Below, in pieces: positions 1-64,000 of a stretch of 64,000 nt of DNA; the stretch's first letter is position 1, and every line of letters starts with the position of its first letter. A model generated the notes under the pieces. The model made no database searches, had not been told where the DNA came from, and was given only the letters and a program-made list of their open reading frames with translations. The position numbers and the translations under genes were made by a program. The stretch is from positions 28,534 through 92,533 of the forward strand of contig DUTP01000001.1 of NCBI GenBank assembly GCA_012842045.1, written 5' to 3'. The DNA comes from Candidatus Dojkabacteria bacterium. GTDB taxonomy: Bacteria > Patescibacteriota > Dojkabacteria > SC72.

Positions 1-1
1 A

Positions 2-397
2 ATACTACTTGAAGCTTTAAATGAACCAAATACTATGTGGGAAGAAGCTAAGGAAAGAAGTCTTCTTGAATTAAGACAGTCTGTAAGACCGGAATTACTT
101 AACAGATTTGACGACATTATTGTCTTCGAGCCACACGATGCAAACAAGCTTAGTCAAATTGCTGTATTAGAGTTAAATACTTTAGCAAAAAGACTTGCAG
201 AAAAAGACATCACAATCAAATGGGCAGAACAGATACCTATGTTAATTGCTAGTAAATCAAATGTACCTGGAATGGGTGCAAGACCAATGAAAAGATATAT
301 ACAAGATAAGATAGAAGGGCAGATAGCAAAAGGAATTATAGAACAAGAGATAAAGCCTGGACAGGAAATCAATATTCCTGAAAGTTGGATTATATAA
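2..397 (+). CDS. Clp-family AAA+ chaperone/protease ATPase (ClpC/ClpB-type), C-terminal fragment; 5' end lies outside the window
   Basis: Open frame from nt 2 with no stop; the segment LLNRFDDIIVFEP matches the conserved D2 small-domain motif (RPEFLNRIDEIIVF) of Clp/Hsp100 ATPases. Confidence 0.65.
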   Translation: MLLEALNEPNTMWEEAKERSLLELRQSVRPELLNRFDDIIVFEPHDANKLSQIAVLELNTLAKRLAEKDITIKWAEQIPMLIASKSNVPGMGARPMKRYIQDKIEGQIAKGIIEQEIKPGQEINIPESWII

Positions 398-462
398 ATA
401 GAGATTGATAAATCTAAGAAAATTCAATATAATTGTCGAGTTAAGATATAGCATAAATAAAA

Positions 463-621
463 ATGGGTGCACTTCCAAAAAGAAGAATATCAAAAGCAAG
501 AAAAGGCAGAAGGAGATCACATAACGCATTAAAGCTTGAAGGTGTCTCAAAATGTCCTAAGTGTGGAGTACTAAAAAGGGCTCACTTTGAATGTAAAAAT
601 TGTGGTACTTATAAAAAATAA
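463..621 (+). CDS. rpmF: 50S ribosomal protein L32
   Basis: 52-aa [27 protein letters not shown]...CPKCG...CKNCG. It has the L32 N-terminal motif and a zinc-ribbon CxxC..CxxC. It is absent from the ORF track because it is under 60 aa. Confidence 0.85.
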
Positions 622-623
622 CA

Positions 624-1073
624 ATGAAGAAATCAACTGACCCTAGACATTTAGCAAGAGTATTAGCTCTACAAGAGCTTTTTACTAAATATTTTGCAGA
701 AGAAAGTCTTAAAACAGACCTAATTCCTCTCGAAGATCTTTTGGCGATTGATGATATTGAAGAATATGACAAAGAACTCTTTGAGAAGATTACAACAGGT
801 GTAGCAGAACAAGTCGAAGAAACTGACAAGATAATTGTTAAATATGCTCCACAATGGCCAATTAATCAAATGAAATTGGTAGACTTACAGATTTTAAGAA
901 TTGCCATCTTTGAAGGATTTATAGAAAAAATCACACCTCCAAAAGTTGCAATAGATGAAGCTATTGAAATAGCCAAAGAATTTGGAGGGCAGAGTAGTGG
1001 TAAATTTGTAAATGGAGTACTAGGTGCTATATATGAAGAAGAAAATAAAGAGAAAGGAGAAAAGACAGAATGA
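624..1073 (+). CDS. nusB: Transcription antitermination factor NusB
   Basis: [13 protein letters not shown] near the N-terminus and [13 protein letters not shown] ... [25 protein letters not shown] are typical NusB motifs. Confidence 0.8.
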
Positions 1074-1774
1074 AATATGAAGAAATAGAAAAAAAAATAG
1101 GAGTAAAGTTTAGTAATAAAGACCTACTTAAGAATGCTTTCACACATAGATCGTACCTTAATGAACATAAGGATGAGGAAATAGAAAACAATGAGAGGTT
1201 AGAATTTCTAGGAGATGCTGTCTTAGAATTAATAATCTCAGCAAATCTTTTCCATAATTATCCAGATAAAGCAGAAGGAGAGTTAACAAGTATAAGAGCA
1301 GCACTTGTTAGAACAGAGAGTATCGCTGAAGAGACAAAGAAACTTGGTCTAGGAGAATACTTAAGGATGTCCAAAGGAGAAGAAGAGAGTGGTGGAAAGG
1401 AAAAAACCTATCTATTAGCAAATCTATATGAAGCAATCATAGGAGCAATCTACTTAGAAGCTGGATATGAAGAATGTAGATCCTTCATAGATCGAACTCT
1501 TCTTAAAAAGATTAAGAGAATCATTAGAGAAGAGCTTTTTATCGACCCCAAGACAAGAGTACAGGAAATAATACAGGAAAAATTCAAGGTAACACCAACC
1601 TACGAAATAATCCAAGAAGAAGGTCCCGACCATGACAAGTCTTTTACTGTAGAAATTAGAAGAGGTAGAAAAGCAATCGCAACAGGAGTAGGGCAGAGTA
1701 AACAGAAAGCTGAAGAAGATGCAGCTAGGAATGCAATTGAAATACTTGAAGATGGAAGTAGAGATAATTCTTGA
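1070..1774 (+). CDS. rnc: Ribonuclease III
   Basis: RNase III signature [13 protein letters not shown] plus a C-terminal dsRBD (KxxLQE..Q.. pattern). ATGA start/stop overlap with nusB. Confidence 0.9.
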
Positions 1775-1807
1775 ATTATATAAGTTCTTTTGATAGAATT
1801 CAGTCCT

Positions 1808-2104
1808 ATGTTAAAAATAAGATTAAAAAGAGTAGGTAGAAAAAACGATCCATATTACAGAATTGTTGTTATGGAGAGTTCTCAACCTAGAGATGGCCGA
1901 ACAAAAGATGAGATTGGTATCTACAATCCACGACTTAACCAGTTTGAGGTGGATGTTGAAAAGGCAAAAACATGGTTAGAGAATGGAGCACAACCTTCTG
2001 ATACCGTTGCTCAATATTTTGTGAAAGCTGGCATACTCAAAGAGCTTAAAAGAGGCTCTACAAAGCCAAGCACAAAGAAAAAAGACAAAAAGCAAGAAGA
2101 GTAG
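1808..2104 (+). CDS. rpsP: 30S ribosomal protein S16
   Basis: MLKIRLKRVGRKNDPYYRIVV matches the S16 N-terminus. The track ORF begins at an upstream TTG (1790); the ATG at 1808 gives the canonical S16 start. Confidence 0.85.
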   Translation: MLKIRLKRVGRKNDPYYRIVVMESSQPRDGRTKDEIGIYNPRLNQFEVDVEKAKTWLENGAQPSDTVAQYFVKAGILKELKRGSTKPSTKKKDKKQEE

Positions 2105-2143
2105 TATAATATTTTATCTAAATAATATTTTACCTATACTAGA

Positions 2144-2452
2144 ATGAAAGAATTGCTCGAGCATATTGTTAAATCCATCGTCAATGAGCCTGAAAAGGTT
2201 ATTATTGAAGAGAAAGAGAGCGTTGATTTTCCAGGATTAACAATTTTGACCGTTGATGTCGCAGAAGGTGACAAAGGGGTTGTAATTGGAAGAAAAGGAA
2301 GAACAATCAACGCTATTAGAGACTTAATTACTATCCATGCTATTAGAATGGATAGAAGAGTTAGGGTACTCATCAAAGATGATGAAAAGAAAGAAAAAAC
2401 TGAGAAGGAAACAAACGTTGAAGATGATAGTATCTTCAATGATGAAATTTAG
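2144..2452 (+). CDS. KH-domain RNA-binding protein (YlqC/UPF0109 family)
   Basis: GxxG loop motif VIGRKGRTINAIRDL of type II KH domains. Conserved position immediately downstream of rpsP. Confidence 0.75.
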   Translation: MKELLEHIVKSIVNEPEKVIIEEKESVDFPGLTILTVDVAEGDKGVVIGRKGRTINAIRDLITIHAIRMDRRVRVLIKDDEKKEKTEKETNVEDDSIFNDEI

Positions 2453-2455
2453 TTA

Positions 2456-3187
2456 TTATAAATCAGTATCACCCGCTAGTCTAAGTGCTTTTTCTCTAAA
2501 GATACCAACCACATCAGAATAGTCCGTATACGCTTTAAAAGGTTTATACAGGTTAACTATTACATTTTCCTCTTCCAATATATAATATCCTGTTAGATTT
2601 AACTCTACTTCCCACCTATTATCACCTCTACTTTCAAGAGTAATATTCTCAGGAGAAACAATATACGGAGAGGAGGTATAAAAGCTATCTAAAAAAGATA
2701 ATACATCCTGTAACTTACCAGAGTATGCTAATGGTCCATTAACTCCTTTATATTTTGAATCCCCCTTAGAAGCAGAATCTTCACCACGCGGAGAAGTAAC
2801 ATTAACATCTCCCACTGATATGACTTCCGAAGAAAGATTCTTTTCATAAGCAAGTTCATCTATATAATAAAGGAAGTTAGATACCTTTAATGTTTTTGGT
2901 ATAACACTTTTTGCATCAGTCAGATCAGCCAACATAACACCTTCATCTATTCCATTCACAGCCTCTCTTAAAGATAACATTTGTTCCTGCTTCCTTTTAA
3001 TCTCTGTTAGTTCCGCCCTTAAATCAATGGCATTTCGCAACATAGGTATGAAAACAAAAATAGCTACAAATATTAATATAATAGCAACGATAATAGGTAC
3101 TATTAAATCCTTTACCTTAAGCTTCGTTCCCTTTATTTTCTCATCTATACCCTCTATTTCTCTACGGATATTACTCTGCTTTTCCAT
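2456..3187 (-). CDS. pilO: Type IV pilus assembly protein PilO-like (bitopic membrane protein)
   Basis: Short cytoplasmic N-terminus, single TM (IVPIIVAIILIFVAIFVFIPML), coiled coil, then a periplasmic domain. It lies directly downstream of the pilM and pilN-like genes. Confidence 0.55.
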   Translation of the reverse strand: MEKQSNIRREIEGIDEKIKGTKLKVKDLIVPIIVAIILIFVAIFVFIPMLRNAIDLRAELTEIKRKQEQMLSLREAVNGIDEGVMLADLTDAKSVIPKTLKVSNFLYYIDELAYEKNLSSEVISVGDVNVTSPRGEDSASKGDSKYKGVNGPLAYSGKLQDVLSFLDSFYTSSPYIVSPENITLESRGDNRWEVELNLTGYYILEEENVIVNLYKPFKAYTDYSDVVGIFREKALRLAGDTDL

Positions 3188-3921
3188 TAATTTTCAATAT
3201 TAATATTATCTCTTCCAACAGAATCTTTTCTCATTGTAACCCTAAATTCGAAGGAAGACTTTTCTTCTTCATTACTATCCAAGCCTTTAGAAACAGAATC
3301 TAAAACCACAGATTCAACCTTAGAATCTGTGGAAAGTAAATGCCAAAATTTTGCGACACATTCCAAGGTAGAACATTCTCCCTTAAAAAAAACAGAGGTG
3401 TCAGAGGTGAAAACAAAATTAGTTAACCTAGTATTACCATTTCTAATAGCAATAGAAGAGAAATGGTCAAAAATATCCTTGACAGAATACTGACTAGAGG
3501 AAATATCCTGGTATAAAAAGATTCTTCTTAACAGCTCTTCATTTGCTAATATTTTCTCACCTAGAACAGAAGCCTCTTCTTCATACTGTGTTAATTTCTT
3601 CTTCTCGTTCTCAACTTGCAACTTCGTAAGAGTAGAAAAAGCAACAACCACAAATGTAATCATTAAAAAGACCACAATACTAAGTATCGCTGTGAGATTT
3701 AACTTGCCCTTTTTCTCTTCCTTAGCAACTTCAGATTTTGTCATTATAGGGACAAGATTAATTCCATCTTCTGGAGTCAACATAGAAAAAGCTGCCTCCT
3801 TTTTCTCACTCTTCTTCTCTTCCTCTCTTATCTCTCTTTTTTCAGAAATCCTACCCAGTAAAGAAGGTCTCTTTTCTTCTTCTGTCTTATTCTGCTTTGT
3901 TGGAATCTTGGTATTAATCAT
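3187..3921 (-). CDS. pilN: Type IV pilus assembly protein PilN-like
   Basis: N-terminal GINLVP motif (INLLP-type PilM-binding peptide), single TM, coiled coil. Overlaps the pilM stop. Confidence 0.55.
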   Translation of the reverse strand: MINTKIPTKQNKTEEEKRPSLLGRISEKREIREEEKKSEKKEAAFSMLTPEDGINLVPIMTKSEVAKEEKKGKLNLTAILSIVVFLMITFVVVAFSTLTKLQVENEKKKLTQYEEEASVLGEKILANEELLRRIFLYQDISSSQYSVKDIFDHFSSIAIRNGNTRLTNFVFTSDTSVFFKGECSTLECVAKFWHLLSTDSKVESVVLDSVSKGLDSNEEEKSSFEFRVTMRKDSVGRDNINIEN

Positions 3922-4945
3922 CTCTTAAAGCTAAACCTATTGCTACAGAATAGGAAGGAGCTCCTTTTCTAGCAATATCTTCAAAATTTGCATCTATCTG
4001 AATATTATTCCATGGATTTGCTAAAGAAACATTTGCATTTAAACTCTTGGCTATATACTCACTGATACCAGGGAGAAGGGCACCATCACCACCTAAAATA
4101 TAGTCAGATGGTGATATCGAAAGAGTTCTGCTTTTATAGAATTCCATCCCCCTTCTTACTTCTACCAATATGGACTCTATTATTGGTGTTAGAACAGAGT
4201 AAATCTTACCCTCTAATACATTAGGTACCACACCATAATTTCGCTTAAACTCTTCCGCTCGCTGATTATCAAAATTAAACTTGTTAACAATAGCTTGTGT
4301 TAATGAATCAGAGCCAATTGCTATGCTTTGTGAGAAGACAAGATACCCATCTGCAAGAATACTCATATCTGTATTATTAGCTCCAAAATCTAACATAACA
4401 GCAGCCTTCTTACCAGTAGACCTATATATAGCTCTGCCCATAGCTAAAGACTCTGTTTCTATGGCTAAAAGATCTAATCCTGCCTCACTTGCTATCTTAA
4501 CGTAAATCTCAACAACCTTACTAGATGCTGCAACCACCAAAACTCTAGGGGCATTCCTCTCTGTGTTAAAACCTACTGGGATATAATCCATCATAACTTC
4601 ACTCAATGGTAGAGGAATGTACTGCTTAGCCTCATAATAGACTGCTTCTCTCATCTCCTCCTCTTTCACACCAGGTAACTCCAAGAACCTAGTAAAGACT
4701 GAAAATTCCGGTAATGCCATAACTACCTTAGAGTTTTTTATCCCAGATGCCTCATACAGCTTCTTTAAAGAATCTGCTAATCTCTTCTGGTCCGTTGGAT
4801 CTTCGCTATTTACAGCCCCCTTAGGTGTAGCCTGCGAACCTAAATTAACCAGTTTTGGATTCTTGGTTGAAATACCACTAAGTTCAACAGCCTTTACAGA
4901 GTGTGTACCAAAATCTATTCCAACATGATCGGGCAGTGTTGCCAT
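3914..4945 (-). CDS. pilM: Type IV pilus assembly ATPase-fold protein PilM (actin-like)
   Basis: N-terminal VGIDFGTHSVKAV actin/HSP70-fold phosphate-1 motif and the size (343 aa) are typical of PilM. It heads the pilMNO cluster. Confidence 0.75.
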   Translation of the reverse strand: MATLPDHVGIDFGTHSVKAVELSGISTKNPKLVNLGSQATPKGAVNSEDPTDQKRLADSLKKLYEASGIKNSKVVMALPEFSVFTRFLELPGVKEEEMREAVYYEAKQYIPLPLSEVMMDYIPVGFNTERNAPRVLVVAASSKVVEIYVKIASEAGLDLLAIETESLAMGRAIYRSTGKKAAVMLDFGANNTDMSILADGYLVFSQSIAIGSDSLTQAIVNKFNFDNQRAEEFKRNYGVVPNVLEGKIYSVLTPIIESILVEVRRGMEFYKSRTLSISPSDYILGGDGALLPGISEYIAKSLNANVSLANPWNNIQIDANFEDIARKGAPSYSVAIGLALRDD

Positions 4946-5014
4946 GTTTAGCCAATTTTTTAAATTTATTACTTCTAATCAATATATTAACAAAAAACAA
5001 AGAACTTTCAAATA

Positions 5015-5416
5015 TCAAAGAGACTCTCCTTCACCCAAGTATCTTTCTAACTCTTTTGCCAGGCCCTGATAATCTAAGTCTGCTTTCACTAAATATGAGG
5101 ATGCACCCAGATTAAAAGACTCTCTAATCACAGATTCACTCGTCATATTTGTAAGTATTATTACAGGAGCTTCTCCATACTTCACCTTATCAGCTCTCAT
5201 TGCTTTCAGAACCTCTAAACCATCCACACCAAGCATCATTAAATCTAAAAGAACTAAATCTATTTCTTTGTGACGTTTTCCTAACACATCAAGAGCTTGA
5301 TACCCATCAGAAACAGGTATAACATTGTACCCAGCTGTTTCGACAATCTCTTGATACGACTCCAAGAGTTCCTTCTCATCTTCAACTATTAAGACTGTTT
5401 TATCTGACTTTGCCAT
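5015..5416 (-). CDS. Single-domain response regulator (CheY-like receiver)
   Basis: Receiver-domain motifs: VLIVEDE acidic pocket, phospho-acceptor Asp in LVLLDLMM, a conserved T and K (SYLVKAD). ATG start at 5416 is preferred over the TTG at 5455 used by the ORF track. Confidence 0.75.
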   Translation of the reverse strand: MAKSDKTVLIVEDEKELLESYQEIVETAGYNVIPVSDGYQALDVLGKRHKEIDLVLLDLMMLGVDGLEVLKAMRADKVKYGEAPVIILTNMTSESVIRESFNLGASSYLVKADLDYQGLAKELERYLGEGESL

Positions 5417-5444
5417 ATTAACTTTATATATTAAATTTATATAT

Positions 5445-6179
5445 TTACCACTCAATACTCTCTGTTGTTATAATTGCTTGTCTATATATTTCCCTGTTAA
5501 TCGGAGCTCCTTTTGCAAAATACCAGTGTACTGGTTGAGCTACCATATCTACCTGTATTATCTTGTTTATAGCATCTTCTCCATGTATCCTATATTGAAA
5601 AGAAAAATCTTTTATATTTATAGCTTTAGAGTTTAATACCATTAAAGCATCATTATTCCCAAGATCTCCAAAACAACCCTTTGCCGTATAATCTTCTCTG
5701 TTCTTTGTAACCTTCAATATATATCCCATTAGTACATCTTGGCCTTCATCATCCTTCTTTTTCTCTACATCCCACGAAAGTCCTTTATAGTAAGCAATAC
5801 AGACCCAATTCTGAGAGCCTTGTGGTCTAAAATGTATTTCGTTACCGGACTGGTTAGGACCAACACTTTCCCACTCTTCAGATGAACTTTGAGAATGCAC
5901 CCTTCCTGTCCGTCTATTATATTTCCTTTCACCTTGACTGTTATATATACTAACATGCTCAGGGTTACTGCTTTTAATATTTCTTCTTAGTAGCTCCAAA
6001 ACAAATTCAGAATCGTTTCTGGCGGCTGTTTTATTTGTTGTTACAACAGATACTTTTATTAGTGTAGTTAAAACAAGTGCAACAATAACCATAATAAAGC
6101 CTACGATAAATGTTGTTATTATCATTTCCAGCAAACTAAACGCTTTATATTTTGTTTCTCTTTTATATATATTATTCAT
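5445..6179 (-). CDS. Prepilin-type N-terminal cleavage/methylation domain protein (minor pilin or pseudopilin)
   Basis: N-terminal class III signal KAFSLLEMI followed by a hydrophobic helix; the Glu at +5 is conserved. Confidence 0.65.
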   Translation of the reverse strand: MNNIYKRETKYKAFSLLEMIITTFIVGFIMVIVALVLTTLIKVSVVTTNKTAARNDSEFVLELLRRNIKSSNPEHVSIYNSQGERKYNRRTGRVHSQSSSEEWESVGPNQSGNEIHFRPQGSQNWVCIAYYKGLSWDVEKKKDDEGQDVLMGYILKVTKNREDYTAKGCFGDLGNNDALMVLNSKAINIKDFSFQYRIHGEDAINKIIQVDMVAQPVHWYFAKGAPINREIYRQAIITTESIEW

Positions 6180-6786
6180 CCTCTAAAGGTATTATTGTTT
6201 GATAAACATAATCTTTAACATTTCCTGACTTTGTTATTTTACCATCATAATTTAATTCTCCTACAACTATTTTAACTGATATATATTTCTCTCGAATACC
6301 AGAAATTCTTTCCATACATGCCAACCTAAAGAAGGGATATTGTTTATTAGTAACGTCTTTATCGTAATGCATCGTACAATGCCCCCTGTTTTGAACAGAA
6401 CCGTTTACAAAAGGATCTGTACAAGTATTAAATTCTACTGACTTAGCAAATTCGAACATTTGAGATTCTTGAGACTGGGTATCATTACTTTTGACTATTA
6501 CATAACATTTAGAGATATCTTTGAGAGAATCAGGAGATGGGAAGTAAGCAAGAGACCCTTCTCCAGAAAAACCTAATTCTTTTTGCTTCTCATACAACTC
6601 CTTGACTATATTACCACCCTCTACAGCAAACTGTGTGATTCTGTCAATCTTATCATTCTGCACAGCTTCTATTAACGCACTAGCTGCTATTCTCATTAAA
6701 ACAACAGAGCTAACACCTACAATGATAATAGATATTAATGCTTCTACAAAACCCAATGCATTGTATTTTTTGTTTTTTTCCTCCAT
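6172..6786 (-). CDS. Prepilin-type N-terminal cleavage/methylation domain protein (minor pilin or pseudopilin)
   Basis: N-terminal ALGFVEALISIIIVGV, a G-F(T/V)xxE motif with hydrophobic helix. Confidence 0.65.
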   Translation of the reverse strand: MEEKNKKYNALGFVEALISIIIVGVSSVVLMRIAASALIEAVQNDKIDRITQFAVEGGNIVKELYEKQKELGFSGEGSLAYFPSPDSLKDISKCYVIVKSNDTQSQESQMFEFAKSVEFNTCTDPFVNGSVQNRGHCTMHYDKDVTNKQYPFFRLACMERISGIREKYISVKIVVGELNYDGKITKSGNVKDYVYQTIIPLEDE

Positions 6787-6790
6787 TTAT

Positions 6791-7534
6791 TTAATTTGTA
6801 CTTATCTCCATCATTCCTGACATATGTTGGATAGTTAGACTTCTCACAACACCTCCTCTAAGGGGTTTAATAGTTATAACTAAGTCATATATTTCATCAG
6901 CGAGAGGTATATCGTCACCTATTGGCATATAATTTATTAATTCCCCATCTAAATTATAGAAGAATGCCTTACCTGTCACAGATTCAAAAAGAACATAACC
7001 CAACTCCTCACCTTTTATTTCCGTACTAGTTCTAGATTTTGTAGTTATTGAAATAACACTTCTTGGTGGTTTGAGGTCTAAATATTTTCTAGGGATATAG
7101 AGTCTTCTTTCTTCTAAGCTATAACAAGCATCCCCATTACCTTCCGTGTTTGGAAGGTTACGTTTGTTTGGTTCATATCTAGTATACCCAGGGACAGAAC
7201 CTGTTGTCCTACTATTGCCATACTCTGAGAAAGGAGAGCACCATTTAAAAACTCTATAAGCACCAGAACCACCATCTTCATTCATCTTAGTAAAATCAAT
7301 ACCTATACCGAACAACCAATTTTCTCCCTGTTTTCTATCTAGTAACATAGCATCTCTCTGTATTCTCCGAATATCTTGTTCCAATGAATTTATATATTCA
7401 TTAGTTCTCATAACAACCTGCATTTTTTGATATGACGCTAAAGACAAAGAACCTAGGATAATAAGCACACTAATAACTATTAACATCTCTATCAATGTGA
7501 AAGCCGTATACCTCTTCTCTTTAGGTGATACCAT
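6791..7534 (-). CDS. Prepilin-type N-terminal cleavage/methylation domain protein (minor pilin or pseudopilin)
   Basis: N-terminal TAFTLIEMLIVISVLIILG class III signal. Confidence 0.65.
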   Translation of the reverse strand: MVSPKEKRYTAFTLIEMLIVISVLIILGSLSLASYQKMQVVMRTNEYINSLEQDIRRIQRDAMLLDRKQGENWLFGIGIDFTKMNEDGGSGAYRVFKWCSPFSEYGNSRTTGSVPGYTRYEPNKRNLPNTEGNGDACYSLEERRLYIPRKYLDLKPPRSVISITTKSRTSTEIKGEELGYVLFESVTGKAFFYNLDGELINYMPIGDDIPLADEIYDLVITIKPLRGGVVRSLTIQHMSGMMEISTN

Positions 7535-7594
7535 AAGGACAGATTTCTAATTTACTACTTTCAATTTATCACAATTGGATAGTATTATCAATGA

Positions 7595-8344
7595 TTAGAA
7601 GAGTATTTTGGTTATTAAAAAATCCACAATTTTCTCACCATATACCACTGATATTACAAATGATACTGTAAAGCAAGGAACCATTGGTATTTTAACTCCC
7701 TTTAAGGTTTTCTTGTTAATAATGGCATAGAGTAAAGCGTAGAGTAGGGCTATGACTATCGAAAACCAAAACATTGAGAGAAAGCTTTTGTAATTCATAG
7801 ATATACCTAAGCCTACTAGTAGTAGTATATCTCCCATCCCAAAAGAGTTTTTCATAACAATCATTAAGACTAGAAGCATACCTACAATAGAAGCCATAGC
7901 TATGAGAGAGGCTGTATTTAGGTTAAAAAAGAGAAAGATTAAGAGAGTTAGAACAAGAAATATATGTGTTAATACTTTAGGTACACCTCTGTAAAGAATG
8001 TCATAGAAGGAGAGAACGAATAGAAAAAGGAAGAGTATCCAGTAGTAGAAAGGGATAGAGAAGAGATAGAAAAGAAGAAAGGTCGTACCTAGTAATAACT
8101 CAGAAAGAGGGTAGTATATGTTGACTTTGTCATCACATTTAGAACATCTTCCTTTGATAATAACATATCCCAGTATTGGTATTAGTTCGTACCATTTTAA
8201 TTTCTTCTTACATTTTTCACAGTAAGATGATTGAGTAAATATCTTTGGATATCTCACCTGTTTCTCAATTCTATATATTGTTGCATTGATATAGCTAGCT
8301 AGAGATGCACCTAAGAAGAATATACAGAGATATATTATTACCAT
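7595..8344 (-). CDS. pilD: Prepilin peptidase (A24 family, PilD/TadV-like) with N-terminal zinc-binding tetracysteine
   Basis: Polytopic membrane protein. Cys pairs CEKCKKK...CSKCD occupy the position of the PilD zinc finger. Embedded among the prepilin genes. Confidence 0.75.
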   Translation of the reverse strand: MVIIYLCIFFLGASLASYINATIYRIEKQVRYPKIFTQSSYCEKCKKKLKWYELIPILGYVIIKGRCSKCDDKVNIYYPLSELLLGTTFLLFYLFSIPFYYWILFLFLFVLSFYDILYRGVPKVLTHIFLVLTLLIFLFFNLNTASLIAMASIVGMLLVLMIVMKNSFGMGDILLLVGLGISMNYKSFLSMFWFSIVIALLYALLYAIINKKTLKGVKIPMVPCFTVSFVISVVYGEKIVDFLITKILF

Positions 8345-8419
8345 ATTCCATTATATCCATAGTTATTTAAAAGGGAAACCCCTCCGAAGAGGGGTTAAGA
8401 GTGACAAATTACTTTATAT

Positions 8420-9031
8420 CTATTCGTTTGGAGGTTGTACAGGATCAATTCCTTGCCCACCAGAAAAACTCTTTGTCTTTGAATTCCACTTTGAGGCACA
8501 AGTACCACTACCTAGATTAATTATTTTCCCATAAATAGAACTAGCATCTGCATTATACTCATACTTCTCTAATGATATAGCATTTGCCCCTGATGCAGTA
8601 TTAGCAGTACAAGCAGGCCCAATATTATTAAATCCATTACCTACACAAGCAACACCTTTCTTACCACTATCCCCAAAATTTCCTAATGTAACACATACAA
8701 TCACGGACTGATTCTGACCATCAACAAAGTAGTAATACGTAGCATCAGTACCACCCTTAAATGATCCCATATCTAAATATTTAATCAATTCTCCAGAAGA
8801 AGAAAGCATGTTCTCAAAGCTAGATCCCCCATCAGGAAACTTCAAATTATCAGTATAGTAAGCTTGCAAAGCCTGGTATAACTGTGTAGCACCATTCTTA
8901 TGAGAAATCTCATTTGCTCTATCAATAGCAAATCTACCTGCTGCTACACCTACCGCCATGAGAATAATTAAGATTCCCATAACAATAAGCATTTCAATCA
9001 ACGTAAATGCCTTATATGATTTTCTATTCAT
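8420..9031 (-). CDS. pilA: Type IV pilin (candidate major pilin)
   Basis: N-terminal KAFTLIEMLIVMGILIILMAVGVAAG class III signal plus hydrophobic alpha1 helix. 203 aa with C-terminal Cys residues. Last gene of the pilus operon, with its own putative promoter. Confidence 0.65.
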   Translation of the reverse strand: MNRKSYKAFTLIEMLIVMGILIILMAVGVAAGRFAIDRANEISHKNGATQLYQALQAYYTDNLKFPDGGSSFENMLSSSGELIKYLDMGSFKGGTDATYYYFVDGQNQSVIVCVTLGNFGDSGKKGVACVGNGFNNIGPACTANTASGANAISLEKYEYNADASSIYGKIINLGSGTCASKWNSKTKSFSGGQGIDPVQPPNE

Positions 9032-9053
9032 ATATTTTATATATAAATTTTAA

Positions 9054-9096
9054 TTTAACTAATTATAAATTACAAAACTTAACACCTTATGTCAAG
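9054..9096 (-). promoter_or_regulatory. Putative sigma70-type promoter upstream of the pilin gene (perfect TTGACA -35 box)
   Basis: Minus strand reads TTGACA, then 17 nt, then TAATTT, then a TATAAT-like run, about 40 nt upstream of the pilin ATG and immediately after the pilC stop. Confidence 0.3.
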
Positions 9097-9097
9097 A

Positions 9098-10306
9098 CTA
9101 ACCCATTACCTGAGATAACTGGAACATTGGCAGGTAAACAGATAGGGCTATAAAACCGACAGCCAAGCCCATTATCACTAAGAACATCGGTTCTAGGGCA
9201 GAGGACAGATTAGTCGTTGCATTATCAACTTCTTCCTTGTAGTAATCTGCAACCTTGTTCAAAACCGCATCCAACTCCCCTGTTTCTTCACCAACAGACA
9301 TCATACTACTCACGAGTAGGGGGAAGTATTCACTTCTAGCGATTGGAATTGCAATCGGACCTCCTTTTTCCACCTCTGTTCTTGCACTAAGAACTACATC
9401 CTTAAAAACAGTATTGTTTAAAGATTCCGCTGTTAACTCTAATGCTTTAATAATGGAGAGACCACTACTCAAAAGTAAGGCTAGAACTCTTGTGAACTGC
9501 GATAACTGTATTTTAGAAACAATATTTCCAAAAATAGGTATCTTTAACAATAGTTTATCCGTTGTTTTCCTACCTTGTTCTGTACTTCTGTAATACTTAA
9601 ACCCAACAAAGAGAAGTACTAAAACTAGAAGTATTCCCCACCAATATTTAATAAAGAAATCACTTAAAGACATTAGAGCTCTTGTCACCCAAGGTAACTC
9701 TGCATCAAAGTCATTATAAATATCTGACATAGCTGGTACTAAGATAAACATCATCATCAGAACAACAGCTATGATAACTAAAAGAATTATAGTAGGATAA
9801 ATCATAGCAGACCTAATTTTCCTATTTAGAGCATCTTTCTCCTCTAATTCTGTTGCTAATTTATCTAAAACAACATCCAAATTACCACTCTCTTCACCAG
9901 CTTCAATAAGATTGAGCGTAATACTATCAAAAACATCTTCTTGCTCTCTAAATGCAACAGACAAAGGCTTACCTGATTGTACAGAATCAAGAACACTCTT
10001 CAGAGTTCTTTGAAACATTTTATTACCTGACTGCTGAATCATTATCTCAAGAGATTTAGTTAGAGAAAGACCTGCTCCTATCATTGTCGCCATCTGTCTC
10101 ATAAACACAACTTTCTCCTTCATTGGAATACCTCCAATATTTATCTCTGCAAGCCTCTGCAAATCGAAAGAATTCTCTTTGACTGAAACAACCACCAGAC
10201 CTCGATCATGTAAGATATCTGCCACAGATAATTCATCTCTAGCCTCAATTTCTCCAGCAACTTCTTTTCCTGCCTTATCTCTAGCAGAATATTTAAACTT
10301 TTTCAT
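9098..10306 (-). CDS. pilC: Type IV pilus inner-membrane platform protein PilC (GspF family)
   Basis: 402 aa with two repeated GspF-type cytoplasmic domains and three TM segments. Sits between pilT and the pilin. Confidence 0.85.
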   Translation of the reverse strand: MKKFKYSARDKAGKEVAGEIEARDELSVADILHDRGLVVVSVKENSFDLQRLAEINIGGIPMKEKVVFMRQMATMIGAGLSLTKSLEIMIQQSGNKMFQRTLKSVLDSVQSGKPLSVAFREQEDVFDSITLNLIEAGEESGNLDVVLDKLATELEEKDALNRKIRSAMIYPTIILLVIIAVVLMMMFILVPAMSDIYNDFDAELPWVTRALMSLSDFFIKYWWGILLVLVLLFVGFKYYRSTEQGRKTTDKLLLKIPIFGNIVSKIQLSQFTRVLALLLSSGLSIIKALELTAESLNNTVFKDVVLSARTEVEKGGPIAIPIARSEYFPLLVSSMMSVGEETGELDAVLNKVADYYKEEVDNATTNLSSALEPMFLVIMGLAVGFIALSVYLPMFQLSQVMG

Positions 10307-10308
10307 TC

Positions 10309-11838
10309 TTAGGTTTTTAATAATCTTATAACCTCTTCCGGATGTACAGCATACTCTTGAGCTTTTTGTACAGATATCAAACCTTCCCTTACTAAACCTA
10401 CAAGTGATTTCTCTAAATACATCATGCCTACATCCGAACTTGTTCTGATTACATTATCAATCTGATATGTTTTACCCTCTCTAATAAGGTTCGAGATAGC
10501 AGAATTATTAAACATAACTTCCGAAACAGCTCTTCTACCACCTCTATCTAATGGTATTAATCTCTGAGCAATAACAACTTGTAAAATATTAGAAAGTTGA
10601 GACCTAACCTGTGGTTGTTGATTCTCTGGGAACACATCTATGACTCGATCGATTGTCTGAGAAGCATTGTTCGTATGTAGAGTGGCAAAGACCAAGTGAC
10701 CTGTTTCTGCTAGTGTAATAGCAGCTGCAATTGTTTCGTAGTCTCTCATTTCACCGACAAGAATAACATCAGGATCTTGCCTCATTGCACTTCTTAAAGC
10801 AACAGCCCAAGAGTTAGTATCATCATTCATCTCTCTTTGGTCAATCAATGCTTTCTTACCATCGAAGATATATTCAATTGGGTCTTCTATAGTAATAATA
10901 TGTTCAAATCTATTCCTATTAATATCTTCTAACATAGCAGCAAGTGTAGTACTTTTACCATGCCCCGTAGGACCTGTCACTAACACCAGACCTTGTTTTA
11001 ACTTTGTAATCTGATAATACACTTGAGGTAAAGATAATTCCTCAATGGTTTTAACTCTAGTAGGAATTAATCTAAAAGCCGCTGAGAGATTCTTCATAGA
11101 ATAGAAGGCATTAACTCGGAATCTACCTGTCTGATCTCCTTGGTGCGAATATGCAAAATCTATTTCCCTATTAACTTCTAGTAATTCCTTCTTATCATCA
11201 GGAACGATAGAAAGAATTAATTTTTCTGATTCCTCCGAAGAGAGAGGCTGTTCTCCAATATCAACAAGTTGACCATCAATCCTAATGACAGGAGGATATC
11301 CCACTGAAATATGTAAGTCGGATGCATTCCTTTTTATAACCTCCTCAAAAAGCACGCCCATTGTAAATGTTGTAGTCCCAATATCAACGACTGCATGACC
11401 ATCTCCCCCCTGTATCTTAGGAGAGAGAGGTTCGGAGAGATTATCTTCTTTTTTATCCCTCTTCATAGCCCTGACTACATGTTGCTCTGGCATAATCTTT
11501 TCAAGAGAATCACTCCAAACTTCCTGTTGAGACGGTTGCTGAACAGCAGGGGAAGTATCTAGATTAGGCAACGGTGTAACTTCCTGCACATATCCTGTCT
11601 GAGTCGCATTGGACTGAATTTCTGAAGTAGGGGGAGTATCTATTAATTCCCCAATGTTTTTTTTAAGTTCATCTAGTTTCTGCTGATCTATATAAGTGGA
11701 CGTACTATTGTCTGCAGCTGGAACTCCCGACTGGGTTGACGAAGTAGCAGGAGGAGTAACTTGTGATTGCTGATGAGAAAAATCAGAGTAACCAAACTGA
11801 ATACCAGCATCATTTTGATTTTGGGCAGTGTTTTGCAT
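10309..11838 (-). CDS. pilT: Twitching-motility/retraction ATPase PilT-like with a ~150-aa low-complexity N-terminal extension
   Basis: Walker A GPTGHGKSTT, Walker B/Asp box IITIEDPIEY, His box ATLHTNNA, and PilT-type core length. The N-terminus is rich in Q/S/T/P. Confidence 0.8.
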   Translation of the reverse strand: MQNTAQNQNDAGIQFGYSDFSHQQSQVTPPATSSTQSGVPAADNSTSTYIDQQKLDELKKNIGELIDTPPTSEIQSNATQTGYVQEVTPLPNLDTSPAVQQPSQQEVWSDSLEKIMPEQHVVRAMKRDKKEDNLSEPLSPKIQGGDGHAVVDIGTTTFTMGVLFEEVIKRNASDLHISVGYPPVIRIDGQLVDIGEQPLSSEESEKLILSIVPDDKKELLEVNREIDFAYSHQGDQTGRFRVNAFYSMKNLSAAFRLIPTRVKTIEELSLPQVYYQITKLKQGLVLVTGPTGHGKSTTLAAMLEDINRNRFEHIITIEDPIEYIFDGKKALIDQREMNDDTNSWAVALRSAMRQDPDVILVGEMRDYETIAAAITLAETGHLVFATLHTNNASQTIDRVIDVFPENQQPQVRSQLSNILQVVIAQRLIPLDRGGRRAVSEVMFNNSAISNLIREGKTYQIDNVIRTSSDVGMMYLEKSLVGLVREGLISVQKAQEYAVHPEEVIRLLKT

Positions 11839-11858
11839 GTTTTAATATACCAAAAAAT

Positions 11859-13679
11859 TTATTCTTTAGAAACCCTCAACACTTCTTCAAGTGTTGTAAT
11901 TCCTTCTAATGCCTTAAGATAACCATCTTGTATCATAGTTATCATCCCTTGTTCTATAGCTGCATTCCTAATGTCAGTATCCGTGACATCCTCCATTATC
12001 ATTCTACTAATCTTTTCAGTGATATCCAAAACTTCAAATATACCTGTCCTACCTGCATATCCTGTACCACCACAAAAATCACAGCCTTTACCCTTGTAGA
12101 GATACACAACTGGTACTCCATCTGGACCAACCTCTGGAGCTTTTAAAACAGTTGGTTCCGCTCCTTCTGCATTAGCAGAACTGTTCTTTGATGCAACTAA
12201 TTTATTTATATAAGCAATCAAGTCAAAACCATTAACGCTACCCATCACCTCATTAATATTCCTAAGTACCTCAGGAGTAACAGGATACGCTTCAATACAT
12301 TTCTTACAAATTCTTCTGGGCAACCTCTGTGCTGCCACAGTTCGAATAGTGGAAGCAAGCAGATAAGGTTCAATACCCATATCTACCAATCTTGGAATAG
12401 CAGCAGCTGCACTGTTCGTATGTAAAGTAGAGAGTACTAAGTGACCTGTTAGTGATGCCTGAACAGCAAGCTGAGCTGTCTCTCCGTCTCTAATTTCTCC
12501 AACCATTACAATATCAGGATCCTGTCTTAACACAGCTCTTAGAGCATTAGCAAAGGTAAGACCGACATCATCATTTATCTGTACCTGTGTAACACCAGGC
12601 ACTCTAATTTCGACAGGATTTTCCAATGATATAATATTAACCTTTGGATCATTAACCTTCATCAAAGAACATGCTAAGGTACGTGTCTTACCACTACCTG
12701 TTGGACCTGTAACCAAAACAATACCATTTGTCACAGAAAGTGCATCTACAAAAACCTTATAAGCATGACCTCTTAAACCCGTATCCTCTAAAGAGATATT
12801 TTCTGTGTCTGATTCTAACAATCTAAGCACAACCTTTTCACCATAAATCATCGGCATAATTGAGACTCTGACATCTATCTTACTTCCGTTCACCTGAATC
12901 TGGAACCTGTTATCTTGAGGGATTCTCTTCTCATCAATCTTCAGATTAGACATAATTTTAATTCTAGAAACAATCGCTGCACTAAGAGTTCTAGGCAATG
13001 TAAGTCTCTCTGTCATAACACCATTGATTCTAAACCTCACTCTAACCCTGTTTTCTAACACCTCTATATGGACATCTGATGATTTTGATTTTACAGCATA
13101 TTGAAGTATAGAATTAACAATTCTTGCAACAGGAGCAGAACCTATATCCCCAGAGAGTGCTTCTAAAGAATCGTCTGGACCAGCATCTAGTGTCGTCACT
13201 GGGATATTAGCATCCTCCAATGCATCTGCAACCTGAGCCCCCATCATGTCCCCAACTCTCCTATCTAATATCAACGATATGCTTGCTGGTGTTGAAATAT
13301 ACACCTGCACTCTTGTATCTTGTGGATACTTACTTTGAAGAGCCTGCGTTGCCTGAATATCGAAAGGATCTTCCATCGCAATCTTGACATATCCTTGCCC
13401 CCTCTCAAAAGGCACAGCCCTGTATCTCGACAGATTATCAATAGGGACCTCTGATAATACCCCTTCAGGAACAGTAATTGTTGAAAGGTCTATAAACGGG
13501 ATATTAAATATGGCAGATTTAGCTTTTGCCAAAACATCTTCATCAACCAGATTTAATTCTTTTATAATAACCTCTTCTGTTTTGTTACTCTTAGTCCTTT
13601 CTAACAGAACCTTCCTCACACCCTCACTATCGATAAGGTTGTTCTGCTGAAGATATTTAAGTAATGATGTCTGAGACAT
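11859..13679 (-). CDS. pilB: Type IV pilus assembly (extension) ATPase PilB (GspE family)
   Basis: GspE N-terminal domain, Walker A GPTGSGKT, His box LSTLHTN, C-terminal tetracysteine CKKC...CDFCGGTG zinc motif. Confidence 0.9.
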   Translation of the reverse strand: MSQTSLLKYLQQNNLIDSEGVRKVLLERTKSNKTEEVIIKELNLVDEDVLAKAKSAIFNIPFIDLSTITVPEGVLSEVPIDNLSRYRAVPFERGQGYVKIAMEDPFDIQATQALQSKYPQDTRVQVYISTPASISLILDRRVGDMMGAQVADALEDANIPVTTLDAGPDDSLEALSGDIGSAPVARIVNSILQYAVKSKSSDVHIEVLENRVRVRFRINGVMTERLTLPRTLSAAIVSRIKIMSNLKIDEKRIPQDNRFQIQVNGSKIDVRVSIMPMIYGEKVVLRLLESDTENISLEDTGLRGHAYKVFVDALSVTNGIVLVTGPTGSGKTRTLACSLMKVNDPKVNIISLENPVEIRVPGVTQVQINDDVGLTFANALRAVLRQDPDIVMVGEIRDGETAQLAVQASLTGHLVLSTLHTNSAAAAIPRLVDMGIEPYLLASTIRTVAAQRLPRRICKKCIEAYPVTPEVLRNINEVMGSVNGFDLIAYINKLVASKNSSANAEGAEPTVLKAPEVGPDGVPVVYLYKGKGCDFCGGTGYAGRTGIFEVLDITEKISRMIMEDVTDTDIRNAAIEQGMITMIQDGYLKALEGITTLEEVLRVSKE

Positions 13680-13797
13680 TACACTGGGCAGTATTCATAT
13701 TATCTCTTCCAGTTTAAGATAAAAAGGAATAATAGTCAACGAAGTTATATAACAAACTAGGTTCCATACTGTTCAGTAGTATGTGGTAAAATGAAAT

Positions 13798-14490
13798 ATG
13801 ACATATATTCTAGTTAACAAACAAGAAGACAGTAAAAAGGTTACTTTAAGGAAGTTTCTCAAGGAGATTTTTAAGAGAGAAATAACTTTAGAAGAACTCT
13901 ATACAAATCCAGATATTCATAATTTAGAGATTACTGACAAATTAAGCATAGGAATTGAAGATGTGAAAGATTTTCAAGCCAAACTAATTTACAAACCATT
14001 CCAAGAAGAAAAACAGGTTGGCATCATTCATTCTTCACAGAAACTTACTCATGAGGCACAGAACTCCCTTCTTAAAAGTCTAGAAGAGAGTGGAGACAAC
14101 ACAATATATATTCTCTGTGTTGACAATCAAAGAAATTTACTTCCAACAATCAGATCAAGGGCTAGAATTATCTATATCAAAAAACAAGAAAATAATGAAG
14201 AAGAGCAGGAGAGAGAAAAAGAGAAAGATTTTCTTAAAAAAGATTTAGTCGAACAATTTGAGATTGCCGAAAAAGCTTCTTCTAGTAGGGAGCTTTCCAT
14301 AGAGTTCATAAACACAATTGAAAAAATATTAAGAGAGGAGTTTGAAATTAAAATTAAAAATGGTAGTATTGAGGGTTCTAAAAAAATTCTAGAGGACTTG
14401 AAAGTAGTTGGCAAAAGTAGGGAGAAGATAGTCTCAAATTGTAATAGGAGATTGACTTTAGAAGCCATGGTTATGCAGTTAAGAATTTAA
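13798..14490 (+). CDS. holB: DNA polymerase III delta-prime-like clamp-loader subunit (minimal; lacks the P-loop region)
   Basis: Sensor and SRC-type motifs AQNSLLKSLEE and TIRSRARIIY typical of HolB/DnaX box VII-VIII. An HPD-like NPDIH is present. There is no Walker A segment at the N-terminus. Confidence 0.55.
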   Translation: MTYILVNKQEDSKKVTLRKFLKEIFKREITLEELYTNPDIHNLEITDKLSIGIEDVKDFQAKLIYKPFQEEKQVGIIHSSQKLTHEAQNSLLKSLEESGDNTIYILCVDNQRNLLPTIRSRARIIYIKKQENNEEEQEREKEKDFLKKDLVEQFEIAEKASSSRELSIEFINTIEKILREEFEIKIKNGSIEGSKKILEDLKVVGKSREKIVSNCNRRLTLEAMVMQLRI

Positions 14491-14515
14491 CTTTGTATGC
14501 TAAAAATGATATAAT
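14486..14515 (+). promoter_or_regulatory. Putative extended -10 promoter for gyrB
   Basis: TGaTATAAT extended -10 at 14507-14515, about 60 nt upstream of the gyrB ATG; the -35 is weak. Confidence 0.35.
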
Positions 14516-14565
14516 ATAGATAGACCAGTTCTCGGAATTGTAAAGGTTTAACTTACACTTTTTGA

Positions 14566-16485
<1,920 letters not shown>

Positions 16486-16501
16486 CTTTTATATTAAAAA
16501 C

Positions 16502-17050
16502 ATGAATACTGATCTACAAGAAAACATAAATGAGGCTAATGAACATCAAAACAAACCAGCTAGCTTCTACGATGTTGCAACTATGCTTAATCCAGAAGCA
16601 AAATATATTGCTCAAGATTCAGCATCTGGTAGTGCAAAAACAAATATAGAATTGGCTCTAACAAAAGCATTAGACGATAACGGGAAAGCAAGCAGAACAA
16701 TCGTAGACATATTAGATTTAGATGGAACTGAAATAGGAGCACTAATGAGGAAATGTGCAGGTTTACCTAGGAAAGATGAGGAAAAAGACGACTCTTTGGT
16801 ATACACAAGTGATAGAGAACCAGATAGACAAAGAACAATGTTTCTACTTTTTCACAACCATGATGAGAAGAATACATATCAATGTATAATGCTTAGGAAA
16901 AAACGAGAAAGACCTTGGGAAATAGACCCTCAAAATGTAATGTGGGAAGATATAGATATTAGTGTGGATGAGGAAACAGCAGAAGAATTAGATGCAGTTA
17001 TGTATGAATTGAAATCTAAGTTTAGGGATAATCTTTTAGCTTTAAATTAA
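16502..17050 (+). CDS. Hypothetical acidic protein encoded between gyrB and gyrA
   Basis: 182-aa ORF, no TM, no recognisable motif; compact spacing with gyrB (16 nt) and gyrA (21 nt) suggests co-transcription. Confidence 0.5.
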   Translation: MNTDLQENINEANEHQNKPASFYDVATMLNPEAKYIAQDSASGSAKTNIELALTKALDDNGKASRTIVDILDLDGTEIGALMRKCAGLPRKDEEKDDSLVYTSDREPDRQRTMFLLFHNHDEKNTYQCIMLRKKRERPWEIDPQNVMWEDIDISVDEETAEELDAVMYELKSKFRDNLLALN

Positions 17051-17071
17051 CAAGAGATTCTAGTTTTTAAA

Positions 17072-19813
17072 ATGGATGAAGATAAAAAAACAACACAAGA
17101 AAATATAGATACAGTAGAGCAGAACTCCACATACAATTCTGGAGAGATTACTAACAGATCAATCGTAGATGAAATGAAAGGTAACTACCTTGACTACTCT
17201 ATGTCCGTAATCGTCTCAAGAGCTCTACCAGAAGTAAAGGATGGGCTTAAGCCATCACAAAGAAGAATTCTTGTAGCTATCAATGATTTAGGCCTAACAC
17301 CTTCTTCTCATTACAGAAAATGTGCAAAAATTGCAGGAGATACATCAGGTAACTACCATCCACATGGTGAGGTTGTAATATATCCAACCTTAGTAAAAAT
17401 GGCTCAAGACTTCTCCATGAGATATCCATTAGTAGATGGACAAGGAAACTTTGGTTCCATTGATGGAGATGAAGCAGCAGCCATGAGATACACAGAGGCG
17501 AGAATGGGGAAGATTACACCAGAACTCATTAATGAGATAAACAAGGGAACGGTAACATTCATACCAAACTATGACGGCACAAGACTAGAACCAACAGTAT
17601 TACCTGCAGGTTTTCCAAATGTACTAGCAAATGGTGGAGATGGAATTGCAGTAGGTATGGCTACGAAGATACCTCCTCATAACCTAACAGAATTAATTAC
17701 TGCTTTACAAAAAATGATTTCCCTAGGTAACAAATGGGAAGGTAAAGCAGTATATGATGAATTAAGAAAACAGAAAGAAAAAGGTGAGAGAATCCCACAA
17801 TTACTTAATGCACAACCAGCTGATTACTTAGAAAACTACATAGATACAAAAGATGCTACCAACCAAGAGGTAATTGATACTCTAAGAGCAAAGATAGCAG
17901 AAGATGGAAATGTCCTCTATCCTGAATTTAAATCGGACATTACTCCAGAAGAGTTAGTTGAGATAATACCAGGACCTGACTTCCCAACAGGAGCAACAAT
18001 ATATGACAGAGAAGAAATCCTTAACACATATGCAACCGGTAGGGGAAGAATATTACAAAGAGCAAAAGCATCAATTGTAGAGGGCAAACAAGGAAAATAC
18101 CAAATCGTTATCACCGAAATACCTTTCCAAGTAAACAAAGCAAACCTCATTACAAAGATTGCTGACTTGGTAAAGGATAAAAAGATTAAAGGAATTTCCG
18201 ACATTATAGATGAATCCAATATCGAAGGAATGAGAGTTGTTGTATATCTCAAGAGAGATGCACAACCAAAGGCAGTTCTAAACAAGCTCTACAAATATAC
18301 AGAGATGCAAAAAGTCTTCAATGCCAATATGATTGCATTGGTTGACAAAGAGCCAAAGACATTACCACTTAAGAGATTCTTAGAACTCTTCCTTTCTTTC
18401 AGATTAGTAGTAACAATCAGAAGATTTGAATTTGATTTAGCACAAGCAAGATACAGATCTCATATCTTAGAAGGATTACTTAAAGCAATTGATATGCTTG
18501 ATGAGGTAATTGCTACAATTAGAGCTTCAAAAACACAAGAAACAGCAAAAACAAACTTAATGGATAAGTTTGATTTTACAGAAGTACAAGCCCAAGCAAT
18601 TTTGGATATGCAGTTAAGAAGATTAGCAGCACTTGAGAGAATGAAATTGCAGAACGAACAAAAAGAATTGAAAGAGAAGATTAAGGAATTAAATACTCTT
18701 CTTGAAGATCCAGAGAAGATGTTGGAAGTTGTAGATGCTGATCTTGAGATTATTAAAGAAAAGTTTGGAGATGAAAGAAGAACAAAGGTTGTAAAAGGTA
18801 AAGTTGATGAGATATCTGAAGAAGACATGATTGCTTCCGAAGATACTTTAGTAACAATTACCAACTCTGGATATGTAAAGAGATTAAATCCAAATACATA
18901 CAAAGCACAGAATAGGGGAGGCAAGGGTGTTTCAGGAGGAGAAACAAAAGAAGGAGATTTCATAGAACATGCTTTCTTGTGTAATACTCATGATGAACTA
19001 CTACTTTTCACAAACAAAGGTAAAGTATATACACTTCGAATATTTGAAATCCCTGATTTAGGTAGAACAGCAAAAGGCTTACCTATCGTTAATCTTGTAC
19101 AACTAGACCCCGATGAACTTATAACTTCAGTATTAACCAGAGATCCAAAGGGTAAGATTGCAGAAGGAAAGAGTACAGAAGAGGCTAAAGAGAAGGAAAT
19201 AGCAAGAGAGTACAAATATCTTTTGATGGCAACAGAGAATGGTGTTGTAAAGAAAACTGCACTCCCTGAGTTTAAGAAGATTAGAGCAAATGGTTTAGTA
19301 GCAATTAAGTTAGATGAAGGAGATCAATTGATAGGGGTTAAAGCTACAACAGGTGATGACCAAGCAATTATCCTCACAAGGGAAGGTAAGTCTGTGAGAT
19401 TTAAAGAAACAGATGTTAGACCTATGGGTAGAAGTACAAGAGGTGTAACAGGTATTAAGTTTAGAAGTAAAGAGGATAGGGTAGTAGGTATTGGAATTGT
19501 AGAGAGTGATGAACAGCAACTTCTAACTCTTTCGGAATATGGTTATGGTAAGATGACACCACTTAAAGAGTATGCAACTCAGAAGAGAGGTGGTACAGGT
19601 ATCTTCACATTTAGAGTAACACCAAAGACAGGTAATGTAGCTTGTGCAAGAATCTTAAGAGAAGAAGATGAAGAGATTGTTGTAATATCTGAGAAATCCA
19701 AGGTTATTAGAGCAGATCTTAAGGATGTGCCAAAGCTCAAGAGACAAACTTCAGGTGTAAAGATGATGAATATTGGAACTGGTGATAAAGTAGCAACAGT
19801 AGCTATACTCTAA
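17072..19813 (+). CDS. gyrA: DNA gyrase subunit A (with a ~75-aa insertion and an N-terminal extension)
   Basis: Active-site AAAMRYTEARM, QRRILVA, GPDFPTG motifs and C-terminal beta-pinwheel repeats. 913 aa. Confidence 0.95.
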   Translation: MDEDKKTTQENIDTVEQNSTYNSGEITNRSIVDEMKGNYLDYSMSVIVSRALPEVKDGLKPSQRRILVAINDLGLTPSSHYRKCAKIAGDTSGNYHPHGEVVIYPTLVKMAQDFSMRYPLVDGQGNFGSIDGDEAAAMRYTEARMGKITPELINEINKGTVTFIPNYDGTRLEPTVLPAGFPNVLANGGDGIAVGMATKIPPHNLTELITALQKMISLGNKWEGKAVYDELRKQKEKGERIPQLLNAQPADYLENYIDTKDATNQEVIDTLRAKIAEDGNVLYPEFKSDITPEELVEIIPGPDFPTGATIYDREEILNTYATGRGRILQRAKASIVEGKQGKYQIVITEIPFQVNKANLITKIADLVKDKKIKGISDIIDESNIEGMRVVVYLKRDAQPKAVLNKLYKYTEMQKVFNANMIALVDKEPKTLPLKRFLELFLSFRLVVTIRRFEFDLAQARYRSHILEGLLKAIDMLDEVIATIRASKTQETAKTNLMDKFDFTEVQAQAILDMQLRRLAALERMKLQNEQKELKEKIKELNTLLEDPEKMLEVVDADLEIIKEKFGDERRTKVVKGKVDEISEEDMIASEDTLVTITNSGYVKRLNPNTYKAQNRGGKGVSGGETKEGDFIEHAFLCNTHDELLLFTNKGKVYTLRIFEIPDLGRTAKGLPIVNLVQLDPDELITSVLTRDPKGKIAEGKSTEEAKEKEIAREYKYLLMATENGVVKKTALPEFKKIRANGLVAIKLDEGDQLIGVKATTGDDQAIILTREGKSVRFKETDVRPMGRSTRGVTGIKFRSKEDRVVGIGIVESDEQQLLTLSEYGYGKMTPLKEYATQKRGGTGIFTFRVTPKTGNVACARILREEDEEIVVISEKSKVIRADLKDVPKLKRQTSGVKMMNIGTGDKVATVAIL

Positions 19814-19825
19814 TAATCCAAAGTT

Positions 19826-20053
19826 TCAACAACTATTCATTCTAGTAATATTAAAATCCCTGTTATACTCATCCCCTGAGAGTTCTACAATATTCTTAGA
19901 GAGTTCCTCATAACTCATCCAACTATCATCAACTTTCTTTTTTACAGACTTCTTAACAATTTTCTCTAAATTCTTTATCTGTTTCTCATACTTTTCAAGC
20001 TCACAAGCTAAAAGTGTTGATATCATTACAAAATCTTCTTTTGATAGTGTCAT
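19826..20053 (-). CDS. Small hypothetical protein (75 aa)
   Basis: ATG at 20053 with an AGGT about 9 nt upstream; coiled-coil-like, no known motif. Confidence 0.35.
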   Translation of the reverse strand: MTLSKEDFVMISTLLACELEKYEKQIKNLEKIVKKSVKKKVDDSWMSYEELSKNIVELSGDEYNRDFNITRMNSC

Positions 20054-20180
20054 ATTTTTACCTACTTAATTTAATATCTATATTCTACATTGGCCTAAAA
20101 TATACTTCCTCACCTAGATAAGAATATAAAAAGCTTATATAATATCTTAACCCTAATATAAAAATATATATTGTAACCAT

Positions 20181-21029
20181 ATGATTTTTACCAATATTCT
20201 TAAAAAAATAATCATCTCAATATCACTTGCTCTTCTTTTTGGACAACAAGATATTGATTTAATTAAACAAAAAGAGATTAATCCTCCACAAGAGGAAGCC
20301 ACGGAAGCAGTTGCCGAAGAAGAAGAAAAAGAAGTTGAGATTGCTATAGAAGAAAAAAAAGAAGTCAGTACTCCACCCCAAAAAGCATCTAAACAGAAAG
20401 TAGAAACACAAAAGAATTGGTGGTCATATCCTACAGATATCAAGCCAACAAAAAGACATGGAGATGACCTATTAGTACTAGTAAACAAAGAATATGCTCT
20501 TTCTGCTGATTATGTTCCTGCAGATTTAGTTTCAGCTGCAAAATCAGGTATTAGAAAAGGAAATCAACATATGGTTAGAAATATAGTAATAGCTGATTTA
20601 ACAGAATTAGTTAAAGCAGCTAAAAATGATGGCATAGACCTTAGTATTAGGTCAGGATATAGGTCATATAGTACACAGGTTAGTACATATCAATATTGGC
20701 TTAGATATAACAATAATGTAGCAGATAATGCTGATAAAGTTTCTGCTAGAGCTGGACATAGTCAACACCAATTAGGTACAGCAATTGATTTTAGTACATC
20801 AGAAATACAGGATGGAATAGGGGGGAGATTTCATACAACAAAAGCGGCAAAGTGGTTAGAGGAGAATGCTTGGTGTTATGGTTTTGTAATATCATTTCCA
20901 CAAGGATATGAATCAGTAACTGGTTATAATTATGAGAGTTGGCATTATAGATATATTGGTAAAGATAATGCATTAGAGATGATTAATAGTGGAAAGATAT
21001 TAGAAGTATATCTTAGGGAGAAGAATTAA
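20181..21029 (+). CDS. D-alanyl-D-alanine carboxypeptidase, peptidase M15B (VanY-like), membrane or secreted
   Basis: N-terminal hydrophobic segment. M15 zinc-ligand motifs SGYRSYSTQ, HSQHQLGTAIDF and ESWHYRYIG. Confidence 0.8.
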   Translation: MIFTNILKKIIISISLALLFGQQDIDLIKQKEINPPQEEATEAVAEEEEKEVEIAIEEKKEVSTPPQKASKQKVETQKNWWSYPTDIKPTKRHGDDLLVLVNKEYALSADYVPADLVSAAKSGIRKGNQHMVRNIVIADLTELVKAAKNDGIDLSIRSGYRSYSTQVSTYQYWLRYNNNVADNADKVSARAGHSQHQLGTAIDFSTSEIQDGIGGRFHTTKAAKWLEENAWCYGFVISFPQGYESVTGYNYESWHYRYIGKDNALEMINSGKILEVYLREKN

Positions 21030-21100
21030 AAAGTAATTACATTTAAAATTTTTACCTTGTTTTTTCTACAAAAAGAGATATACTATTACTACAAGGATTC

Positions 21101-21140
21101 GGGGAGGCCCTTCGTAAGATCGACCTTCCCATTTTTTATC
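21101..21140 (+). terminator. Rho-independent terminator after the VanY-like gene (possibly bidirectional)
   Basis: GGGGAGG CCCTTCGTAAGATCGA CCTTCCC hairpin (7 bp, one G-U) followed by ATTTTTTATCTCTC. Confidence 0.55.
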
Positions 21141-21753
21141 TCTCACATATATACTTTTTTAATCTTAAGAAATCCATATATTCTTTATAGTACTTCTCTT
21201 TAATAACTCTAGCTGTTTTATTACGATGAGAATATATGATAAATTCCTTTTCTTTAATTTTGAAATATTTTAATAATATCTCAAAATCTCCATCACCAGA
21301 GAATAGGATAAAAGAAGAATATTCTTTTTCTAAACGCATCATGTCAAATGTTAAATCAACATCACAGTTAGCTTTGTATTTTACACCTCCTTCTTTTGTA
21401 CGAATTCTTTTAATCGGTTTAAGTCTTAATATATATCCAAATTCCTGTAATTTTCTAAAGAACTTAGCTCTTTTGAGGTATTTTAGTAAATAGGGTTTCT
21501 CTGTAGCTTTACCCATTTTGTAAAGATTTTCTAAATAACTTACCAACTTATCTATTGGAAATTGTGAAGTAGGATAACAGTCTAAATCATACCCTGACAC
21601 CTCAATTCCAGAGTAATAAAAAACTTTCTTAGCATTGTATCTCTGTTTTAGATGCTCAATTAGCTTCTTGTAATCAATTCTCCAATTTAAATCATTAGGA
21701 GTACCATAAAACATATTTGAAGCATCAATAAAAACATAACAAGGTTTGAGCAT
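21136..21753 (-). CDS. NYN-domain (LabA-like PIN-fold) protein
   Basis: VFIDASNMFYG ... YYSG core resembles NYN/LabA nuclease domains. ATG at 21753; the track ORF starts at a TTG at 21852. Confidence 0.45.
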   Translation of the reverse strand: MLKPCYVFIDASNMFYGTPNDLNWRIDYKKLIEHLKQRYNAKKVFYYSGIEVSGYDLDCYPTSQFPIDKLVSYLENLYKMGKATEKPYLLKYLKRAKFFRKLQEFGYILRLKPIKRIRTKEGGVKYKANCDVDLTFDMMRLEKEYSSFILFSGDGDFEILLKYFKIKEKEFIIYSHRNKTARVIKEKYYKEYMDFLRLKKYICER

Positions 21754-21896
21754 AATATATAGATAGTAGCATTTAATTATTAAATCCAGATTAACTTGGT
21801 GATATCCATTATTCGTAAGTAAATGCTTCCCCAAAAAGAGTTTCTTGTACAAGTTCTTCTTTTTTTTTGCTCAAAGTGTGATAAACTAAATCTAAG

Positions 21897-22544
21897 ATGA
21901 AGAAACAAACTGTTTTTCAAAAATTCAATAACATATATATAGCAATAGGGTTCTTCTTTCTTACTACTGCTCTAATAGCTATCATTATCCCAATATGGCC
22001 ATATTTGTGGTATAGAATCCATCCAGAAGAAACAAATAAAGAGACAGAAAAGATTATCAAAGAAGTTGTTCCTCCTAAAGTTGAAATAGAAGAGAAAAAA
22101 ACAGAATCTGTAAGATTAGATATTCCTCCATTAAATACATCACTTCCAGAAGGAAAGTTTGTAAAAATACCTAAAATCGAAGTTAACTCTCCAATATCTA
22201 CAAGTAAAAATTCTGATGAGGGATTAAAAAATGGTACATGGATTGTAAAAGAGTATGGGACACCAGAGCAACCAGATCTGCCAATTATCTTAGCCGCACA
22301 CAGATTCGGGTATTCTTCATGGAGCACGGAGAAGAGAAACAGGATATCTTACTACAATCTACCCAAGACAGGTGATGGAGATGAGATAACCATATATTGG
22401 AATCAGAGGGAATATAAGTACAAGATATATAAGTCAGAAGAGTCCACCTACATTACTGATTACACTGCAGACCTCATACTATATACATGTAAATTTTTCA
22501 ACTCCCCAATTAGAATATTCCGATATGCCCAAAGAATACCTTAA
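21897..22544 (+). CDS. Sortase-family transpeptidase (membrane-anchored)
   Basis: N-terminal TM. Catalytic His in ILAAHR, Cys in LILYTC, Arg in IRIFRY; the spacing matches the SrtA fold. Confidence 0.7.
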   Translation: MKKQTVFQKFNNIYIAIGFFFLTTALIAIIIPIWPYLWYRIHPEETNKETEKIIKEVVPPKVEIEEKKTESVRLDIPPLNTSLPEGKFVKIPKIEVNSPISTSKNSDEGLKNGTWIVKEYGTPEQPDLPIILAAHRFGYSSWSTEKRNRISYYNLPKTGDGDEITIYWNQREYKYKIYKSEESTYITDYTADLILYTCKFFNSPIRIFRYAQRIP

Positions 22545-22583
22545 TTTTCAAAGGTAGACATTAAAAGGTGCTGTCCCATAGTG

Positions 22584-22612
22584 TTGCATATTAGGGTGAA
22601 AGATGCTATAAT
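22584..22612 (+). promoter_or_regulatory. Near-consensus sigma70 promoter upstream of the mini sorting-signal protein
   Basis: TTGCAT, 17-nt spacer, TATAAT (22584-22589 and 22607-22612), about 35 nt upstream of the ATG at 22646. Confidence 0.5.
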
Positions 22613-22645
22613 AATCTTGCATTTAAATTAACTAGCCCTTTAAAT

Positions 22646-22891
22646 ATGAGGAAGTTATTTTCAGCAATCTTAGCTGTCATTATGCTCTCCTTAATAAATG
22701 CAGACATTGCACTAGCTAGTGGTGGTGGAAATCCATACGGTCCATATAATCCATATCCACCTCATGACCCACTACCAACAGGTTTTGGTGATACTAAAAC
22801 CTTCTACCTAGTAGCATTAGTAGCATTTACAGTAGGTATGATCATTTTAGCAATAGCTAAGAACCTTAAGGGCAAGCAGTCTGCTGCCTAA
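22646..22891 (+). CDS. 81-aa secreted Pro/Tyr-rich mini-protein with a C-terminal sortase-type tripartite sorting signal
   Basis: Signal peptide with ALA-S cleavage site, then a GGGNPYGPYNPYPPHDP core, LPTG motif, hydrophobic TM (FYLVALVAFTVGMIILAIA) and basic tail KNLKGK. Immediately downstream of the sortase gene. Confidence 0.6.
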   Translation: MRKLFSAILAVIMLSLINADIALASGGGNPYGPYNPYPPHDPLPTGFGDTKTFYLVALVAFTVGMIILAIAKNLKGKQSAA

Positions 22892-22968
22892 ATTGAGTAG
22901 ACTGCTCCCTTAGGAGCTTAAATGCAACTATTTCTATTTACATATTTAAAACAACTTTATCTATAAAA

Positions 22969-23730
22969 ATGAAACTTTCTTTGGTAATACCAACATACAA
23001 AAAACAAAGAGAAGTATTGGATCAGTTAGAAAGACTCTACGGTTTTCTTTCTAGAAAAAATCCAAATTTTGAACTCATCTTCGTAATCGATGGGTATGTT
23101 GATAATACTAAAGAAATTTTGGAGAAGTATATTAAAGAAAACAGATTAAAAAAGATTTCCATTATTGGTTACAAAGAAAATAGAGGTAAAGGATATGCTG
23201 TTAGATATGGTATGAAAAGAGCAAAAGGAGATGTCATTGGCTTCATTGACGCAGATACAGATATTCAGATTAGAACACTAGGATATGCTCTCAAAGCTCT
23301 TAAAGATGAATCTGTTATGGCTGTTGTACCTTCCAAATTACACAAAGATTCTAATATAGAGATGACTACCTTCAGAAAGATTCTTTCTGCAGGTCTCTTC
23401 TTAACAAACAAATTAATACTTTCATTACCTAAGAATGTAAGTGATGTAGGTTGTGGTCTTAAACTTTTTAGAAAAGAATTAGTAGAAAGAATACTTCCTA
23501 AATTAACAGTTGACAGATTTGCAATTGATTCAGAAATCTTAAATGAGATAGGAAAGATAGGGTACAAAGTAGCAGTAATTCCTTTCTTCTTAAACAAAAA
23601 CAGAAGTGAGAGTACATCAACTCATCTTAGAGAAACTCTTAGAATGTTAAAGGATATCTTACATATTGCTAAGGAAGACAAAATGGCATTTATCACAGGT
23701 ATTGAAATGAGGTTTTGGAAAGCTAATTAA
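22969..23730 (+). CDS. Family 2 glycosyltransferase (dolichol/polyprenol-phosphate sugar transferase-like)
   Basis: LVIPTYK, ELIFVIDGYVDNT, GKGYAV and DADTD (DxD) motifs of the GT2 GT-A fold. Confidence 0.75.
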   Translation: MKLSLVIPTYKKQREVLDQLERLYGFLSRKNPNFELIFVIDGYVDNTKEILEKYIKENRLKKISIIGYKENRGKGYAVRYGMKRAKGDVIGFIDADTDIQIRTLGYALKALKDESVMAVVPSKLHKDSNIEMTTFRKILSAGLFLTNKLILSLPKNVSDVGCGLKLFRKELVERILPKLTVDRFAIDSEILNEIGKIGYKVAVIPFFLNKNRSESTSTHLRETLRMLKDILHIAKEDKMAFITGIEMRFWKAN

Positions 23731-24733
23731 AACCTCCCTTAAAACTCTTTAAGAAATTACCATAATCTGCAAGAATATTCTTCTCTGCTGGACTACTTTC
23801 TACCACTATTGCAGGTATTCTCTCTCCTCTAAATTGCCTCACCTTAAGCCATTCTCCTATCTCTCTATTCACATCAAAATTATTCCCTAAAGGTAGATGC
23901 GTTCTAACCGTATCATCAGTATACTCCTTGCCACTCAAAGATAGAAAGAGAGGTAGATTGTTCTTCCCTTGTCTTTCTAAAGCTTCCATAATTCTAAACA
24001 TATCTTTGTATTCCTCTTTAGGTAATCCACCCATATCTAAATCAATACCAAACTTTAAGCTAGCATTTTTAGGATTATTTTTAATATTGTCATATATTGT
24101 CATAAAATCTACAAATGTACCATCTCCTATCTTTTTGTTTGGTTCAATAGCCCAGATTACATTCTTTCCTAATCCTTTCAATTTAACAGTCAACTGCCTT
24201 ATCTTCTTCATCTCTTCTTCAAATGATACTGTTTCAATACAGGTTCTTACCTTAACAACATCGTCTTTCATAGCCTGTACTGCTTCTAAAGTACTTCCAA
24301 TTTGATCTTCCTCTGAATGAGATTGGAGTAGGGCATATGCATACTCTTTCCCTAAAGCTACAGCCAATCCTAAACCTCTATAACCTTCACCCTTAACTCT
24401 TTGCATTTTTTCATTAAGAAATTGCTTGTTAAACTTAACAAGATAGGGGTAGTCTACAGAAGCTAAAAACCCTTGTATACCTGATGGATTTAATGAAGAT
24501 GCTAATACAGATACACCAAACTCTGCTTTGTCTCCTAAATGTTCTTGAGTGATTCTTTGTGCTTCTAGAGCATTTTCTACAACAATGTTTGTATATTTCT
24601 CTTTGTCTAGAGCAGATTGAACTAAACCTGCTACAGCCCCAATATTCCCTCCTTCTTGATTAGGATTACCTAGAGATACAGAACTTAATTGTATATCTAA
24701 TTTGTCTTCTTCAGAGTATGGCATTGTTTCCAT
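23723..24733 (-). CDS. Hypothetical protein (336 aa)
   Basis: Long ORF with coding-like composition but no motif I can assign. Overlaps the GT2 stop by 8 nt. Confidence 0.4.
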   Translation of the reverse strand: METMPYSEEDKLDIQLSSVSLGNPNQEGGNIGAVAGLVQSALDKEKYTNIVVENALEAQRITQEHLGDKAEFGVSVLASSLNPSGIQGFLASVDYPYLVKFNKQFLNEKMQRVKGEGYRGLGLAVALGKEYAYALLQSHSEEDQIGSTLEAVQAMKDDVVKVRTCIETVSFEEEMKKIRQLTVKLKGLGKNVIWAIEPNKKIGDGTFVDFMTIYDNIKNNPKNASLKFGIDLDMGGLPKEEYKDMFRIMEALERQGKNNLPLFLSLSGKEYTDDTVRTHLPLGNNFDVNREIGEWLKVRQFRGERIPAIVVESSPAEKNILADYGNFLKSFKGGFN

Positions 24734-24803
24734 AGTTTGAGTATATCATAGATGTTTTATAAAGATTGGAAGTTAATATACTTCCATTTGATATTCGTAC
24801 TAG

Positions 24804-24942
24804 CTTATAGTATAATACAGGCAGTTATATAACCTGCTCATTAACAAAAGATTAACTACTTCATATCAGCACTAAACTGTTGACTTTCAACCCAACCTAT
24901 AGTATAATATGTGTACAGTTAAATAGCCTGCTCTTTAAAATG
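24804..24942. repeat. Imperfect direct repeat (~47 bp x2, period 92 bp) in the intergenic region upstream of the 25229 gene
   Basis: cttatagtataatacaggcagttatataacctgctcattaacaaaag versus cctatagtataatatgtgtacagttaaatagcctgctctttaaaatg; each copy contains a TATAAT-like box. Confidence 0.5.
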
Positions 24943-25228
24943 TAAAAAGTTTTCCTAATAAAGATTCATAGAAGAGGTGTGTACCTTGTATGAGTTTTTA
25001 TTTAAAAACTCGAAGATCTTTAAAAATTTCTAAACAATATACATATGATTTTATCAGTATATGTTTAGATAAAATAGTGTGTGATGGAATAGAGATAGTA
25101 GGGTTTTTGTTTTTCTCCTTATTTTTGCATATTCAATTGGAATGCATAGTGTATCTAATTATTAACACATTGGGTATAGTGTGCATTCCATTTGGAATCA
25201 AAAATATTTTTATAAAGGAGAAAAACTC

Positions 25229-26197
25229 ATGAGTACCATAGTAACTCAAACTTTGCAAAATGCTAATATCGAAGCATTGAAAAATGCACTTGAGAAAGCA
25301 CGGGCTGATGCCAAGAACATCAGGGCGTCTCTTAAAGATGCCAAAACCAGACAGAATGATTTTGAAGTACAAATGTTCCAAACTGCTTTGGATGCTAAGG
25401 AGAAAGATATCAAAGATCTTGAAAAAACTCTTCAAGCATTTAAGGCAGCAGAAACAACAACACCAAAAGCCAGCCTGAAAACCAAACTACAAAAGATGGT
25501 TAGAAATATTAATTGGAAGACAGTTAAAAATTTCTTCCTCTTCTTGTTATTCTGTGGTGCTATTGCACTTGGAATTCATTGGTGGAAACAGGCGCAGGAA
25601 GCAAAAAGTACAAGCCAAGCTGCACTGGTGCAACAATGTGAGTCTAAAGGTGGTTCTTTCACTAATGGTATGTGTACCATCTATGAAAAAGCCGAACAAA
25701 CCGACATCAACAAAGATGGACAGACCACACAACAACAACCTAACACCAGTATCAACTCAGCAGGTACCAATCCTGAAGGTGCAAATGTCCAACCGGGACC
25801 TGTCGTTATTACGGTAACAAATCCCGATGACCCCAATAATCCTGAACAGAAAAAGATTAATTACGGCACATATGTTGCCAAATATAATCGCTACTCAGGT
25901 ATTTGGGATATTGCACTTGACGAGGACTATCTCGTGGGTGTTGCAGACAAAAACCTCGCAGATATAAAAAGAGAAGGCGCAATCATCACTTTCACCATGC
26001 CGGCCGATGGCTGGATCAATAACTCCGCTGGTTTATACCTCACTGTTGGTGGGGTAGAGTGGGACTTTGGCAACTATGCTGAAGGAGTAGATGGTATGAA
26101 AGTGGAGAATATGATTTCCAAAGGCACTCCAATAGTGATTGCTTACCAACCGAACAATATATCCGCAGGCTTTTCGCTAAAATTCAAAAACAACTAA
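25229..26197 (+). CDS. Type II (N-in) membrane protein with cytoplasmic coiled coil and an extracytoplasmic C-terminal module shared with the next gene
   Basis: AAGGAG SD 8 nt upstream of the ATG at 25229. Coiled coil, one TM (NFFLFLLFCGAIALGIHWW), Q/T/N/P-rich linker, then a conserved ~90-aa module. GC looks visibly higher than the neighbours. Confidence 0.65.
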   Translation: MSTIVTQTLQNANIEALKNALEKARADAKNIRASLKDAKTRQNDFEVQMFQTALDAKEKDIKDLEKTLQAFKAAETTTPKASLKTKLQKMVRNINWKTVKNFFLFLLFCGAIALGIHWWKQAQEAKSTSQAALVQQCESKGGSFTNGMCTIYEKAEQTDINKDGQTTQQQPNTSINSAGTNPEGANVQPGPVVITVTNPDDPNNPEQKKINYGTYVAKYNRYSGIWDIALDEDYLVGVADKNLADIKREGAIITFTMPADGWINNSAGLYLTVGGVEWDFGNYAEGVDGMKVENMISKGTPIVIAYQPNNISAGFSLKFKNN

Positions 26198-26213
26198 TGT
26201 CTACTCACCGTAA

Positions 26214-26251
26214 GGGTGGGGTAAGTGCTTCATAGCACAATAACCCCACCC
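26214..26251 (+). other. GC-rich nested stem-loop 17 nt downstream of the stop codon
   Basis: GGGTGGGGT aa[GTGCT tcat AGCAC]aataa ACCCCACCC: a 9-bp outer stem and 5-bp inner stem; there is no T tract after it. Confidence 0.4.
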
Positions 26252-26363
26252 CGAGGAGAGCCCATCACACACTAAAGTCTTCTAAGACTAATAGTCTTAC
26301 TGATGAGTCCATATATATAAATAATATATTGAGGACGAAAAGATAAAATAAAGAATAATTGTT

Positions 26364-26394
26364 AAAAGAGAGGATATATATCCTCTCTTTTTTT
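26364..26394 (+). terminator. Rho-independent terminator (symmetric, possibly bidirectional)
   Basis: AAGAGAGGATAT/ATATCCTCTCTT perfect 12-bp palindrome followed by TTTTTTTAT; A-run on the 5' side. Confidence 0.7.
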
Positions 26395-26551
26395 ATCTAA
26401 CACCTTGCTAGAACTATAATGCCTTGCTTAGGAACCCACACATATAACAAGGATGCTGGAAGTAAAAACAACTTTTTGACAACATTGACATTGTAAAAAC
26501 TCCTGTTATAGGGTATACTAAAGTATATTAATTTAATTAATATACAATAAT

Positions 26552-27580
26552 ATGGCAGAATTAAGTAGAAACGAAAAAATTGCCGGAGCAGTTATAGCTA
26601 CAACACTAGCAGGAACTGCATTCACAGGATGCGCAACAACAGGTATCAAATCAATTGAAGACTACGACAACGAAAAGAATGCTTTATCATTACAAATACC
26701 AACATCTCAACCAGAAGAAGACCCAAACGGTTTGCCACTTCCTACAATAGAAGCAGGAGAAAATAGCCCAGCAACACTAAAAATCTCTTTTGGAGCACTT
26801 GGGGATTTCGAAACACACCTAAACTACGATACGGGAATGTATCACTTAGGTCTCACCAAAGATTACAATGTCAAAGAAGGTACTAAGACACTAGAAGACC
26901 TTCAAAGAGACGGAGGTACAATTGGTCTAGAAGACATTCCTTTTGATATGGCTATCAATGTTAGCAGTGGAAGCGAAGGAAAGTTCTATGTGAACGATGA
27001 AGAGTGGGACTTAGGGAATCCTGCAGAGAGTAAAGATGGAGAGTTTGTGATAGAAGTAGGAAGCTCATTTCTAGCAGTATGGGAAGCAGGAGATGATGCT
27101 GCAGGATTAGAAATCATGATCTCACCAACTGGAAGTTTTGATGACTTTGATTATCCAGAAACCGTAAGACCCAATTATCAAACAGAAGAAGAACAGAGAG
27201 AATTCTCACCTTTAGGTTATGAAACAAATATACAAAAGCTAGGAACATACAAATGGGTTTATGATCCAATTCAAGAGATATTCATACTACAGATTGCAGA
27301 GAAGCATTTGGTAAAGAAAGGTGAAATGAATCTAGCAGACCTCAAGAGAGATGGTGGGAAATTTGTAATGTCATTCCCATGGGAGAGCAGACTAAATAGT
27401 ATTGTTGGTGAAGTTAGAATTGATGGGAAAGAAGTACTCAATGGAAATCCTGTATATGATGAGAATGGAAAAATGATAAACAAGGAGTACATTATTCCAG
27501 CAGATACTGTAATAGAAATCTTTTACAAACCAGACCCTAGTAATGGATTCCAAGTTGAGATAGATTGGCCAATGAAGTAA
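26552..27580 (+). CDS. Lipoprotein carrying two tandem copies of the module found in the preceding gene
   Basis: Signal peptide with lipobox AFTGC. Two repeats contain (T/N)L(E/A)DL(Q/K)RDGG ... (N/D)(D/G)(E/K)EW(D/L)LGNP motifs. Confidence 0.65.
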   Translation: MAELSRNEKIAGAVIATTLAGTAFTGCATTGIKSIEDYDNEKNALSLQIPTSQPEEDPNGLPLPTIEAGENSPATLKISFGALGDFETHLNYDTGMYHLGLTKDYNVKEGTKTLEDLQRDGGTIGLEDIPFDMAINVSSGSEGKFYVNDEEWDLGNPAESKDGEFVIEVGSSFLAVWEAGDDAAGLEIMISPTGSFDDFDYPETVRPNYQTEEEQREFSPLGYETNIQKLGTYKWVYDPIQEIFILQIAEKHLVKKGEMNLADLKRDGGKFVMSFPWESRLNSIVGEVRIDGKEVLNGNPVYDENGKMINKEYIIPADTVIEIFYKPDPSNGFQVEIDWPMK

Positions 27581-27585
27581 AGATA

Positions 27586-28413
27586 TTACTTTAATATCTT
27601 TCTAGAAAATTCAAACGCTTTCATAAAAAGAGTAGGGGGAAGAATACTAAGTATTCGAACTCCTACTTTTTGCATATTCCATATAACATATTCTCTAAAT
27701 GTAGGCTTAATATTTAAATTCTGTATAGCCCAATTCCTCATATCATTTGTTAATTTAAAATGTTCCACCATTTTAGACTGACTCTCTGTTTGAAAAGTCA
27801 TTCTGTATTTAAGTACAGTATCAGGTAAATTAGCAAATTCACCTTTTGTACTAAGTATGAGAAAAAGTTTTACATCTTCTACTTTCCACATATCTTCAGG
27901 ATAGAGACCTATCTCTTCTAATGTAGATTTTCTTAATGTAACAGCTGGATGTGCAAATGGTTGGAAGAGAAATCTGTTTTTCTTTAGGTCTTTATCATTC
28001 TGTGCATATTCCCTATGTCCAGTAATATTTGAATCTGCATCTATGATATCTATTTGACCACCTACAGCAACACAATTAGGATTACTTTCTAGATACTCAA
28101 CCTGTTTTTCAATTCTATCCGGATACATAATATCATCTGCATCCATTCTTGCTATGTATTTACCCTTAGATGCTCTTATGCCGATGTTAATGACATTACC
28201 TAAACCATTCTGTTTCTCTACTGGGAACACCTTTATCTTCTCTCCATATTCTTTTAGAATCTCTAAAGTACTATCCGTACTCTTGTCATCCACAACTATT
28301 ATTTCAATATTACTGTATGTCTGTGCAAGACAACTATCTATTGATTCTTTAATATATTTTTCGCCATTGTGAACAGGTATGACAATGGAAACAACAGCTT
28401 TATTTAAATCCAT
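27586..28413 (-). CDS. Family 2 glycosyltransferase
   Basis: VSIVIPVHNGEKYI, IIVVDDKSTD, DADDIMYPDRIE motifs (GT2 GT-A fold, DxD). Confidence 0.8.
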   Translation of the reverse strand: MDLNKAVVSIVIPVHNGEKYIKESIDSCLAQTYSNIEIIVVDDKSTDSTLEILKEYGEKIKVFPVEKQNGLGNVINIGIRASKGKYIARMDADDIMYPDRIEKQVEYLESNPNCVAVGGQIDIIDADSNITGHREYAQNDKDLKKNRFLFQPFAHPAVTLRKSTLEEIGLYPEDMWKVEDVKLFLILSTKGEFANLPDTVLKYRMTFQTESQSKMVEHFKLTNDMRNWAIQNLNIKPTFREYVIWNMQKVGVRILSILPPTLFMKAFEFSRKILK

Positions 28414-31400
28414 ACTTTCTTTGCTTTACAATTTTAACAATTAAGTATACAAACATAATGATAATTAGCAAATATCCGAAGTAGGAGAGTAGGTTAGGCC
28501 AATAGATGACTATTACAGAATCATACTCTTTACCCTCAGTATCCCAACCTTGTTTCCAACCTTTAATATCAACCCTATCCTCTTTCCCAAAGATTTTTAA
28601 TTGATCATCTTTCTTGGCTACAGCAAACCAATATTTAGATTTCGCTTGGGGTATAGAGATGAGAGTGTTTCTGGAAAGTTCTTGATCTTCTCCTAAGGTA
28701 TAGAGAGAACCATGCTCGTTTCTAGGAACAAGTTCAACCTCATGATATTCTCTTTCCACAGCTGCTTTGTAAACAGCATCATCCCAAACCTCTGGCTTTG
28801 GCATTACAACAAATTGCTTTAGTATATTTTCACTTAAATCCGCAAAACTAATACTATTGTAAGATGCATCCATTACACCTAAATCTTGCGCAGGTGAGAG
28901 GAATGTCTTTAGTACAGATTTTTCCTCATCAGTATAGAGAATATCATCAACCCAACATCTATCAGAGCCTTGGTATGTCAGACACAAAGAAGCGGGGATA
29001 TTTTTTAGATTCTCACCTTTCCAATACCAAAGATATTGATGGGCAGGAGTCGTTTGCAAAATATGTGCATACTGATTTACTCTCTGATTTTGCACTACTT
29101 GTTTCATTCCGTCTTCATATTTTGTGTTATGAGAAAGAGAACCATCTTCTGCTTTACTTGTTTCCCAAATAGCATTGTTGGTATCTTTGTTTGAGTAAAT
29201 ATAGCTATCATTCCCATACAAAACGGGCAATTCAACAAGGATGCTTCTTCTCTCACCGCCTAGCTCCAATACTTTCTGTTGGGTATCTATATATTCAGCA
29301 AACACTGGTGACTCTTGTATAGCTCCAGAGAGATTAATATCTATATTCCTAATATTTACCGATGCTTTTTCTGAGAGAGGATTGGATGCATATATTGTCA
29401 AAGAGAGGTCATCACTTCCTCTTAATGGTCTTGGTAATAATATGCTAATGTTACCATATCCAGAATCTGTACTAAAGAATTTCTCTCTGTTAACACATAT
29501 CCCTTCTTTAGCAGAGTAAAGACAGAAGCCAAAAGTTGTATTACTACTAGGCTCCCAGTTTACATCAATAGTACCAACATATGTAAGTCTTTTATCCAAC
29601 CTAATATTTACATACAAACAAGGTAATTCTGTAAAACCTTCTAACTTAAAACCTGATGCAATTGTTTCTTTTTTAACATCTGGTAATATGGCATATTCTC
29701 CTCCTGAACAATCTCCTGGCTGGGAGTGTGCCAACACATCAGTTAAAGGTTCCTCTCTCATAGAAGATGCTTTTACAAAAAATACAGAAGTTATCTCTCC
29801 AAACCTTGAAGTAAGAGAAACTCCTTCCGCCACTGAATTATCATCCAGTACATAACCATCTATAATGTAAAAGTTCTCTCCTTCATCATCTACCAGGAAC
29901 TCTTTATATGTATCATTAGTAATACCATTAAGTATTGGTAGTGCAGGAGACACTCTTATCCTATCTCCATATTTTTTAACATGTATTGGAGCATTATTAA
30001 TATCAGAATACGCAATATTTGAGTAGAGGTTTACTGGAATACCAGAATATTCTACCGATTGAGATAGATATCCATTTGTTAGGGACGGAGAAGATATTGG
30101 CAAATTCATCGGAACAATCCTTGGTTCCTGTTGTACATCACGAGTGAAAGATCCAACAGGCAAAGAATCTGATGTTCCTAGATATTCTACATATCGGACA
30201 TCTTTTTTATTAATCTTGTACAATGCAAGGAAGTCTTTCTCCCAGACAAGTTCTAAACCTTTAGCAATGTTCTCCATACTTTCCCAATTCAGAGCATGTC
30301 CATATCTCCCTTTCACAACACTCCTATCTACAAGAATATATCCAACATCATATTTCTGCATCTTCTCTAAGAACAACTCTCTGTCACCAGCATCAAATAC
30401 ATTCCTTATCTCCCACATAGCAACTTCGCCAACGTCAGACCCTATTGCCAAAGACATATCCATTACTGGATTGGGGATTATGTAGGAGATAAATTGGGAA
30501 CCAACAAAACCCCAATCATACTCCCTAAAATATCCGTTATTTGACGGTGGGGCGTAATATATTCTACTGTATGGGTCTGTCTTAAGAGCTTCTTTCAACT
30601 CAAAGTATTGTTCTGGGAGATTAACAGTAGCTCTTTGTGTAAAAAGGTATCCCCTAAAAAGATACTCTGAGTAGAAAAAGAGAGGGAGTACAACAATAGC
30701 TAAAGAAAAAAGAATAAATATATATCTCGAAACTTTTTTAAAGAAAGAGGCAAGGAAATTCAAAAGAAGAGCAAAACCAATGGTAGAGGTAAATGTTAAA
30801 ACAATTAGATATTGTTGGCCAACTTTAGATGATATCCATCTAAAAACCTGTTTAAATATACCCAAGTTTTCTTGAAGCCATATATATATTTCACCCAACG
30901 GAGGGTTTTGATTTTTCAGCAAGAAGAGCAAACCAAAAAGAAGAAGATAAAGGGGAAGTAAACTGTATTTTTTTTGAGCTATTATAAAAACCAATCCAAC
31001 CATAGAAAGGAAGAAGGGAAGAAGACCAACTACCTTGTAAAAATCATATTCCATATAGTCTGAAGATGGTGGAAAAATGTATGTATTGTTCTCAGGATTA
31101 TCCACCGTCCCCAGGAGCCTTGTATACAATCTTGCAGAATTTGGTAATGTCATCATCTCTTTCTCTAAATCAATAGTATTGGCTGTAATACTTCTGTTTG
31201 TGTAAGAGTCGATGATATTGCCACTCGTTGACATTGCATACTGACCGAATGGAAGTAACCAAAAGAGTTGTACTATTAAGAAGATACCAAGACCTTTCAG
31301 GATTCCTTTGAACCTTACTCTATGGTTCCAACCAAAATATATTAGGAATGCCGTTATTAAAACAATATTGACGAAAAACAGTGTACCTATTACCGCAGTT

Positions 31401-32008
31401 GATACAAAGAGAAGAGAAGCTATGAAAAGGAGGAGAGATTTACCATGAGAAGGATCTTTCATATACCAATAGCTTGTTAGAAGTACCAATGGAAGAAAAC
31501 CATACTGCGCTATATATGGCATCATGTTGAAATTAAATACCCATGCTGTCCATAGAGAAGAGAGATATATTAAACCAGCAAAGAAAAATATGTATCCTGA
31601 ACTTTTTGTATTCACTTTATCTCTCACAAGTTGGGATACTAGAGTTGCCATTGATAATGTACCTACACAAAGACAGAAGAGGGAGAAGAGTTGTGCCAAC
31701 AATTCATTTGGTAAAAACAAATCCGATATCCCAAAGAATATAGATCTAAATATATCCGCTTGTTCACTATCTGATGCAAAACCCAATACTCTGTAACTTC
31801 TCCATGCAGGAGATTCTAAATATCTCTGTACAGACATCCACGGGTTTAACTCAGGTGAATAGTTGTCATTAGATATTAGATGTTGTCCCCATCTAATAGA
31901 GAGGAAAGATATTAGTATCAAGAGAATAACTAATAATATCTGCCCATATCTTTGTCTGAATATGTACCAAAGTTTTTTAAGAAAACCTTTCATACTTAAA
32001 TATACCAA
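28400..32008 (-). CDS. 1202-aa polytopic membrane protein, probable GT-C-type glycosyltransferase (YfhO/AftD/ArnT-like) with a large extracytoplasmic domain and a C-terminal TM anchor
   Basis: About 450-aa N-terminal region with at least 12 predicted TM helices, then a ~700-aa hydrophilic domain, then a terminal TM (LLIIIMFVYLIVKIV). Flanked by GT2 genes. Confidence 0.45.
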   Translation of the reverse strand: MVYLSMKGFLKKLWYIFRQRYGQILLVILLILISFLSIRWGQHLISNDNYSPELNPWMSVQRYLESPAWRSYRVLGFASDSEQADIFRSIFFGISDLFLPNELLAQLFSLFCLCVGTLSMATLVSQLVRDKVNTKSSGYIFFFAGLIYLSSLWTAWVFNFNMMPYIAQYGFLPLVLLTSYWYMKDPSHGKSLLLFIASLLFVSTAVIGTLFFVNIVLITAFLIYFGWNHRVRFKGILKGLGIFLIVQLFWLLPFGQYAMSTSGNIIDSYTNRSITANTIDLEKEMMTLPNSARLYTRLLGTVDNPENNTYIFPPSSDYMEYDFYKVVGLLPFFLSMVGLVFIIAQKKYSLLPLYLLLFGLLFLLKNQNPPLGEIYIWLQENLGIFKQVFRWISSKVGQQYLIVLTFTSTIGFALLLNFLASFFKKVSRYIFILFSLAIVVLPLFFYSEYLFRGYLFTQRATVNLPEQYFELKEALKTDPYSRIYYAPPSNNGYFREYDWGFVGSQFISYIIPNPVMDMSLAIGSDVGEVAMWEIRNVFDAGDRELFLEKMQKYDVGYILVDRSVVKGRYGHALNWESMENIAKGLELVWEKDFLALYKINKKDVRYVEYLGTSDSLPVGSFTRDVQQEPRIVPMNLPISSPSLTNGYLSQSVEYSGIPVNLYSNIAYSDINNAPIHVKKYGDRIRVSPALPILNGITNDTYKEFLVDDEGENFYIIDGYVLDDNSVAEGVSLTSRFGEITSVFFVKASSMREEPLTDVLAHSQPGDCSGGEYAILPDVKKETIASGFKLEGFTELPCLYVNIRLDKRLTYVGTIDVNWEPSSNTTFGFCLYSAKEGICVNREKFFSTDSGYGNISILLPRPLRGSDDLSLTIYASNPLSEKASVNIRNIDINLSGAIQESPVFAEYIDTQQKVLELGGERRSILVELPVLYGNDSYIYSNKDTNNAIWETSKAEDGSLSHNTKYEDGMKQVVQNQRVNQYAHILQTTPAHQYLWYWKGENLKNIPASLCLTYQGSDRCWVDDILYTDEEKSVLKTFLSPAQDLGVMDASYNSISFADLSENILKQFVVMPKPEVWDDAVYKAAVEREYHEVELVPRNEHGSLYTLGEDQELSRNTLISIPQAKSKYWFAVAKKDDQLKIFGKEDRVDIKGWKQGWDTEGKEYDSVIVIYWPNLLSYFGYLLIIIMFVYLIVKIVKQRKYGFK

Positions 32009-32105
32009 ATTTATTTGACATAATCATCAAGAAGTACTAATCTGTATTAAAGAATCTGTCTACTTTAAGAGAAAGATTATGTATATAAAATATTAAACTG
32101 TCTAT

Positions 32106-34511
32106 ATGGGTATAGAAGACTTTGGAAGTTCTGATGTTTCCGTTGATATTCCAGACGTTCCAGTTGAAGTTCCTGTAACTCCTGTTAACAATACAGTTGA
32201 TGTGCCTACAGCTTCTACTGACACTCCAGTTGAAGTCCCAGGTGATACATCTACAACCCAGGGTGATATCTCAGAAAATCCTATCGAAAACAATATTAAT
32301 GTTCAGCCACAAACTGGTTTACAGAATGACAATGATGTTAGTAATATTAACAAGAGTCAAGATCCTGAATATATGCGGTACAGAACAGCATTGAATAGCG
32401 TAAGAAATGAAGACAGGACATTAATAGCAGAAGATAAAAGAAGAAGAGAAAGAGGAGACAGTGTTGCTACAATAATGGAGGATGAAGAAGCGAAGAGATA
32501 TGAGACAACTCTGGAACAAATGGATGGCAGACCAAACTTAACTACACTAGATCAATCACTAGCTAAGGATGATGCTGAAAGACAAAGCAAAGGAGATAGT
32601 GTTGCTACAATAATGGAAGATGAAGAAGCTAAGAGGTATGAAGCAACTCTTGAGCAAACTGTAAATAGACCACATATGAGTACTTTAGAGAGAAGTAAAA
32701 TGAGTAGTGAAACTCCAGTGATAGAAGACGATCAAACAAGAAGGTTACAAGAAACAATGGAAGAAACAGGACAAGAAATTCCAGAGCTTGGTACTGAAAA
32801 CATTGATAATCCAGAAGCTCTTCTGAATGAATCAAGACCTATTGCAGGCATAGACCCTGCCGAATTAAGTCGTAATCCATTCCATAAAAAAGAAGACTCT
32901 GAAACACCTATGCAAGGAGAACAATCAGCTGAAGGAAAACAACCAGCCGAAGAAGGACAACCAGCTGAGGGAGGACAACCAGCCGAAGAAGGACAACCAG
33001 CTGAGGGAGGACAACCAGCCGAAGAAGGACAACCAGCCGAAGGAGAACAACCAGCCGAAGGAGAACAACCAGCCGAAGGAGAACAACCAGCCGAAGGAGA
33101 ACAACCAGCTGAAGAAGAACAACCAGCTGAAGAAGAAGGAAAACCAAAAGAGGGTGAAGAAGAAACACCCGAAACTGAAATGAAACAAGATGCTACACTT
33201 GCAGAGATTGAAAAAAAGATGAAAGAATTTGAAAACATAATTAATCAATATAAACAACAATTGAAACAAGGAACACCTAAGACTCCTAGTACTCCTACAA
33301 AAGCACCAGACGCATCTGGAGGAAGAACACCAACAACCGGACAAGCAACTAGTGCCACTGGACAAAACACTGGACCAACACCAAGTATGACCGGACAAGC
33401 ATCTAGTACAACTGGTAGAACACCTGTTAAAACAGTCAGTAGCGAAGCTTCAGCAACAGCAACTCAATGGACTGAAGTACCGAAAGATATTAGGACAAGA
33501 ACCCCAGAGAATGAATTAAATGTAATAAATAGTAGAATAAAGGCTCTTGAAGACAAAGAAAAGAAAGAGCCATTAACATACGAAGAATATCTTGAATATA
33601 GAGAACTAAGACTACAAAGAGAAGGATTATCAAAAACCGCAGCTATTGAAGCAAAAGAGAAAGAAGAAAAGCATAAAAGAAAACTAAAGACCTGGTATAT
33701 AGTAGCTGGTTGTCTTGGCGGAGGTGCAGGACTATTTGGTGGCCAAGTTGCTGCAGCAGCAATAATAGGAGGAGGCGTAGTAGGAGCGGGTGCCTCTATC
33801 GTTGAATGGGTTGGCAAGAGAAAAGTAAAAAGCTTAACAGAACAATTGTCTAAAGCAAAAGGCGCTGAGAAAGCTGAATTAGAAAAGAAATTGAGTAAGT
33901 GGGAAAATGTTGTACAAGGTGCTAATGACACAAAGAAAGTAGTAGGCGTCTTCTTAGGTGCTGCAATTGGAGGTAAATTCTTAGGAAATCTCATCTTTGG
34001 ATCTGGTGGGTTAGGTGGAGCAATAGCGGGAAGCGGACTATTTGCAAAAGGATCAAGTGAAATTGAAAATTTAAGCCATAATACTGAAGGAACCGATGGC
34101 CCTGATATGCAACCTAATAACCCCACAACCACTGGGGTTGGCGGAGGCAAAGAAACAATAACAGCAGATGTAGATATTGGATTAGGTGGGGGAGATGCTC
34201 CCACTATTGAAGCAGGGTTTAATAGCGGAATGTTCGAAACTGGTATTGACCCTCAAACAGCTAAGAACCTTTTTGGTTGGGAAGGAACTAATTTCATACT
34301 AGGCGAAGCTGGTGGAGAACACGGTAGAATCCAAAAGACCTTCTTCGAAAGTATGAAAGCAGCATTAGGTGGAGGGCCAGAAGCGGAAGCAGCAATGAAA
34401 GGAGTCGATGCAGCAAGACAATATGACGGATTGCTTAAAGATGCTCTAAATGGAGCTGACCCAGTAGTAGCAGGACAAAATGCTGCAGCACGTCTTCAAC
34501 CACAACCATAA
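32106..34511 (+). CDS. 801-aa acidic low-complexity repeat protein with C-terminal glycine-zipper transmembrane hairpins
   Basis: ATG at 32106. Internal 15-bp (QPAEG)n tandem array, a duplicated RGDSVATIMEDEEAKRYE(T/A)TLEQ module, a T/P/S-rich linker, two Gly-zipper hydrophobic segments (GGGAGLFGGQVAAAAIIGGGVVGAGA and GAAIGGKFLGNLIFGSGGLGGAIAGSG). Confidence 0.6.
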   Translation: MGIEDFGSSDVSVDIPDVPVEVPVTPVNNTVDVPTASTDTPVEVPGDTSTTQGDISENPIENNINVQPQTGLQNDNDVSNINKSQDPEYMRYRTALNSVRNEDRTLIAEDKRRRERGDSVATIMEDEEAKRYETTLEQMDGRPNLTTLDQSLAKDDAERQSKGDSVATIMEDEEAKRYEATLEQTVNRPHMSTLERSKMSSETPVIEDDQTRRLQETMEETGQEIPELGTENIDNPEALLNESRPIAGIDPAELSRNPFHKKEDSETPMQGEQSAEGKQPAEEGQPAEGGQPAEEGQPAEGGQPAEEGQPAEGEQPAEGEQPAEGEQPAEGEQPAEEEQPAEEEGKPKEGEEETPETEMKQDATLAEIEKKMKEFENIINQYKQQLKQGTPKTPSTPTKAPDASGGRTPTTGQATSATGQNTGPTPSMTGQASSTTGRTPVKTVSSEASATATQWTEVPKDIRTRTPENELNVINSRIKALEDKEKKEPLTYEEYLEYRELRLQREGLSKTAAIEAKEKEEKHKRKLKTWYIVAGCLGGGAGLFGGQVAAAAIIGGGVVGAGASIVEWVGKRKVKSLTEQLSKAKGAEKAELEKKLSKWENVVQGANDTKKVVGVFLGAAIGGKFLGNLIFGSGGLGGAIAGSGLFAKGSSEIENLSHNTEGTDGPDMQPNNPTTTGVGGGKETITADVDIGLGGGDAPTIEAGFNSGMFETGIDPQTAKNLFGWEGTNFILGEAGGEHGRIQKTFFESMKAALGGGPEAEAAMKGVDAARQYDGLLKDALNGADPVVAGQNAAARLQPQP
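32931..33140 (+). repeat. In-frame 15-bp tandem repeat (~14 copies) encoding (Q-P-A-E-G/E)n
   Basis: caaccagc(c/t)ga(a/g)g(g/a)ag(g/a)a repeated head to tail; a coding repeat inside the 801-aa ORF. Confidence 0.85.
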
Positions 34512-34538
34512 AAATAATTAATATAAATTAATACTGCC

Positions 34539-35018
34539 ATGGATATCAGACAACAAATAGAAGGAGTTAAACAAGACCTTCTCTCAGAAGGCCTAATGAA
34601 AGAAAAACTCAATGAATTAGAAGGTCTTGCTGCTGAAGAAGCTATAGAACAAGCCCTACAGGATTTGCAAGAGAAAGACATTGCTACAATAGAAGCACTA
34701 GAACAAAGCTTAGTCATGCAACCAAAATCACTAGAAGAAGCAGAAAAAAACATCCAACTGATTTTTGATACTGCATATGGTGAACAATCAGAAACAATGA
34801 GACAACAAATGTTATATACATACCTTAGTAATGTACTTGCAAATATACGAAACAGTAAAGACCTTCTCGCAAGATACCAAGCTGGAGATCCAACCGCTAT
34901 AGCTGTAATTGAAAGTAACAAGAATAACCCTGAGGTTGAAGAACTTCTTCAATATATGGAAGATGCCGACAGAACATCAGAAGACACTCCTCCAACTGAA
35001 GAGAAAGACAAGGAATAA
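34539..35018 (+). CDS. Hypothetical acidic helical protein (159 aa)
   Basis: ORF 27 nt downstream of the repeat protein. E/Q/L-rich, no TM. Confidence 0.45.
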   Translation: MDIRQQIEGVKQDLLSEGLMKEKLNELEGLAAEEAIEQALQDLQEKDIATIEALEQSLVMQPKSLEEAEKNIQLIFDTAYGEQSETMRQQMLYTYLSNVLANIRNSKDLLARYQAGDPTAIAVIESNKNNPEVEELLQYMEDADRTSEDTPPTEEKDKE

Positions 35019-35024
35019 TGTTGA

Positions 35025-36326
35025 TTACTTTAATGGATGGTATTGTCTTACTGTATCCTCAGCGAATTTTTCACTAGCATGAACATATTTTGTTGTCGTA
35101 TTTAAGCTAGAGTGACCTAAAAGTATCTGTAAAGCCGCTGGGCTAGCACCTTTCTCAGCCATATATGTAGCAAAACCATGCCTCAAACTGTGAGCAGAAG
35201 TCTTCATTTGAATACCCAACTTCCTCCTATATTCCGCTATCTTTTCCTGAAAATAGTTTGTAGAAATCCTAGAACCTTTCTTTCCATACCTTCCACCAGA
35301 GAAAGGAATGAAGAGAGCAGGGGAGTCAAACTTTTTCAAATAACCAGTTTCTCTATACTTCTCAACTATTTTTATATACTTCAACTCATCATCAAACATC
35401 TCAAGATTTAACATAGATGACTCCTCTTCATCTCCACTACCAGATGTTTCACGCTCAGGGGTGAAACTTTTTATCTCTTTCTGTTGCTCCTCATCAGTAA
35501 AAGCATAATTAAGCCTTACTTTTAGGTAGTTATTCAACCATCTAAGACTTCTCGGTGTCATATATACAGACCTTTCTTTTCTTCCTTTACCTAAAATATA
35601 CATATGACCCTCAGTATTAATCTGATCCAAATCAAGACCAATTAATTCAGAAATCCTCATACCAGTAGCAAAAAGCATCTCTAACATACACCTATTTCTC
35701 AATGCAACTTTCTCATCTTTCTCAAACTCCATGGGAGATTCAATCAATCTAATCATCTCTTCCATCGGAGGAATCTTCTTCATACGCTTCTCAGCCTTCA
35801 TCATTCCAATTGCATCAGGTGGTAACGGTATCTCCAAGTCCCATTCAATTCTAAATTTCAAAAATGACCTCAAAGCAGACAACATTCTATTTATACTATT
35901 CGGATCCAAACCATCAGAACTCTTAGATGAGCGAACTGAGCTTCCAAGACTCCCGTAGACCTTCTTGTAGATATCAGAGAGAAATCCACTCTCAAAACCA
36001 GGTGTGTTCATACCACCCAAATCTTTCGAAGACCTCAGAGAGCCTCCTAGAGCCTCGCCCTTGCTTAATGTTGTTATATCAACATCTTTTACATATTCAT
36101 CCCTTATTTTATCCAAATCTTTAATATGTTCACCAGCAACTAGATACCCTTTGTATGCACTAATGTCCTTTTTAGTAACTTTCATAAAATCTACATCTCT
36201 AAAGTGTAGAAACACAGCAAAGATAGAAAGGTCTCGAGCATAGTTAACAATGGTCTGGGGACTGTAATTGTTGTTCTGTAAATCAATCAAGAAGTCATCC
36301 TGATCATTTAGTTTTGGTATCTCCAT
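35025..36326 (-). CDS. Tyrosine recombinase (phage-integrase family; XerC/XerD-like with a low-complexity insertion)
   Basis: C-terminal catalytic motifs HSLRHGFATYM ... LLGHSSLNTTTKYVH (R-H-R-Y family). N-terminal SAM-like core-binding domain. 433 aa because of an S-rich insert. Confidence 0.8.
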   Translation of the reverse strand: MEIPKLNDQDDFLIDLQNNNYSPQTIVNYARDLSIFAVFLHFRDVDFMKVTKKDISAYKGYLVAGEHIKDLDKIRDEYVKDVDITTLSKGEALGGSLRSSKDLGGMNTPGFESGFLSDIYKKVYGSLGSSVRSSKSSDGLDPNSINRMLSALRSFLKFRIEWDLEIPLPPDAIGMMKAEKRMKKIPPMEEMIRLIESPMEFEKDEKVALRNRCMLEMLFATGMRISELIGLDLDQINTEGHMYILGKGRKERSVYMTPRSLRWLNNYLKVRLNYAFTDEEQQKEIKSFTPERETSGSGDEEESSMLNLEMFDDELKYIKIVEKYRETGYLKKFDSPALFIPFSGGRYGKKGSRISTNYFQEKIAEYRRKLGIQMKTSAHSLRHGFATYMAEKGASPAALQILLGHSSLNTTTKYVHASEKFAEDTVRQYHPLK

Positions 36327-36362
36327 ACTTTATCTTACTACAAAAATTAAAATAGAGAAATT

Positions 36363-36756
36363 GGAGTAGGGGGCTGTTTTTTTGAATTCCTGGAAAAAGA
36401 AAAAAGAATGAGAAAAATAGAAGAAGGAACAAGAAAGAACAGATAAGGATGAGGAATATGATATGTTGAATGTTTAAATAATTAAGCATTGTAAGTACTT
36501 TCTTGATTTTAAATATACAGAACCGCACATAATGGCGATTATACTCGGTTACATATTCTAGAATTGTAACATCTTTTCTAAGAGAGTGGTACCCTGATGA
36601 TGGACATTGATTGAATCTTAAATCTTCCCAAATCTTTTATTTAATCTCTACCTATTATAATACCCAAGTTAATAATATTATTAGCAGAAACTTGTCCACA
36701 CTGATTACTATAGGATATTGAACACTATAGGTTTCACTGGTGGCACCCCCTACTCC
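36363..36756. repeat. 11-bp GC-rich perfect inverted repeat pair (GGAGTAGGGGG / CCCCCTACTCC) bracketing a ~370-bp AT-rich noncoding segment
   Basis: Copies at 36363-36373 and 36746-36756. A T7 run follows the first copy. No ORF in between; an internal direct repeat actatagg x2. Confidence 0.6.
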
Positions 36757-36773
36757 CCTATGCTACAGCACAC

Positions 36774-37586
36774 CTATATATTCAAAATGAATATTAACAC
36801 TGAAGAAAGTATTAGAAAGAAAATATATAACCAAAAACTTTTAACATAACCCTCCGATATCTTCTCATGGGTTACAACATTAACACAGAGAAAGTACCCT
36901 ACTACTGGTGCAAAAGACAAAATCTCATGCATATTGCCAACAAATATTACTGCAACAAGCAAAACAGCCATTATTAATGTTGTTACAAAGCTCTTTCTTA
37001 ATAATTCTTTACCTTCAAGATCAATGTTAATATAGTGAAGAGAAACTATTAGGAAAAATGCTAATAATACCGCAGGAAGAGATATATAGACTGGAAGACC
37101 ACTTGCAATAAGGCTAAAGGTAAGAAAATAAATCATAAATATTGATGAAAGATATGAAATTGTCCTACCAACTTGTGCAAGAGGTATAGGTTTAAACTGA
37201 TTTACATTCAAAACATTAACCATCAAGAAAACAAAGTAATTAGCAAAAAAGACTGCTATCATAAGGAATAGTAATATAAATGCTTCATATATCCTACTGA
37301 ATTTTTGAAAGAAGAAGAACTCTACAAACAGGTATTCAGAGAGGATAAAAAGAGAGGCTTGGAATATATACAGAAAAGATTTCTTCTTTACCTGAAAGTT
37401 AAGTGCCCAAAGAAGACCTACGAAAGTAACTCCAAAATATGCAAGAGAATTAACAAATATTCTCCAAACAGGATATGTTTCTCTAGATACAATTTTGAAG
37501 ATAAAGATAGGTAGAGCAACTAATGCCGCTAATAGCAACAGTTTTCCTCTCTTTTCACTATCTACATTACCCTCTTCCCTTCTCAT
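36774..37586 (-). CDS. Hypothetical polytopic integral membrane protein (270 aa)
   Basis: 8-9 predicted TM helices; no assignable motif. Confidence 0.5.
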   Translation of the reverse strand: MRREEGNVDSEKRGKLLLLAALVALPIFIFKIVSRETYPVWRIFVNSLAYFGVTFVGLLWALNFQVKKKSFLYIFQASLFILSEYLFVEFFFFQKFSRIYEAFILLFLMIAVFFANYFVFLMVNVLNVNQFKPIPLAQVGRTISYLSSIFMIYFLTFSLIASGLPVYISLPAVLLAFFLIVSLHYINIDLEGKELLRKSFVTTLIMAVLLVAVIFVGNMHEILSFAPVVGYFLCVNVVTHEKISEGYVKSFWLYIFFLILSSVLIFILNI

Positions 37587-38604
37587 TTTCTAATGATTCT
37601 AAATATTTTAATCCTTTCTGTGTAAGGACTCTACCCCTACTCGTTCGTTTGATAAAACCACATTTCATAAGGTATGGTTCATATACATCTGCAACTGTAT
37701 TCTCATCTTCCGAAATTGATGCTGCAAGAGTAGAAAGACCAACAGGTCCTCCTGCAAAATGCTCTAGCATTGTCTTTAATATTATCCTATCTATCCTCTC
37801 AAGCCCCTGTTTATCAGTACCTAATAGCTTTAATGTATTCTTTACTACATCTTTTGTAATCTTGTCATCACCATGACTTTGTGCATAGTCTCTACACCTT
37901 CTCAAAAGCCTCAACCCTACTCTAGCAGTACCTCTTGAAGCTTCAGAAAGAGCTTTTACAGCATCCTTCTCTATCTCTAAGTCCCACAGTCTACATGCTC
38001 TTTCAAGTATCTCTACAAGGTCACTTTCTGAGAAGAAATCTAATCTCTGTATTAACCCAAACCTATCTCTCATAGGGGAACTAATCTTCCCTATCTGTGT
38101 AGTAGCACCAATTAGTGTAAATGGCTCTAAATTAAGCCTAATCGTCTTAGCTGTTGGACCTTTACCCATGACAATATCCAACATTCTGTCTTCCATAGCA
38201 GGATACAAAATCTCCTCTACCACCTTCGATAATCTATGTATTTCATCAATGAAAAGTACATCATTAGCTTTCAAACCAGTTAATATTGCAGCTAAATCAC
38301 CCTGTCGTTCAATGGCTGGACCTGACGTAACCTTGATGTTAGCCCCTATTTCATTTGCAATAGCAACAGCAAATGTAGTCTTACCAAGCCCTGGAGGACC
38401 ATAGAAGAGAATATGATCGATAACTTCCTTTCTCCTTCTAGCAGATTTGATCATAATTTTTAAGGTTTCTTTCTCTGTAACTCTACCGATAATTTCATCC
38501 AATTTACTTGGTCTAATTCCTTCCTCATATTGTCCACTATTCTTGTTATCAGAGGATTTCTGTACCTGAGTACTTTTCTTTTTCTCTTTACTTGATTCTA
38601 TCAT
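37567..38604 (-). CDS. ruvB: Holliday junction branch-migration helicase RuvB
   Basis: Walker A GPPGLGKTT, Walker B LFIDEIHRL, sensor and RuvB C-terminal winged helix. Confidence 0.9.
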   Translation of the reverse strand: MIESSKEKKKSTQVQKSSDNKNSGQYEEGIRPSKLDEIIGRVTEKETLKIMIKSARRRKEVIDHILFYGPPGLGKTTFAVAIANEIGANIKVTSGPAIERQGDLAAILTGLKANDVLFIDEIHRLSKVVEEILYPAMEDRMLDIVMGKGPTAKTIRLNLEPFTLIGATTQIGKISSPMRDRFGLIQRLDFFSESDLVEILERACRLWDLEIEKDAVKALSEASRGTARVGLRLLRRCRDYAQSHGDDKITKDVVKNTLKLLGTDKQGLERIDRIILKTMLEHFAGGPVGLSTLAASISEDENTVADVYEPYLMKCGFIKRTSRGRVLTQKGLKYLESLENEKGRG

Positions 38605-39188
38605 TACTCTTTGATTACTTTCTTAATTAATTCACCAATATCAATATCTTTTTCCTTAAGTAGTATCTTTTCTGCTAGTTCTGCTTTTTCTTTAATTGCT
38701 TTTGAATCAAAACCTAATGCTTTTAGAGCATCTTTAAGATCTTTTAGTATTAAACTATCTTCTGTAGATTCTTTTGTTAAATCAATGATACCTCTTAATT
38801 CAATAATAACCTTTTGAGCTCTCTTCATACCTAAACCTGGTGTTTTACTAAGACTTTTTGCATCACCCTCCTCTATTATCATCTCTAATTCTTTTCTAGA
38901 ATATGTTGAGAGTATTGCCATACCTATCTTAGGTCCTACACCTGATACTTGGATTAACTGTTCAAAGAATTCTCTCTCTTCTTCTGTTTGAAAACCGTAT
39001 AGTGCTTGGGTGTCTTCTCTTACATGAAAATGAGTAAAAAGTGAGTACTCTTCTCCTAGCCTAGGTGTTAGATATGTTGATGGAATACATATTTTGTAAC
39101 CTACTCCACCACTTGTGAGAATATCAATATATGATTCTTTAGCAGTAGTAGTTTTATTTTGAACTTCTCCCTTTATGAAAGATATCAT
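38604..39188 (-). CDS. ruvA: Holliday junction DNA-binding protein RuvA
   Basis: MISFIKGE N-terminus, GVGYKI OB domain, helix-hairpin-helix VSGVGPKIGMAIL. ATG at 39188; the track ORF uses an upstream TTG. Confidence 0.8.
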   Translation of the reverse strand: MISFIKGEVQNKTTTAKESYIDILTSGGVGYKICIPSTYLTPRLGEEYSLFTHFHVREDTQALYGFQTEEEREFFEQLIQVSGVGPKIGMAILSTYSRKELEMIIEEGDAKSLSKTPGLGMKRAQKVIIELRGIIDLTKESTEDSLILKDLKDALKALGFDSKAIKEKAELAEKILLKEKDIDIGELIKKVIKE

Positions 39189-39207
39189 ATCTATATTATA
39201 TACTATT

Positions 39208-39696
39208 TTACTCAATATTCCTCCTAACAAGCACTTCTGTTGTTATAGCAATAGCAATGGCATCTGCAGCATCATCTGGTTTAGGTAACTCATCCATACT
39301 ACATAGCATCTTTACAGCTTCTTGTACCTGCTTTTTATTAGCTTTACCATATCCTGTTACAGTACTCTTTACTTGTAATGGTGTCATTTCAGAAAGAGGT
39401 AAGTTAGATTGTTCCAAAGCTAACAAAACTACACCCCTAGCCTCACCTACTGATATTGCTGTTTTTTGATTATTGTAAAAAAGAAGTGTTTCCATACCAG
39501 CATACTCTGGTTTATACTTCTTTACTAACTCTAATACATCTTGATATATCTCACATAGTCTTTCTGATACAGTAAGACCTTTTTTAGTAGTAATACAACC
39601 ATAGTCTATTACATGAGGTTTTGAATCATCATCAAACTCTACAACAGACCAACCTGTTGTAGCTAATCCTGGATCTATACCTATTATTCTAAGCAT
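39208..39696 (-). CDS. ruvC: Crossover junction endodeoxyribonuclease RuvC
   Basis: IIGIDPGLATTGW N-terminus with the catalytic Asp; RNase H-like fold motifs. Confidence 0.85.
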   Translation of the reverse strand: MLRIIGIDPGLATTGWSVVEFDDDSKPHVIDYGCITTKKGLTVSERLCEIYQDVLELVKKYKPEYAGMETLLFYNNQKTAISVGEARGVVLLALEQSNLPLSEMTPLQVKSTVTGYGKANKKQVQEAVKMLCSMDELPKPDDAADAIAIAITTEVLVRRNIE

Positions 39697-39808
39697 ATAT
39701 ATCCATTATACTATACTCTTGAAAAGAAAAATTTTACTTACCAAACAAACAATAAGTGTTCTGAGAACAACTAGAATTTATTGAATTGGAATATAAACAA
39801 AAAAGGTT

Positions 39809-40435
39809 TTAATGGGTTATGGAGTTGAGAATAGCCTTGATGGCTTTCTCTGTTTTTTTGCAAACTTCTCCATATCTAAGGTTTGATACTGGTAATACCG
39901 AGACATTTACGGTATTTCCCGTAAAGGCAAAGTATAATTCTTTTCCAAATATTTCGACCATTTTTTGACCCAAAGGTGTCAAGTCTTTCTCTAGTATCGA
40001 ATAATCTGGATAGTACTCGTCTTCTTCTGGGAAAAAATACGGAGAGATAGAAGTAAAAATCTCTGTTTCTTCTATATCTACATTTATAGACACCTCTATA
40101 CCAGCTATAGAGCTGTCTATTTCGACTCGAATTGAGTCTGTCAGTGCTGACATAGCAATGAAAGTCTCATTGCGTAAGTCTTCTAATTCCCCATCTGGTA
40201 CAAATGAGAGATAGTTTATACCTTCTTGCTCTCGCAAAAGGTACGTCGAATTCTTGATCATTTCTTCCAGTCCCAATTCTTTAATTTTTTGAGGGAACAA
40301 CCCTTCAAAGGTTAAGACACCAGAAGATATAGAAGCTAACGAACTCCTTACAAATACTTTGGGTATATTGGGGGCTACTTTTGCAACTCCCCTTATCATG
40401 TTTGTGAACTGTACAAGTTCTTCTAGATCTTTCAT
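39809..40435 (-). CDS. Hypothetical protein (208 aa) between ruvC and yebC
   Basis: Acidic, no TM, no motif assigned. Confidence 0.4.
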   Translation of the reverse strand: MKDLEELVQFTNMIRGVAKVAPNIPKVFVRSSLASISSGVLTFEGLFPQKIKELGLEEMIKNSTYLLREQEGINYLSFVPDGELEDLRNETFIAMSALTDSIRVEIDSSIAGIEVSINVDIEETEIFTSISPYFFPEEDEYYPDYSILEKDLTPLGQKMVEIFGKELYFAFTGNTVNVSVLPVSNLRYGEVCKKTEKAIKAILNSITH

Positions 40436-40679
40436 AATTTCTCCTTGCCTCTCGGCGAACTTTCACAGAATTAAGTTAACTCATTCTGTGTTTAATCTTG
40501 ATTGCACTCTTGTGCTTAATACAATCCTAAATATATACATTAAGAATCATATTAAGCACAAAAGGTATCAAACAGGAGAAATAAATTTAAAAACCTTTGT
40601 TGTTAATGAGCAGTATATCTAACATACTAAGATATTAGATATCTACTTACATTATACTACACTATAGGGTTGTTTGCAA

Positions 40680-41459
40680 CTACTCTAAATCACTCCAAAC
40701 ATTTTGTACATCATCACTCTCTTCAAACTTCTCAATTGCACTCTCTATCTTCTCTCTTTCTTCTTTAGTAACATCTTTCAAAACATTAGCTTCCTTTATT
40801 AACTCAGCCTCATTAAGAACATACCCTAACTTGTTAATACCATCTCTAACAGAACCAAAACTATCATACTCTATATATACAGCTAAACCTTTCTTACCAT
40901 CTTCCTCATACTCATGAATATCTAAAACACCAGGTAAATCCATAATATTAAGTTCTACCTCCTCAGGATCATCTTCTACAAAAACATCTGGTTCTCCATA
41001 CTTCTCAGTCTCTTCCATATGACCACAGAATATTTCAAAATATCCTTTTGTATTAAAATTCCAAGAAACAGAACCAGTATCACCCATTGTCCCACCTACT
41101 TCTTCAAATATCTGTCTAATCTCAGCCACTGTCCTATTCTTGTTATCTGTCAAAACATCTATAACTAACTGAACACCATGAGGACCAAATCCTTCATATG
41201 TAATCTCTTCTATGATAACTCCATCACTACCCTCCCCTGTACCTTTTTTAATTGCTTTATCAATATTATCATTCGAGAAACCAATAGCTTTAGCTTTATC
41301 AATATACAATCTTAATGTAGGATTCATAGTTGGATCACCACCACCTTGTTTAGCTGCATGAGTTATCTGTACAGATACTTTAGAGAAAGATTTACCCTTC
41401 TTAGCATCATTAATAGCTTTTTTATGTTTAATTGTATCCCATTTAGAATGTCCTGACAT
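40680..41459 (-). CDS. yebC: YebC/PmpR-family probable transcriptional regulatory protein
   Basis: MSGHSKWDTIKHKK N-terminus and family-typical length; conserved position upstream of ruvCAB. Confidence 0.85.
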   Translation of the reverse strand: MSGHSKWDTIKHKKAINDAKKGKSFSKVSVQITHAAKQGGGDPTMNPTLRLYIDKAKAIGFSNDNIDKAIKKGTGEGSDGVIIEEITYEGFGPHGVQLVIDVLTDNKNRTVAEIRQIFEEVGGTMGDTGSVSWNFNTKGYFEIFCGHMEETEKYGEPDVFVEDDPEEVELNIMDLPGVLDIHEYEEDGKKGLAVYIEYDSFGSVRDGINKLGYVLNEAELIKEANVLKDVTKEEREKIESAIEKFEESDDVQNVWSDLE

Positions 41460-41523
41460 ATACTAGAAATGTTATATTAATAACATTATTCTAACACAAA
41501 GGATATGGTTTGAAAAGAAAACC

Positions 41524-44058
41524 TTACTCACTCTTCTTCAGTGTACCTACTTTCTTCTTACTCTTAGGTTTCAAATCTTTCTCTTCCTTATAATCTTTTT
41601 TAGATTCTTTTACAGGTTCTTTTTCTTCAGTAGTATCCTCTTTCTTCTTCATATTACTCCTATTCCCCTTCTCACTATATGTCTGATTACTCCACTTCAT
41701 AATCTTCTCCTCTATCTCCTCTCTTGGCATACCATATATCTCTCTAGAATGTAATACAATCTCATCTCTAAGATTGTACTTCTCAAATCTAATAGGTAAA
41801 GACTTAGCACTAAACGGTACAGAAGTCATACCATCAATACAAAGCTTAATATACATGGCATATGCATCCAAAGAAACAAGGTCATCAGAAGAAACAACAG
41901 GAGCAAATTCCTTCTCTAAAATACTAGCATCAGCCTGACTAACAACAAAAGAACCAAGAGTACCGACATTACCAAATATAGCTTGTCTAACAGTAAGAGG
42001 TAATTGATCAATATATTGATTAGTCATAGTTAGATTAAGTTTGTACTTCCTAGCTTCTGAAAGAATCTTAGCAAAAGAATCTGTAGCAAAGTTCTGAAAC
42101 TCATCAACATACAAGTAAAAATCAGTCCTTTGTTCTTCAGGTATATCTACCCTCTCCATAGCTGTAGCTTGAAGTCTTGTAATTATCATTCCTCCTAGAA
42201 GAGATGCAGTCTCCTCACCTAGTCTCCCTTGTGCAAGATTAACAAGAAGAATCTTCCTGTTATCCATTATCTCCCTTAAATCAATTGTTGACTTAACCTG
42301 ACCAATTATATTCCTAGTAACAGCAGAAGAGATAAATCTACCAACCTTATTCTGTATTGGAGAAATAGCTTCTGCAAGTAACCTGTTGTTTTGAGACATC
42401 TGTGTAAACTCTTCTTCCCAGAACTTGTAAAGAATTGGATCGTTTACCTGTTTTAATATAAATTTCCTGAAATTCTTGTCTGTTAACATTCTAATCACTG
42501 CAAGAAGAGTTGTACCCTGAGCCTCCATTACAGTAGCTACAGTGTTAGTAAGAATGTATTGTAACCTAGGTCCCCAAGAATCACCAAACTGTTTCTTAAA
42601 CACCTCTACAACCCCATCAGCAATCAAATCTCTCTGTGACTTATCCTTCAATTCCAAAAGATTAAAACCAACAGGATGATCAACATCTGTAGGGTTAAAA
42701 TACACGACATCATCTACCCTATTTGGTGGAATATATGAAAGAAGTTCCTCCACTGTATCACCGTGAGGATCAACAAAACATGCACCATCACCAGCTAAAA
42801 CGTCTGAGATAAACATGTTTTTAAACAGCGTAGACTTACCTGTACCTGTCTTACCTAGCAAATAGAAGTGTCGCACCCTATCTCTTCTCTTAATACCAAA
42901 TTGCACTTTCATATCTCTGTAATCTGTCCGACCGAAAACTGTAACATCCTCCTCCCCTTCAATAGGTAAATCCATAGGAGGTTCTAACTTCCTAGCCCTA
43001 CTCCATGCAATATTGGGTGTTTCTACAGAAATATTAGGCAGATGATACAACGATGCAAGTTCTTCAATATTAAGAATATCAACATCTTCATCCAACTCCC
43101 TCTTTACATACATAGAGTACAGTTCCTGACCTTCTTTTGAAGGTGGAGCATAGATAAAGTTGTTTAGATGGGCTGTTGTAAACTGCTTAAAACTAGCAAC
43201 AACATCTCTTAATAACTGCTCAGATCTAAACTGATCTGCGGCCTTTGTTACAACCCTAACCTGAAATTCAAAACCAACCTTCAACATCTTCAACTCTATC
43301 TCTCTTAACTCTTCATCCTGCCCAGGTAACAACTTAACTATCTCTTTTTCAGCTGACTTACCCGAAGAATCTGTACTAAGAGCATCTCCGATTCCACCAG
43401 CAATCTTAGATACAACCTCACCAAAAGATGGTCCACCTATACTTTTACCCTCTTTTACTGCCGTAATATATTCTTTTGATTTCTCTTGCCAGAAATTTGA
43501 GACAGGTCTTACCACTATCTGCAACCAAACCTTCTCACCAATATTTAACTCAGACATCGCTCCAGTTATTGCAGCTAATGGGTCAACCTCAAAACTTCTA
43601 AATGTCTTAATTGGAAAAATGGAATCCTTCTCCATCTCTATCTCTCCTACTGTAACAAAGCTATTCGCTTCACTTCCCTCCTTTGTATAGTCCTGAACAT
43701 ACTCAATCTCAGCGTTAGGATACTGTGCATAAATCTGTCCTTCGATAAAACGACAAAGATGCTCAGGAGCTACAACAAAAAATCTAATACCTTCTGTTTC
43801 GGTAGATATAATCTCAAAACTAACAACATCAGCACACCTCTTATTCGCACCTAAAATACCATGAATAGATGCAAACATCTGTTCAGCAGCCAGAGCTGCC
43901 TTCTCATTCTCTCTTGGAACAAGAATTTGCATAACTAAAGGATTTCTAACACTATTGAACACAACCTCTTCTTCAGGCTTCTTTCTGAAAATAAAGATGA
44001 CAATCCCAACAAGGATTAAAATTAAAAATATTATAATAACCATTATGACAGTTTCCAT
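41524..44058 (-). CDS. Membrane-anchored T4SS-family AAA-like ATPase (VirB4/VirD4-TraG/DUF87 superfamily)
   Basis: One N-terminal TM, ~380-aa unknown domain, Walker A LGKTGTGKST, Walker B YLYVDEFQNF, C-terminal arginine-finger-like ARKYKLNLTMTNQYIDQL resembling TraG-D_C. Confidence 0.5.
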   Translation of the reverse strand: METVIMVIIIFLILILVGIVIFIFRKKPEEEVVFNSVRNPLVMQILVPRENEKAALAAEQMFASIHGILGANKRCADVVSFEIISTETEGIRFFVVAPEHLCRFIEGQIYAQYPNAEIEYVQDYTKEGSEANSFVTVGEIEMEKDSIFPIKTFRSFEVDPLAAITGAMSELNIGEKVWLQIVVRPVSNFWQEKSKEYITAVKEGKSIGGPSFGEVVSKIAGGIGDALSTDSSGKSAEKEIVKLLPGQDEELREIELKMLKVGFEFQVRVVTKAADQFRSEQLLRDVVASFKQFTTAHLNNFIYAPPSKEGQELYSMYVKRELDEDVDILNIEELASLYHLPNISVETPNIAWSRARKLEPPMDLPIEGEEDVTVFGRTDYRDMKVQFGIKRRDRVRHFYLLGKTGTGKSTLFKNMFISDVLAGDGACFVDPHGDTVEELLSYIPPNRVDDVVYFNPTDVDHPVGFNLLELKDKSQRDLIADGVVEVFKKQFGDSWGPRLQYILTNTVATVMEAQGTTLLAVIRMLTDKNFRKFILKQVNDPILYKFWEEEFTQMSQNNRLLAEAISPIQNKVGRFISSAVTRNIIGQVKSTIDLREIMDNRKILLVNLAQGRLGEETASLLGGMIITRLQATAMERVDIPEEQRTDFYLYVDEFQNFATDSFAKILSEARKYKLNLTMTNQYIDQLPLTVRQAIFGNVGTLGSFVVSQADASILEKEFAPVVSSDDLVSLDAYAMYIKLCIDGMTSVPFSAKSLPIRFEKYNLRDEIVLHSREIYGMPREEIEEKIMKWSNQTYSEKGNRSNMKKKEDTTEEKEPVKESKKDYKEEKDLKPKSKKKVGTLKKSE

Positions 44059-44101
44059 TCTCCTAAAATTCTAGAGTAAAATCCTGTATTTATCAAATAA
44101 T

Positions 44102-45250
44102 TTAAAAAGAATACATGGAAGATATATTCTCGCCTAAAATGACCACAATATCACCTGTTGTCATAAAATCAGGTCTACCTTCTACAATTTCAAATTCTAC
44201 AGGTATAACGTCAGAAACAATATCATAAGCATTTTTAAAACTCTCCTTATCAGGAACAAAAAGTGTTGTCTTAGTATACATGTTAGGAGCATTCTCATAC
44301 CTCACTACATCACAACCAGAGTTTGTAATCTTTCTCCCAAAAGAATATGCAACCCCAGTCAGACCACTACCATTGTATACTTCAACCCTAACTCTCTCAT
44401 TCTCAAGATTTCTATCTAAAACATTAGCTAGTAGCTTATTCAAATCCTTATCATACTCCTTGCTATCCAAAACCTTTATATCCTCACCTGTCAAAAGTTC
44501 ACCATCTTTTAGATATTTCTGATCAGAAAAATCTATTACTTCCCTTCTGTAACCCTTCTTTCCTGATTTTAAAGACTCTAACGCAAGCCTTGTTGTATAA
44601 AAAGGAATATTTGAATATATCTTCTTATCCAAATCATCTAACTCTCTAATTGAGAAAAACATCTTTTTGAAAGAAATAGCATTAGCAATCTCTTCAACAC
44701 CATTTACTCCAGCAAAAACACCCTCTTTATGACCAACAAAACCTTTTACAATATTTGTAGCATCAGATGATATATAGATGTACTTCTCACTCTTAAATCC
44801 CAACAACTGATTAATTTGCCAAATAGCATATTCCACACCCCTCCCACTCTCCAAAAAGTCACCAGCATATCTGAAAGATGAGACAGGTATTTCATTTCCA
44901 AACTTCTCCTCCAAACCAGCATAGTAAACATCTCCTGGTAAATATATTAATAACTCATTCTTTTTACTCTTGTTCTCTAAATATGCATAAACACTCACTA
45001 TCTTACTCCTATCCCCATCCTTTTCTTCAACAATAATCAATGTTTTTTCCAAATCACTAGAAACTTTAGAAAAAAGATTTAAGTTTGAATCTTCACCTGT
45101 ACTCACATCTACTGTTTTGAGTGTAAATACAGAAAGTAGAAAGTATCCTAGATATACAACAAAAGTAATAGATAGTAACCAGAGCAAATATTTACCTAAC
45201 GGTACTCTTTTCTTCTCTTTCTTTTTGTTCTCTTTTCTTTTTCTGGGCAT
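44102..45250 (-). CDS. LytR-CpsA-Psr (LCP)-like envelope protein with C-terminal LytR_C domain
   Basis: Basic N-terminus and TM. C-terminal RVRVEVYNGSGLTGVA...TLFV matches the LytR_C fold motif; the central region is weakly LCP-like. Confidence 0.45.
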   Translation of the reverse strand: MPRKRKENKKKEKKRVPLGKYLLWLLSITFVVYLGYFLLSVFTLKTVDVSTGEDSNLNLFSKVSSDLEKTLIIVEEKDGDRSKIVSVYAYLENKSKKNELLIYLPGDVYYAGLEEKFGNEIPVSSFRYAGDFLESGRGVEYAIWQINQLLGFKSEKYIYISSDATNIVKGFVGHKEGVFAGVNGVEEIANAISFKKMFFSIRELDDLDKKIYSNIPFYTTRLALESLKSGKKGYRREVIDFSDQKYLKDGELLTGEDIKVLDSKEYDKDLNKLLANVLDRNLENERVRVEVYNGSGLTGVAYSFGRKITNSGCDVVRYENAPNMYTKTTLFVPDKESFKNAYDIVSDVIPVEFEIVEGRPDFMTTGDIVVILGENISSMYSF

Positions 45251-45266
45251 GTTTAAAGTTTTTATT

Positions 45267-46259
45267 TTAGCAAAGCTTAAAGGTCATTCTCTCTCTATCA
45301 GGATTTTCTAAAGATAGTAATATTGATTCTAATTCTATCTTATCAGGAATACCTCCCTGACCATACTTAGTAGAATAGAGGGTATCTCCTAAAATATTTA
45401 ATCCTAAATATTCCAAAGTTGCTCTAATTTGATGCATCCTACCTGTTTCGATTTTAATTAAAAGCTCTTCTTTACTCAAAGGTTTGATATAGCTAACAGC
45501 TAATTTACCATTACCAAATGATCTTTTCAAAGGAGAAAAAAACATTTTCATCCTATTCCTATTACTCCTTTGTATATATCCTTCTACTCTTGCCCAAGAT
45601 TTATCACAAACAAAATTATTCTCCTCTAATTTCGCAACTTCATCCTTTAGACTAATATTTTTACTCACTAAAAGCTCACTTAATACTGCAGGGAAAACCT
45701 TACCTTCCACTTTAGCTCTGTAAAGTTTTTCCACCTTATGAGTTTCAAATTGTTTTTGAAAAAACTGTTGTGATTCCAATGTTTTAGCAAAAAGGATTAA
45801 TCCTGAAACCCCTTTATCCAACCTATGTACAACACCTCCTCTTTTAATATTCTTACAATATTCTTCTTTGTTTTGTAGATACCAAACCACATAATTTGAA
45901 AGAGTGTTCTCACTGTTCCCAGAACCTGGATGTACAACAACTCCAGCTTTTTTGTTTAGAACTATACAATACTTATCCTCAAAAACAATATCTAGAACAC
46001 CCTCTTGTGGTAGTATTCTAGTCTCAGAAATTTCTTTCTCCATATATTCAAGTAATAGTTTCTTTGATATATCTACCCTATCACCCTCTTTTAACTTAAG
46101 AGAAGGTTTAGCATCCTTATCATTTACTTTTACCAGATTATCCCAATATTTATGAAGAGCAGACCTTGTTAACGCTTTGAAACCTTCTGATTGGAGATAG
46201 GAGAGGACAAAAACATCTGCTCTCTTTCCAACATGTTCTTGAGATACTACAACTTCCAT
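45267..46259 (-). CDS. rluD: 23S rRNA pseudouridine synthase, RluA/RluD family (S4 domain + catalytic domain)
   Basis: S4 domain at the N-terminus, catalytic HRLDKGVSGLILFAKT motif. Confidence 0.8.
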   Translation of the reverse strand: MEVVVSQEHVGKRADVFVLSYLQSEGFKALTRSALHKYWDNLVKVNDKDAKPSLKLKEGDRVDISKKLLLEYMEKEISETRILPQEGVLDIVFEDKYCIVLNKKAGVVVHPGSGNSENTLSNYVVWYLQNKEEYCKNIKRGGVVHRLDKGVSGLILFAKTLESQQFFQKQFETHKVEKLYRAKVEGKVFPAVLSELLVSKNISLKDEVAKLEENNFVCDKSWARVEGYIQRSNRNRMKMFFSPLKRSFGNGKLAVSYIKPLSKEELLIKIETGRMHQIRATLEYLGLNILGDTLYSTKYGQGGIPDKIELESILLSLENPDRERMTFKLC

Positions 46260-46265
46260 ACATTA

Positions 46266-47105
46266 TTAATTTAATCTTACTGGCTTACTAACTTCAGGAA
46301 GCGATACTTGCCTTACAGAAGAGACTGTTTTAATTGTAACATTCCCCTCTTTCCTAGAACTAATTATGTAAGCTATTATCCCTGCAACATACCAAATACT
46401 TAGTATTACAAAACCTATGGTTGTTAATGTTGTAAGAGAAAGAGAAATATAGACATACCCAATTACAAAAAGTGCTACAATTGCAAATAGTATGTACAAA
46501 ATTCTACTTACCTCTTCTTTCTTACTGCCTAGATATACTTTAAGAATTATCGCCTGAAGTATTATAAATACAATAAAAGGTATTAATATTATCCATCCTT
46601 GTTTAAGCCAAAGATTGTTTCCACTCTGTATTCCAACAAAAAAGTAAGAGAGTCCCATCATTACCCAGTTTGAAAGATATATTGGAGGAAAAAGGTCTCC
46701 CCATTTCCACTTCTTTAGGAAAAGAACAGACACCGTTTGCATCAAAATTATCCCTAAAAAGGTAAACAGAATATCTAACTGACCATCCCAAATTTTAAGA
46801 AGTTTCCAAGGCAATAGTCTAAAGAGATATACATCATCCCCATATCTCTCATACGGTAACCAATACCAAGGGAGAGAAGAATATTCACTACTCCAACTAG
46901 ATACTACATATACTAATCTACCAACTAAAATACCGATTATTACAGAGATGAAAAATATATCAAAGACAGAAGAATTGTTTTTTCTACTCCTAGACGCTTC
47001 CTTCCAAAAAACAAAAAGACCCAAAAGAAAAATCAATACCAAACCCAAAAATGGGTTAAGTGTAGAAATGAAACCTTTTACAGCATTAATTATATTTGCA
47101 AACAT
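46266..47105 (-). CDS. Hypothetical polytopic membrane protein (279 aa)
   Basis: 7-8 TM helices, W/Y-rich loops; no Lgt signature. Confidence 0.45.
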   Translation of the reverse strand: MFANIINAVKGFISTLNPFLGLVLIFLLGLFVFWKEASRSRKNNSSVFDIFFISVIIGILVGRLVYVVSSWSSEYSSLPWYWLPYERYGDDVYLFRLLPWKLLKIWDGQLDILFTFLGIILMQTVSVLFLKKWKWGDLFPPIYLSNWVMMGLSYFFVGIQSGNNLWLKQGWIILIPFIVFIILQAIILKVYLGSKKEEVSRILYILFAIVALFVIGYVYISLSLTTLTTIGFVILSIWYVAGIIAYIISSRKEGNVTIKTVSSVRQVSLPEVSKPVRLN

Positions 47106-47140
47106 ATGTAATTAAATGATAACACAAAAGAAGAAATATC

Positions 47141-47887
47141 TTATCCCCTCCTTTTATGTTTTTTCTTTTTCCTTTTTTTCTTAGGTTGGGATACTTCTTT
47201 TACCTCACTCTCTTCTTCTGTATCTTTATCTTTTACTTCTTTATCCTCTTTCTTTTTAAAAACTTTTTCATAAAGAGAGATCAACTTATCACCTAACTCA
47301 ACAGCTATTCCTTTTCTCTCAGAATATCTTACTTTCTTAGATTCAACAACTTCTGTTGCTTCATCTTTGGATGCTTGGATATGTTCTTGCATAACTTCCC
47401 TAGAAGGTGCTTCCTCTTCTATTTTCTTTACTCTCTTGTGCATTTCATTACCACAGGATGGACAATATTTATATTTCTTATCCATTTCAACTTCACAAAC
47501 AGAGCATTTAATCTTAAGTCTTAGTCTACAATCTGGACAGAATGTAAAACCCGGATAGAGTTGTGCTCCACATCTTGGACAGTCACCTAGTTCTGCAGTT
47601 TCATATTTGAGATATCTTCTTTCTAAATCTGCCCAATATATTTCTTCTATTGTTTGGCTAGGTCTGATTAGTAGATATATTATTAAACCAGGCACAAAAA
47701 GTACTGCTGTCAAAAGGACATATGCTATCCTAACCCCTTTATTTGTAATCCTATCCCCAGAATCCAACCAAACCCAGTACAAAACCACCAACCAGAATGC
47801 AAGTAGTGCAACACCAAACAGAGACCAGACAAAACCAAAATTTATCTTAGTCACACCATCTAGAAAATCTAAAATTGCTTTTTCCAT
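47141..47887 (-). CDS. Membrane protein with double zinc-ribbon and Lys-rich C-terminal tail
   Basis: Two TM helices, then CPRCG...CPDC and CSVCE...CPSCG zinc-ribbon pairs; KKKRKKKKHKRRG tail. Confidence 0.5.
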   Translation of the reverse strand: MEKAILDFLDGVTKINFGFVWSLFGVALLAFWLVVLYWVWLDSGDRITNKGVRIAYVLLTAVLFVPGLIIYLLIRPSQTIEEIYWADLERRYLKYETAELGDCPRCGAQLYPGFTFCPDCRLRLKIKCSVCEVEMDKKYKYCPSCGNEMHKRVKKIEEEAPSREVMQEHIQASKDEATEVVESKKVRYSERKGIAVELGDKLISLYEKVFKKKEDKEVKDKDTEEESEVKEVSQPKKKRKKKKHKRRG

Positions 47888-47906
47888 AATATTTCTACTT
47901 ATTTTA

Positions 47907-47993
47907 TGGTGGTCGAGGAGGGAATCGAACCCTCATGCTATTGCTAGCACGGGATTTTGAGTCCCGCGTGTCTGCCAGTTCCACCACTCGACC
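47907..47993 (-). tRNA. tRNA-Leu (anticodon CAA), type II with long variable arm; CCA encoded
   Basis: Manual fold: acceptor GGTCGAG/CTCGACC, anticodon stem CGGGA/TCCCG with loop CTCAAAA, variable stem GCTA/TAGC, T-arm GAGGG-TTCGATT-CCCTC. Confidence 0.85.
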
Positions 47994-48036
47994 GTTGTTG
48001 CATTATACTAAGAAAACATGTCTTTGGGAAGATTTC

Positions 48037-49356
48037 TTACTTTTTAGCCCTATACAAATTTCTGAAGCTAGCGATTTCAGGAATAAATGCTAACTTAATA
48101 TCTCCAGTTGGACCATTTCTATGTTTTGCTACAATAAGGTCACCTGTTCCCTTGTTTTCCGTTTCAGGATTCCATGTTTCTTCTCTATCGATGAACATAA
48201 CAACATCAGCATCCTGTTCTATAGAGCCAGATTCTCTAAGATCTGAAAGTTGTGGTCTCCTACTCTGTCTCTGTTCAATAGCTCTTGAAAGCTGAGATAG
48301 AGCAACAACTGGAACATCTAATTCTTTTGCGATATTCTTTAAACCTTGTGATATCTCTCCAACTTCCAACGTCCTACTCTCCCTATTATTACCCTGCATA
48401 AGCTGAAGATAGTCAACAAAAATAATGTCTACATTACTCTCAAGAGCTAATCTTCTTGCTTTTGTTCTAAGAGAGTTAATATGTTGTCCTGCTTGATCAT
48501 CAATATATATATTTGCATCACCTAATTCTCCCATTGTACTAGCTAATTTCATAAACTTCTTCTCAGTTAATCTACCTGTCCTAATCTCCCAGAAAGGTAT
48601 ACCAGATTGCATACCTAAAAACCTTTCCATAATCTGTGTCTTAGACATTTCCAGTGAGAAAAATGCAACTGTTTTCTTTTCAACCAATGCTGCATGTCTC
48701 ATCATATCCAAAGCTAATGCTGTTTTACCTACAGAAGGTCTTGCAGCTAAGATAATTAAGTCTGATTTCTGGAAACCACCTAGAAGTTCATCTAAATCTT
48801 TAAAGCCAGTAGATACTCCTAAATATGATTCATCCTTATCTGCTCTCTCAGCTCTCTCATATGCTTCTTTCAAAAGGTCTTTGATATGCACAAAATTAAC
48901 CTTTGTACCTGTTTGTGCGACATCAAAAATTTCCTTCTCTGACTTATCTATTACTTCATCAATTGGTTTGTCCTCATCAAAAGCAATCTCCTTAATATGA
49001 CCTGCAGCAGCTATCAATCCTCTTCTTACCGCACTCTCTTTAATTATCTCTGCATACTCTTCCGCATGTGTAGATGTAGCAATGGTAGTCATTAATTCTG
49101 CCACATAACTTGCACCTCCTGCTGCTGTTAGTTTCTTCTGTTTCTTTAATTTGTCAACAACTGTCACCAAGTCTACAGGTAGAGCATTGTTGAAGAGATC
49201 CATTATGGCTGAATATATGATTACATGTTTGGCATCATAGAAATGCCCTGGTAGAAGCCAAGAGGATACTGTAATAATGGCATCTTTATCCATCAACATA
49301 CATCCTAAGAGTGATTTCTCAACATCTATATTTTGTGGTGGTAGCTTATCTTTCAT
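48037..49356 (-). CDS. dnaB: Replicative DNA helicase DnaB
   Basis: N-terminal EKSLLGCML domain, Walker A ARPSVGKTALALD, RecA-fold motifs. Confidence 0.9.
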   Translation of the reverse strand: MKDKLPPQNIDVEKSLLGCMLMDKDAIITVSSWLLPGHFYDAKHVIIYSAIMDLFNNALPVDLVTVVDKLKKQKKLTAAGGASYVAELMTTIATSTHAEEYAEIIKESAVRRGLIAAAGHIKEIAFDEDKPIDEVIDKSEKEIFDVAQTGTKVNFVHIKDLLKEAYERAERADKDESYLGVSTGFKDLDELLGGFQKSDLIILAARPSVGKTALALDMMRHAALVEKKTVAFFSLEMSKTQIMERFLGMQSGIPFWEIRTGRLTEKKFMKLASTMGELGDANIYIDDQAGQHINSLRTKARRLALESNVDIIFVDYLQLMQGNNRESRTLEVGEISQGLKNIAKELDVPVVALSQLSRAIEQRQSRRPQLSDLRESGSIEQDADVVMFIDREETWNPETENKGTGDLIVAKHRNGPTGDIKLAFIPEIASFRNLYRAKK

Positions 49357-49365
49357 TTTCTCTTT

Positions 49366-50016
49366 TTATTTAAGAAATACTACTTCAACACTCTTTCCCT
49401 CCTCCTCCACTCTTCTTCTTGCAAGATTCACAAACCCTTCATCACTCACATTTGTATATCCAAAATATTTAATAAATTCCTCTCTACTTTTAAGTCCTGT
49501 ATTATCCTTCTTTTCTCCTTTGTATGCACAAGGTATTAACACAGCAGGGTCTACATTTGAAATTATCTTATCAAGCTTGTCATAGTCAAGATATTCTTCA
49601 CCATTTCCAACAGGTACAATCAAAGCATCAACATCACCCAAATTTTTAACAGAATCAGGATCAAAATCTTTTCTAACAATTCCCATATACAAAGTCCTTA
49701 AGTTTTTCTCATCTATTATGTAAAAGTCTTCATCTAAACCTCTTCTTATCATTACACCACCTACCTCATACTCTCCGGGAGTATGAATCTCTATTATCTC
49801 ACCTCTCTTTCCAGGAACAACCTTCCCATCAAGAGAATGTTTCTTTAAGATACTCTCTCCATTCATAGGAGTATCATATTCTGTAAACAGAACAACATCT
49901 GCTTCTGTTTTGGGAAAACTTGCACCCGATTCCTTGAGTAAAAGTGGATCAGTGATGATAGAAAGTTCATTTGAAGTGATTAGGAATGTTGTCCAGCCAA
50001 TTTTTTTAATCTTCAT
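49366..50016 (-). CDS. MBL-fold (UPF0173-like) protein lacking the canonical HxHxDH motif
   Basis: IKKIGWTTFLIT ... IITDP ... ADVVLFTEYD parallels the metallo-beta-lactamase fold N-terminus, but the His ligands are replaced. Confidence 0.35.
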   Translation of the reverse strand: MKIKKIGWTTFLITSNELSIITDPLLLKESGASFPKTEADVVLFTEYDTPMNGESILKKHSLDGKVVPGKRGEIIEIHTPGEYEVGGVMIRRGLDEDFYIIDEKNLRTLYMGIVRKDFDPDSVKNLGDVDALIVPVGNGEEYLDYDKLDKIISNVDPAVLIPCAYKGEKKDNTGLKSREEFIKYFGYTNVSDEGFVNLARRRVEEEGKSVEVVFLK

Positions 50017-50087
50017 ACTAGTATGACTAAAATAAATACAGGTATTACTAAGTATACCAAATTTCCATGGGCAGTTTTAGAATATTT

Positions 50088-50306
50088 TTACTTCATTCCA
50101 AGAGTCTCTTTGATATCTTCTAACATAGATTCCTTCATCTGTTGTTTAACCAACTCTATCTTGAGACTTTCTAAAGAAGATATACATGCTTGAAGTTGAG
50201 TCATTACCCTAGTATCACTATCACCCTTAACTATCATATTCTTAACACCACTCACCTGCCCTTCAACTCTCTTAATTCTATTCTGTATTTTTACTGGGTA
50301 TTTCAT
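50088..50306 (-). CDS. CsoR/RcnR/FrmR-family (DUF156) transcriptional repressor-like protein
   Basis: RIKRVEGQVSGVKNMI ... QLQACISSL matches the family core (RL+RIEGQVRG), though the usual Cys/His ligand set is not obvious. Confidence 0.5.
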   Translation of the reverse strand: MKYPVKIQNRIKRVEGQVSGVKNMIVKGDSDTRVMTQLQACISSLESLKIELVKQQMKESMLEDIKETLGMK

Positions 50307-50396
50307 AATAGTAAAGTTTAATCTAAACCCAATGGAACTGTCAAATAAAAAGAGAGGTCTTTCAACCTCTCTCTCAATTCCAAATCAACCTATCTA

Positions 50397-50738
50397 CTAA
50401 TCATTAGAAGCATAAGGAAGTAAAGCCATATACCTAGCTCTTTTTACAGCTAACTTAACCTGTCTTTGATGCTTATGACATACTCCAGACTTCTCTGTAG
50501 AAATCATTTTACCCTTAACTGAGGTAAACTTCTTTAACTGGTAAACATCTTTGTACGTAACTTCTTTAACTCCAGATTCACAAAGAGGACACTTTAAGTT
50601 TTGAATAATTCTTCTCTTTCTTCTGGGTTTCTTCTTCTGCATAGTATAACCATCTTCCTCTGTTATACTCTTGTCATCATAAACATCATTTAAAGAAACT
50701 GTATTTTCCATTTCTTTATCTTTTACTTCCTCTGACAT
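50397..50738 (-). CDS. rpsR: 30S ribosomal protein S18 (with N-terminal extension)
   Basis: YKDVYQLKKF..S..GKMIS ... QRQVKLAVKRARYMALLPY S18 signature. rpsF-ssb-rpsR arrangement. Confidence 0.85.
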   Translation of the reverse strand: MSEEVKDKEMENTVSLNDVYDDKSITEEDGYTMQKKKPRRKRRIIQNLKCPLCESGVKEVTYKDVYQLKKFTSVKGKMISTEKSGVCHKHQRQVKLAVKRARYMALLPYASND

Positions 50739-50757
50739 TCCTTAAATAGTAACTAAA

Positions 50758-51237
50758 TTAAAATGGTAAATCCTCTTCTAAAGGATCCTGGTCTTCCTGT
50801 TCTTCTACTTCTTCTTCCTTATCCTCTTTTTTAGACTTCTTCTCTACTTTCTCGTCTTCCTTAGGAGCTTCGCTGTCATCTATTCCTGCTCCCTGCTTTC
50901 CCTTACTGTCTAAAAGAATCATATCCTCAACTCTAATCTCTGTTTTATATCTTGTAGAACCATCCTCTGCTTCCCAAGACCTAGTATTCAAAGAACCTTC
51001 GACATATACCTTCATACCTTTTGCAAGTAACTGCTGACAAATCTCAGCCATCTTATTCCATGCAACTAAGTTGTGGAATTCTGCTAACTCTTTTGTCTCT
51101 CCCTCTTCATCCTTCCATGACTTGTTTGTAGCCATGCCGAATGTCACAACTGGGACACCAGAGTTTGTATACCTCATCTCTGGGTCTCTTGTTAGATTCC
51201 CTATTAAGGTAACCTTATTTAACGATCTTACCGCCAT
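50758..51237 (-). CDS. ssb: Single-stranded DNA-binding protein
   Basis: OB-fold N-terminus LNKVTLIGNLTRDPEMRYT and acidic C-terminal tail ending EEDLPF. Confidence 0.9.
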   Translation of the reverse strand: MAVRSLNKVTLIGNLTRDPEMRYTNSGVPVVTFGMATNKSWKDEEGETKELAEFHNLVAWNKMAEICQQLLAKGMKVYVEGSLNTRSWEAEDGSTRYKTEIRVEDMILLDSKGKQGAGIDDSEAPKEDEKVEKKSKKEDKEEEVEEQEDQDPLEEDLPF

Positions 51238-51297
51238 ATGTTTAAAAATAATAATTTAACTTACCTATAACTATACCTTACAATTATTAAATCTAGA

Positions 51298-51642
51298 TTA
51301 AATCTCAATTTCTTTCTTCTTTATACTTTTCCTTACCTTACCAGCATTTTCCAACTTAATTACCATAAATTTCAAAACTTCTTGCTTCAATTGCATAGTC
51401 CTCTTGATTTCTGCAATATATTCTGGACCTATCTTAAAGTCATAAATTATGTAATAACCTTCATTATGACCTTTGATAGGATATGCTAGATATCTTTTTC
51501 CCCAAACATCAGCATCTAAAACCTCTCCTCCAGATTCTTGAACAAATGCTACAAACTCTTTGTGCAACTTCTTTCTCAAATCATCAGGTAACAAAGGCTT
51601 AAGAGCCAACATCATCTCGTAATCGTTCAATTCTTTACTCAC
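51298..51642 (-). CDS. rpsF: 30S ribosomal protein S6
   Basis: YEMMLALKP N-terminus and S6 fold length; heads the rpsF-ssb-rpsR cluster. Confidence 0.85.
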   Translation of the reverse strand: MSKELNDYEMMLALKPLLPDDLRKKLHKEFVAFVQESGGEVLDADVWGKRYLAYPIKGHNEGYYIIYDFKIGPEYIAEIKRTMQLKQEVLKFMVIKLENAGKVRKSIKKKEIEI

Positions 51643-51721
51643 CTTTCATAATATTTATTAAATTAACACTGAAGGATTTTAGCAGAAAATATAAAAGAAG
51701 ACAACAGGATAGCATTACCTA

Positions 51722-52825
51722 TTAATTAGCCAGTACTAGCATATAATCACCATCTTCAATAATATGCTCTTTCCCTACGTTCTTTACAATCCCCTTCTCC
51801 TTGGCTTCTGCCCAACCACCAGCATCAATCATATCATCCACATTCACGATATCTGCCGTTATAAAACCATGTTCTAAATCTGTATGGATAGCACCAGCAG
51901 CTTCCTTAGCAGTAGCACCTCTCTGTATACACCAAGCATTACATTCTTTCTGTGAACCAGTATAGAAAGTCAAAAGATCTAATGTGTCATAAGCAGCTTT
52001 AATAACATCATCCACGAGACTAGGTTTTTCATCTAACATACTCACATACTCCTCAATCTCTTTATCTGACATATTAGCCATCTCTCCTATAAACTTAACA
52101 TCCACTATCAAAACCCTATCACCTGTCTTCTCCTCTAATTCCTTTTTCCACTCCTCCACCTTCTCTCTTGCAATACCTTCCTTGTAATTAAGGATAAATA
52201 TTCTCTTTTTGTTTGTAAGAAGGAAAAGGTCATAAATAATCTCCTGTTCTTCTTCTTTCAACTTCATATCAATAACTGGGATACCCTCATTAAGAGCATT
52301 CATCACTTTCTCTAAAACTGTATACTCCTTAACCCCTTTCTCATCTCCAACCCTCTTTAATTTCTCCACAGTATGTAACCTCTTCTCTACACTCTCAATA
52401 TCTTTTAATATCAATTCTGATTGTACTATCTCAAAGTCTTCTACCGGATTAATCCTTTCATACACATGAACTATATTTGAACTTTCAAAAGCTCTAAGAA
52501 CATACATAATGACATCAACCTCTCTAATATGAGAGAGGAATTGATTCCCTAATCCCTCTCCCTTAGATGCTCCCTGTACAAGACCTGCAATATCTACAAA
52601 TGTCATAGCAGATGGTACAACCTTTTCAGCCTTAAAATGCTCAGCCATTCTCTTAAGTCTCTCATCTGGAATTTCTACTACTCCCACATTCTTATCTATC
52701 GTACAGAAAGGGAAGTTAGCAGCAGGAACACTTAGTTTTGTAATTGCATTAAAAATTGTAGACTTCCCAACATTTGGTAATCCTACAACTCCTAATGATA
52801 GTGAATGAGATCGTTTAATTGACAT
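51722..52825 (-). CDS. ychF: Ribosome-binding ATPase YchF (Obg-family P-loop NTPase with TGS domain)
   Basis: GVVGLPNVGKSTIFNA G1 motif, NFPFCTID G2 motif, coiled-coil insert and C-terminal TGS domain. Confidence 0.85.
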   Translation of the reverse strand: MSIKRSHSLSLGVVGLPNVGKSTIFNAITKLSVPAANFPFCTIDKNVGVVEIPDERLKRMAEHFKAEKVVPSAMTFVDIAGLVQGASKGEGLGNQFLSHIREVDVIMYVLRAFESSNIVHVYERINPVEDFEIVQSELILKDIESVEKRLHTVEKLKRVGDEKGVKEYTVLEKVMNALNEGIPVIDMKLKEEEQEIIYDLFLLTNKKRIFILNYKEGIAREKVEEWKKELEEKTGDRVLIVDVKFIGEMANMSDKEIEEYVSMLDEKPSLVDDVIKAAYDTLDLLTFYTGSQKECNAWCIQRGATAKEAAGAIHTDLEHGFITADIVNVDDMIDAGGWAEAKEKGIVKNVGKEHIIEDGDYMLVLAN

Positions 52826-53034
52826 AGTCTGAATTATACCACATTCAATAAGGTTACCTTGAGCATTTAATTGTGTGTAGAAAGAACTATCTCTGTTTTT
52901 TAAAGAATATTTAACATACTATGAGTAAACTAAAAACCTCTAATACATTAAATATCTATACGAAAAAGGTTATAGTTCTTTCTAACACTCCTTTTTTGCT
53001 CAAGGTAACCTCATTGTGATAATATGGTATTCAT

Positions 53035-54867
53035 ATGAACCCAAAAACCACAACAAAAATAGCCACAGTAATCCTAACCACAATATCACTACTCCTACTA
53101 CCAAAACTTGTATATGCACAGAAACAGGCCGACTTTATCATCAACACCTACACAAAAATTCACTACACAACAGGACAGGATTTTGTAACTGTTGTAAGCA
53201 ATTATGAGAAGAAAGTTGAGAACGGTACTTTCTACTTAACAAAAGAAGGAGAAAAAGTCTTCCATATTCCAGATTTAGAAAAGGATATTGATAATATTGA
53301 GAAAGAGAGAAAATTTAAACAAGACAACTTAACTGTAACAGATATGAATAAAAACCCCATTAAGTACAGTGTTGAACAACTGACTCTTGGACAAGGAATG
53401 TACGTACATGTCCCTCATTACAGAGAAACAACAAAATCAATGCCCTACTCTATTATTATGACATATAAAACACATGACAATATCATTAAAGCTGGAAGAT
53501 TAGTAACATTAATTGGATCCGCTATACCAGAAAACACTCAAAAAGAAAAAGATGATATTAAAAGTGGTACAACTACCTCGTTGAACTACTATTTCTCCTT
53601 TGTTGTAGATGAGAACATACCCACATTAGCAAAAGCATATCCTAAATTTACCAAAAAGAAAGAAGACAACTTAACATATTACAATTTTAGTACAGAAGAG
53701 AGAAAGTCTGCCTCACCGACACTAGAATTTGGGACTGATGTGATATATCGCTTTGAGTTAGAGTATAAAACTCCCAAGACAGATTCTTTCATACCTGAGG
53801 AATATGCAGGACTGTTTAAAGCCCTTTCTACAAATATATACGAGATGTCTTTACCAAGAGAATATTCAGAAACCAATCAAGAAGTATGGATCGATACTAT
53901 ATCTCCTACACCAAAAAATATCTTTCGGAATAGAGAAGGAAATGTAATAGCTTCATTTGAGGTACCATCAAATAAAGAAGATATAATCAAAGTATCAGGA
54001 TACATTCGACAGAGTAAGCAACCATACACAGTAAACCATCTAGAGAAACTAAATATTGATTTTAAAGAATATTTAGAAAAAATTGGTCAAGACAAAGGGA
54101 ATATTAAATATTTAACTTCTACTAAGTATTGGGAAATAGGAGACCCTTTTATACAAGACGCTGCAGCATCACTACTCAAAGGAAAGAAAACTCTGTTTGA
54201 GGTGGTAGATGCTAATTATGAATATGTCAACGAGAAATTAACATATGATGAAGAGAAGGCAAATTCAGAAAATACTAGAATTGGTGCGGTCAATGCACTT
54301 GCTGGTGGTGCTTCTGTCTGTATGGAGTATGCAGATTCTATGATTGCTTTGCTAAGAGCACAGGGAATACCTGCTAGAGCAGCTTTAGGATATGCCAATA
54401 TTATGGATACAGAGAGAGTACAAGTGAGACATCAGTGGGTACAGATTTGGATCCCTGACCATGGTTGGTTTAGCATTGATCCAACATTTGAGAGTAAGAA
54501 TAGAAAGATGGGACAAATGATTGACAGAGTTCTTTGGGAGACATTTTACGATGATTCCCTCTCTAATATAAGTATTTTTTCCATAAATGATGAGGATAGC
54601 TTCTCTGAAGACAATTACAAGGTAGAAATCTTTGCTGTTGATAATATGTCTGGTGGAAATATGAAAAAATATAATGAGATAATCCCAGAAACAAATATTG
54701 ATGATGAAGCAAGATATAATATGGTCACTAAATCTAATTCTTTCTTAAAAACCACCGTATTAGGAAGAGCTTTACTAGTCACAGCCCCTGTAATAGTACT
54801 AATTATCTTTATGACTATTCTAATTGCTCTAATTAAGAAAGTTATTAGAAGAGAAAAAAAGAAATAG
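53035..54867 (+). CDS. Secreted, membrane-anchored transglutaminase-like cysteine-protease-domain protein
   Basis: Signal peptide. Cys-His-Asp triad context GASVCMEYADSMIALLRAQGIPAR ... RHQWVQIWIP ... SIDPT. C-terminal TM and basic tail. Confidence 0.7.
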   Translation: MNPKTTTKIATVILTTISLLLLPKLVYAQKQADFIINTYTKIHYTTGQDFVTVVSNYEKKVENGTFYLTKEGEKVFHIPDLEKDIDNIEKERKFKQDNLTVTDMNKNPIKYSVEQLTLGQGMYVHVPHYRETTKSMPYSIIMTYKTHDNIIKAGRLVTLIGSAIPENTQKEKDDIKSGTTTSLNYYFSFVVDENIPTLAKAYPKFTKKKEDNLTYYNFSTEERKSASPTLEFGTDVIYRFELEYKTPKTDSFIPEEYAGLFKALSTNIYEMSLPREYSETNQEVWIDTISPTPKNIFRNREGNVIASFEVPSNKEDIIKVSGYIRQSKQPYTVNHLEKLNIDFKEYLEKIGQDKGNIKYLTSTKYWEIGDPFIQDAAASLLKGKKTLFEVVDANYEYVNEKLTYDEEKANSENTRIGAVNALAGGASVCMEYADSMIALLRAQGIPARAALGYANIMDTERVQVRHQWVQIWIPDHGWFSIDPTFESKNRKMGQMIDRVLWETFYDDSLSNISIFSINDEDSFSEDNYKVEIFAVDNMSGGNMKKYNEIIPETNIDDEARYNMVTKSNSFLKTTVLGRALLVTAPVIVLIIFMTILIALIKKVIRREKKK

Positions 54868-54872
54868 TTTTC

Positions 54873-56384
54873 CTACTTAAATCGATAAAGCTTGTCAACA
54901 TTGAACATTCTCTTACCATTCTCAAGTCTATTCTCTGTTTGTGCATATATAGTTATAAGAGGTTCTCCTTTCTTAACACTCTCTCCTGGCATCTTATGAA
55001 CTCGAATACCAGCAGCTTTTACTTTTGGATTACCTAAAACCCTAGCAATACTCACCAGAGTCACATTATCTATAGTTGCAACAACTCCATCCCTATCTGA
55101 AAGCATGTCAGCACTAAGCCCAGCATCCTTTATCTCTGTAGAATGAATCTCTCTTGTAGCACCTTGTGCAAATGCTATCTCCCAAAACTTCTTTAATGCC
55201 TGCTTACTGTCAAGAATGCTTCGAGCAAACTTTTTACCCTGCCCCTTACCTGTTTTACCTGTCTGTTCAAACAACATACCTGCCATATCAAGAATAACCT
55301 TCTCTAATTCTATACACCTGTTCTCTGCCCTCTCTAATATTCTCAACGCTTCCCTTATCTCTGCATTCGGACCTATACTCCTCCCATCAGGACCCTTAAC
55401 CAATCTCCTTATCGTTTCACACTTAATACCAAATTTTTGGAAAAGTTTCCTGAATTCTCTATCTAACATAGATACATCATCAGGATTTTCAACTTTAGAA
55501 CCTTTGCCATATGGGAGATCTATTAATATATGAGTTATACCCATAGAGATTTTCTTGGCAACAATACTCACTAAAACCTTTTGGAATTCTTGAATTCTAA
55601 GAGACCTTTCTACATTGATAATAACATCATCCGCTGGAGAAAGTTGCAATGATCCTCCCCAGAACATACATCCTCCTGTTTTCTTCACGGTTTCATAAAC
55701 CTTATCCTTTGTTAAAGCCACAGGCATCACAACTTCTAAAATATCTGTTGTTCCTGCTGGTGAGGTAATAGCTCTAGTTGAAGTATTTGGAACAATCAAA
55801 CCTCCCGAGACTAGAATAGGGATCAATGTTGGGGTAATAGCTTTTCCTGCGACACCACCAATAGAGTGCTTATCAGCAACAATCTCTTCTCCTTCCCTGA
55901 TATTCTTGAAATCCATAGAGTCTCCTGATTCGGCCATACCCTTTGTCATCCAGTAAATTTCTTCTTCATTAAACCCTGGATTGAAGAAAGTCGAAACAAA
56001 GAAAGCAACTTCCGTTTCCCTAAGCTTCCTACTCCCTATATCTTTCATAATATTCTCAAGATCTTCCTTAGCAAGAGGTTGCCCTAGAAGCTTTTTACTT
56101 ATAGCTTCCAAAGACTGACTGACTTGAGGAATATCAATAAAGATAGAGGCTTCATCAGGAATATGATACTCATCCCAAAGTTCTTCAAACAGCCCTATCT
56201 CTCCTTCTTGAACCTTCGTTAATGTCTCCAGTACCGTTGCATACAACTCCAGTTCCCCATAACCAACCAAAACATTCTCTCCCTCCTTAACCCCTATTCT
56301 CTCAGCATCTTTTCTGTGCAAAATTACATTAAAATCATTATCTTGTCCTATATCCAAATTTTTCCCTTTTAAGTAGAGTGCCAT
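54873..56384 (-). CDS. AMP phosphorylase (archaeal-type DeoA homologue, thymidine phosphorylase family II)
   Basis: 503 aa with N-terminal extension. HSIGGVAGKAIT, SSRAITSPAGTTD and WGGSLQLSPADD motifs align with characterised AMP phosphorylases rather than 440-aa thymidine phosphorylases. Confidence 0.8.
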   Translation of the reverse strand: MALYLKGKNLDIGQDNDFNVILHRKDAERIGVKEGENVLVGYGELELYATVLETLTKVQEGEIGLFEELWDEYHIPDEASIFIDIPQVSQSLEAISKKLLGQPLAKEDLENIMKDIGSRKLRETEVAFFVSTFFNPGFNEEEIYWMTKGMAESGDSMDFKNIREGEEIVADKHSIGGVAGKAITPTLIPILVSGGLIVPNTSTRAITSPAGTTDILEVVMPVALTKDKVYETVKKTGGCMFWGGSLQLSPADDVIINVERSLRIQEFQKVLVSIVAKKISMGITHILIDLPYGKGSKVENPDDVSMLDREFRKLFQKFGIKCETIRRLVKGPDGRSIGPNAEIREALRILERAENRCIELEKVILDMAGMLFEQTGKTGKGQGKKFARSILDSKQALKKFWEIAFAQGATREIHSTEIKDAGLSADMLSDRDGVVATIDNVTLVSIARVLGNPKVKAAGIRVHKMPGESVKKGEPLITIYAQTENRLENGKRMFNVDKLYRFK

Positions 56385-56400
56385 ATTAAAAACACTAATA

Positions 56401-57360
56401 TTATTTAATTACCATATTATCAAAAATCCAAGGGTATTTCTCCTTAACTAAATCTCTAATATTATTAGGGGAAACCATACCAAATTCTGTCAAGTATCCT
56501 GTTATCAATACAGAGTCAACAATCTCAAATGCTGGATTATACATATGCAAACCTTTAGGAGCATCTTCCCAAAGTTCTTTATCCTCCCTAACTTCAATCT
56601 TCACAGTATCTAGAAACGAGGTTGGGTCAATCTTCAACAAAGGGGTTACAACATAGAGAGACTTACCTGCATAGTATGATGCCATTGCTATTCCCCAACT
56701 CCCTATCTTGTTAATCGTATGACCCTCGGCAGTAATCTGGTCACATCCAATGAAAACAGCATCTATTTTTACACTACCTCTACCAATTATGAAAGATTCC
56801 GCTGCACTATCTGCAATAAAAGTTGTCTTAACACCTGCTTCTAACATACTTTTAGCTGTCTTTCGACCTTGATATCTTGGTCTAGTTTCTGTGCATACGA
56901 CTTCAAAATCAGGATCTCCTTTCCCTATAATTTTCATAACCGCAACAGCAGTTGAAGAATGACAGTGCGTAAACATCTTATCTATATATGTAAGATTTTT
57001 TGCATTTTGAGCAATCAAATCTTTTTTAGTAGATGCTATCAGCTCTAAGTACTCATCACACAACGCTATCAACTCTTGTTTCATGACCGAAAGTTCTGGT
57101 AAAACAGGAAATCTCTCTTTAAAAAAATGAAGAATATATGTTACACCATTTCTTGCAAGTGGTTCATTATCTCTAGCAAGGGCTAACTCCCATCCAACCC
57201 TACTCAATTCAGAGAAAAGCTCATCTTTGTCTGTTTCCTCAGTTTTTTCAAGATAGATTTTCATACCTTCAAAAGTTGAAATAGCTACATTAGTAGCACC
57301 TTGAATGTTCAACTTTTGTATATCATCAAAAATCTTTTTTACTTCAGGATACTCCTTCAT
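56401..57360 (-). CDS. Ribose-1,5-bisphosphate isomerase (eIF-2B alpha/beta/delta-like, e2b2 family)
   Basis: eIF-2B-like fold motifs (GATNVAIS, CHSSTA, TETRPRYQGR, IGCDQITAEG). Adjacent to the AMP phosphorylase. Confidence 0.75.
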   Translation of the reverse strand: MKEYPEVKKIFDDIQKLNIQGATNVAISTFEGMKIYLEKTEETDKDELFSELSRVGWELALARDNEPLARNGVTYILHFFKERFPVLPELSVMKQELIALCDEYLELIASTKKDLIAQNAKNLTYIDKMFTHCHSSTAVAVMKIIGKGDPDFEVVCTETRPRYQGRKTAKSMLEAGVKTTFIADSAAESFIIGRGSVKIDAVFIGCDQITAEGHTINKIGSWGIAMASYYAGKSLYVVTPLLKIDPTSFLDTVKIEVREDKELWEDAPKGLHMYNPAFEIVDSVLITGYLTEFGMVSPNNIRDLVKEKYPWIFDNMVIK

Positions 57361-57373
57361 AGGTATTGCAAAA

Positions 57374-58777
57374 TTAATCTAATTTAACACTCTCCATATA
57401 CTCAGGTATATATATTTCATTATTAAACTCCTGCCTAAGATTCTCTGCAAAAGCATCTATTATCTCACTATCTCCATGCACCAAAAAAATCTTTCTAGGT
57501 GTATGCCCAAAACTCCTTAACCAATACCTGAGATCTCTTTGATCTCCATGTCCAGAAAAACCATTCAGTGTATATAATTTTGCATTGTTTTGATATTCCT
57601 GTCCATGTATTTTTACTGTCTTCTCTCCATCCACTATTCTTCTACCTAAAGTACCAGCAACTTGATAGCCAACAATCACAAGATGTGTCTTTGGATCTTC
57701 TATATTATTTTTTAGATGATGAAGTATCCTACCTCCTGTACACATTCCACTTCCTGCAATTATGACAACACCTTGTTTAGATACTAACCTCCTAGATTCC
57801 TCTGTACTTTCAATTTTTCTAAAACCAGGAAAATCAAAAGGGTCATCCCCTTTCTCTATTAACCTCTTCGCATCTGTATCATAGAAATCTGGATACTGTC
57901 TAAATATTTCTGTAGCTTTAACAGCCATAGGACTGTCTAAATATACTGGCATATTTTCTAATAGTTTCTTTTCAACAAACAGATTTAACTCATAGAGAAG
58001 CTCCTGAGTCCTCTCAATTGCAAAAGATGGGATCAGAACATTACCTTGTACTTTTTGAGCGCTATGCAGAGCTTCTAATAGCTCTAGAACTGTCTCATTT
58101 CTATCCTTGTGATATCTATTTCCATATGTAGACTCACAGATGACATAGTCTGCCTCTCTTATCAGATCTGGGTCTCTTACAATTCTAGCACCAGGCTGCC
58201 CTAAGTCTCCTGAGAAAACCAATTTTCTCAATCTATCTGCTTCATTTTTAGCCCAAACTTCAAAGATAGAAGACCCTAAGATATGACCAGCATCTCTCAT
58301 TCTTACTTCTAGAGTATCTTGAGAAAGATTTACAGAAGTATTGTATGGATATACTTCAAAATACTTCATTGTTTCTTCGACATCTTGTTCTGTAAAAAGG
58401 GGCTTCTGAACACCTTCATCAGAGGAGCTCTTTTTTGCTTGTGCCATCCATCTCTTACTCTCCTCCTCTTGAAGTTTAGCGGAATCTAAAAGTATTATCT
58501 TTGTTAAATCCCTGGTAGGTTGTGTTGATATTATTCTCCCTTTAAAACCCTGCTTGACTAACAAAGGTAATCTCCCACAGTGATCAAAATGTGCATGAGT
58601 AAGAAGGACAAAATCTATATCAGCAGGATTAAAAGGAAAAGGATCATAGTTTTTTTCCTCTATCTCTTCTGCACCTTGAAAAGCACCACAATCTACTAAG
58701 AACTTGAATCTACCTGTATCTACCAAAAAACAGGAACCTGTTACTGTTTTTGTTGCTCCAAGGAACTGTATTGTCAT
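57374..58777 (-). CDS. Metallo-beta-lactamase/beta-CASP family RNA-processing nuclease (RNase J/CPSF-like)
   Basis: HxHxDH motif LLTHAHFDHCG, beta-CASP motifs and C-terminal RMMBL-like region. Confidence 0.75.
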   Translation of the reverse strand: MTIQFLGATKTVTGSCFLVDTGRFKFLVDCGAFQGAEEIEEKNYDPFPFNPADIDFVLLTHAHFDHCGRLPLLVKQGFKGRIISTQPTRDLTKIILLDSAKLQEEESKRWMAQAKKSSSDEGVQKPLFTEQDVEETMKYFEVYPYNTSVNLSQDTLEVRMRDAGHILGSSIFEVWAKNEADRLRKLVFSGDLGQPGARIVRDPDLIREADYVICESTYGNRYHKDRNETVLELLEALHSAQKVQGNVLIPSFAIERTQELLYELNLFVEKKLLENMPVYLDSPMAVKATEIFRQYPDFYDTDAKRLIEKGDDPFDFPGFRKIESTEESRRLVSKQGVVIIAGSGMCTGGRILHHLKNNIEDPKTHLVIVGYQVAGTLGRRIVDGEKTVKIHGQEYQNNAKLYTLNGFSGHGDQRDLRYWLRSFGHTPRKIFLVHGDSEIIDAFAENLRQEFNNEIYIPEYMESVKLD

Positions 58778-58845
58778 ACGGGCAGATTAGAATATCAAAT
58801 ATTACTTACTGTAATATAATACTACAGTCAAAAGGGTAAGTAAAA

Positions 58846-59274
58846 TTATTTCCCTGTAGAACCAAAACCACCTTCTCCTCTCTCTGTTTCTTCCAGCTCA
58901 TCAGCAACTTCAAGATTATCTTTAAGTGAGAGACATGGAACAACAACTATTTGAGCAAATCTTTCAGTATCGGTTAAGACAATACCACTCTTTGATGTAT
59001 TTATCACCTGAGCAATCACTTCACCTCTGTAATCACTATCTATCACTCCAACAGAGTTTTTTAACATGAGACCTTTCTTACCAAAAGAAGACCTAACAAA
59101 GAGTAGACCAACATATCCTTTAGGTATTTCTAAGTACACTCCAGTATGTATCTCTGCACTCTCATTCGGTTTTACTACAATATCTTTCTCTGTCTTTACT
59201 TTCAAATCTGCTCCAGCTGAAAACTCTGTTTTTACTTCTGGCAGATATTTTTGATTATCTACTTTAATTTTCAT
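58846..59274 (-). CDS. dut: dUTP diphosphatase
   Basis: dUTPase motifs SAGADL, GVIDSDYRGEV and C-terminal Gly-rich P-loop-like tail. Confidence 0.85.
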   Translation of the reverse strand: MKIKVDNQKYLPEVKTEFSAGADLKVKTEKDIVVKPNESAEIHTGVYLEIPKGYVGLLFVRSSFGKKGLMLKNSVGVIDSDYRGEVIAQVINTSKSGIVLTDTERFAQIVVVPCLSLKDNLEVADELEETERGEGGFGSTGK

Positions 59275-60700
59275 TCTTCTCTTTATTTAACTTAATTGCT
59301 AGTTCTTCCAACTTTTCTCTTGTATTCATCAATGGATCTTCCACTACAATATCCAAAAGTTCTCTCAAAATTTCTCCCATCTTAGGACCTTTCTTAACAC
59401 CTATTTTTTCTAGTTGTTCACCGTTGATTTTTAAATCTGATATTTTTAATGCCATATCCTGCTTTCTTACTTCTGCTATTCTTTGTTGTAAGAGAGTAAC
59501 TTCATCTGGTTTGAATGAGCTATATGGGTTTGATTGTGCATCAGCCATTCTTAATTTGAAAAGATCTTCAATGTTCTCCTCTCCTACTCTTTGTATGAAT
59601 CGTCTTACCGCAGAATCAGACCATTGGTGAAGCTCCACATTCTCAATTTCTTCTTCTGTCATCTCTTCCTTTTTATGTGGATAGTGGAACATATGATTTT
59701 CAATTAGTTTTCTTACTCTCAGTATTTCATTCTTAGGGAACTTCATTCTTTTCATAATTTCTTCTGCCATATCAGCACCCATTCTGTCATGACCATAGAA
59801 GTGTCCATTTCCCATATCTGTTCTAGGTTTTGCAATGTCATGAAGTAATGCAGCTAACTTAACACTATCATGAGCTACATCACATGTTCTCAATGCATGT
59901 TCATAGACATCATGAGCATGAAAGAGTTTCTGTTCTACACCTACTCCCTCTAACAATTCAGGTAGAAAGATAGAGAGAAGACCTGTCCCCCTCATTAACT
60001 CAATGCCTACAGATGGTTTAGGAGAATTAAGTAGCATTTTCATAAATTCATCCCTTATTCTCTCCATGGATATTGATTGTGCAACAGCATTAGCTTCTTT
60101 GATTGCATTAAATGTATCCTCCTCTATATCAAAACCTAATTGAGAAGCCATTCTACAAGCCTTAAAAGACCTCAAACCATCCTCTTTAAACCTCTCTATT
60201 GGAGTACCTACTGCCCTAACCAACTTCCTTTTAATATCCCCTACACCATCAAAAGGATCATAGATTGTAACTTGCTTCTGTTCTTTACCATCATCAAGAT
60301 TAATCTTAGAAAGATCTATTGCCATGGCATTAAAAGTAAAATCTCTCCTTCCCAAATCCTTATCTATCTCGTCTACAAACTCAACTGAACTAGGCCATCT
60401 TCCATCAATATACCCAGCTTCACTTCTAAATGTTGTAACCTCTACCTCATATGTCTCACCATGTTCATCTTGCACAAGAACTATCACTGTACCAAACTTT
60501 GCACCAGTAGAAACAGACCTTGGAAACATATTAAGCATCTCATCAGGTAGAGCATTTGTTGCCAAATCATAATCATGAGGAGTTTTTTTCAAAACAATAT
60601 CTCTAACTGCACCACCAACAAGATATGCTTCAAAACCTTCCTTTAACAGAATTCTTGCTACCTTTTGTACATAATTTGGTAAAAATATTTCTACTTCCAT
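59264..60700 (-). CDS. cca: CCA-adding tRNA nucleotidyltransferase (class II polymerase-beta family with HD domain)
   Basis: GGAVRD nucleotidyltransferase motif with the DxD pair; HD-domain motif HDIAKP. ATG at 60700 preceded by AAGAGGG; the track ORF starts further upstream. Confidence 0.8.
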   Translation of the reverse strand: MEVEIFLPNYVQKVARILLKEGFEAYLVGGAVRDIVLKKTPHDYDLATNALPDEMLNMFPRSVSTGAKFGTVIVLVQDEHGETYEVEVTTFRSEAGYIDGRWPSSVEFVDEIDKDLGRRDFTFNAMAIDLSKINLDDGKEQKQVTIYDPFDGVGDIKRKLVRAVGTPIERFKEDGLRSFKACRMASQLGFDIEEDTFNAIKEANAVAQSISMERIRDEFMKMLLNSPKPSVGIELMRGTGLLSIFLPELLEGVGVEQKLFHAHDVYEHALRTCDVAHDSVKLAALLHDIAKPRTDMGNGHFYGHDRMGADMAEEIMKRMKFPKNEILRVRKLIENHMFHYPHKKEEMTEEEIENVELHQWSDSAVRRFIQRVGEENIEDLFKLRMADAQSNPYSSFKPDEVTLLQQRIAEVRKQDMALKISDLKINGEQLEKIGVKKGPKMGEILRELLDIVVEDPLMNTREKLEELAIKLNKEKNEN

Positions 60701-61946
60701 ATACCCTCTTTTTAAATCTTTTTCTAAGAACAGAATACCAGAGAAATATATCAACAACAAGGAGTAAGAGTGTTGGGTAAATTAAATATGTATTATCAAT
60801 CCCTGTTTTTGGTAACTCTTTCAAAGATGAACTTATACCTAAAATCTTTTTATCCTCATCCAAAATATTAACCTGTTCACTCTCTTCTTCTACTTCTGGA
60901 GACAACTCCTCCACATTACTGTTATCCCCCTCTTCTACTAACATAACTGGTGAAGAAGTCATTTTAAAAGGAATCCTCTCAATACAGAAAGCTTCTTTAG
61001 GTTCAGCTAACATCCAACCAGAAACCAGCCCACCATCCATTCTTGCAGAAAACACAGAAACAGAATCAACATTAAAATTGTAACTAAAGTTATTACCAAA
61101 AACAGAACATCTCTTTGAAGAATCAGGAACCTCTACAGTAAAAGAACCAAATGTACCATCCTCTTCAATATTTTCTTTAGGAAGGTAGTATATGAAATTA
61201 GCATCTTCCTGTGGTTCTAAAGAAGCGACACCAAAAAAATCCTTATGTTTAAGATACACACGATTTAATTTATCAGAGCCAACATTTCTAAGTCTAACAG
61301 AAACTTGATAACTATCACCTTCTTCTTGTGCAAAAGCATCTATTAGATAAATTGGATTTTTGATATGTAATTTATCTAGATGCTTTTTTCCATGATGAGT
61401 ATACTCAACATTACCAACACCTGAATACCTGCGTAGAACACCATTTCTAATTACTGTTTGTCCCATATTTAACAAATCAAGAGAATTTAAATCTCCTTCT
61501 CCATTCTCAAATGATGCAAAATCAGTAAAAAAAGATTCTTCTACTGGTTCATTTCTAGTATATGCAACATCAACTTCGGGAATGAAAACTGTATGACCTG
61601 TTTGGTTGGAGTAAAAGTAGGTAACATCAACTACAGACCCAGGAGGCACAGCGACATATGTTCCATCTGTCCCTTTTCTAAAAGGATAACCTGGTTCTTT
61701 GAGCATCCATAAATCCCAATGCACCTGACCTGTCATACTCCCAACTACATTAGCTAAATCATACTCTATTCCACCATGACTACTTGAAGATTCGGGAAGT
61801 GATAAGGAATCGATACTGTAAGCTATTGTTGAGTAAAACAAGTTCTGCTCATTATCACCACTATTAGTAAAACCATCCGCCAACACCGATGTTGTAAAAA
61901 AGCAAAATACTAGAAAAGGAATTATAAATAAAAGAAGTTTTTTCAT
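60630..61946 (-). CDS. Cell-surface protein with signal peptide and C-terminal LPXTG (LPKTG) sortase sorting signal
   Basis: N-terminal signal peptide; C-terminal LPKTG, then a hydrophobic segment and RKRFKKR basic tail. Confidence 0.65.
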   Translation of the reverse strand: MKKLLLFIIPFLVFCFFTTSVLADGFTNSGDNEQNLFYSTIAYSIDSLSLPESSSSHGGIEYDLANVVGSMTGQVHWDLWMLKEPGYPFRKGTDGTYVAVPPGSVVDVTYFYSNQTGHTVFIPEVDVAYTRNEPVEESFFTDFASFENGEGDLNSLDLLNMGQTVIRNGVLRRYSGVGNVEYTHHGKKHLDKLHIKNPIYLIDAFAQEEGDSYQVSVRLRNVGSDKLNRVYLKHKDFFGVASLEPQEDANFIYYLPKENIEEDGTFGSFTVEVPDSSKRCSVFGNNFSYNFNVDSVSVFSARMDGGLVSGWMLAEPKEAFCIERIPFKMTSSPVMLVEEGDNSNVEELSPEVEEESEQVNILDEDKKILGISSSLKELPKTGIDNTYLIYPTLLLLVVDIFLWYSVLRKRFKKRVYGSRNIFTKLCTKGSKNSVKGRF

Positions 61947-62015
61947 ACATACCCTTACTAAATTTAAATAGTAAAGATATGGTACACCAAGGAGATTAAA
62001 TCGAGATTAACTCAA

Positions 62016-63659
62016 TTATGAATTTTCTACAGAGATATCTTCTTTTCTAACTTTCTCTGTAATGTAGAAGTTCCTCTTAAACTTACCCTTGCCCAACATC
62101 ATCTCTGTAATTGCTTGTACATGAGGTATCAAATTGAATGTTAACATATTCACAGAGAGTAGAAATGTCTCTAAAATATCTAAAATATTTCTCCATATAC
62201 TCCAATCTTTAGGGATAGGCGTTATCTTTCTCCTTGCCCTAACAGTCCACATATTTACAATCATGGCAAATGTCAAAAAGTAACTGATAATTCTAGGAAG
62301 ATTGTATGGGAAAATTGTATGTTTGTAATCAGGATTGAGAACTGATATCAAAAAGCCACCAAAGGTAAGAACAACTACAACTGTAAAAAGCCACATCTGT
62401 TCTGTCACCGCTTTAAACATCTGTGTTCTTTTAAACAATGATATGCCACTTCCTCTTCTTAGAATAACGGAAAGCATAATTGGGAATGGTATCTTACCCC
62501 AACCCCATCTGTACTGCTGTTTGTAGAATGAGACATGTGTACTCACAAAATCCTTATTCTCAACTGCATCACTATATGTTGGAGTATATACTTCGAAACT
62601 TTTAAAAGTACCTTTACTCCTTACCATAGTATTCCAGTAAAATGCAGTATCATCATTTGGTATCTCTGGATCCCAATACTCCATCTCTTTGAGAGTATTT
62701 AAATTGACAATATATGAGGAGAAAGTATCTTTCGTATAGAATTCTTCCCCAGTAAACAATGATTTCACCGTTTTCTCCACCACCCAAGTGTATGCTGTCG
62801 CCATGGTTGTCATATTGGAGGAATTTCTAATCAATGATGGTACATTCCAAATATTATTATTAAACGTATGTATAGCTGATGTGAAAAATGCATACTCCGG
62901 ATTCTCAACTGTCATATACCTATACGTTATAGCGGAGAGATACTTCTCATGAGGTCTTAAATCTGAATCACATGTAATCAGTAGGTAGTCCCTTAAATTC
63001 TTACCCTCCTTTTCTAGTTTCTCTACAAAATGTCTAGTTGCATAGTTAATGTTAGCTCCTTTAACTCCAGCTATTTCACCAGGAATACCTGCAGGGTGAA
63101 TATAATATTGCATACTTCCAAATTTATCACCATATTTCTTCTTTAACTTTTTGAAATTTTCAATTTGAAGATCCTGTTTTTTCTCTTCAATAGCCATTAC
63201 AACATCAATTTTTTTAGCACCAATATCACTCTTTGACCAAGCTTCAAAAGATGGGTCTAGAATATTGTACTCTTCACCATATACAGGGCAGAGATAAATA
63301 TATCTTAAGTCTTCAACCCTGTCATCATTCAACTCCTCTACTTTTTTGACCCAATCTGTTTCTATAGCTTTTTCCATCCTTTTTACAGCTATATTAACCC
63401 CAACTGTAAATCTAATTGCTCTAAAGAACCAATATGCTACTATAAAGGCCATATAGATAACATATGCTGTTGTCAGTCTAAATACTGCAAAAATTATAGG
63501 AAGAAGTAGAAGTGTCCAGAGAAGAAAGCCTGGAATAATTTCAAATATTCTTCTTTGCCAATATGGTAAATCTTTAGGGAAACCTTCAAACCTGTCCTTT
63601 GGCCTATATGTTTTATGATTTAAATCCTTATCCTTTTTAGTTTCAGAATTCTTTTTCAT
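62016..63659 (-). CDS. Processive family-2 glycosyltransferase (cellulose/chitin/hyaluronan synthase-like) integral membrane protein
   Basis: Multiple TM helices flanking a cytoplasmic GT-A domain with a DSD (D,D) motif and the QQYRWGWG (QxxRW) processivity motif. The track ORF N-terminus is mistranslated tRNA; ATG at 63659. Confidence 0.6.
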   Translation of the reverse strand: MKKNSETKKDKDLNHKTYRPKDRFEGFPKDLPYWQRRIFEIIPGFLLWTLLLLPIIFAVFRLTTAYVIYMAFIVAYWFFRAIRFTVGVNIAVKRMEKAIETDWVKKVEELNDDRVEDLRYIYLCPVYGEEYNILDPSFEAWSKSDIGAKKIDVVMAIEEKKQDLQIENFKKLKKKYGDKFGSMQYYIHPAGIPGEIAGVKGANINYATRHFVEKLEKEGKNLRDYLLITCDSDLRPHEKYLSAITYRYMTVENPEYAFFTSAIHTFNNNIWNVPSLIRNSSNMTTMATAYTWVVEKTVKSLFTGEEFYTKDTFSSYIVNLNTLKEMEYWDPEIPNDDTAFYWNTMVRSKGTFKSFEVYTPTYSDAVENKDFVSTHVSFYKQQYRWGWGKIPFPIMLSVILRRGSGISLFKRTQMFKAVTEQMWLFTVVVVLTFGGFLISVLNPDYKHTIFPYNLPRIISYFLTFAMIVNMWTVRARRKITPIPKDWSIWRNILDILETFLLSVNMLTFNLIPHVQAITEMMLGKGKFKRNFYITEKVRKEDISVENS

Positions 63660-63677
63660 AATTACATCATTATACAA

Positions 63678-63764
63678 CGGAGAGAGTGGGATTCGAACCC
63701 ACGGTACAGAAGACTGTACAACGGTTTTCAAGACCGTCTCTTTCGACCACTCAGACATCTCTCC
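63678..63764 (-). tRNA. tRNA-Ser (anticodon UGA), type II with long variable arm; CCA not encoded
   Basis: Manual fold: acceptor GGAGAGA/TCTCTCC+G, anticodon stem ACGGT/ACCGT with loop CTTGAAA, variable stem GTACAG/CTGTAC, T-arm GTGGG-TTCGAAT-CCCAC. Confidence 0.85.
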
Positions 63765-63809
63765 AATGCCGATAATTATACCATATTAACAAGAACAATT
63801 ATGAAAAAG

Positions 63810-64000
63810 TTAGGATGTAAACATCTTTCTTACAATCTCTTCTAAGGACATATCAGGAGTCTTTGCTATTAACTCTTGAAGCTCTCCATCGTAAAGAATT
63901 TTACCGTTATCGATAATAATAACTCTCTTACATACTCCCCTAATATCCTCCATATTATGGCTTGTAAGAATGATTGTTGAGTCATATTCCTTGTGATAAT
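63810..64000 (-). CDS. ABC transporter ATP-binding protein, C-terminal fragment; 5' end outside the window
   Basis: Minus-strand frame reads ...ILTSHNMEDIRGVCKRVIIIDNGKILYDGELQEL... (H-loop and C-terminal region of an ABC ATPase), ending at a TAA at 63810-63812. Confidence 0.6.
   Translation of the reverse strand, partial: YHKEYDSTIILTSHNMEDIRGVCKRVIIIDNGKILYDGELQELIAKTPDMSLEEIVRKMFTS

Follow-up and report, generated by a model that had tools for sequence, protein, structure and literature searches.

The locus examined here raises the question of whether the products of two adjacent genes of a Candidatus Dojkabacteria bacterium catalyze steps one and two of the archaeal AMP-to-3-phosphoglycerate shunt and, if they do, where the resulting ribulose-1,5-bisphosphate (RuBP) would be used, with no RuBisCO gene beside them. 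The source genome is tiny, with a chromosome of roughly 0.75 Mb that is possibly closed as a single contig, and the window (the whole stretch of DNA that was analyzed) comprises 64 kb of it. As described in the initial annotation, the two genes are adjacent and share a strand: the putative deoA-type AMP (nucleoside 5′-monophosphate) phosphorylase (54873..56384, minus strand; 503 aa) and the putative e2b2-type ribose-1,5-bisphosphate (R15P) isomerase, a CPR variant (56401..57360, minus strand; 319 aa), both have an ATG start in the ORF list and are separated in the sequence by 16 nt. A gene for a β-CASP metallo-β-lactamase ribonuclease (57374..58777, minus strand; 467 aa; Pfam domains Lactamase_B, Beta-Casp, and RMMBL) lies 13 nt upstream of e2b2 on the same strand, and its closest solved protein is the T. 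thermophilus RNase TTHA0252 (294 bits). There is no terminator-like site in the 16-nt or the 13-nt gap, and the three genes are probably co-transcribed.

The top NCBIfam model for the 503-aa protein is TIGR03327 (AMP_phos), at 445.4 bits against an equivalog cut-off of 535 bits, and the protein scores above cut-off with two archaeal-type subfamily models, NF003338 (443.6 vs. 434 bits) and TIGR02645 (435.8 vs. 434.6 bits). The thymidine and pyrimidine phosphorylase (TP/PyNP) models TIGR02643 and TIGR02644 give 117.1 and 186.6 bits, far below their cut-offs of 570.7 and 409 bits. The closest solved relative is the AMP phosphorylase of Thermococcus kodakarensis (Tk-AMPpase; PDB 4GA5), which matches residues 17–489 at 290.7 bits, whereas canonical thymidine/pyrimidine phosphorylases in the PDB score at most 105 bits. 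The AMPpase-specific N-terminal domain (∼90 aa) is present as well: residues 17–89 align to the N-terminus of 4GA5, and E. coli DeoA has no counterpart of this domain. In Tk-AMPpase, the extra N-terminal domain of ∼84 aa is not found in TP/PyNP, and the role of these 84 residues has been described (PMC8376864). Three motifs (HSIGGVxGx, TSxRAITSxAGTxD, and WGGxLxLxPADD) are common to the 503-aa protein and Tk-AMPpase and not found in E. coli TP, the residue comparison for this enzyme being confined to motifs shared with the former and missing from the latter. The closeness in motif content to the Thermococcus enzyme that had been remarked on amounts to 36.7% identity, compared with 22.8% to E. 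coli DeoA. Best model, best PDB match, and N-terminal domain together support the placement of this protein in the archaeal-type AMP/NMP phosphorylase subfamily, as a predicted AMP phosphorylase.

The 319-aa protein belongs to the Pfam family IF-2B, and its top model is TIGR00511 (ribulose_e2b2), at 164.3 bits, well under the equivalog cut-off of 314.1 bits; the methylthioribose-1-phosphate isomerase (MtnA) model TIGR00512 gives 124.1 bits, also below its cut-off (279 bits). Among solved structures, the protein matches the R15P isomerases of Tk (PDB 3A11, 129.5 bits) and Ph (PDB 5YFJ, 126 bits) best, compared with at most 77.5 bits for MtnA chains and at most 59 bits for eIF2B subunits. Substrate-site residues were compared using a published list for R15P isomerases (PMC5789824). 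The catalytic residues Cys133 (in THCHS) and Asp207 (in GCDQIT), which correspond to Cys133/Asp202 in Tk and Cys135/Asp204 in Ph, are present in the protein and invariant in 32 orthologs. Ten of the 12 substrate-site positions are kept; the ligands of the 5-phosphate and the sugar (Ph Ser137, Lys240, Asn214, and Lys215) and three of the four ligands of the 1-phosphate (Ph Arg22, Arg65, Gln166, and Lys215) are retained both here and in the 32 orthologs. The scores and the conserved Cys/Asp pair support the original designation of this protein as an e2b2-type R15P isomerase, a prediction drawn from homology and active-site residues.

To our knowledge, the eIF2/eIF2B system is not present in bacteria. 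Although the IF-2B family membership and weak matches to aIF-2B/eIF2B subunits could suggest a non-enzymatic, eIF2B-like regulatory paralog, this reading of the 319-aa protein is vanishingly improbable and effectively refuted by the residue pattern, in that the protein has the catalytic Cys and 1-phosphate ligands, both of which eIF2B alpha lacks (PMC5789824). The PDB scores are also higher for R15P isomerases than for eIF2B subunits.

A second reading would assign both proteins to classical salvage, the 503-aa protein as a pyrimidine or thymidine phosphorylase and the 319-aa protein as MtnA of methionine salvage. It can draw on the fact that neither protein reaches its equivalog cut-off (AMP_phos or ribulose_e2b2) and that both are also matched by the TP and MtnA models, and on the name “thymidine phosphorylase” that the NCBI pipeline gives to close homologs of the 503-aa protein. 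JGI, however, calls close homologs “AMP phosphorylase,” the NCBI name is recognized as a historical misannotation of AMPpase (PMC8376864), and the model scores (445 vs. 117–187 bits for the phosphorylase; 164 vs. 124 bits for the isomerase) and PDB scores (291 vs. ≤105 bits; 129.5 vs. ≤77.5 bits) favor the shunt enzymes over their classical counterparts. The AMPpase N-terminal domain of the 503-aa protein, the 5-phosphate ligands Ser and Lys of the 319-aa protein, and the occurrence of this e2b2 type in RuBisCO fusions (described below) also argue against classical salvage, which we regard as highly unlikely. The initial annotation had named placement with canonical thymidine phosphorylases and with eIF2B-type paralogs as the outcome that would overturn it; both proteins score away from these groups.

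It is probable that the pair represents the Dojkabacteria orthologs of the enzymes for steps one and two of the archaeal AMP/pentose-bisphosphate pathway, and that it feeds a RuBisCO encoded elsewhere. In the proposed pathway, the 503-aa phosphorylase would convert a nucleoside 5′-monophosphate and phosphate to the free base and R15P, and the 319-aa enzyme would then isomerize R15P to RuBP by means of Cys133 and Asp207. RuBP would most likely be carboxylated to two molecules of 3-phosphoglycerate (3-PGA), and the RuBisCO responsible, of form II/III, III-like, or III-c, would have its gene at another site on the chromosome, as is the case in published Dojkabacteria genomes. In this way, scavenged RNA and nucleotides could supply carbon and ATP to a cell that has hardly any sugar metabolism. 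We know of no enzyme assay for any AMPpase or R15P isomerase from the CPR. With both family assignments upheld, the locus does contain two of the three steps of the AMP-to-3-phosphoglycerate shunt, and the shunt has indeed been reported in CPR bacteria (Wrighton, 2016, PMC5113843; Jaffe, 2018, preprint, bioRxiv 10.1101/386292). According to the literature, deoA and e2b2 are vertically inherited in the CPR, and in the Dojkabacteria RuBisCO is frequent or conserved and AMP phosphorylase likewise conserved. A pair without a neighboring RuBisCO is an ordinary, published, and already known arrangement for the Dojkabacteria. The present locus adds one more genome to the known Dojkabacteria/CPR route from the ribose of scavenged nucleotides to RuBP and 3-PGA, and its value lies mainly in annotation, because NCBI calls such phosphorylases “thymidine phosphorylase.”

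The neighborhood of the pair is conserved across the phylum. A block consisting of the β-CASP RNase, e2b2, deoA, a transglutaminase-like gene (on the opposite strand), and ychF recurs in ∼70 Dojkabacteria loci, none of which has RbcL within 10 kb. JAGPFQ01, a 97%-identical relative, is the species representative. The genome of WS6 GW2011_GWF2_39_15 has the orthologous block, with an AMPpase and an e2b2 protein 48 and 50% identical, respectively, to those in the window, and it has no RbcL within 10 kb of deoA either. This genome is listed as having a form II/III RubisCO elsewhere on its sequence, and a recombinant WS6 RubisCO reportedly had no detectable activity (Wrighton, 2016, PMC5113843). 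Because the RuBisCO-bearing WS6-1 genome shows the same RbcL-free neighborhood, local absence of the gene is uninformative about the genome as a whole.

Three kinds of search agree with the earlier statement that no RbcL-like gene is present in the window. Regular expressions for five RuBisCO motifs, applied in six frames, had no match in the 64 kb. The window likewise gave no RbcL match in tblastn (E ≤ 1e-3) with RbcL of T. kodakarensis (a sequence identical to PDB 1GEH), CbbM of R. rubrum, form III-c RbcL (obtained as e2b2 fusions), and a form II/III RbcL fragment from IMG/VR, the last of which served as positive control and was detected by the same searches. PF00016 and PF02788 are absent from the Pfam gene lists for the window and ∼10 kb on each side (∼83 kb; record positions 41,625–124,897 of the 752,854-bp contig, GCA_036836175.1). 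Among the best 120 matches listed in protein searches seeded with the form II/III fragment or with a profile of form III-c, no RbcL cluster was traceable to this genome: the II/III seed drew only Peribacteria-like fragments, and the III-c matches were filled by Gottesmanbacteria-type sequences. These protein-search negatives weigh little, since they concern the best 120 matches and seeds of two forms, II/III and III-c. An IMG/VR scan with III-c patterns gave no match. Given what has been published on the phylum, a RuBisCO gene elsewhere in this genome seems likely, and it would be located outside the 83 kb.

A link between this type of isomerase and RuBisCO is visible in other CPR genomes, in which 19 e2b2::RbcL fusions were seen, as well as consecutive e2b2 and RbcL genes, followed by deoA in one case (a form III-c genome). 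The 12-site active-site signature of the 319-aa protein (QGATRCSQDNKK, vs. RGAGRCSQDNKK in Ph) is identical in 16 of 17 RbcL-fused e2b2 domains from other CPR. At the level of the clade, e2b2 is functionally linked to RuBisCO through fusion and gene neighborhood. The published CPR clusters of form III-c, like the e2b2::RbcL fusions (bioRxiv 10.1101/386292), have the e2b2 clade and signature of the window, together with its gene order, e2b2 then deoA. They differ in that RbcL is located between e2b2 and deoA or is fused to e2b2, whereas the pair in the window abuts directly, and in that one form III-c deoA (389 aa) lacks the N-terminal domain, whereas the deoA in the window is full length.

The alternative that survives best is that the genome has no RbcL and either that ribose bisphosphate or RuBP is used otherwise, as in a haloarchaea-like route, in which a RuBP phosphatase and then a ribulose-1-phosphate (Ru1P) aldolase would yield DHAP and glycolaldehyde, or that the pair is an ancestral state “waiting” for a RuBisCO. 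The lack of RbcL from the 83 kb at this locus and from ∼75 related loci is consistent with this alternative, as is the direct abutment of e2b2 and deoA where form III-c CPR genomes have RbcL in between. [quoted passage not shown] Furthermore, haloarchaea have been shown to use RuBP without RuBisCO, and their non-carboxylating pentose bisphosphate pathway likewise has an R15P isomerase with no RuBisCO nearby (Sato et al., 2022, PMC9700705). That pathway, however, is entered through a nucleoside phosphorylase and an R1P kinase, whereas the pair in the window would be entered through AMPpase, and it needs a RuBP phosphatase and a Ru1P aldolase, for which there are no convincing candidates in the 83 kb around the locus. 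No FucA-type aldolase is encoded there, and the HAD-type (NT5C-like) protein and PfkB-like kinase genes located 8–13 kb from the pair, considered as RuBP phosphatase and R1P kinase, were rejected as weak, partial matches. The reported frequency or conservation of RuBisCO in the Dojkabacteria and the identical RbcL-free neighborhood of the RuBisCO-bearing WS6-1 genome also speak against a missing RbcL, the absence of which rests on 83 kb of 752,854 bp (89% of the contig lies outside). A genome without RbcL is therefore considered unlikely. Somewhat less likely again is the more specific proposal that, in such a RuBisCO-less genome, the AMPpase/R15P isomerase pair sends the ribose of RNA into a RuBisCO-independent route, perhaps with NMPs supplied by the β-CASP RNase. 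If true, bacteria would have an equivalent of the non-carboxylating pentose bisphosphate pathway known from haloarchaea, and a single-contig genome without RuBisCO would allow the use of RuBP by other means than RuBisCO to be tested in bacteria.

The β-CASP RNase is co-oriented just upstream of the pair in nearly all of the Dojkabacteria loci and might be part of the same module. It is not located beside the e2b2-RbcL-deoA clusters of three other CPR genomes, and its conservation may for this reason be plain phylum-level synteny; a functional coupling to the pair was not adopted.

Under the preferred reading, in which the pair feeds a RuBisCO encoded elsewhere, the closest characterized system is the T. 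kodakarensis pathway (4GA5, 3A11, and form III RuBisCO, 1GEH). The two share the same enzyme families, the reaction order, the AMPpase N-terminal domain, and, in the isomerase, the catalytic Cys/Asp, the sugar and 5-phosphate ligands, and three of the four 1-phosphate ligands. The window differs in that its host is a CPR bacterium and not a thermophile, in that both genes are adjacent and have no RuBisCO in the surrounding 83 kb, and in the 36.7% AMPpase identity, the sub-cut-off scores, and two features of the isomerase. The residue equivalent to Ph Arg22 is Gln in the 319-aa protein, in all 32 orthologs, in nearly all of the best 150 family representatives, and in the RbcL-fused domains. In addition, all seven residues of the AMP-activator site (Ph Arg124, Arg190, Lys194, Asn209, Arg229, Trp231, and Asp290) are replaced in the 319-aa protein, and 152 of 167 clade members keep none to two of them. 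The Arg-to-Gln substitution and the loss of the AMP-activator site are clade-wide differences from the Thermococcales isomerase, and they suggest that kinetics or regulation may differ from those of the characterized R15P isomerases; as the CPR-type clade is without the activator site, regulation by AMP may not apply in the CPR.

The deoA gene (503 aa; 54873-56384, minus strand) and the e2b2 gene (319 aa; 56401-57360, minus strand) form an ordinary nucleotide-ribose salvage pair of the Dojkabacteria, already described, and encode a predicted AMP phosphorylase and a predicted ribose-1,5-bisphosphate (R15P) isomerase. The feature is real, and its reading in the initial annotation, which placed two adjacent same-strand genes at 54873-57360 (the exact span of these ORFs), is correct. 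The genes are 16 nt apart, and the next same-strand gene upstream of e2b2 encodes a β-CASP metallo-β-lactamase protein (467 aa; 57374-58777, minus strand) that ends 13 nt from the e2b2 start; terminator-like sites were not found between the β-CASP gene, e2b2, and deoA. Convergent with deoA, with stop codons only 5 nt apart, lies the gene for a transglutaminase-core protein (610 aa; 53035-54867, plus strand). This protein has a signal-like segment at its N-terminus and a hydrophobic tail at its C-terminus, and across the Dojkabacteria it keeps its position while its sequence diverges quickly (31-85% identity).

The best NCBIfam model for the 503-aa protein is TIGR03327 (AMP_phos; 445 bits, under the equivalog cut-off of 535), and the protein also clears the cut-offs of two models for the archaeal-type subfamily, NF003338 and TIGR02645; the canonical thymidine/pyrimidine phosphorylase models score only 117-187 bits. 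Among solved structures, the full-length AMP phosphorylase of Thermococcus kodakarensis (Tk; 4GA5) matches at 290.7 bits over residues 17-489, so that the N-terminal domain is covered, and chains of pyrimidine-nucleoside and thymidine phosphorylases (TP) reach at most 105 bits. When aligned together with 35 Dojkabacteria orthologues, the protein is 36.7% identical to the Tk enzyme and 22.8% identical to E. coli DeoA. An N-terminal extension of ∼90 aa is common to the 503-aa protein and the Tk enzyme and is missing from E. coli TP, as are the motifs TSxRAITSxAGTxD and WGGxLxLxPADD; both proteins also share HSIGGVxGx, one residue longer than the HSTGGV-GD of TP. The model, the structural match, the N-terminal domain, and the Tk-type motifs thus bear out the original assignment as AMP phosphorylase. 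Homologues are labeled "thymidine phosphorylase" at NCBI, which is no evidence against this assignment because the Tk enzyme, which accepts all NMPs, itself long carried that wrong annotation (PMC8376864).

For the 319-aa protein, proposed at the outset to be an e2b2-type R15P isomerase, the best model is likewise the expected one, TIGR00511 (ribulose_e2b2; 164 bits, cut-off 314), compared with 124-152 bits for methylthioribose-1-phosphate isomerase (MtnA) models and 41-79 bits for aIF-2B models. Its top solved relatives are the R15P isomerases of Tk (129.5 bits) and P. horikoshii (126 bits); no solved MtnA protein exceeds 77.5 bits, and no eIF2B subunit exceeds 59 bits. Using ligands from the P. 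horikoshii structures (PMC5789824) and that numbering, the window isomerase and all 32 full-length Dojkabacteria orthologues compared keep both catalytic residues (Cys and Asp), the residues that bind the sugar (Asn214 and Lys215) and the 5-phosphate (Ser137 and Lys240), and, of the 1-phosphate ligands, Arg65 and Gln166. Two changes are invariant in this set, Arg22 to Gln (Q20 in the window) and Gly25 to Thr (T23), and none of the seven AMP-activator residues is retained.

An exhaustive e2b2 search over 1.84 billion representatives returned 5,096 relatives (201 at E ≤ 1e-30), and members of this CPR-type clade, including domains fused to RuBisCO, as a rule carry Gln in place of Arg22, which archaeal R15P isomerases use as a 1-phosphate ligand. 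They have generally lost the AMP site too, with most retaining 0-2 of the seven activator residues. The residue pattern suggests that the CPR-type enzyme is not activated by AMP in the way known from Thermococcales. Two e2b2::RbcL fusions (RbcL, RuBisCO large subunit) occur among the best 150 of the 5,096 relatives, and 17 more are among the matches listed when a form III-c RbcL profile was the query. Across 12 active-site positions, the window isomerase reads QGATRCSQDNKK, a signature that recurs unchanged in 16 of these 17 fused domains and in 77 of the 150 best family representatives. Such fusions provide direct evidence, of the Rosetta-stone kind, that e2b2 proteins of this type supply RuBisCO.

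The window itself lacks an RbcL-like gene, as first noted: five RuBisCO motifs had no match in six frames, and tblastn with T. kodakarensis RbcL (identical to PDB 1GEH), R. rubrum CbbM, a form III-c RbcL, and a form II/III fragment gave no match at E ≤ 1e-3, although the same searches detected a positive control (L046, an IMG/VR contig). PF00016 and PF02788 are absent from the Pfam gene lists for positions 41,625-124,897 (11%) of the matching NCBI contig DAITKO010000001.1, and indirect searches for RbcL elsewhere in this genome found none but are uninformative. RuBisCO has been described as frequent and possibly a core enzyme in Dojkabacteria, with AMP phosphorylase and RuBisCO conserved in the phylum, and deoA and e2b2 are argued to be vertically inherited, with RuBisCO laterally added as a "missing puzzle piece"; genomes with only some pathway components are also tabulated (Jaffe et al., bioRxiv 10.1101/386292). 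It is likely that RbcL is encoded elsewhere on this chromosome. In the control, the end of the viral-classed contig (UViG_3300006250_000206; 5929-6381) encodes a form II/III-like RbcL N-terminus. Its best 120 database homologues, some named Peribacteria, are all fragments of 85-263 aa, which probably represent genes split at recoded UGA codons under table 11 calling.

The genomic context of relatives was compared across 43 metagenome and 32 genome loci. A block of β-CASP RNase, e2b2, deoA, transglutaminase-like gene (opposite strand), and ychF is present on every sufficiently long contig, except at a few of the most distant loci, down to 46-51% AMP phosphorylase identity, and at none of these loci is RbcL found within 10 kb of deoA. 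Close homologues bear the name Candidatus Dojkabacteria. The nearest genome in the GTDB species collection is Candidatus Dojkabacteria isolate Gw_SlDig_bin_189 (97% AMP phosphorylase identity), and the other 31 matches are mostly titled Dojkabacteria or WS6; the remainder carry generic names, for example "uncultured Candidatus Saccharibacteria bacterium" or "Patescibacteria group bacterium". The RbcL-free loci include WS6 GW2011_GWF2_39_15, given as a closed genome with form II/III RubisCO, for which a "two gene AMP pathway" feeding RubisCO was proposed (Wrighton et al., 2016, PMC5113843). What has been published for the phylum is therefore an arrangement in which deoA and e2b2 are neighbors and RuBisCO is encoded elsewhere.

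Form III-c CPR genomes instead show e2b2-RbcL-deoA, or e2b2::RbcL followed by deoA, in agreement with Jaffe et al. (bioRxiv 10.1101/386292), whereas e2b2 abuts deoA in Dojkabacteria; a third CPR genome with e2b2-RbcL has no deoA after RbcL. In one form III-c genome (L085; 10238-11407), the deoA that follows the fusion encodes only 389 aa without the N-terminal domain, consistent with the ∼80-aa deletion reported for Gottesmanbacteria (Jaffe et al., bioRxiv 10.1101/386292), while the window deoA is full length. In nearly all Dojkabacteria loci, the β-CASP gene keeps its place next to e2b2-deoA, yet it is absent beside the e2b2-RbcL(-deoA) clusters of all three other CPR genomes examined. Among solved proteins, T. 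thermophilus RNase TTHA0252 is closest to its product (294 bits), which is also similar to aCPSF and type VII Cas14, with scores under their cut-offs. One possibility is that this ribonuclease provides the phosphorylase with 5'-NMPs; another is that its conservation is plain synteny. Only this phylum-wide neighbor and the clade-wide Arg-to-Gln change with the missing AMP site in the CPR isomerase are mildly new.

In the proposed pathway, NMPs from RNA turnover or scavenging would be phosphorolyzed to the base and ribose-1,5-bisphosphate, which the Cys/Asp isomerase would convert to ribulose bisphosphate (RuBP); RuBisCO would then turn RuBP into two 3-PGA, leading to substrate-level ATP, as suggested for WS6 (Wrighton et al., PMC5113843). 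In this scheme, the enzyme activities, the co-transcription of the genes, and the reaction of RuBisCO are inferred. The main rival explanation is that the RuBP made by this pair is used without RuBisCO, for which haloarchaea offer a precedent (PMC9700705); the candidate downstream genes around the locus are weak. Two further readings, salvage of the classical TP/MtnA kind and an eIF2B-like role for the 319-aa protein, are contradicted by the scores, residues, and fusions.

Many nucleotide-metabolism genes surround the pair. A dUTPase and a CCA-adding enzyme lie upstream on the same (minus) strand (58846-60760), and past the window end (2089-7858 of L047, a stretch of DAITKO010000001.1, at 43.7-49.5 kb of that contig) are NT5C-like HAD, radical-SAM, dNK/dTMP-kinase-like, and MazG-like proteins, and a 520-aa protein whose PfkB kinase domain is only partial.

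The AMP phosphorylase sequence is encoded exactly on DAITKO010000001.1 (GCA_036836175.1; 752,854 bp) and on a Logan contig of SRR2420280. The window (GC ∼35%) is 100% identical to the former over 44,873-64,000 and 1-11,073; the middle differs by 12 mismatches (within 25-46 kb) and one 138-bp repeat-number difference. An 18-bp tandem repeat (32914-33137; 12.4 copies, encoding hexapeptide repeats) lies in ORF 32106-34511 (plus strand), whose large product, without a Pfam match, is 801 aa in the window and 847 aa in that contig, reflecting the 138-bp copy-number difference. A phage-integrase-family gene (35025-36326) adjoins this ORF and another very large Pfam-less ORF (1202 aa), and GC is slightly raised across 28400-36326 (0.39 versus ∼0.35), a region that could represent a mobile island or a surface-protein island. 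A type IV pilus cluster typical for CPR bacteria occupies 2456-13679 (minus strand) and encodes a PilM-like protein, prepilin peptidase, N-methyl pilins, T2SSF, and two T2SSE ATPases.
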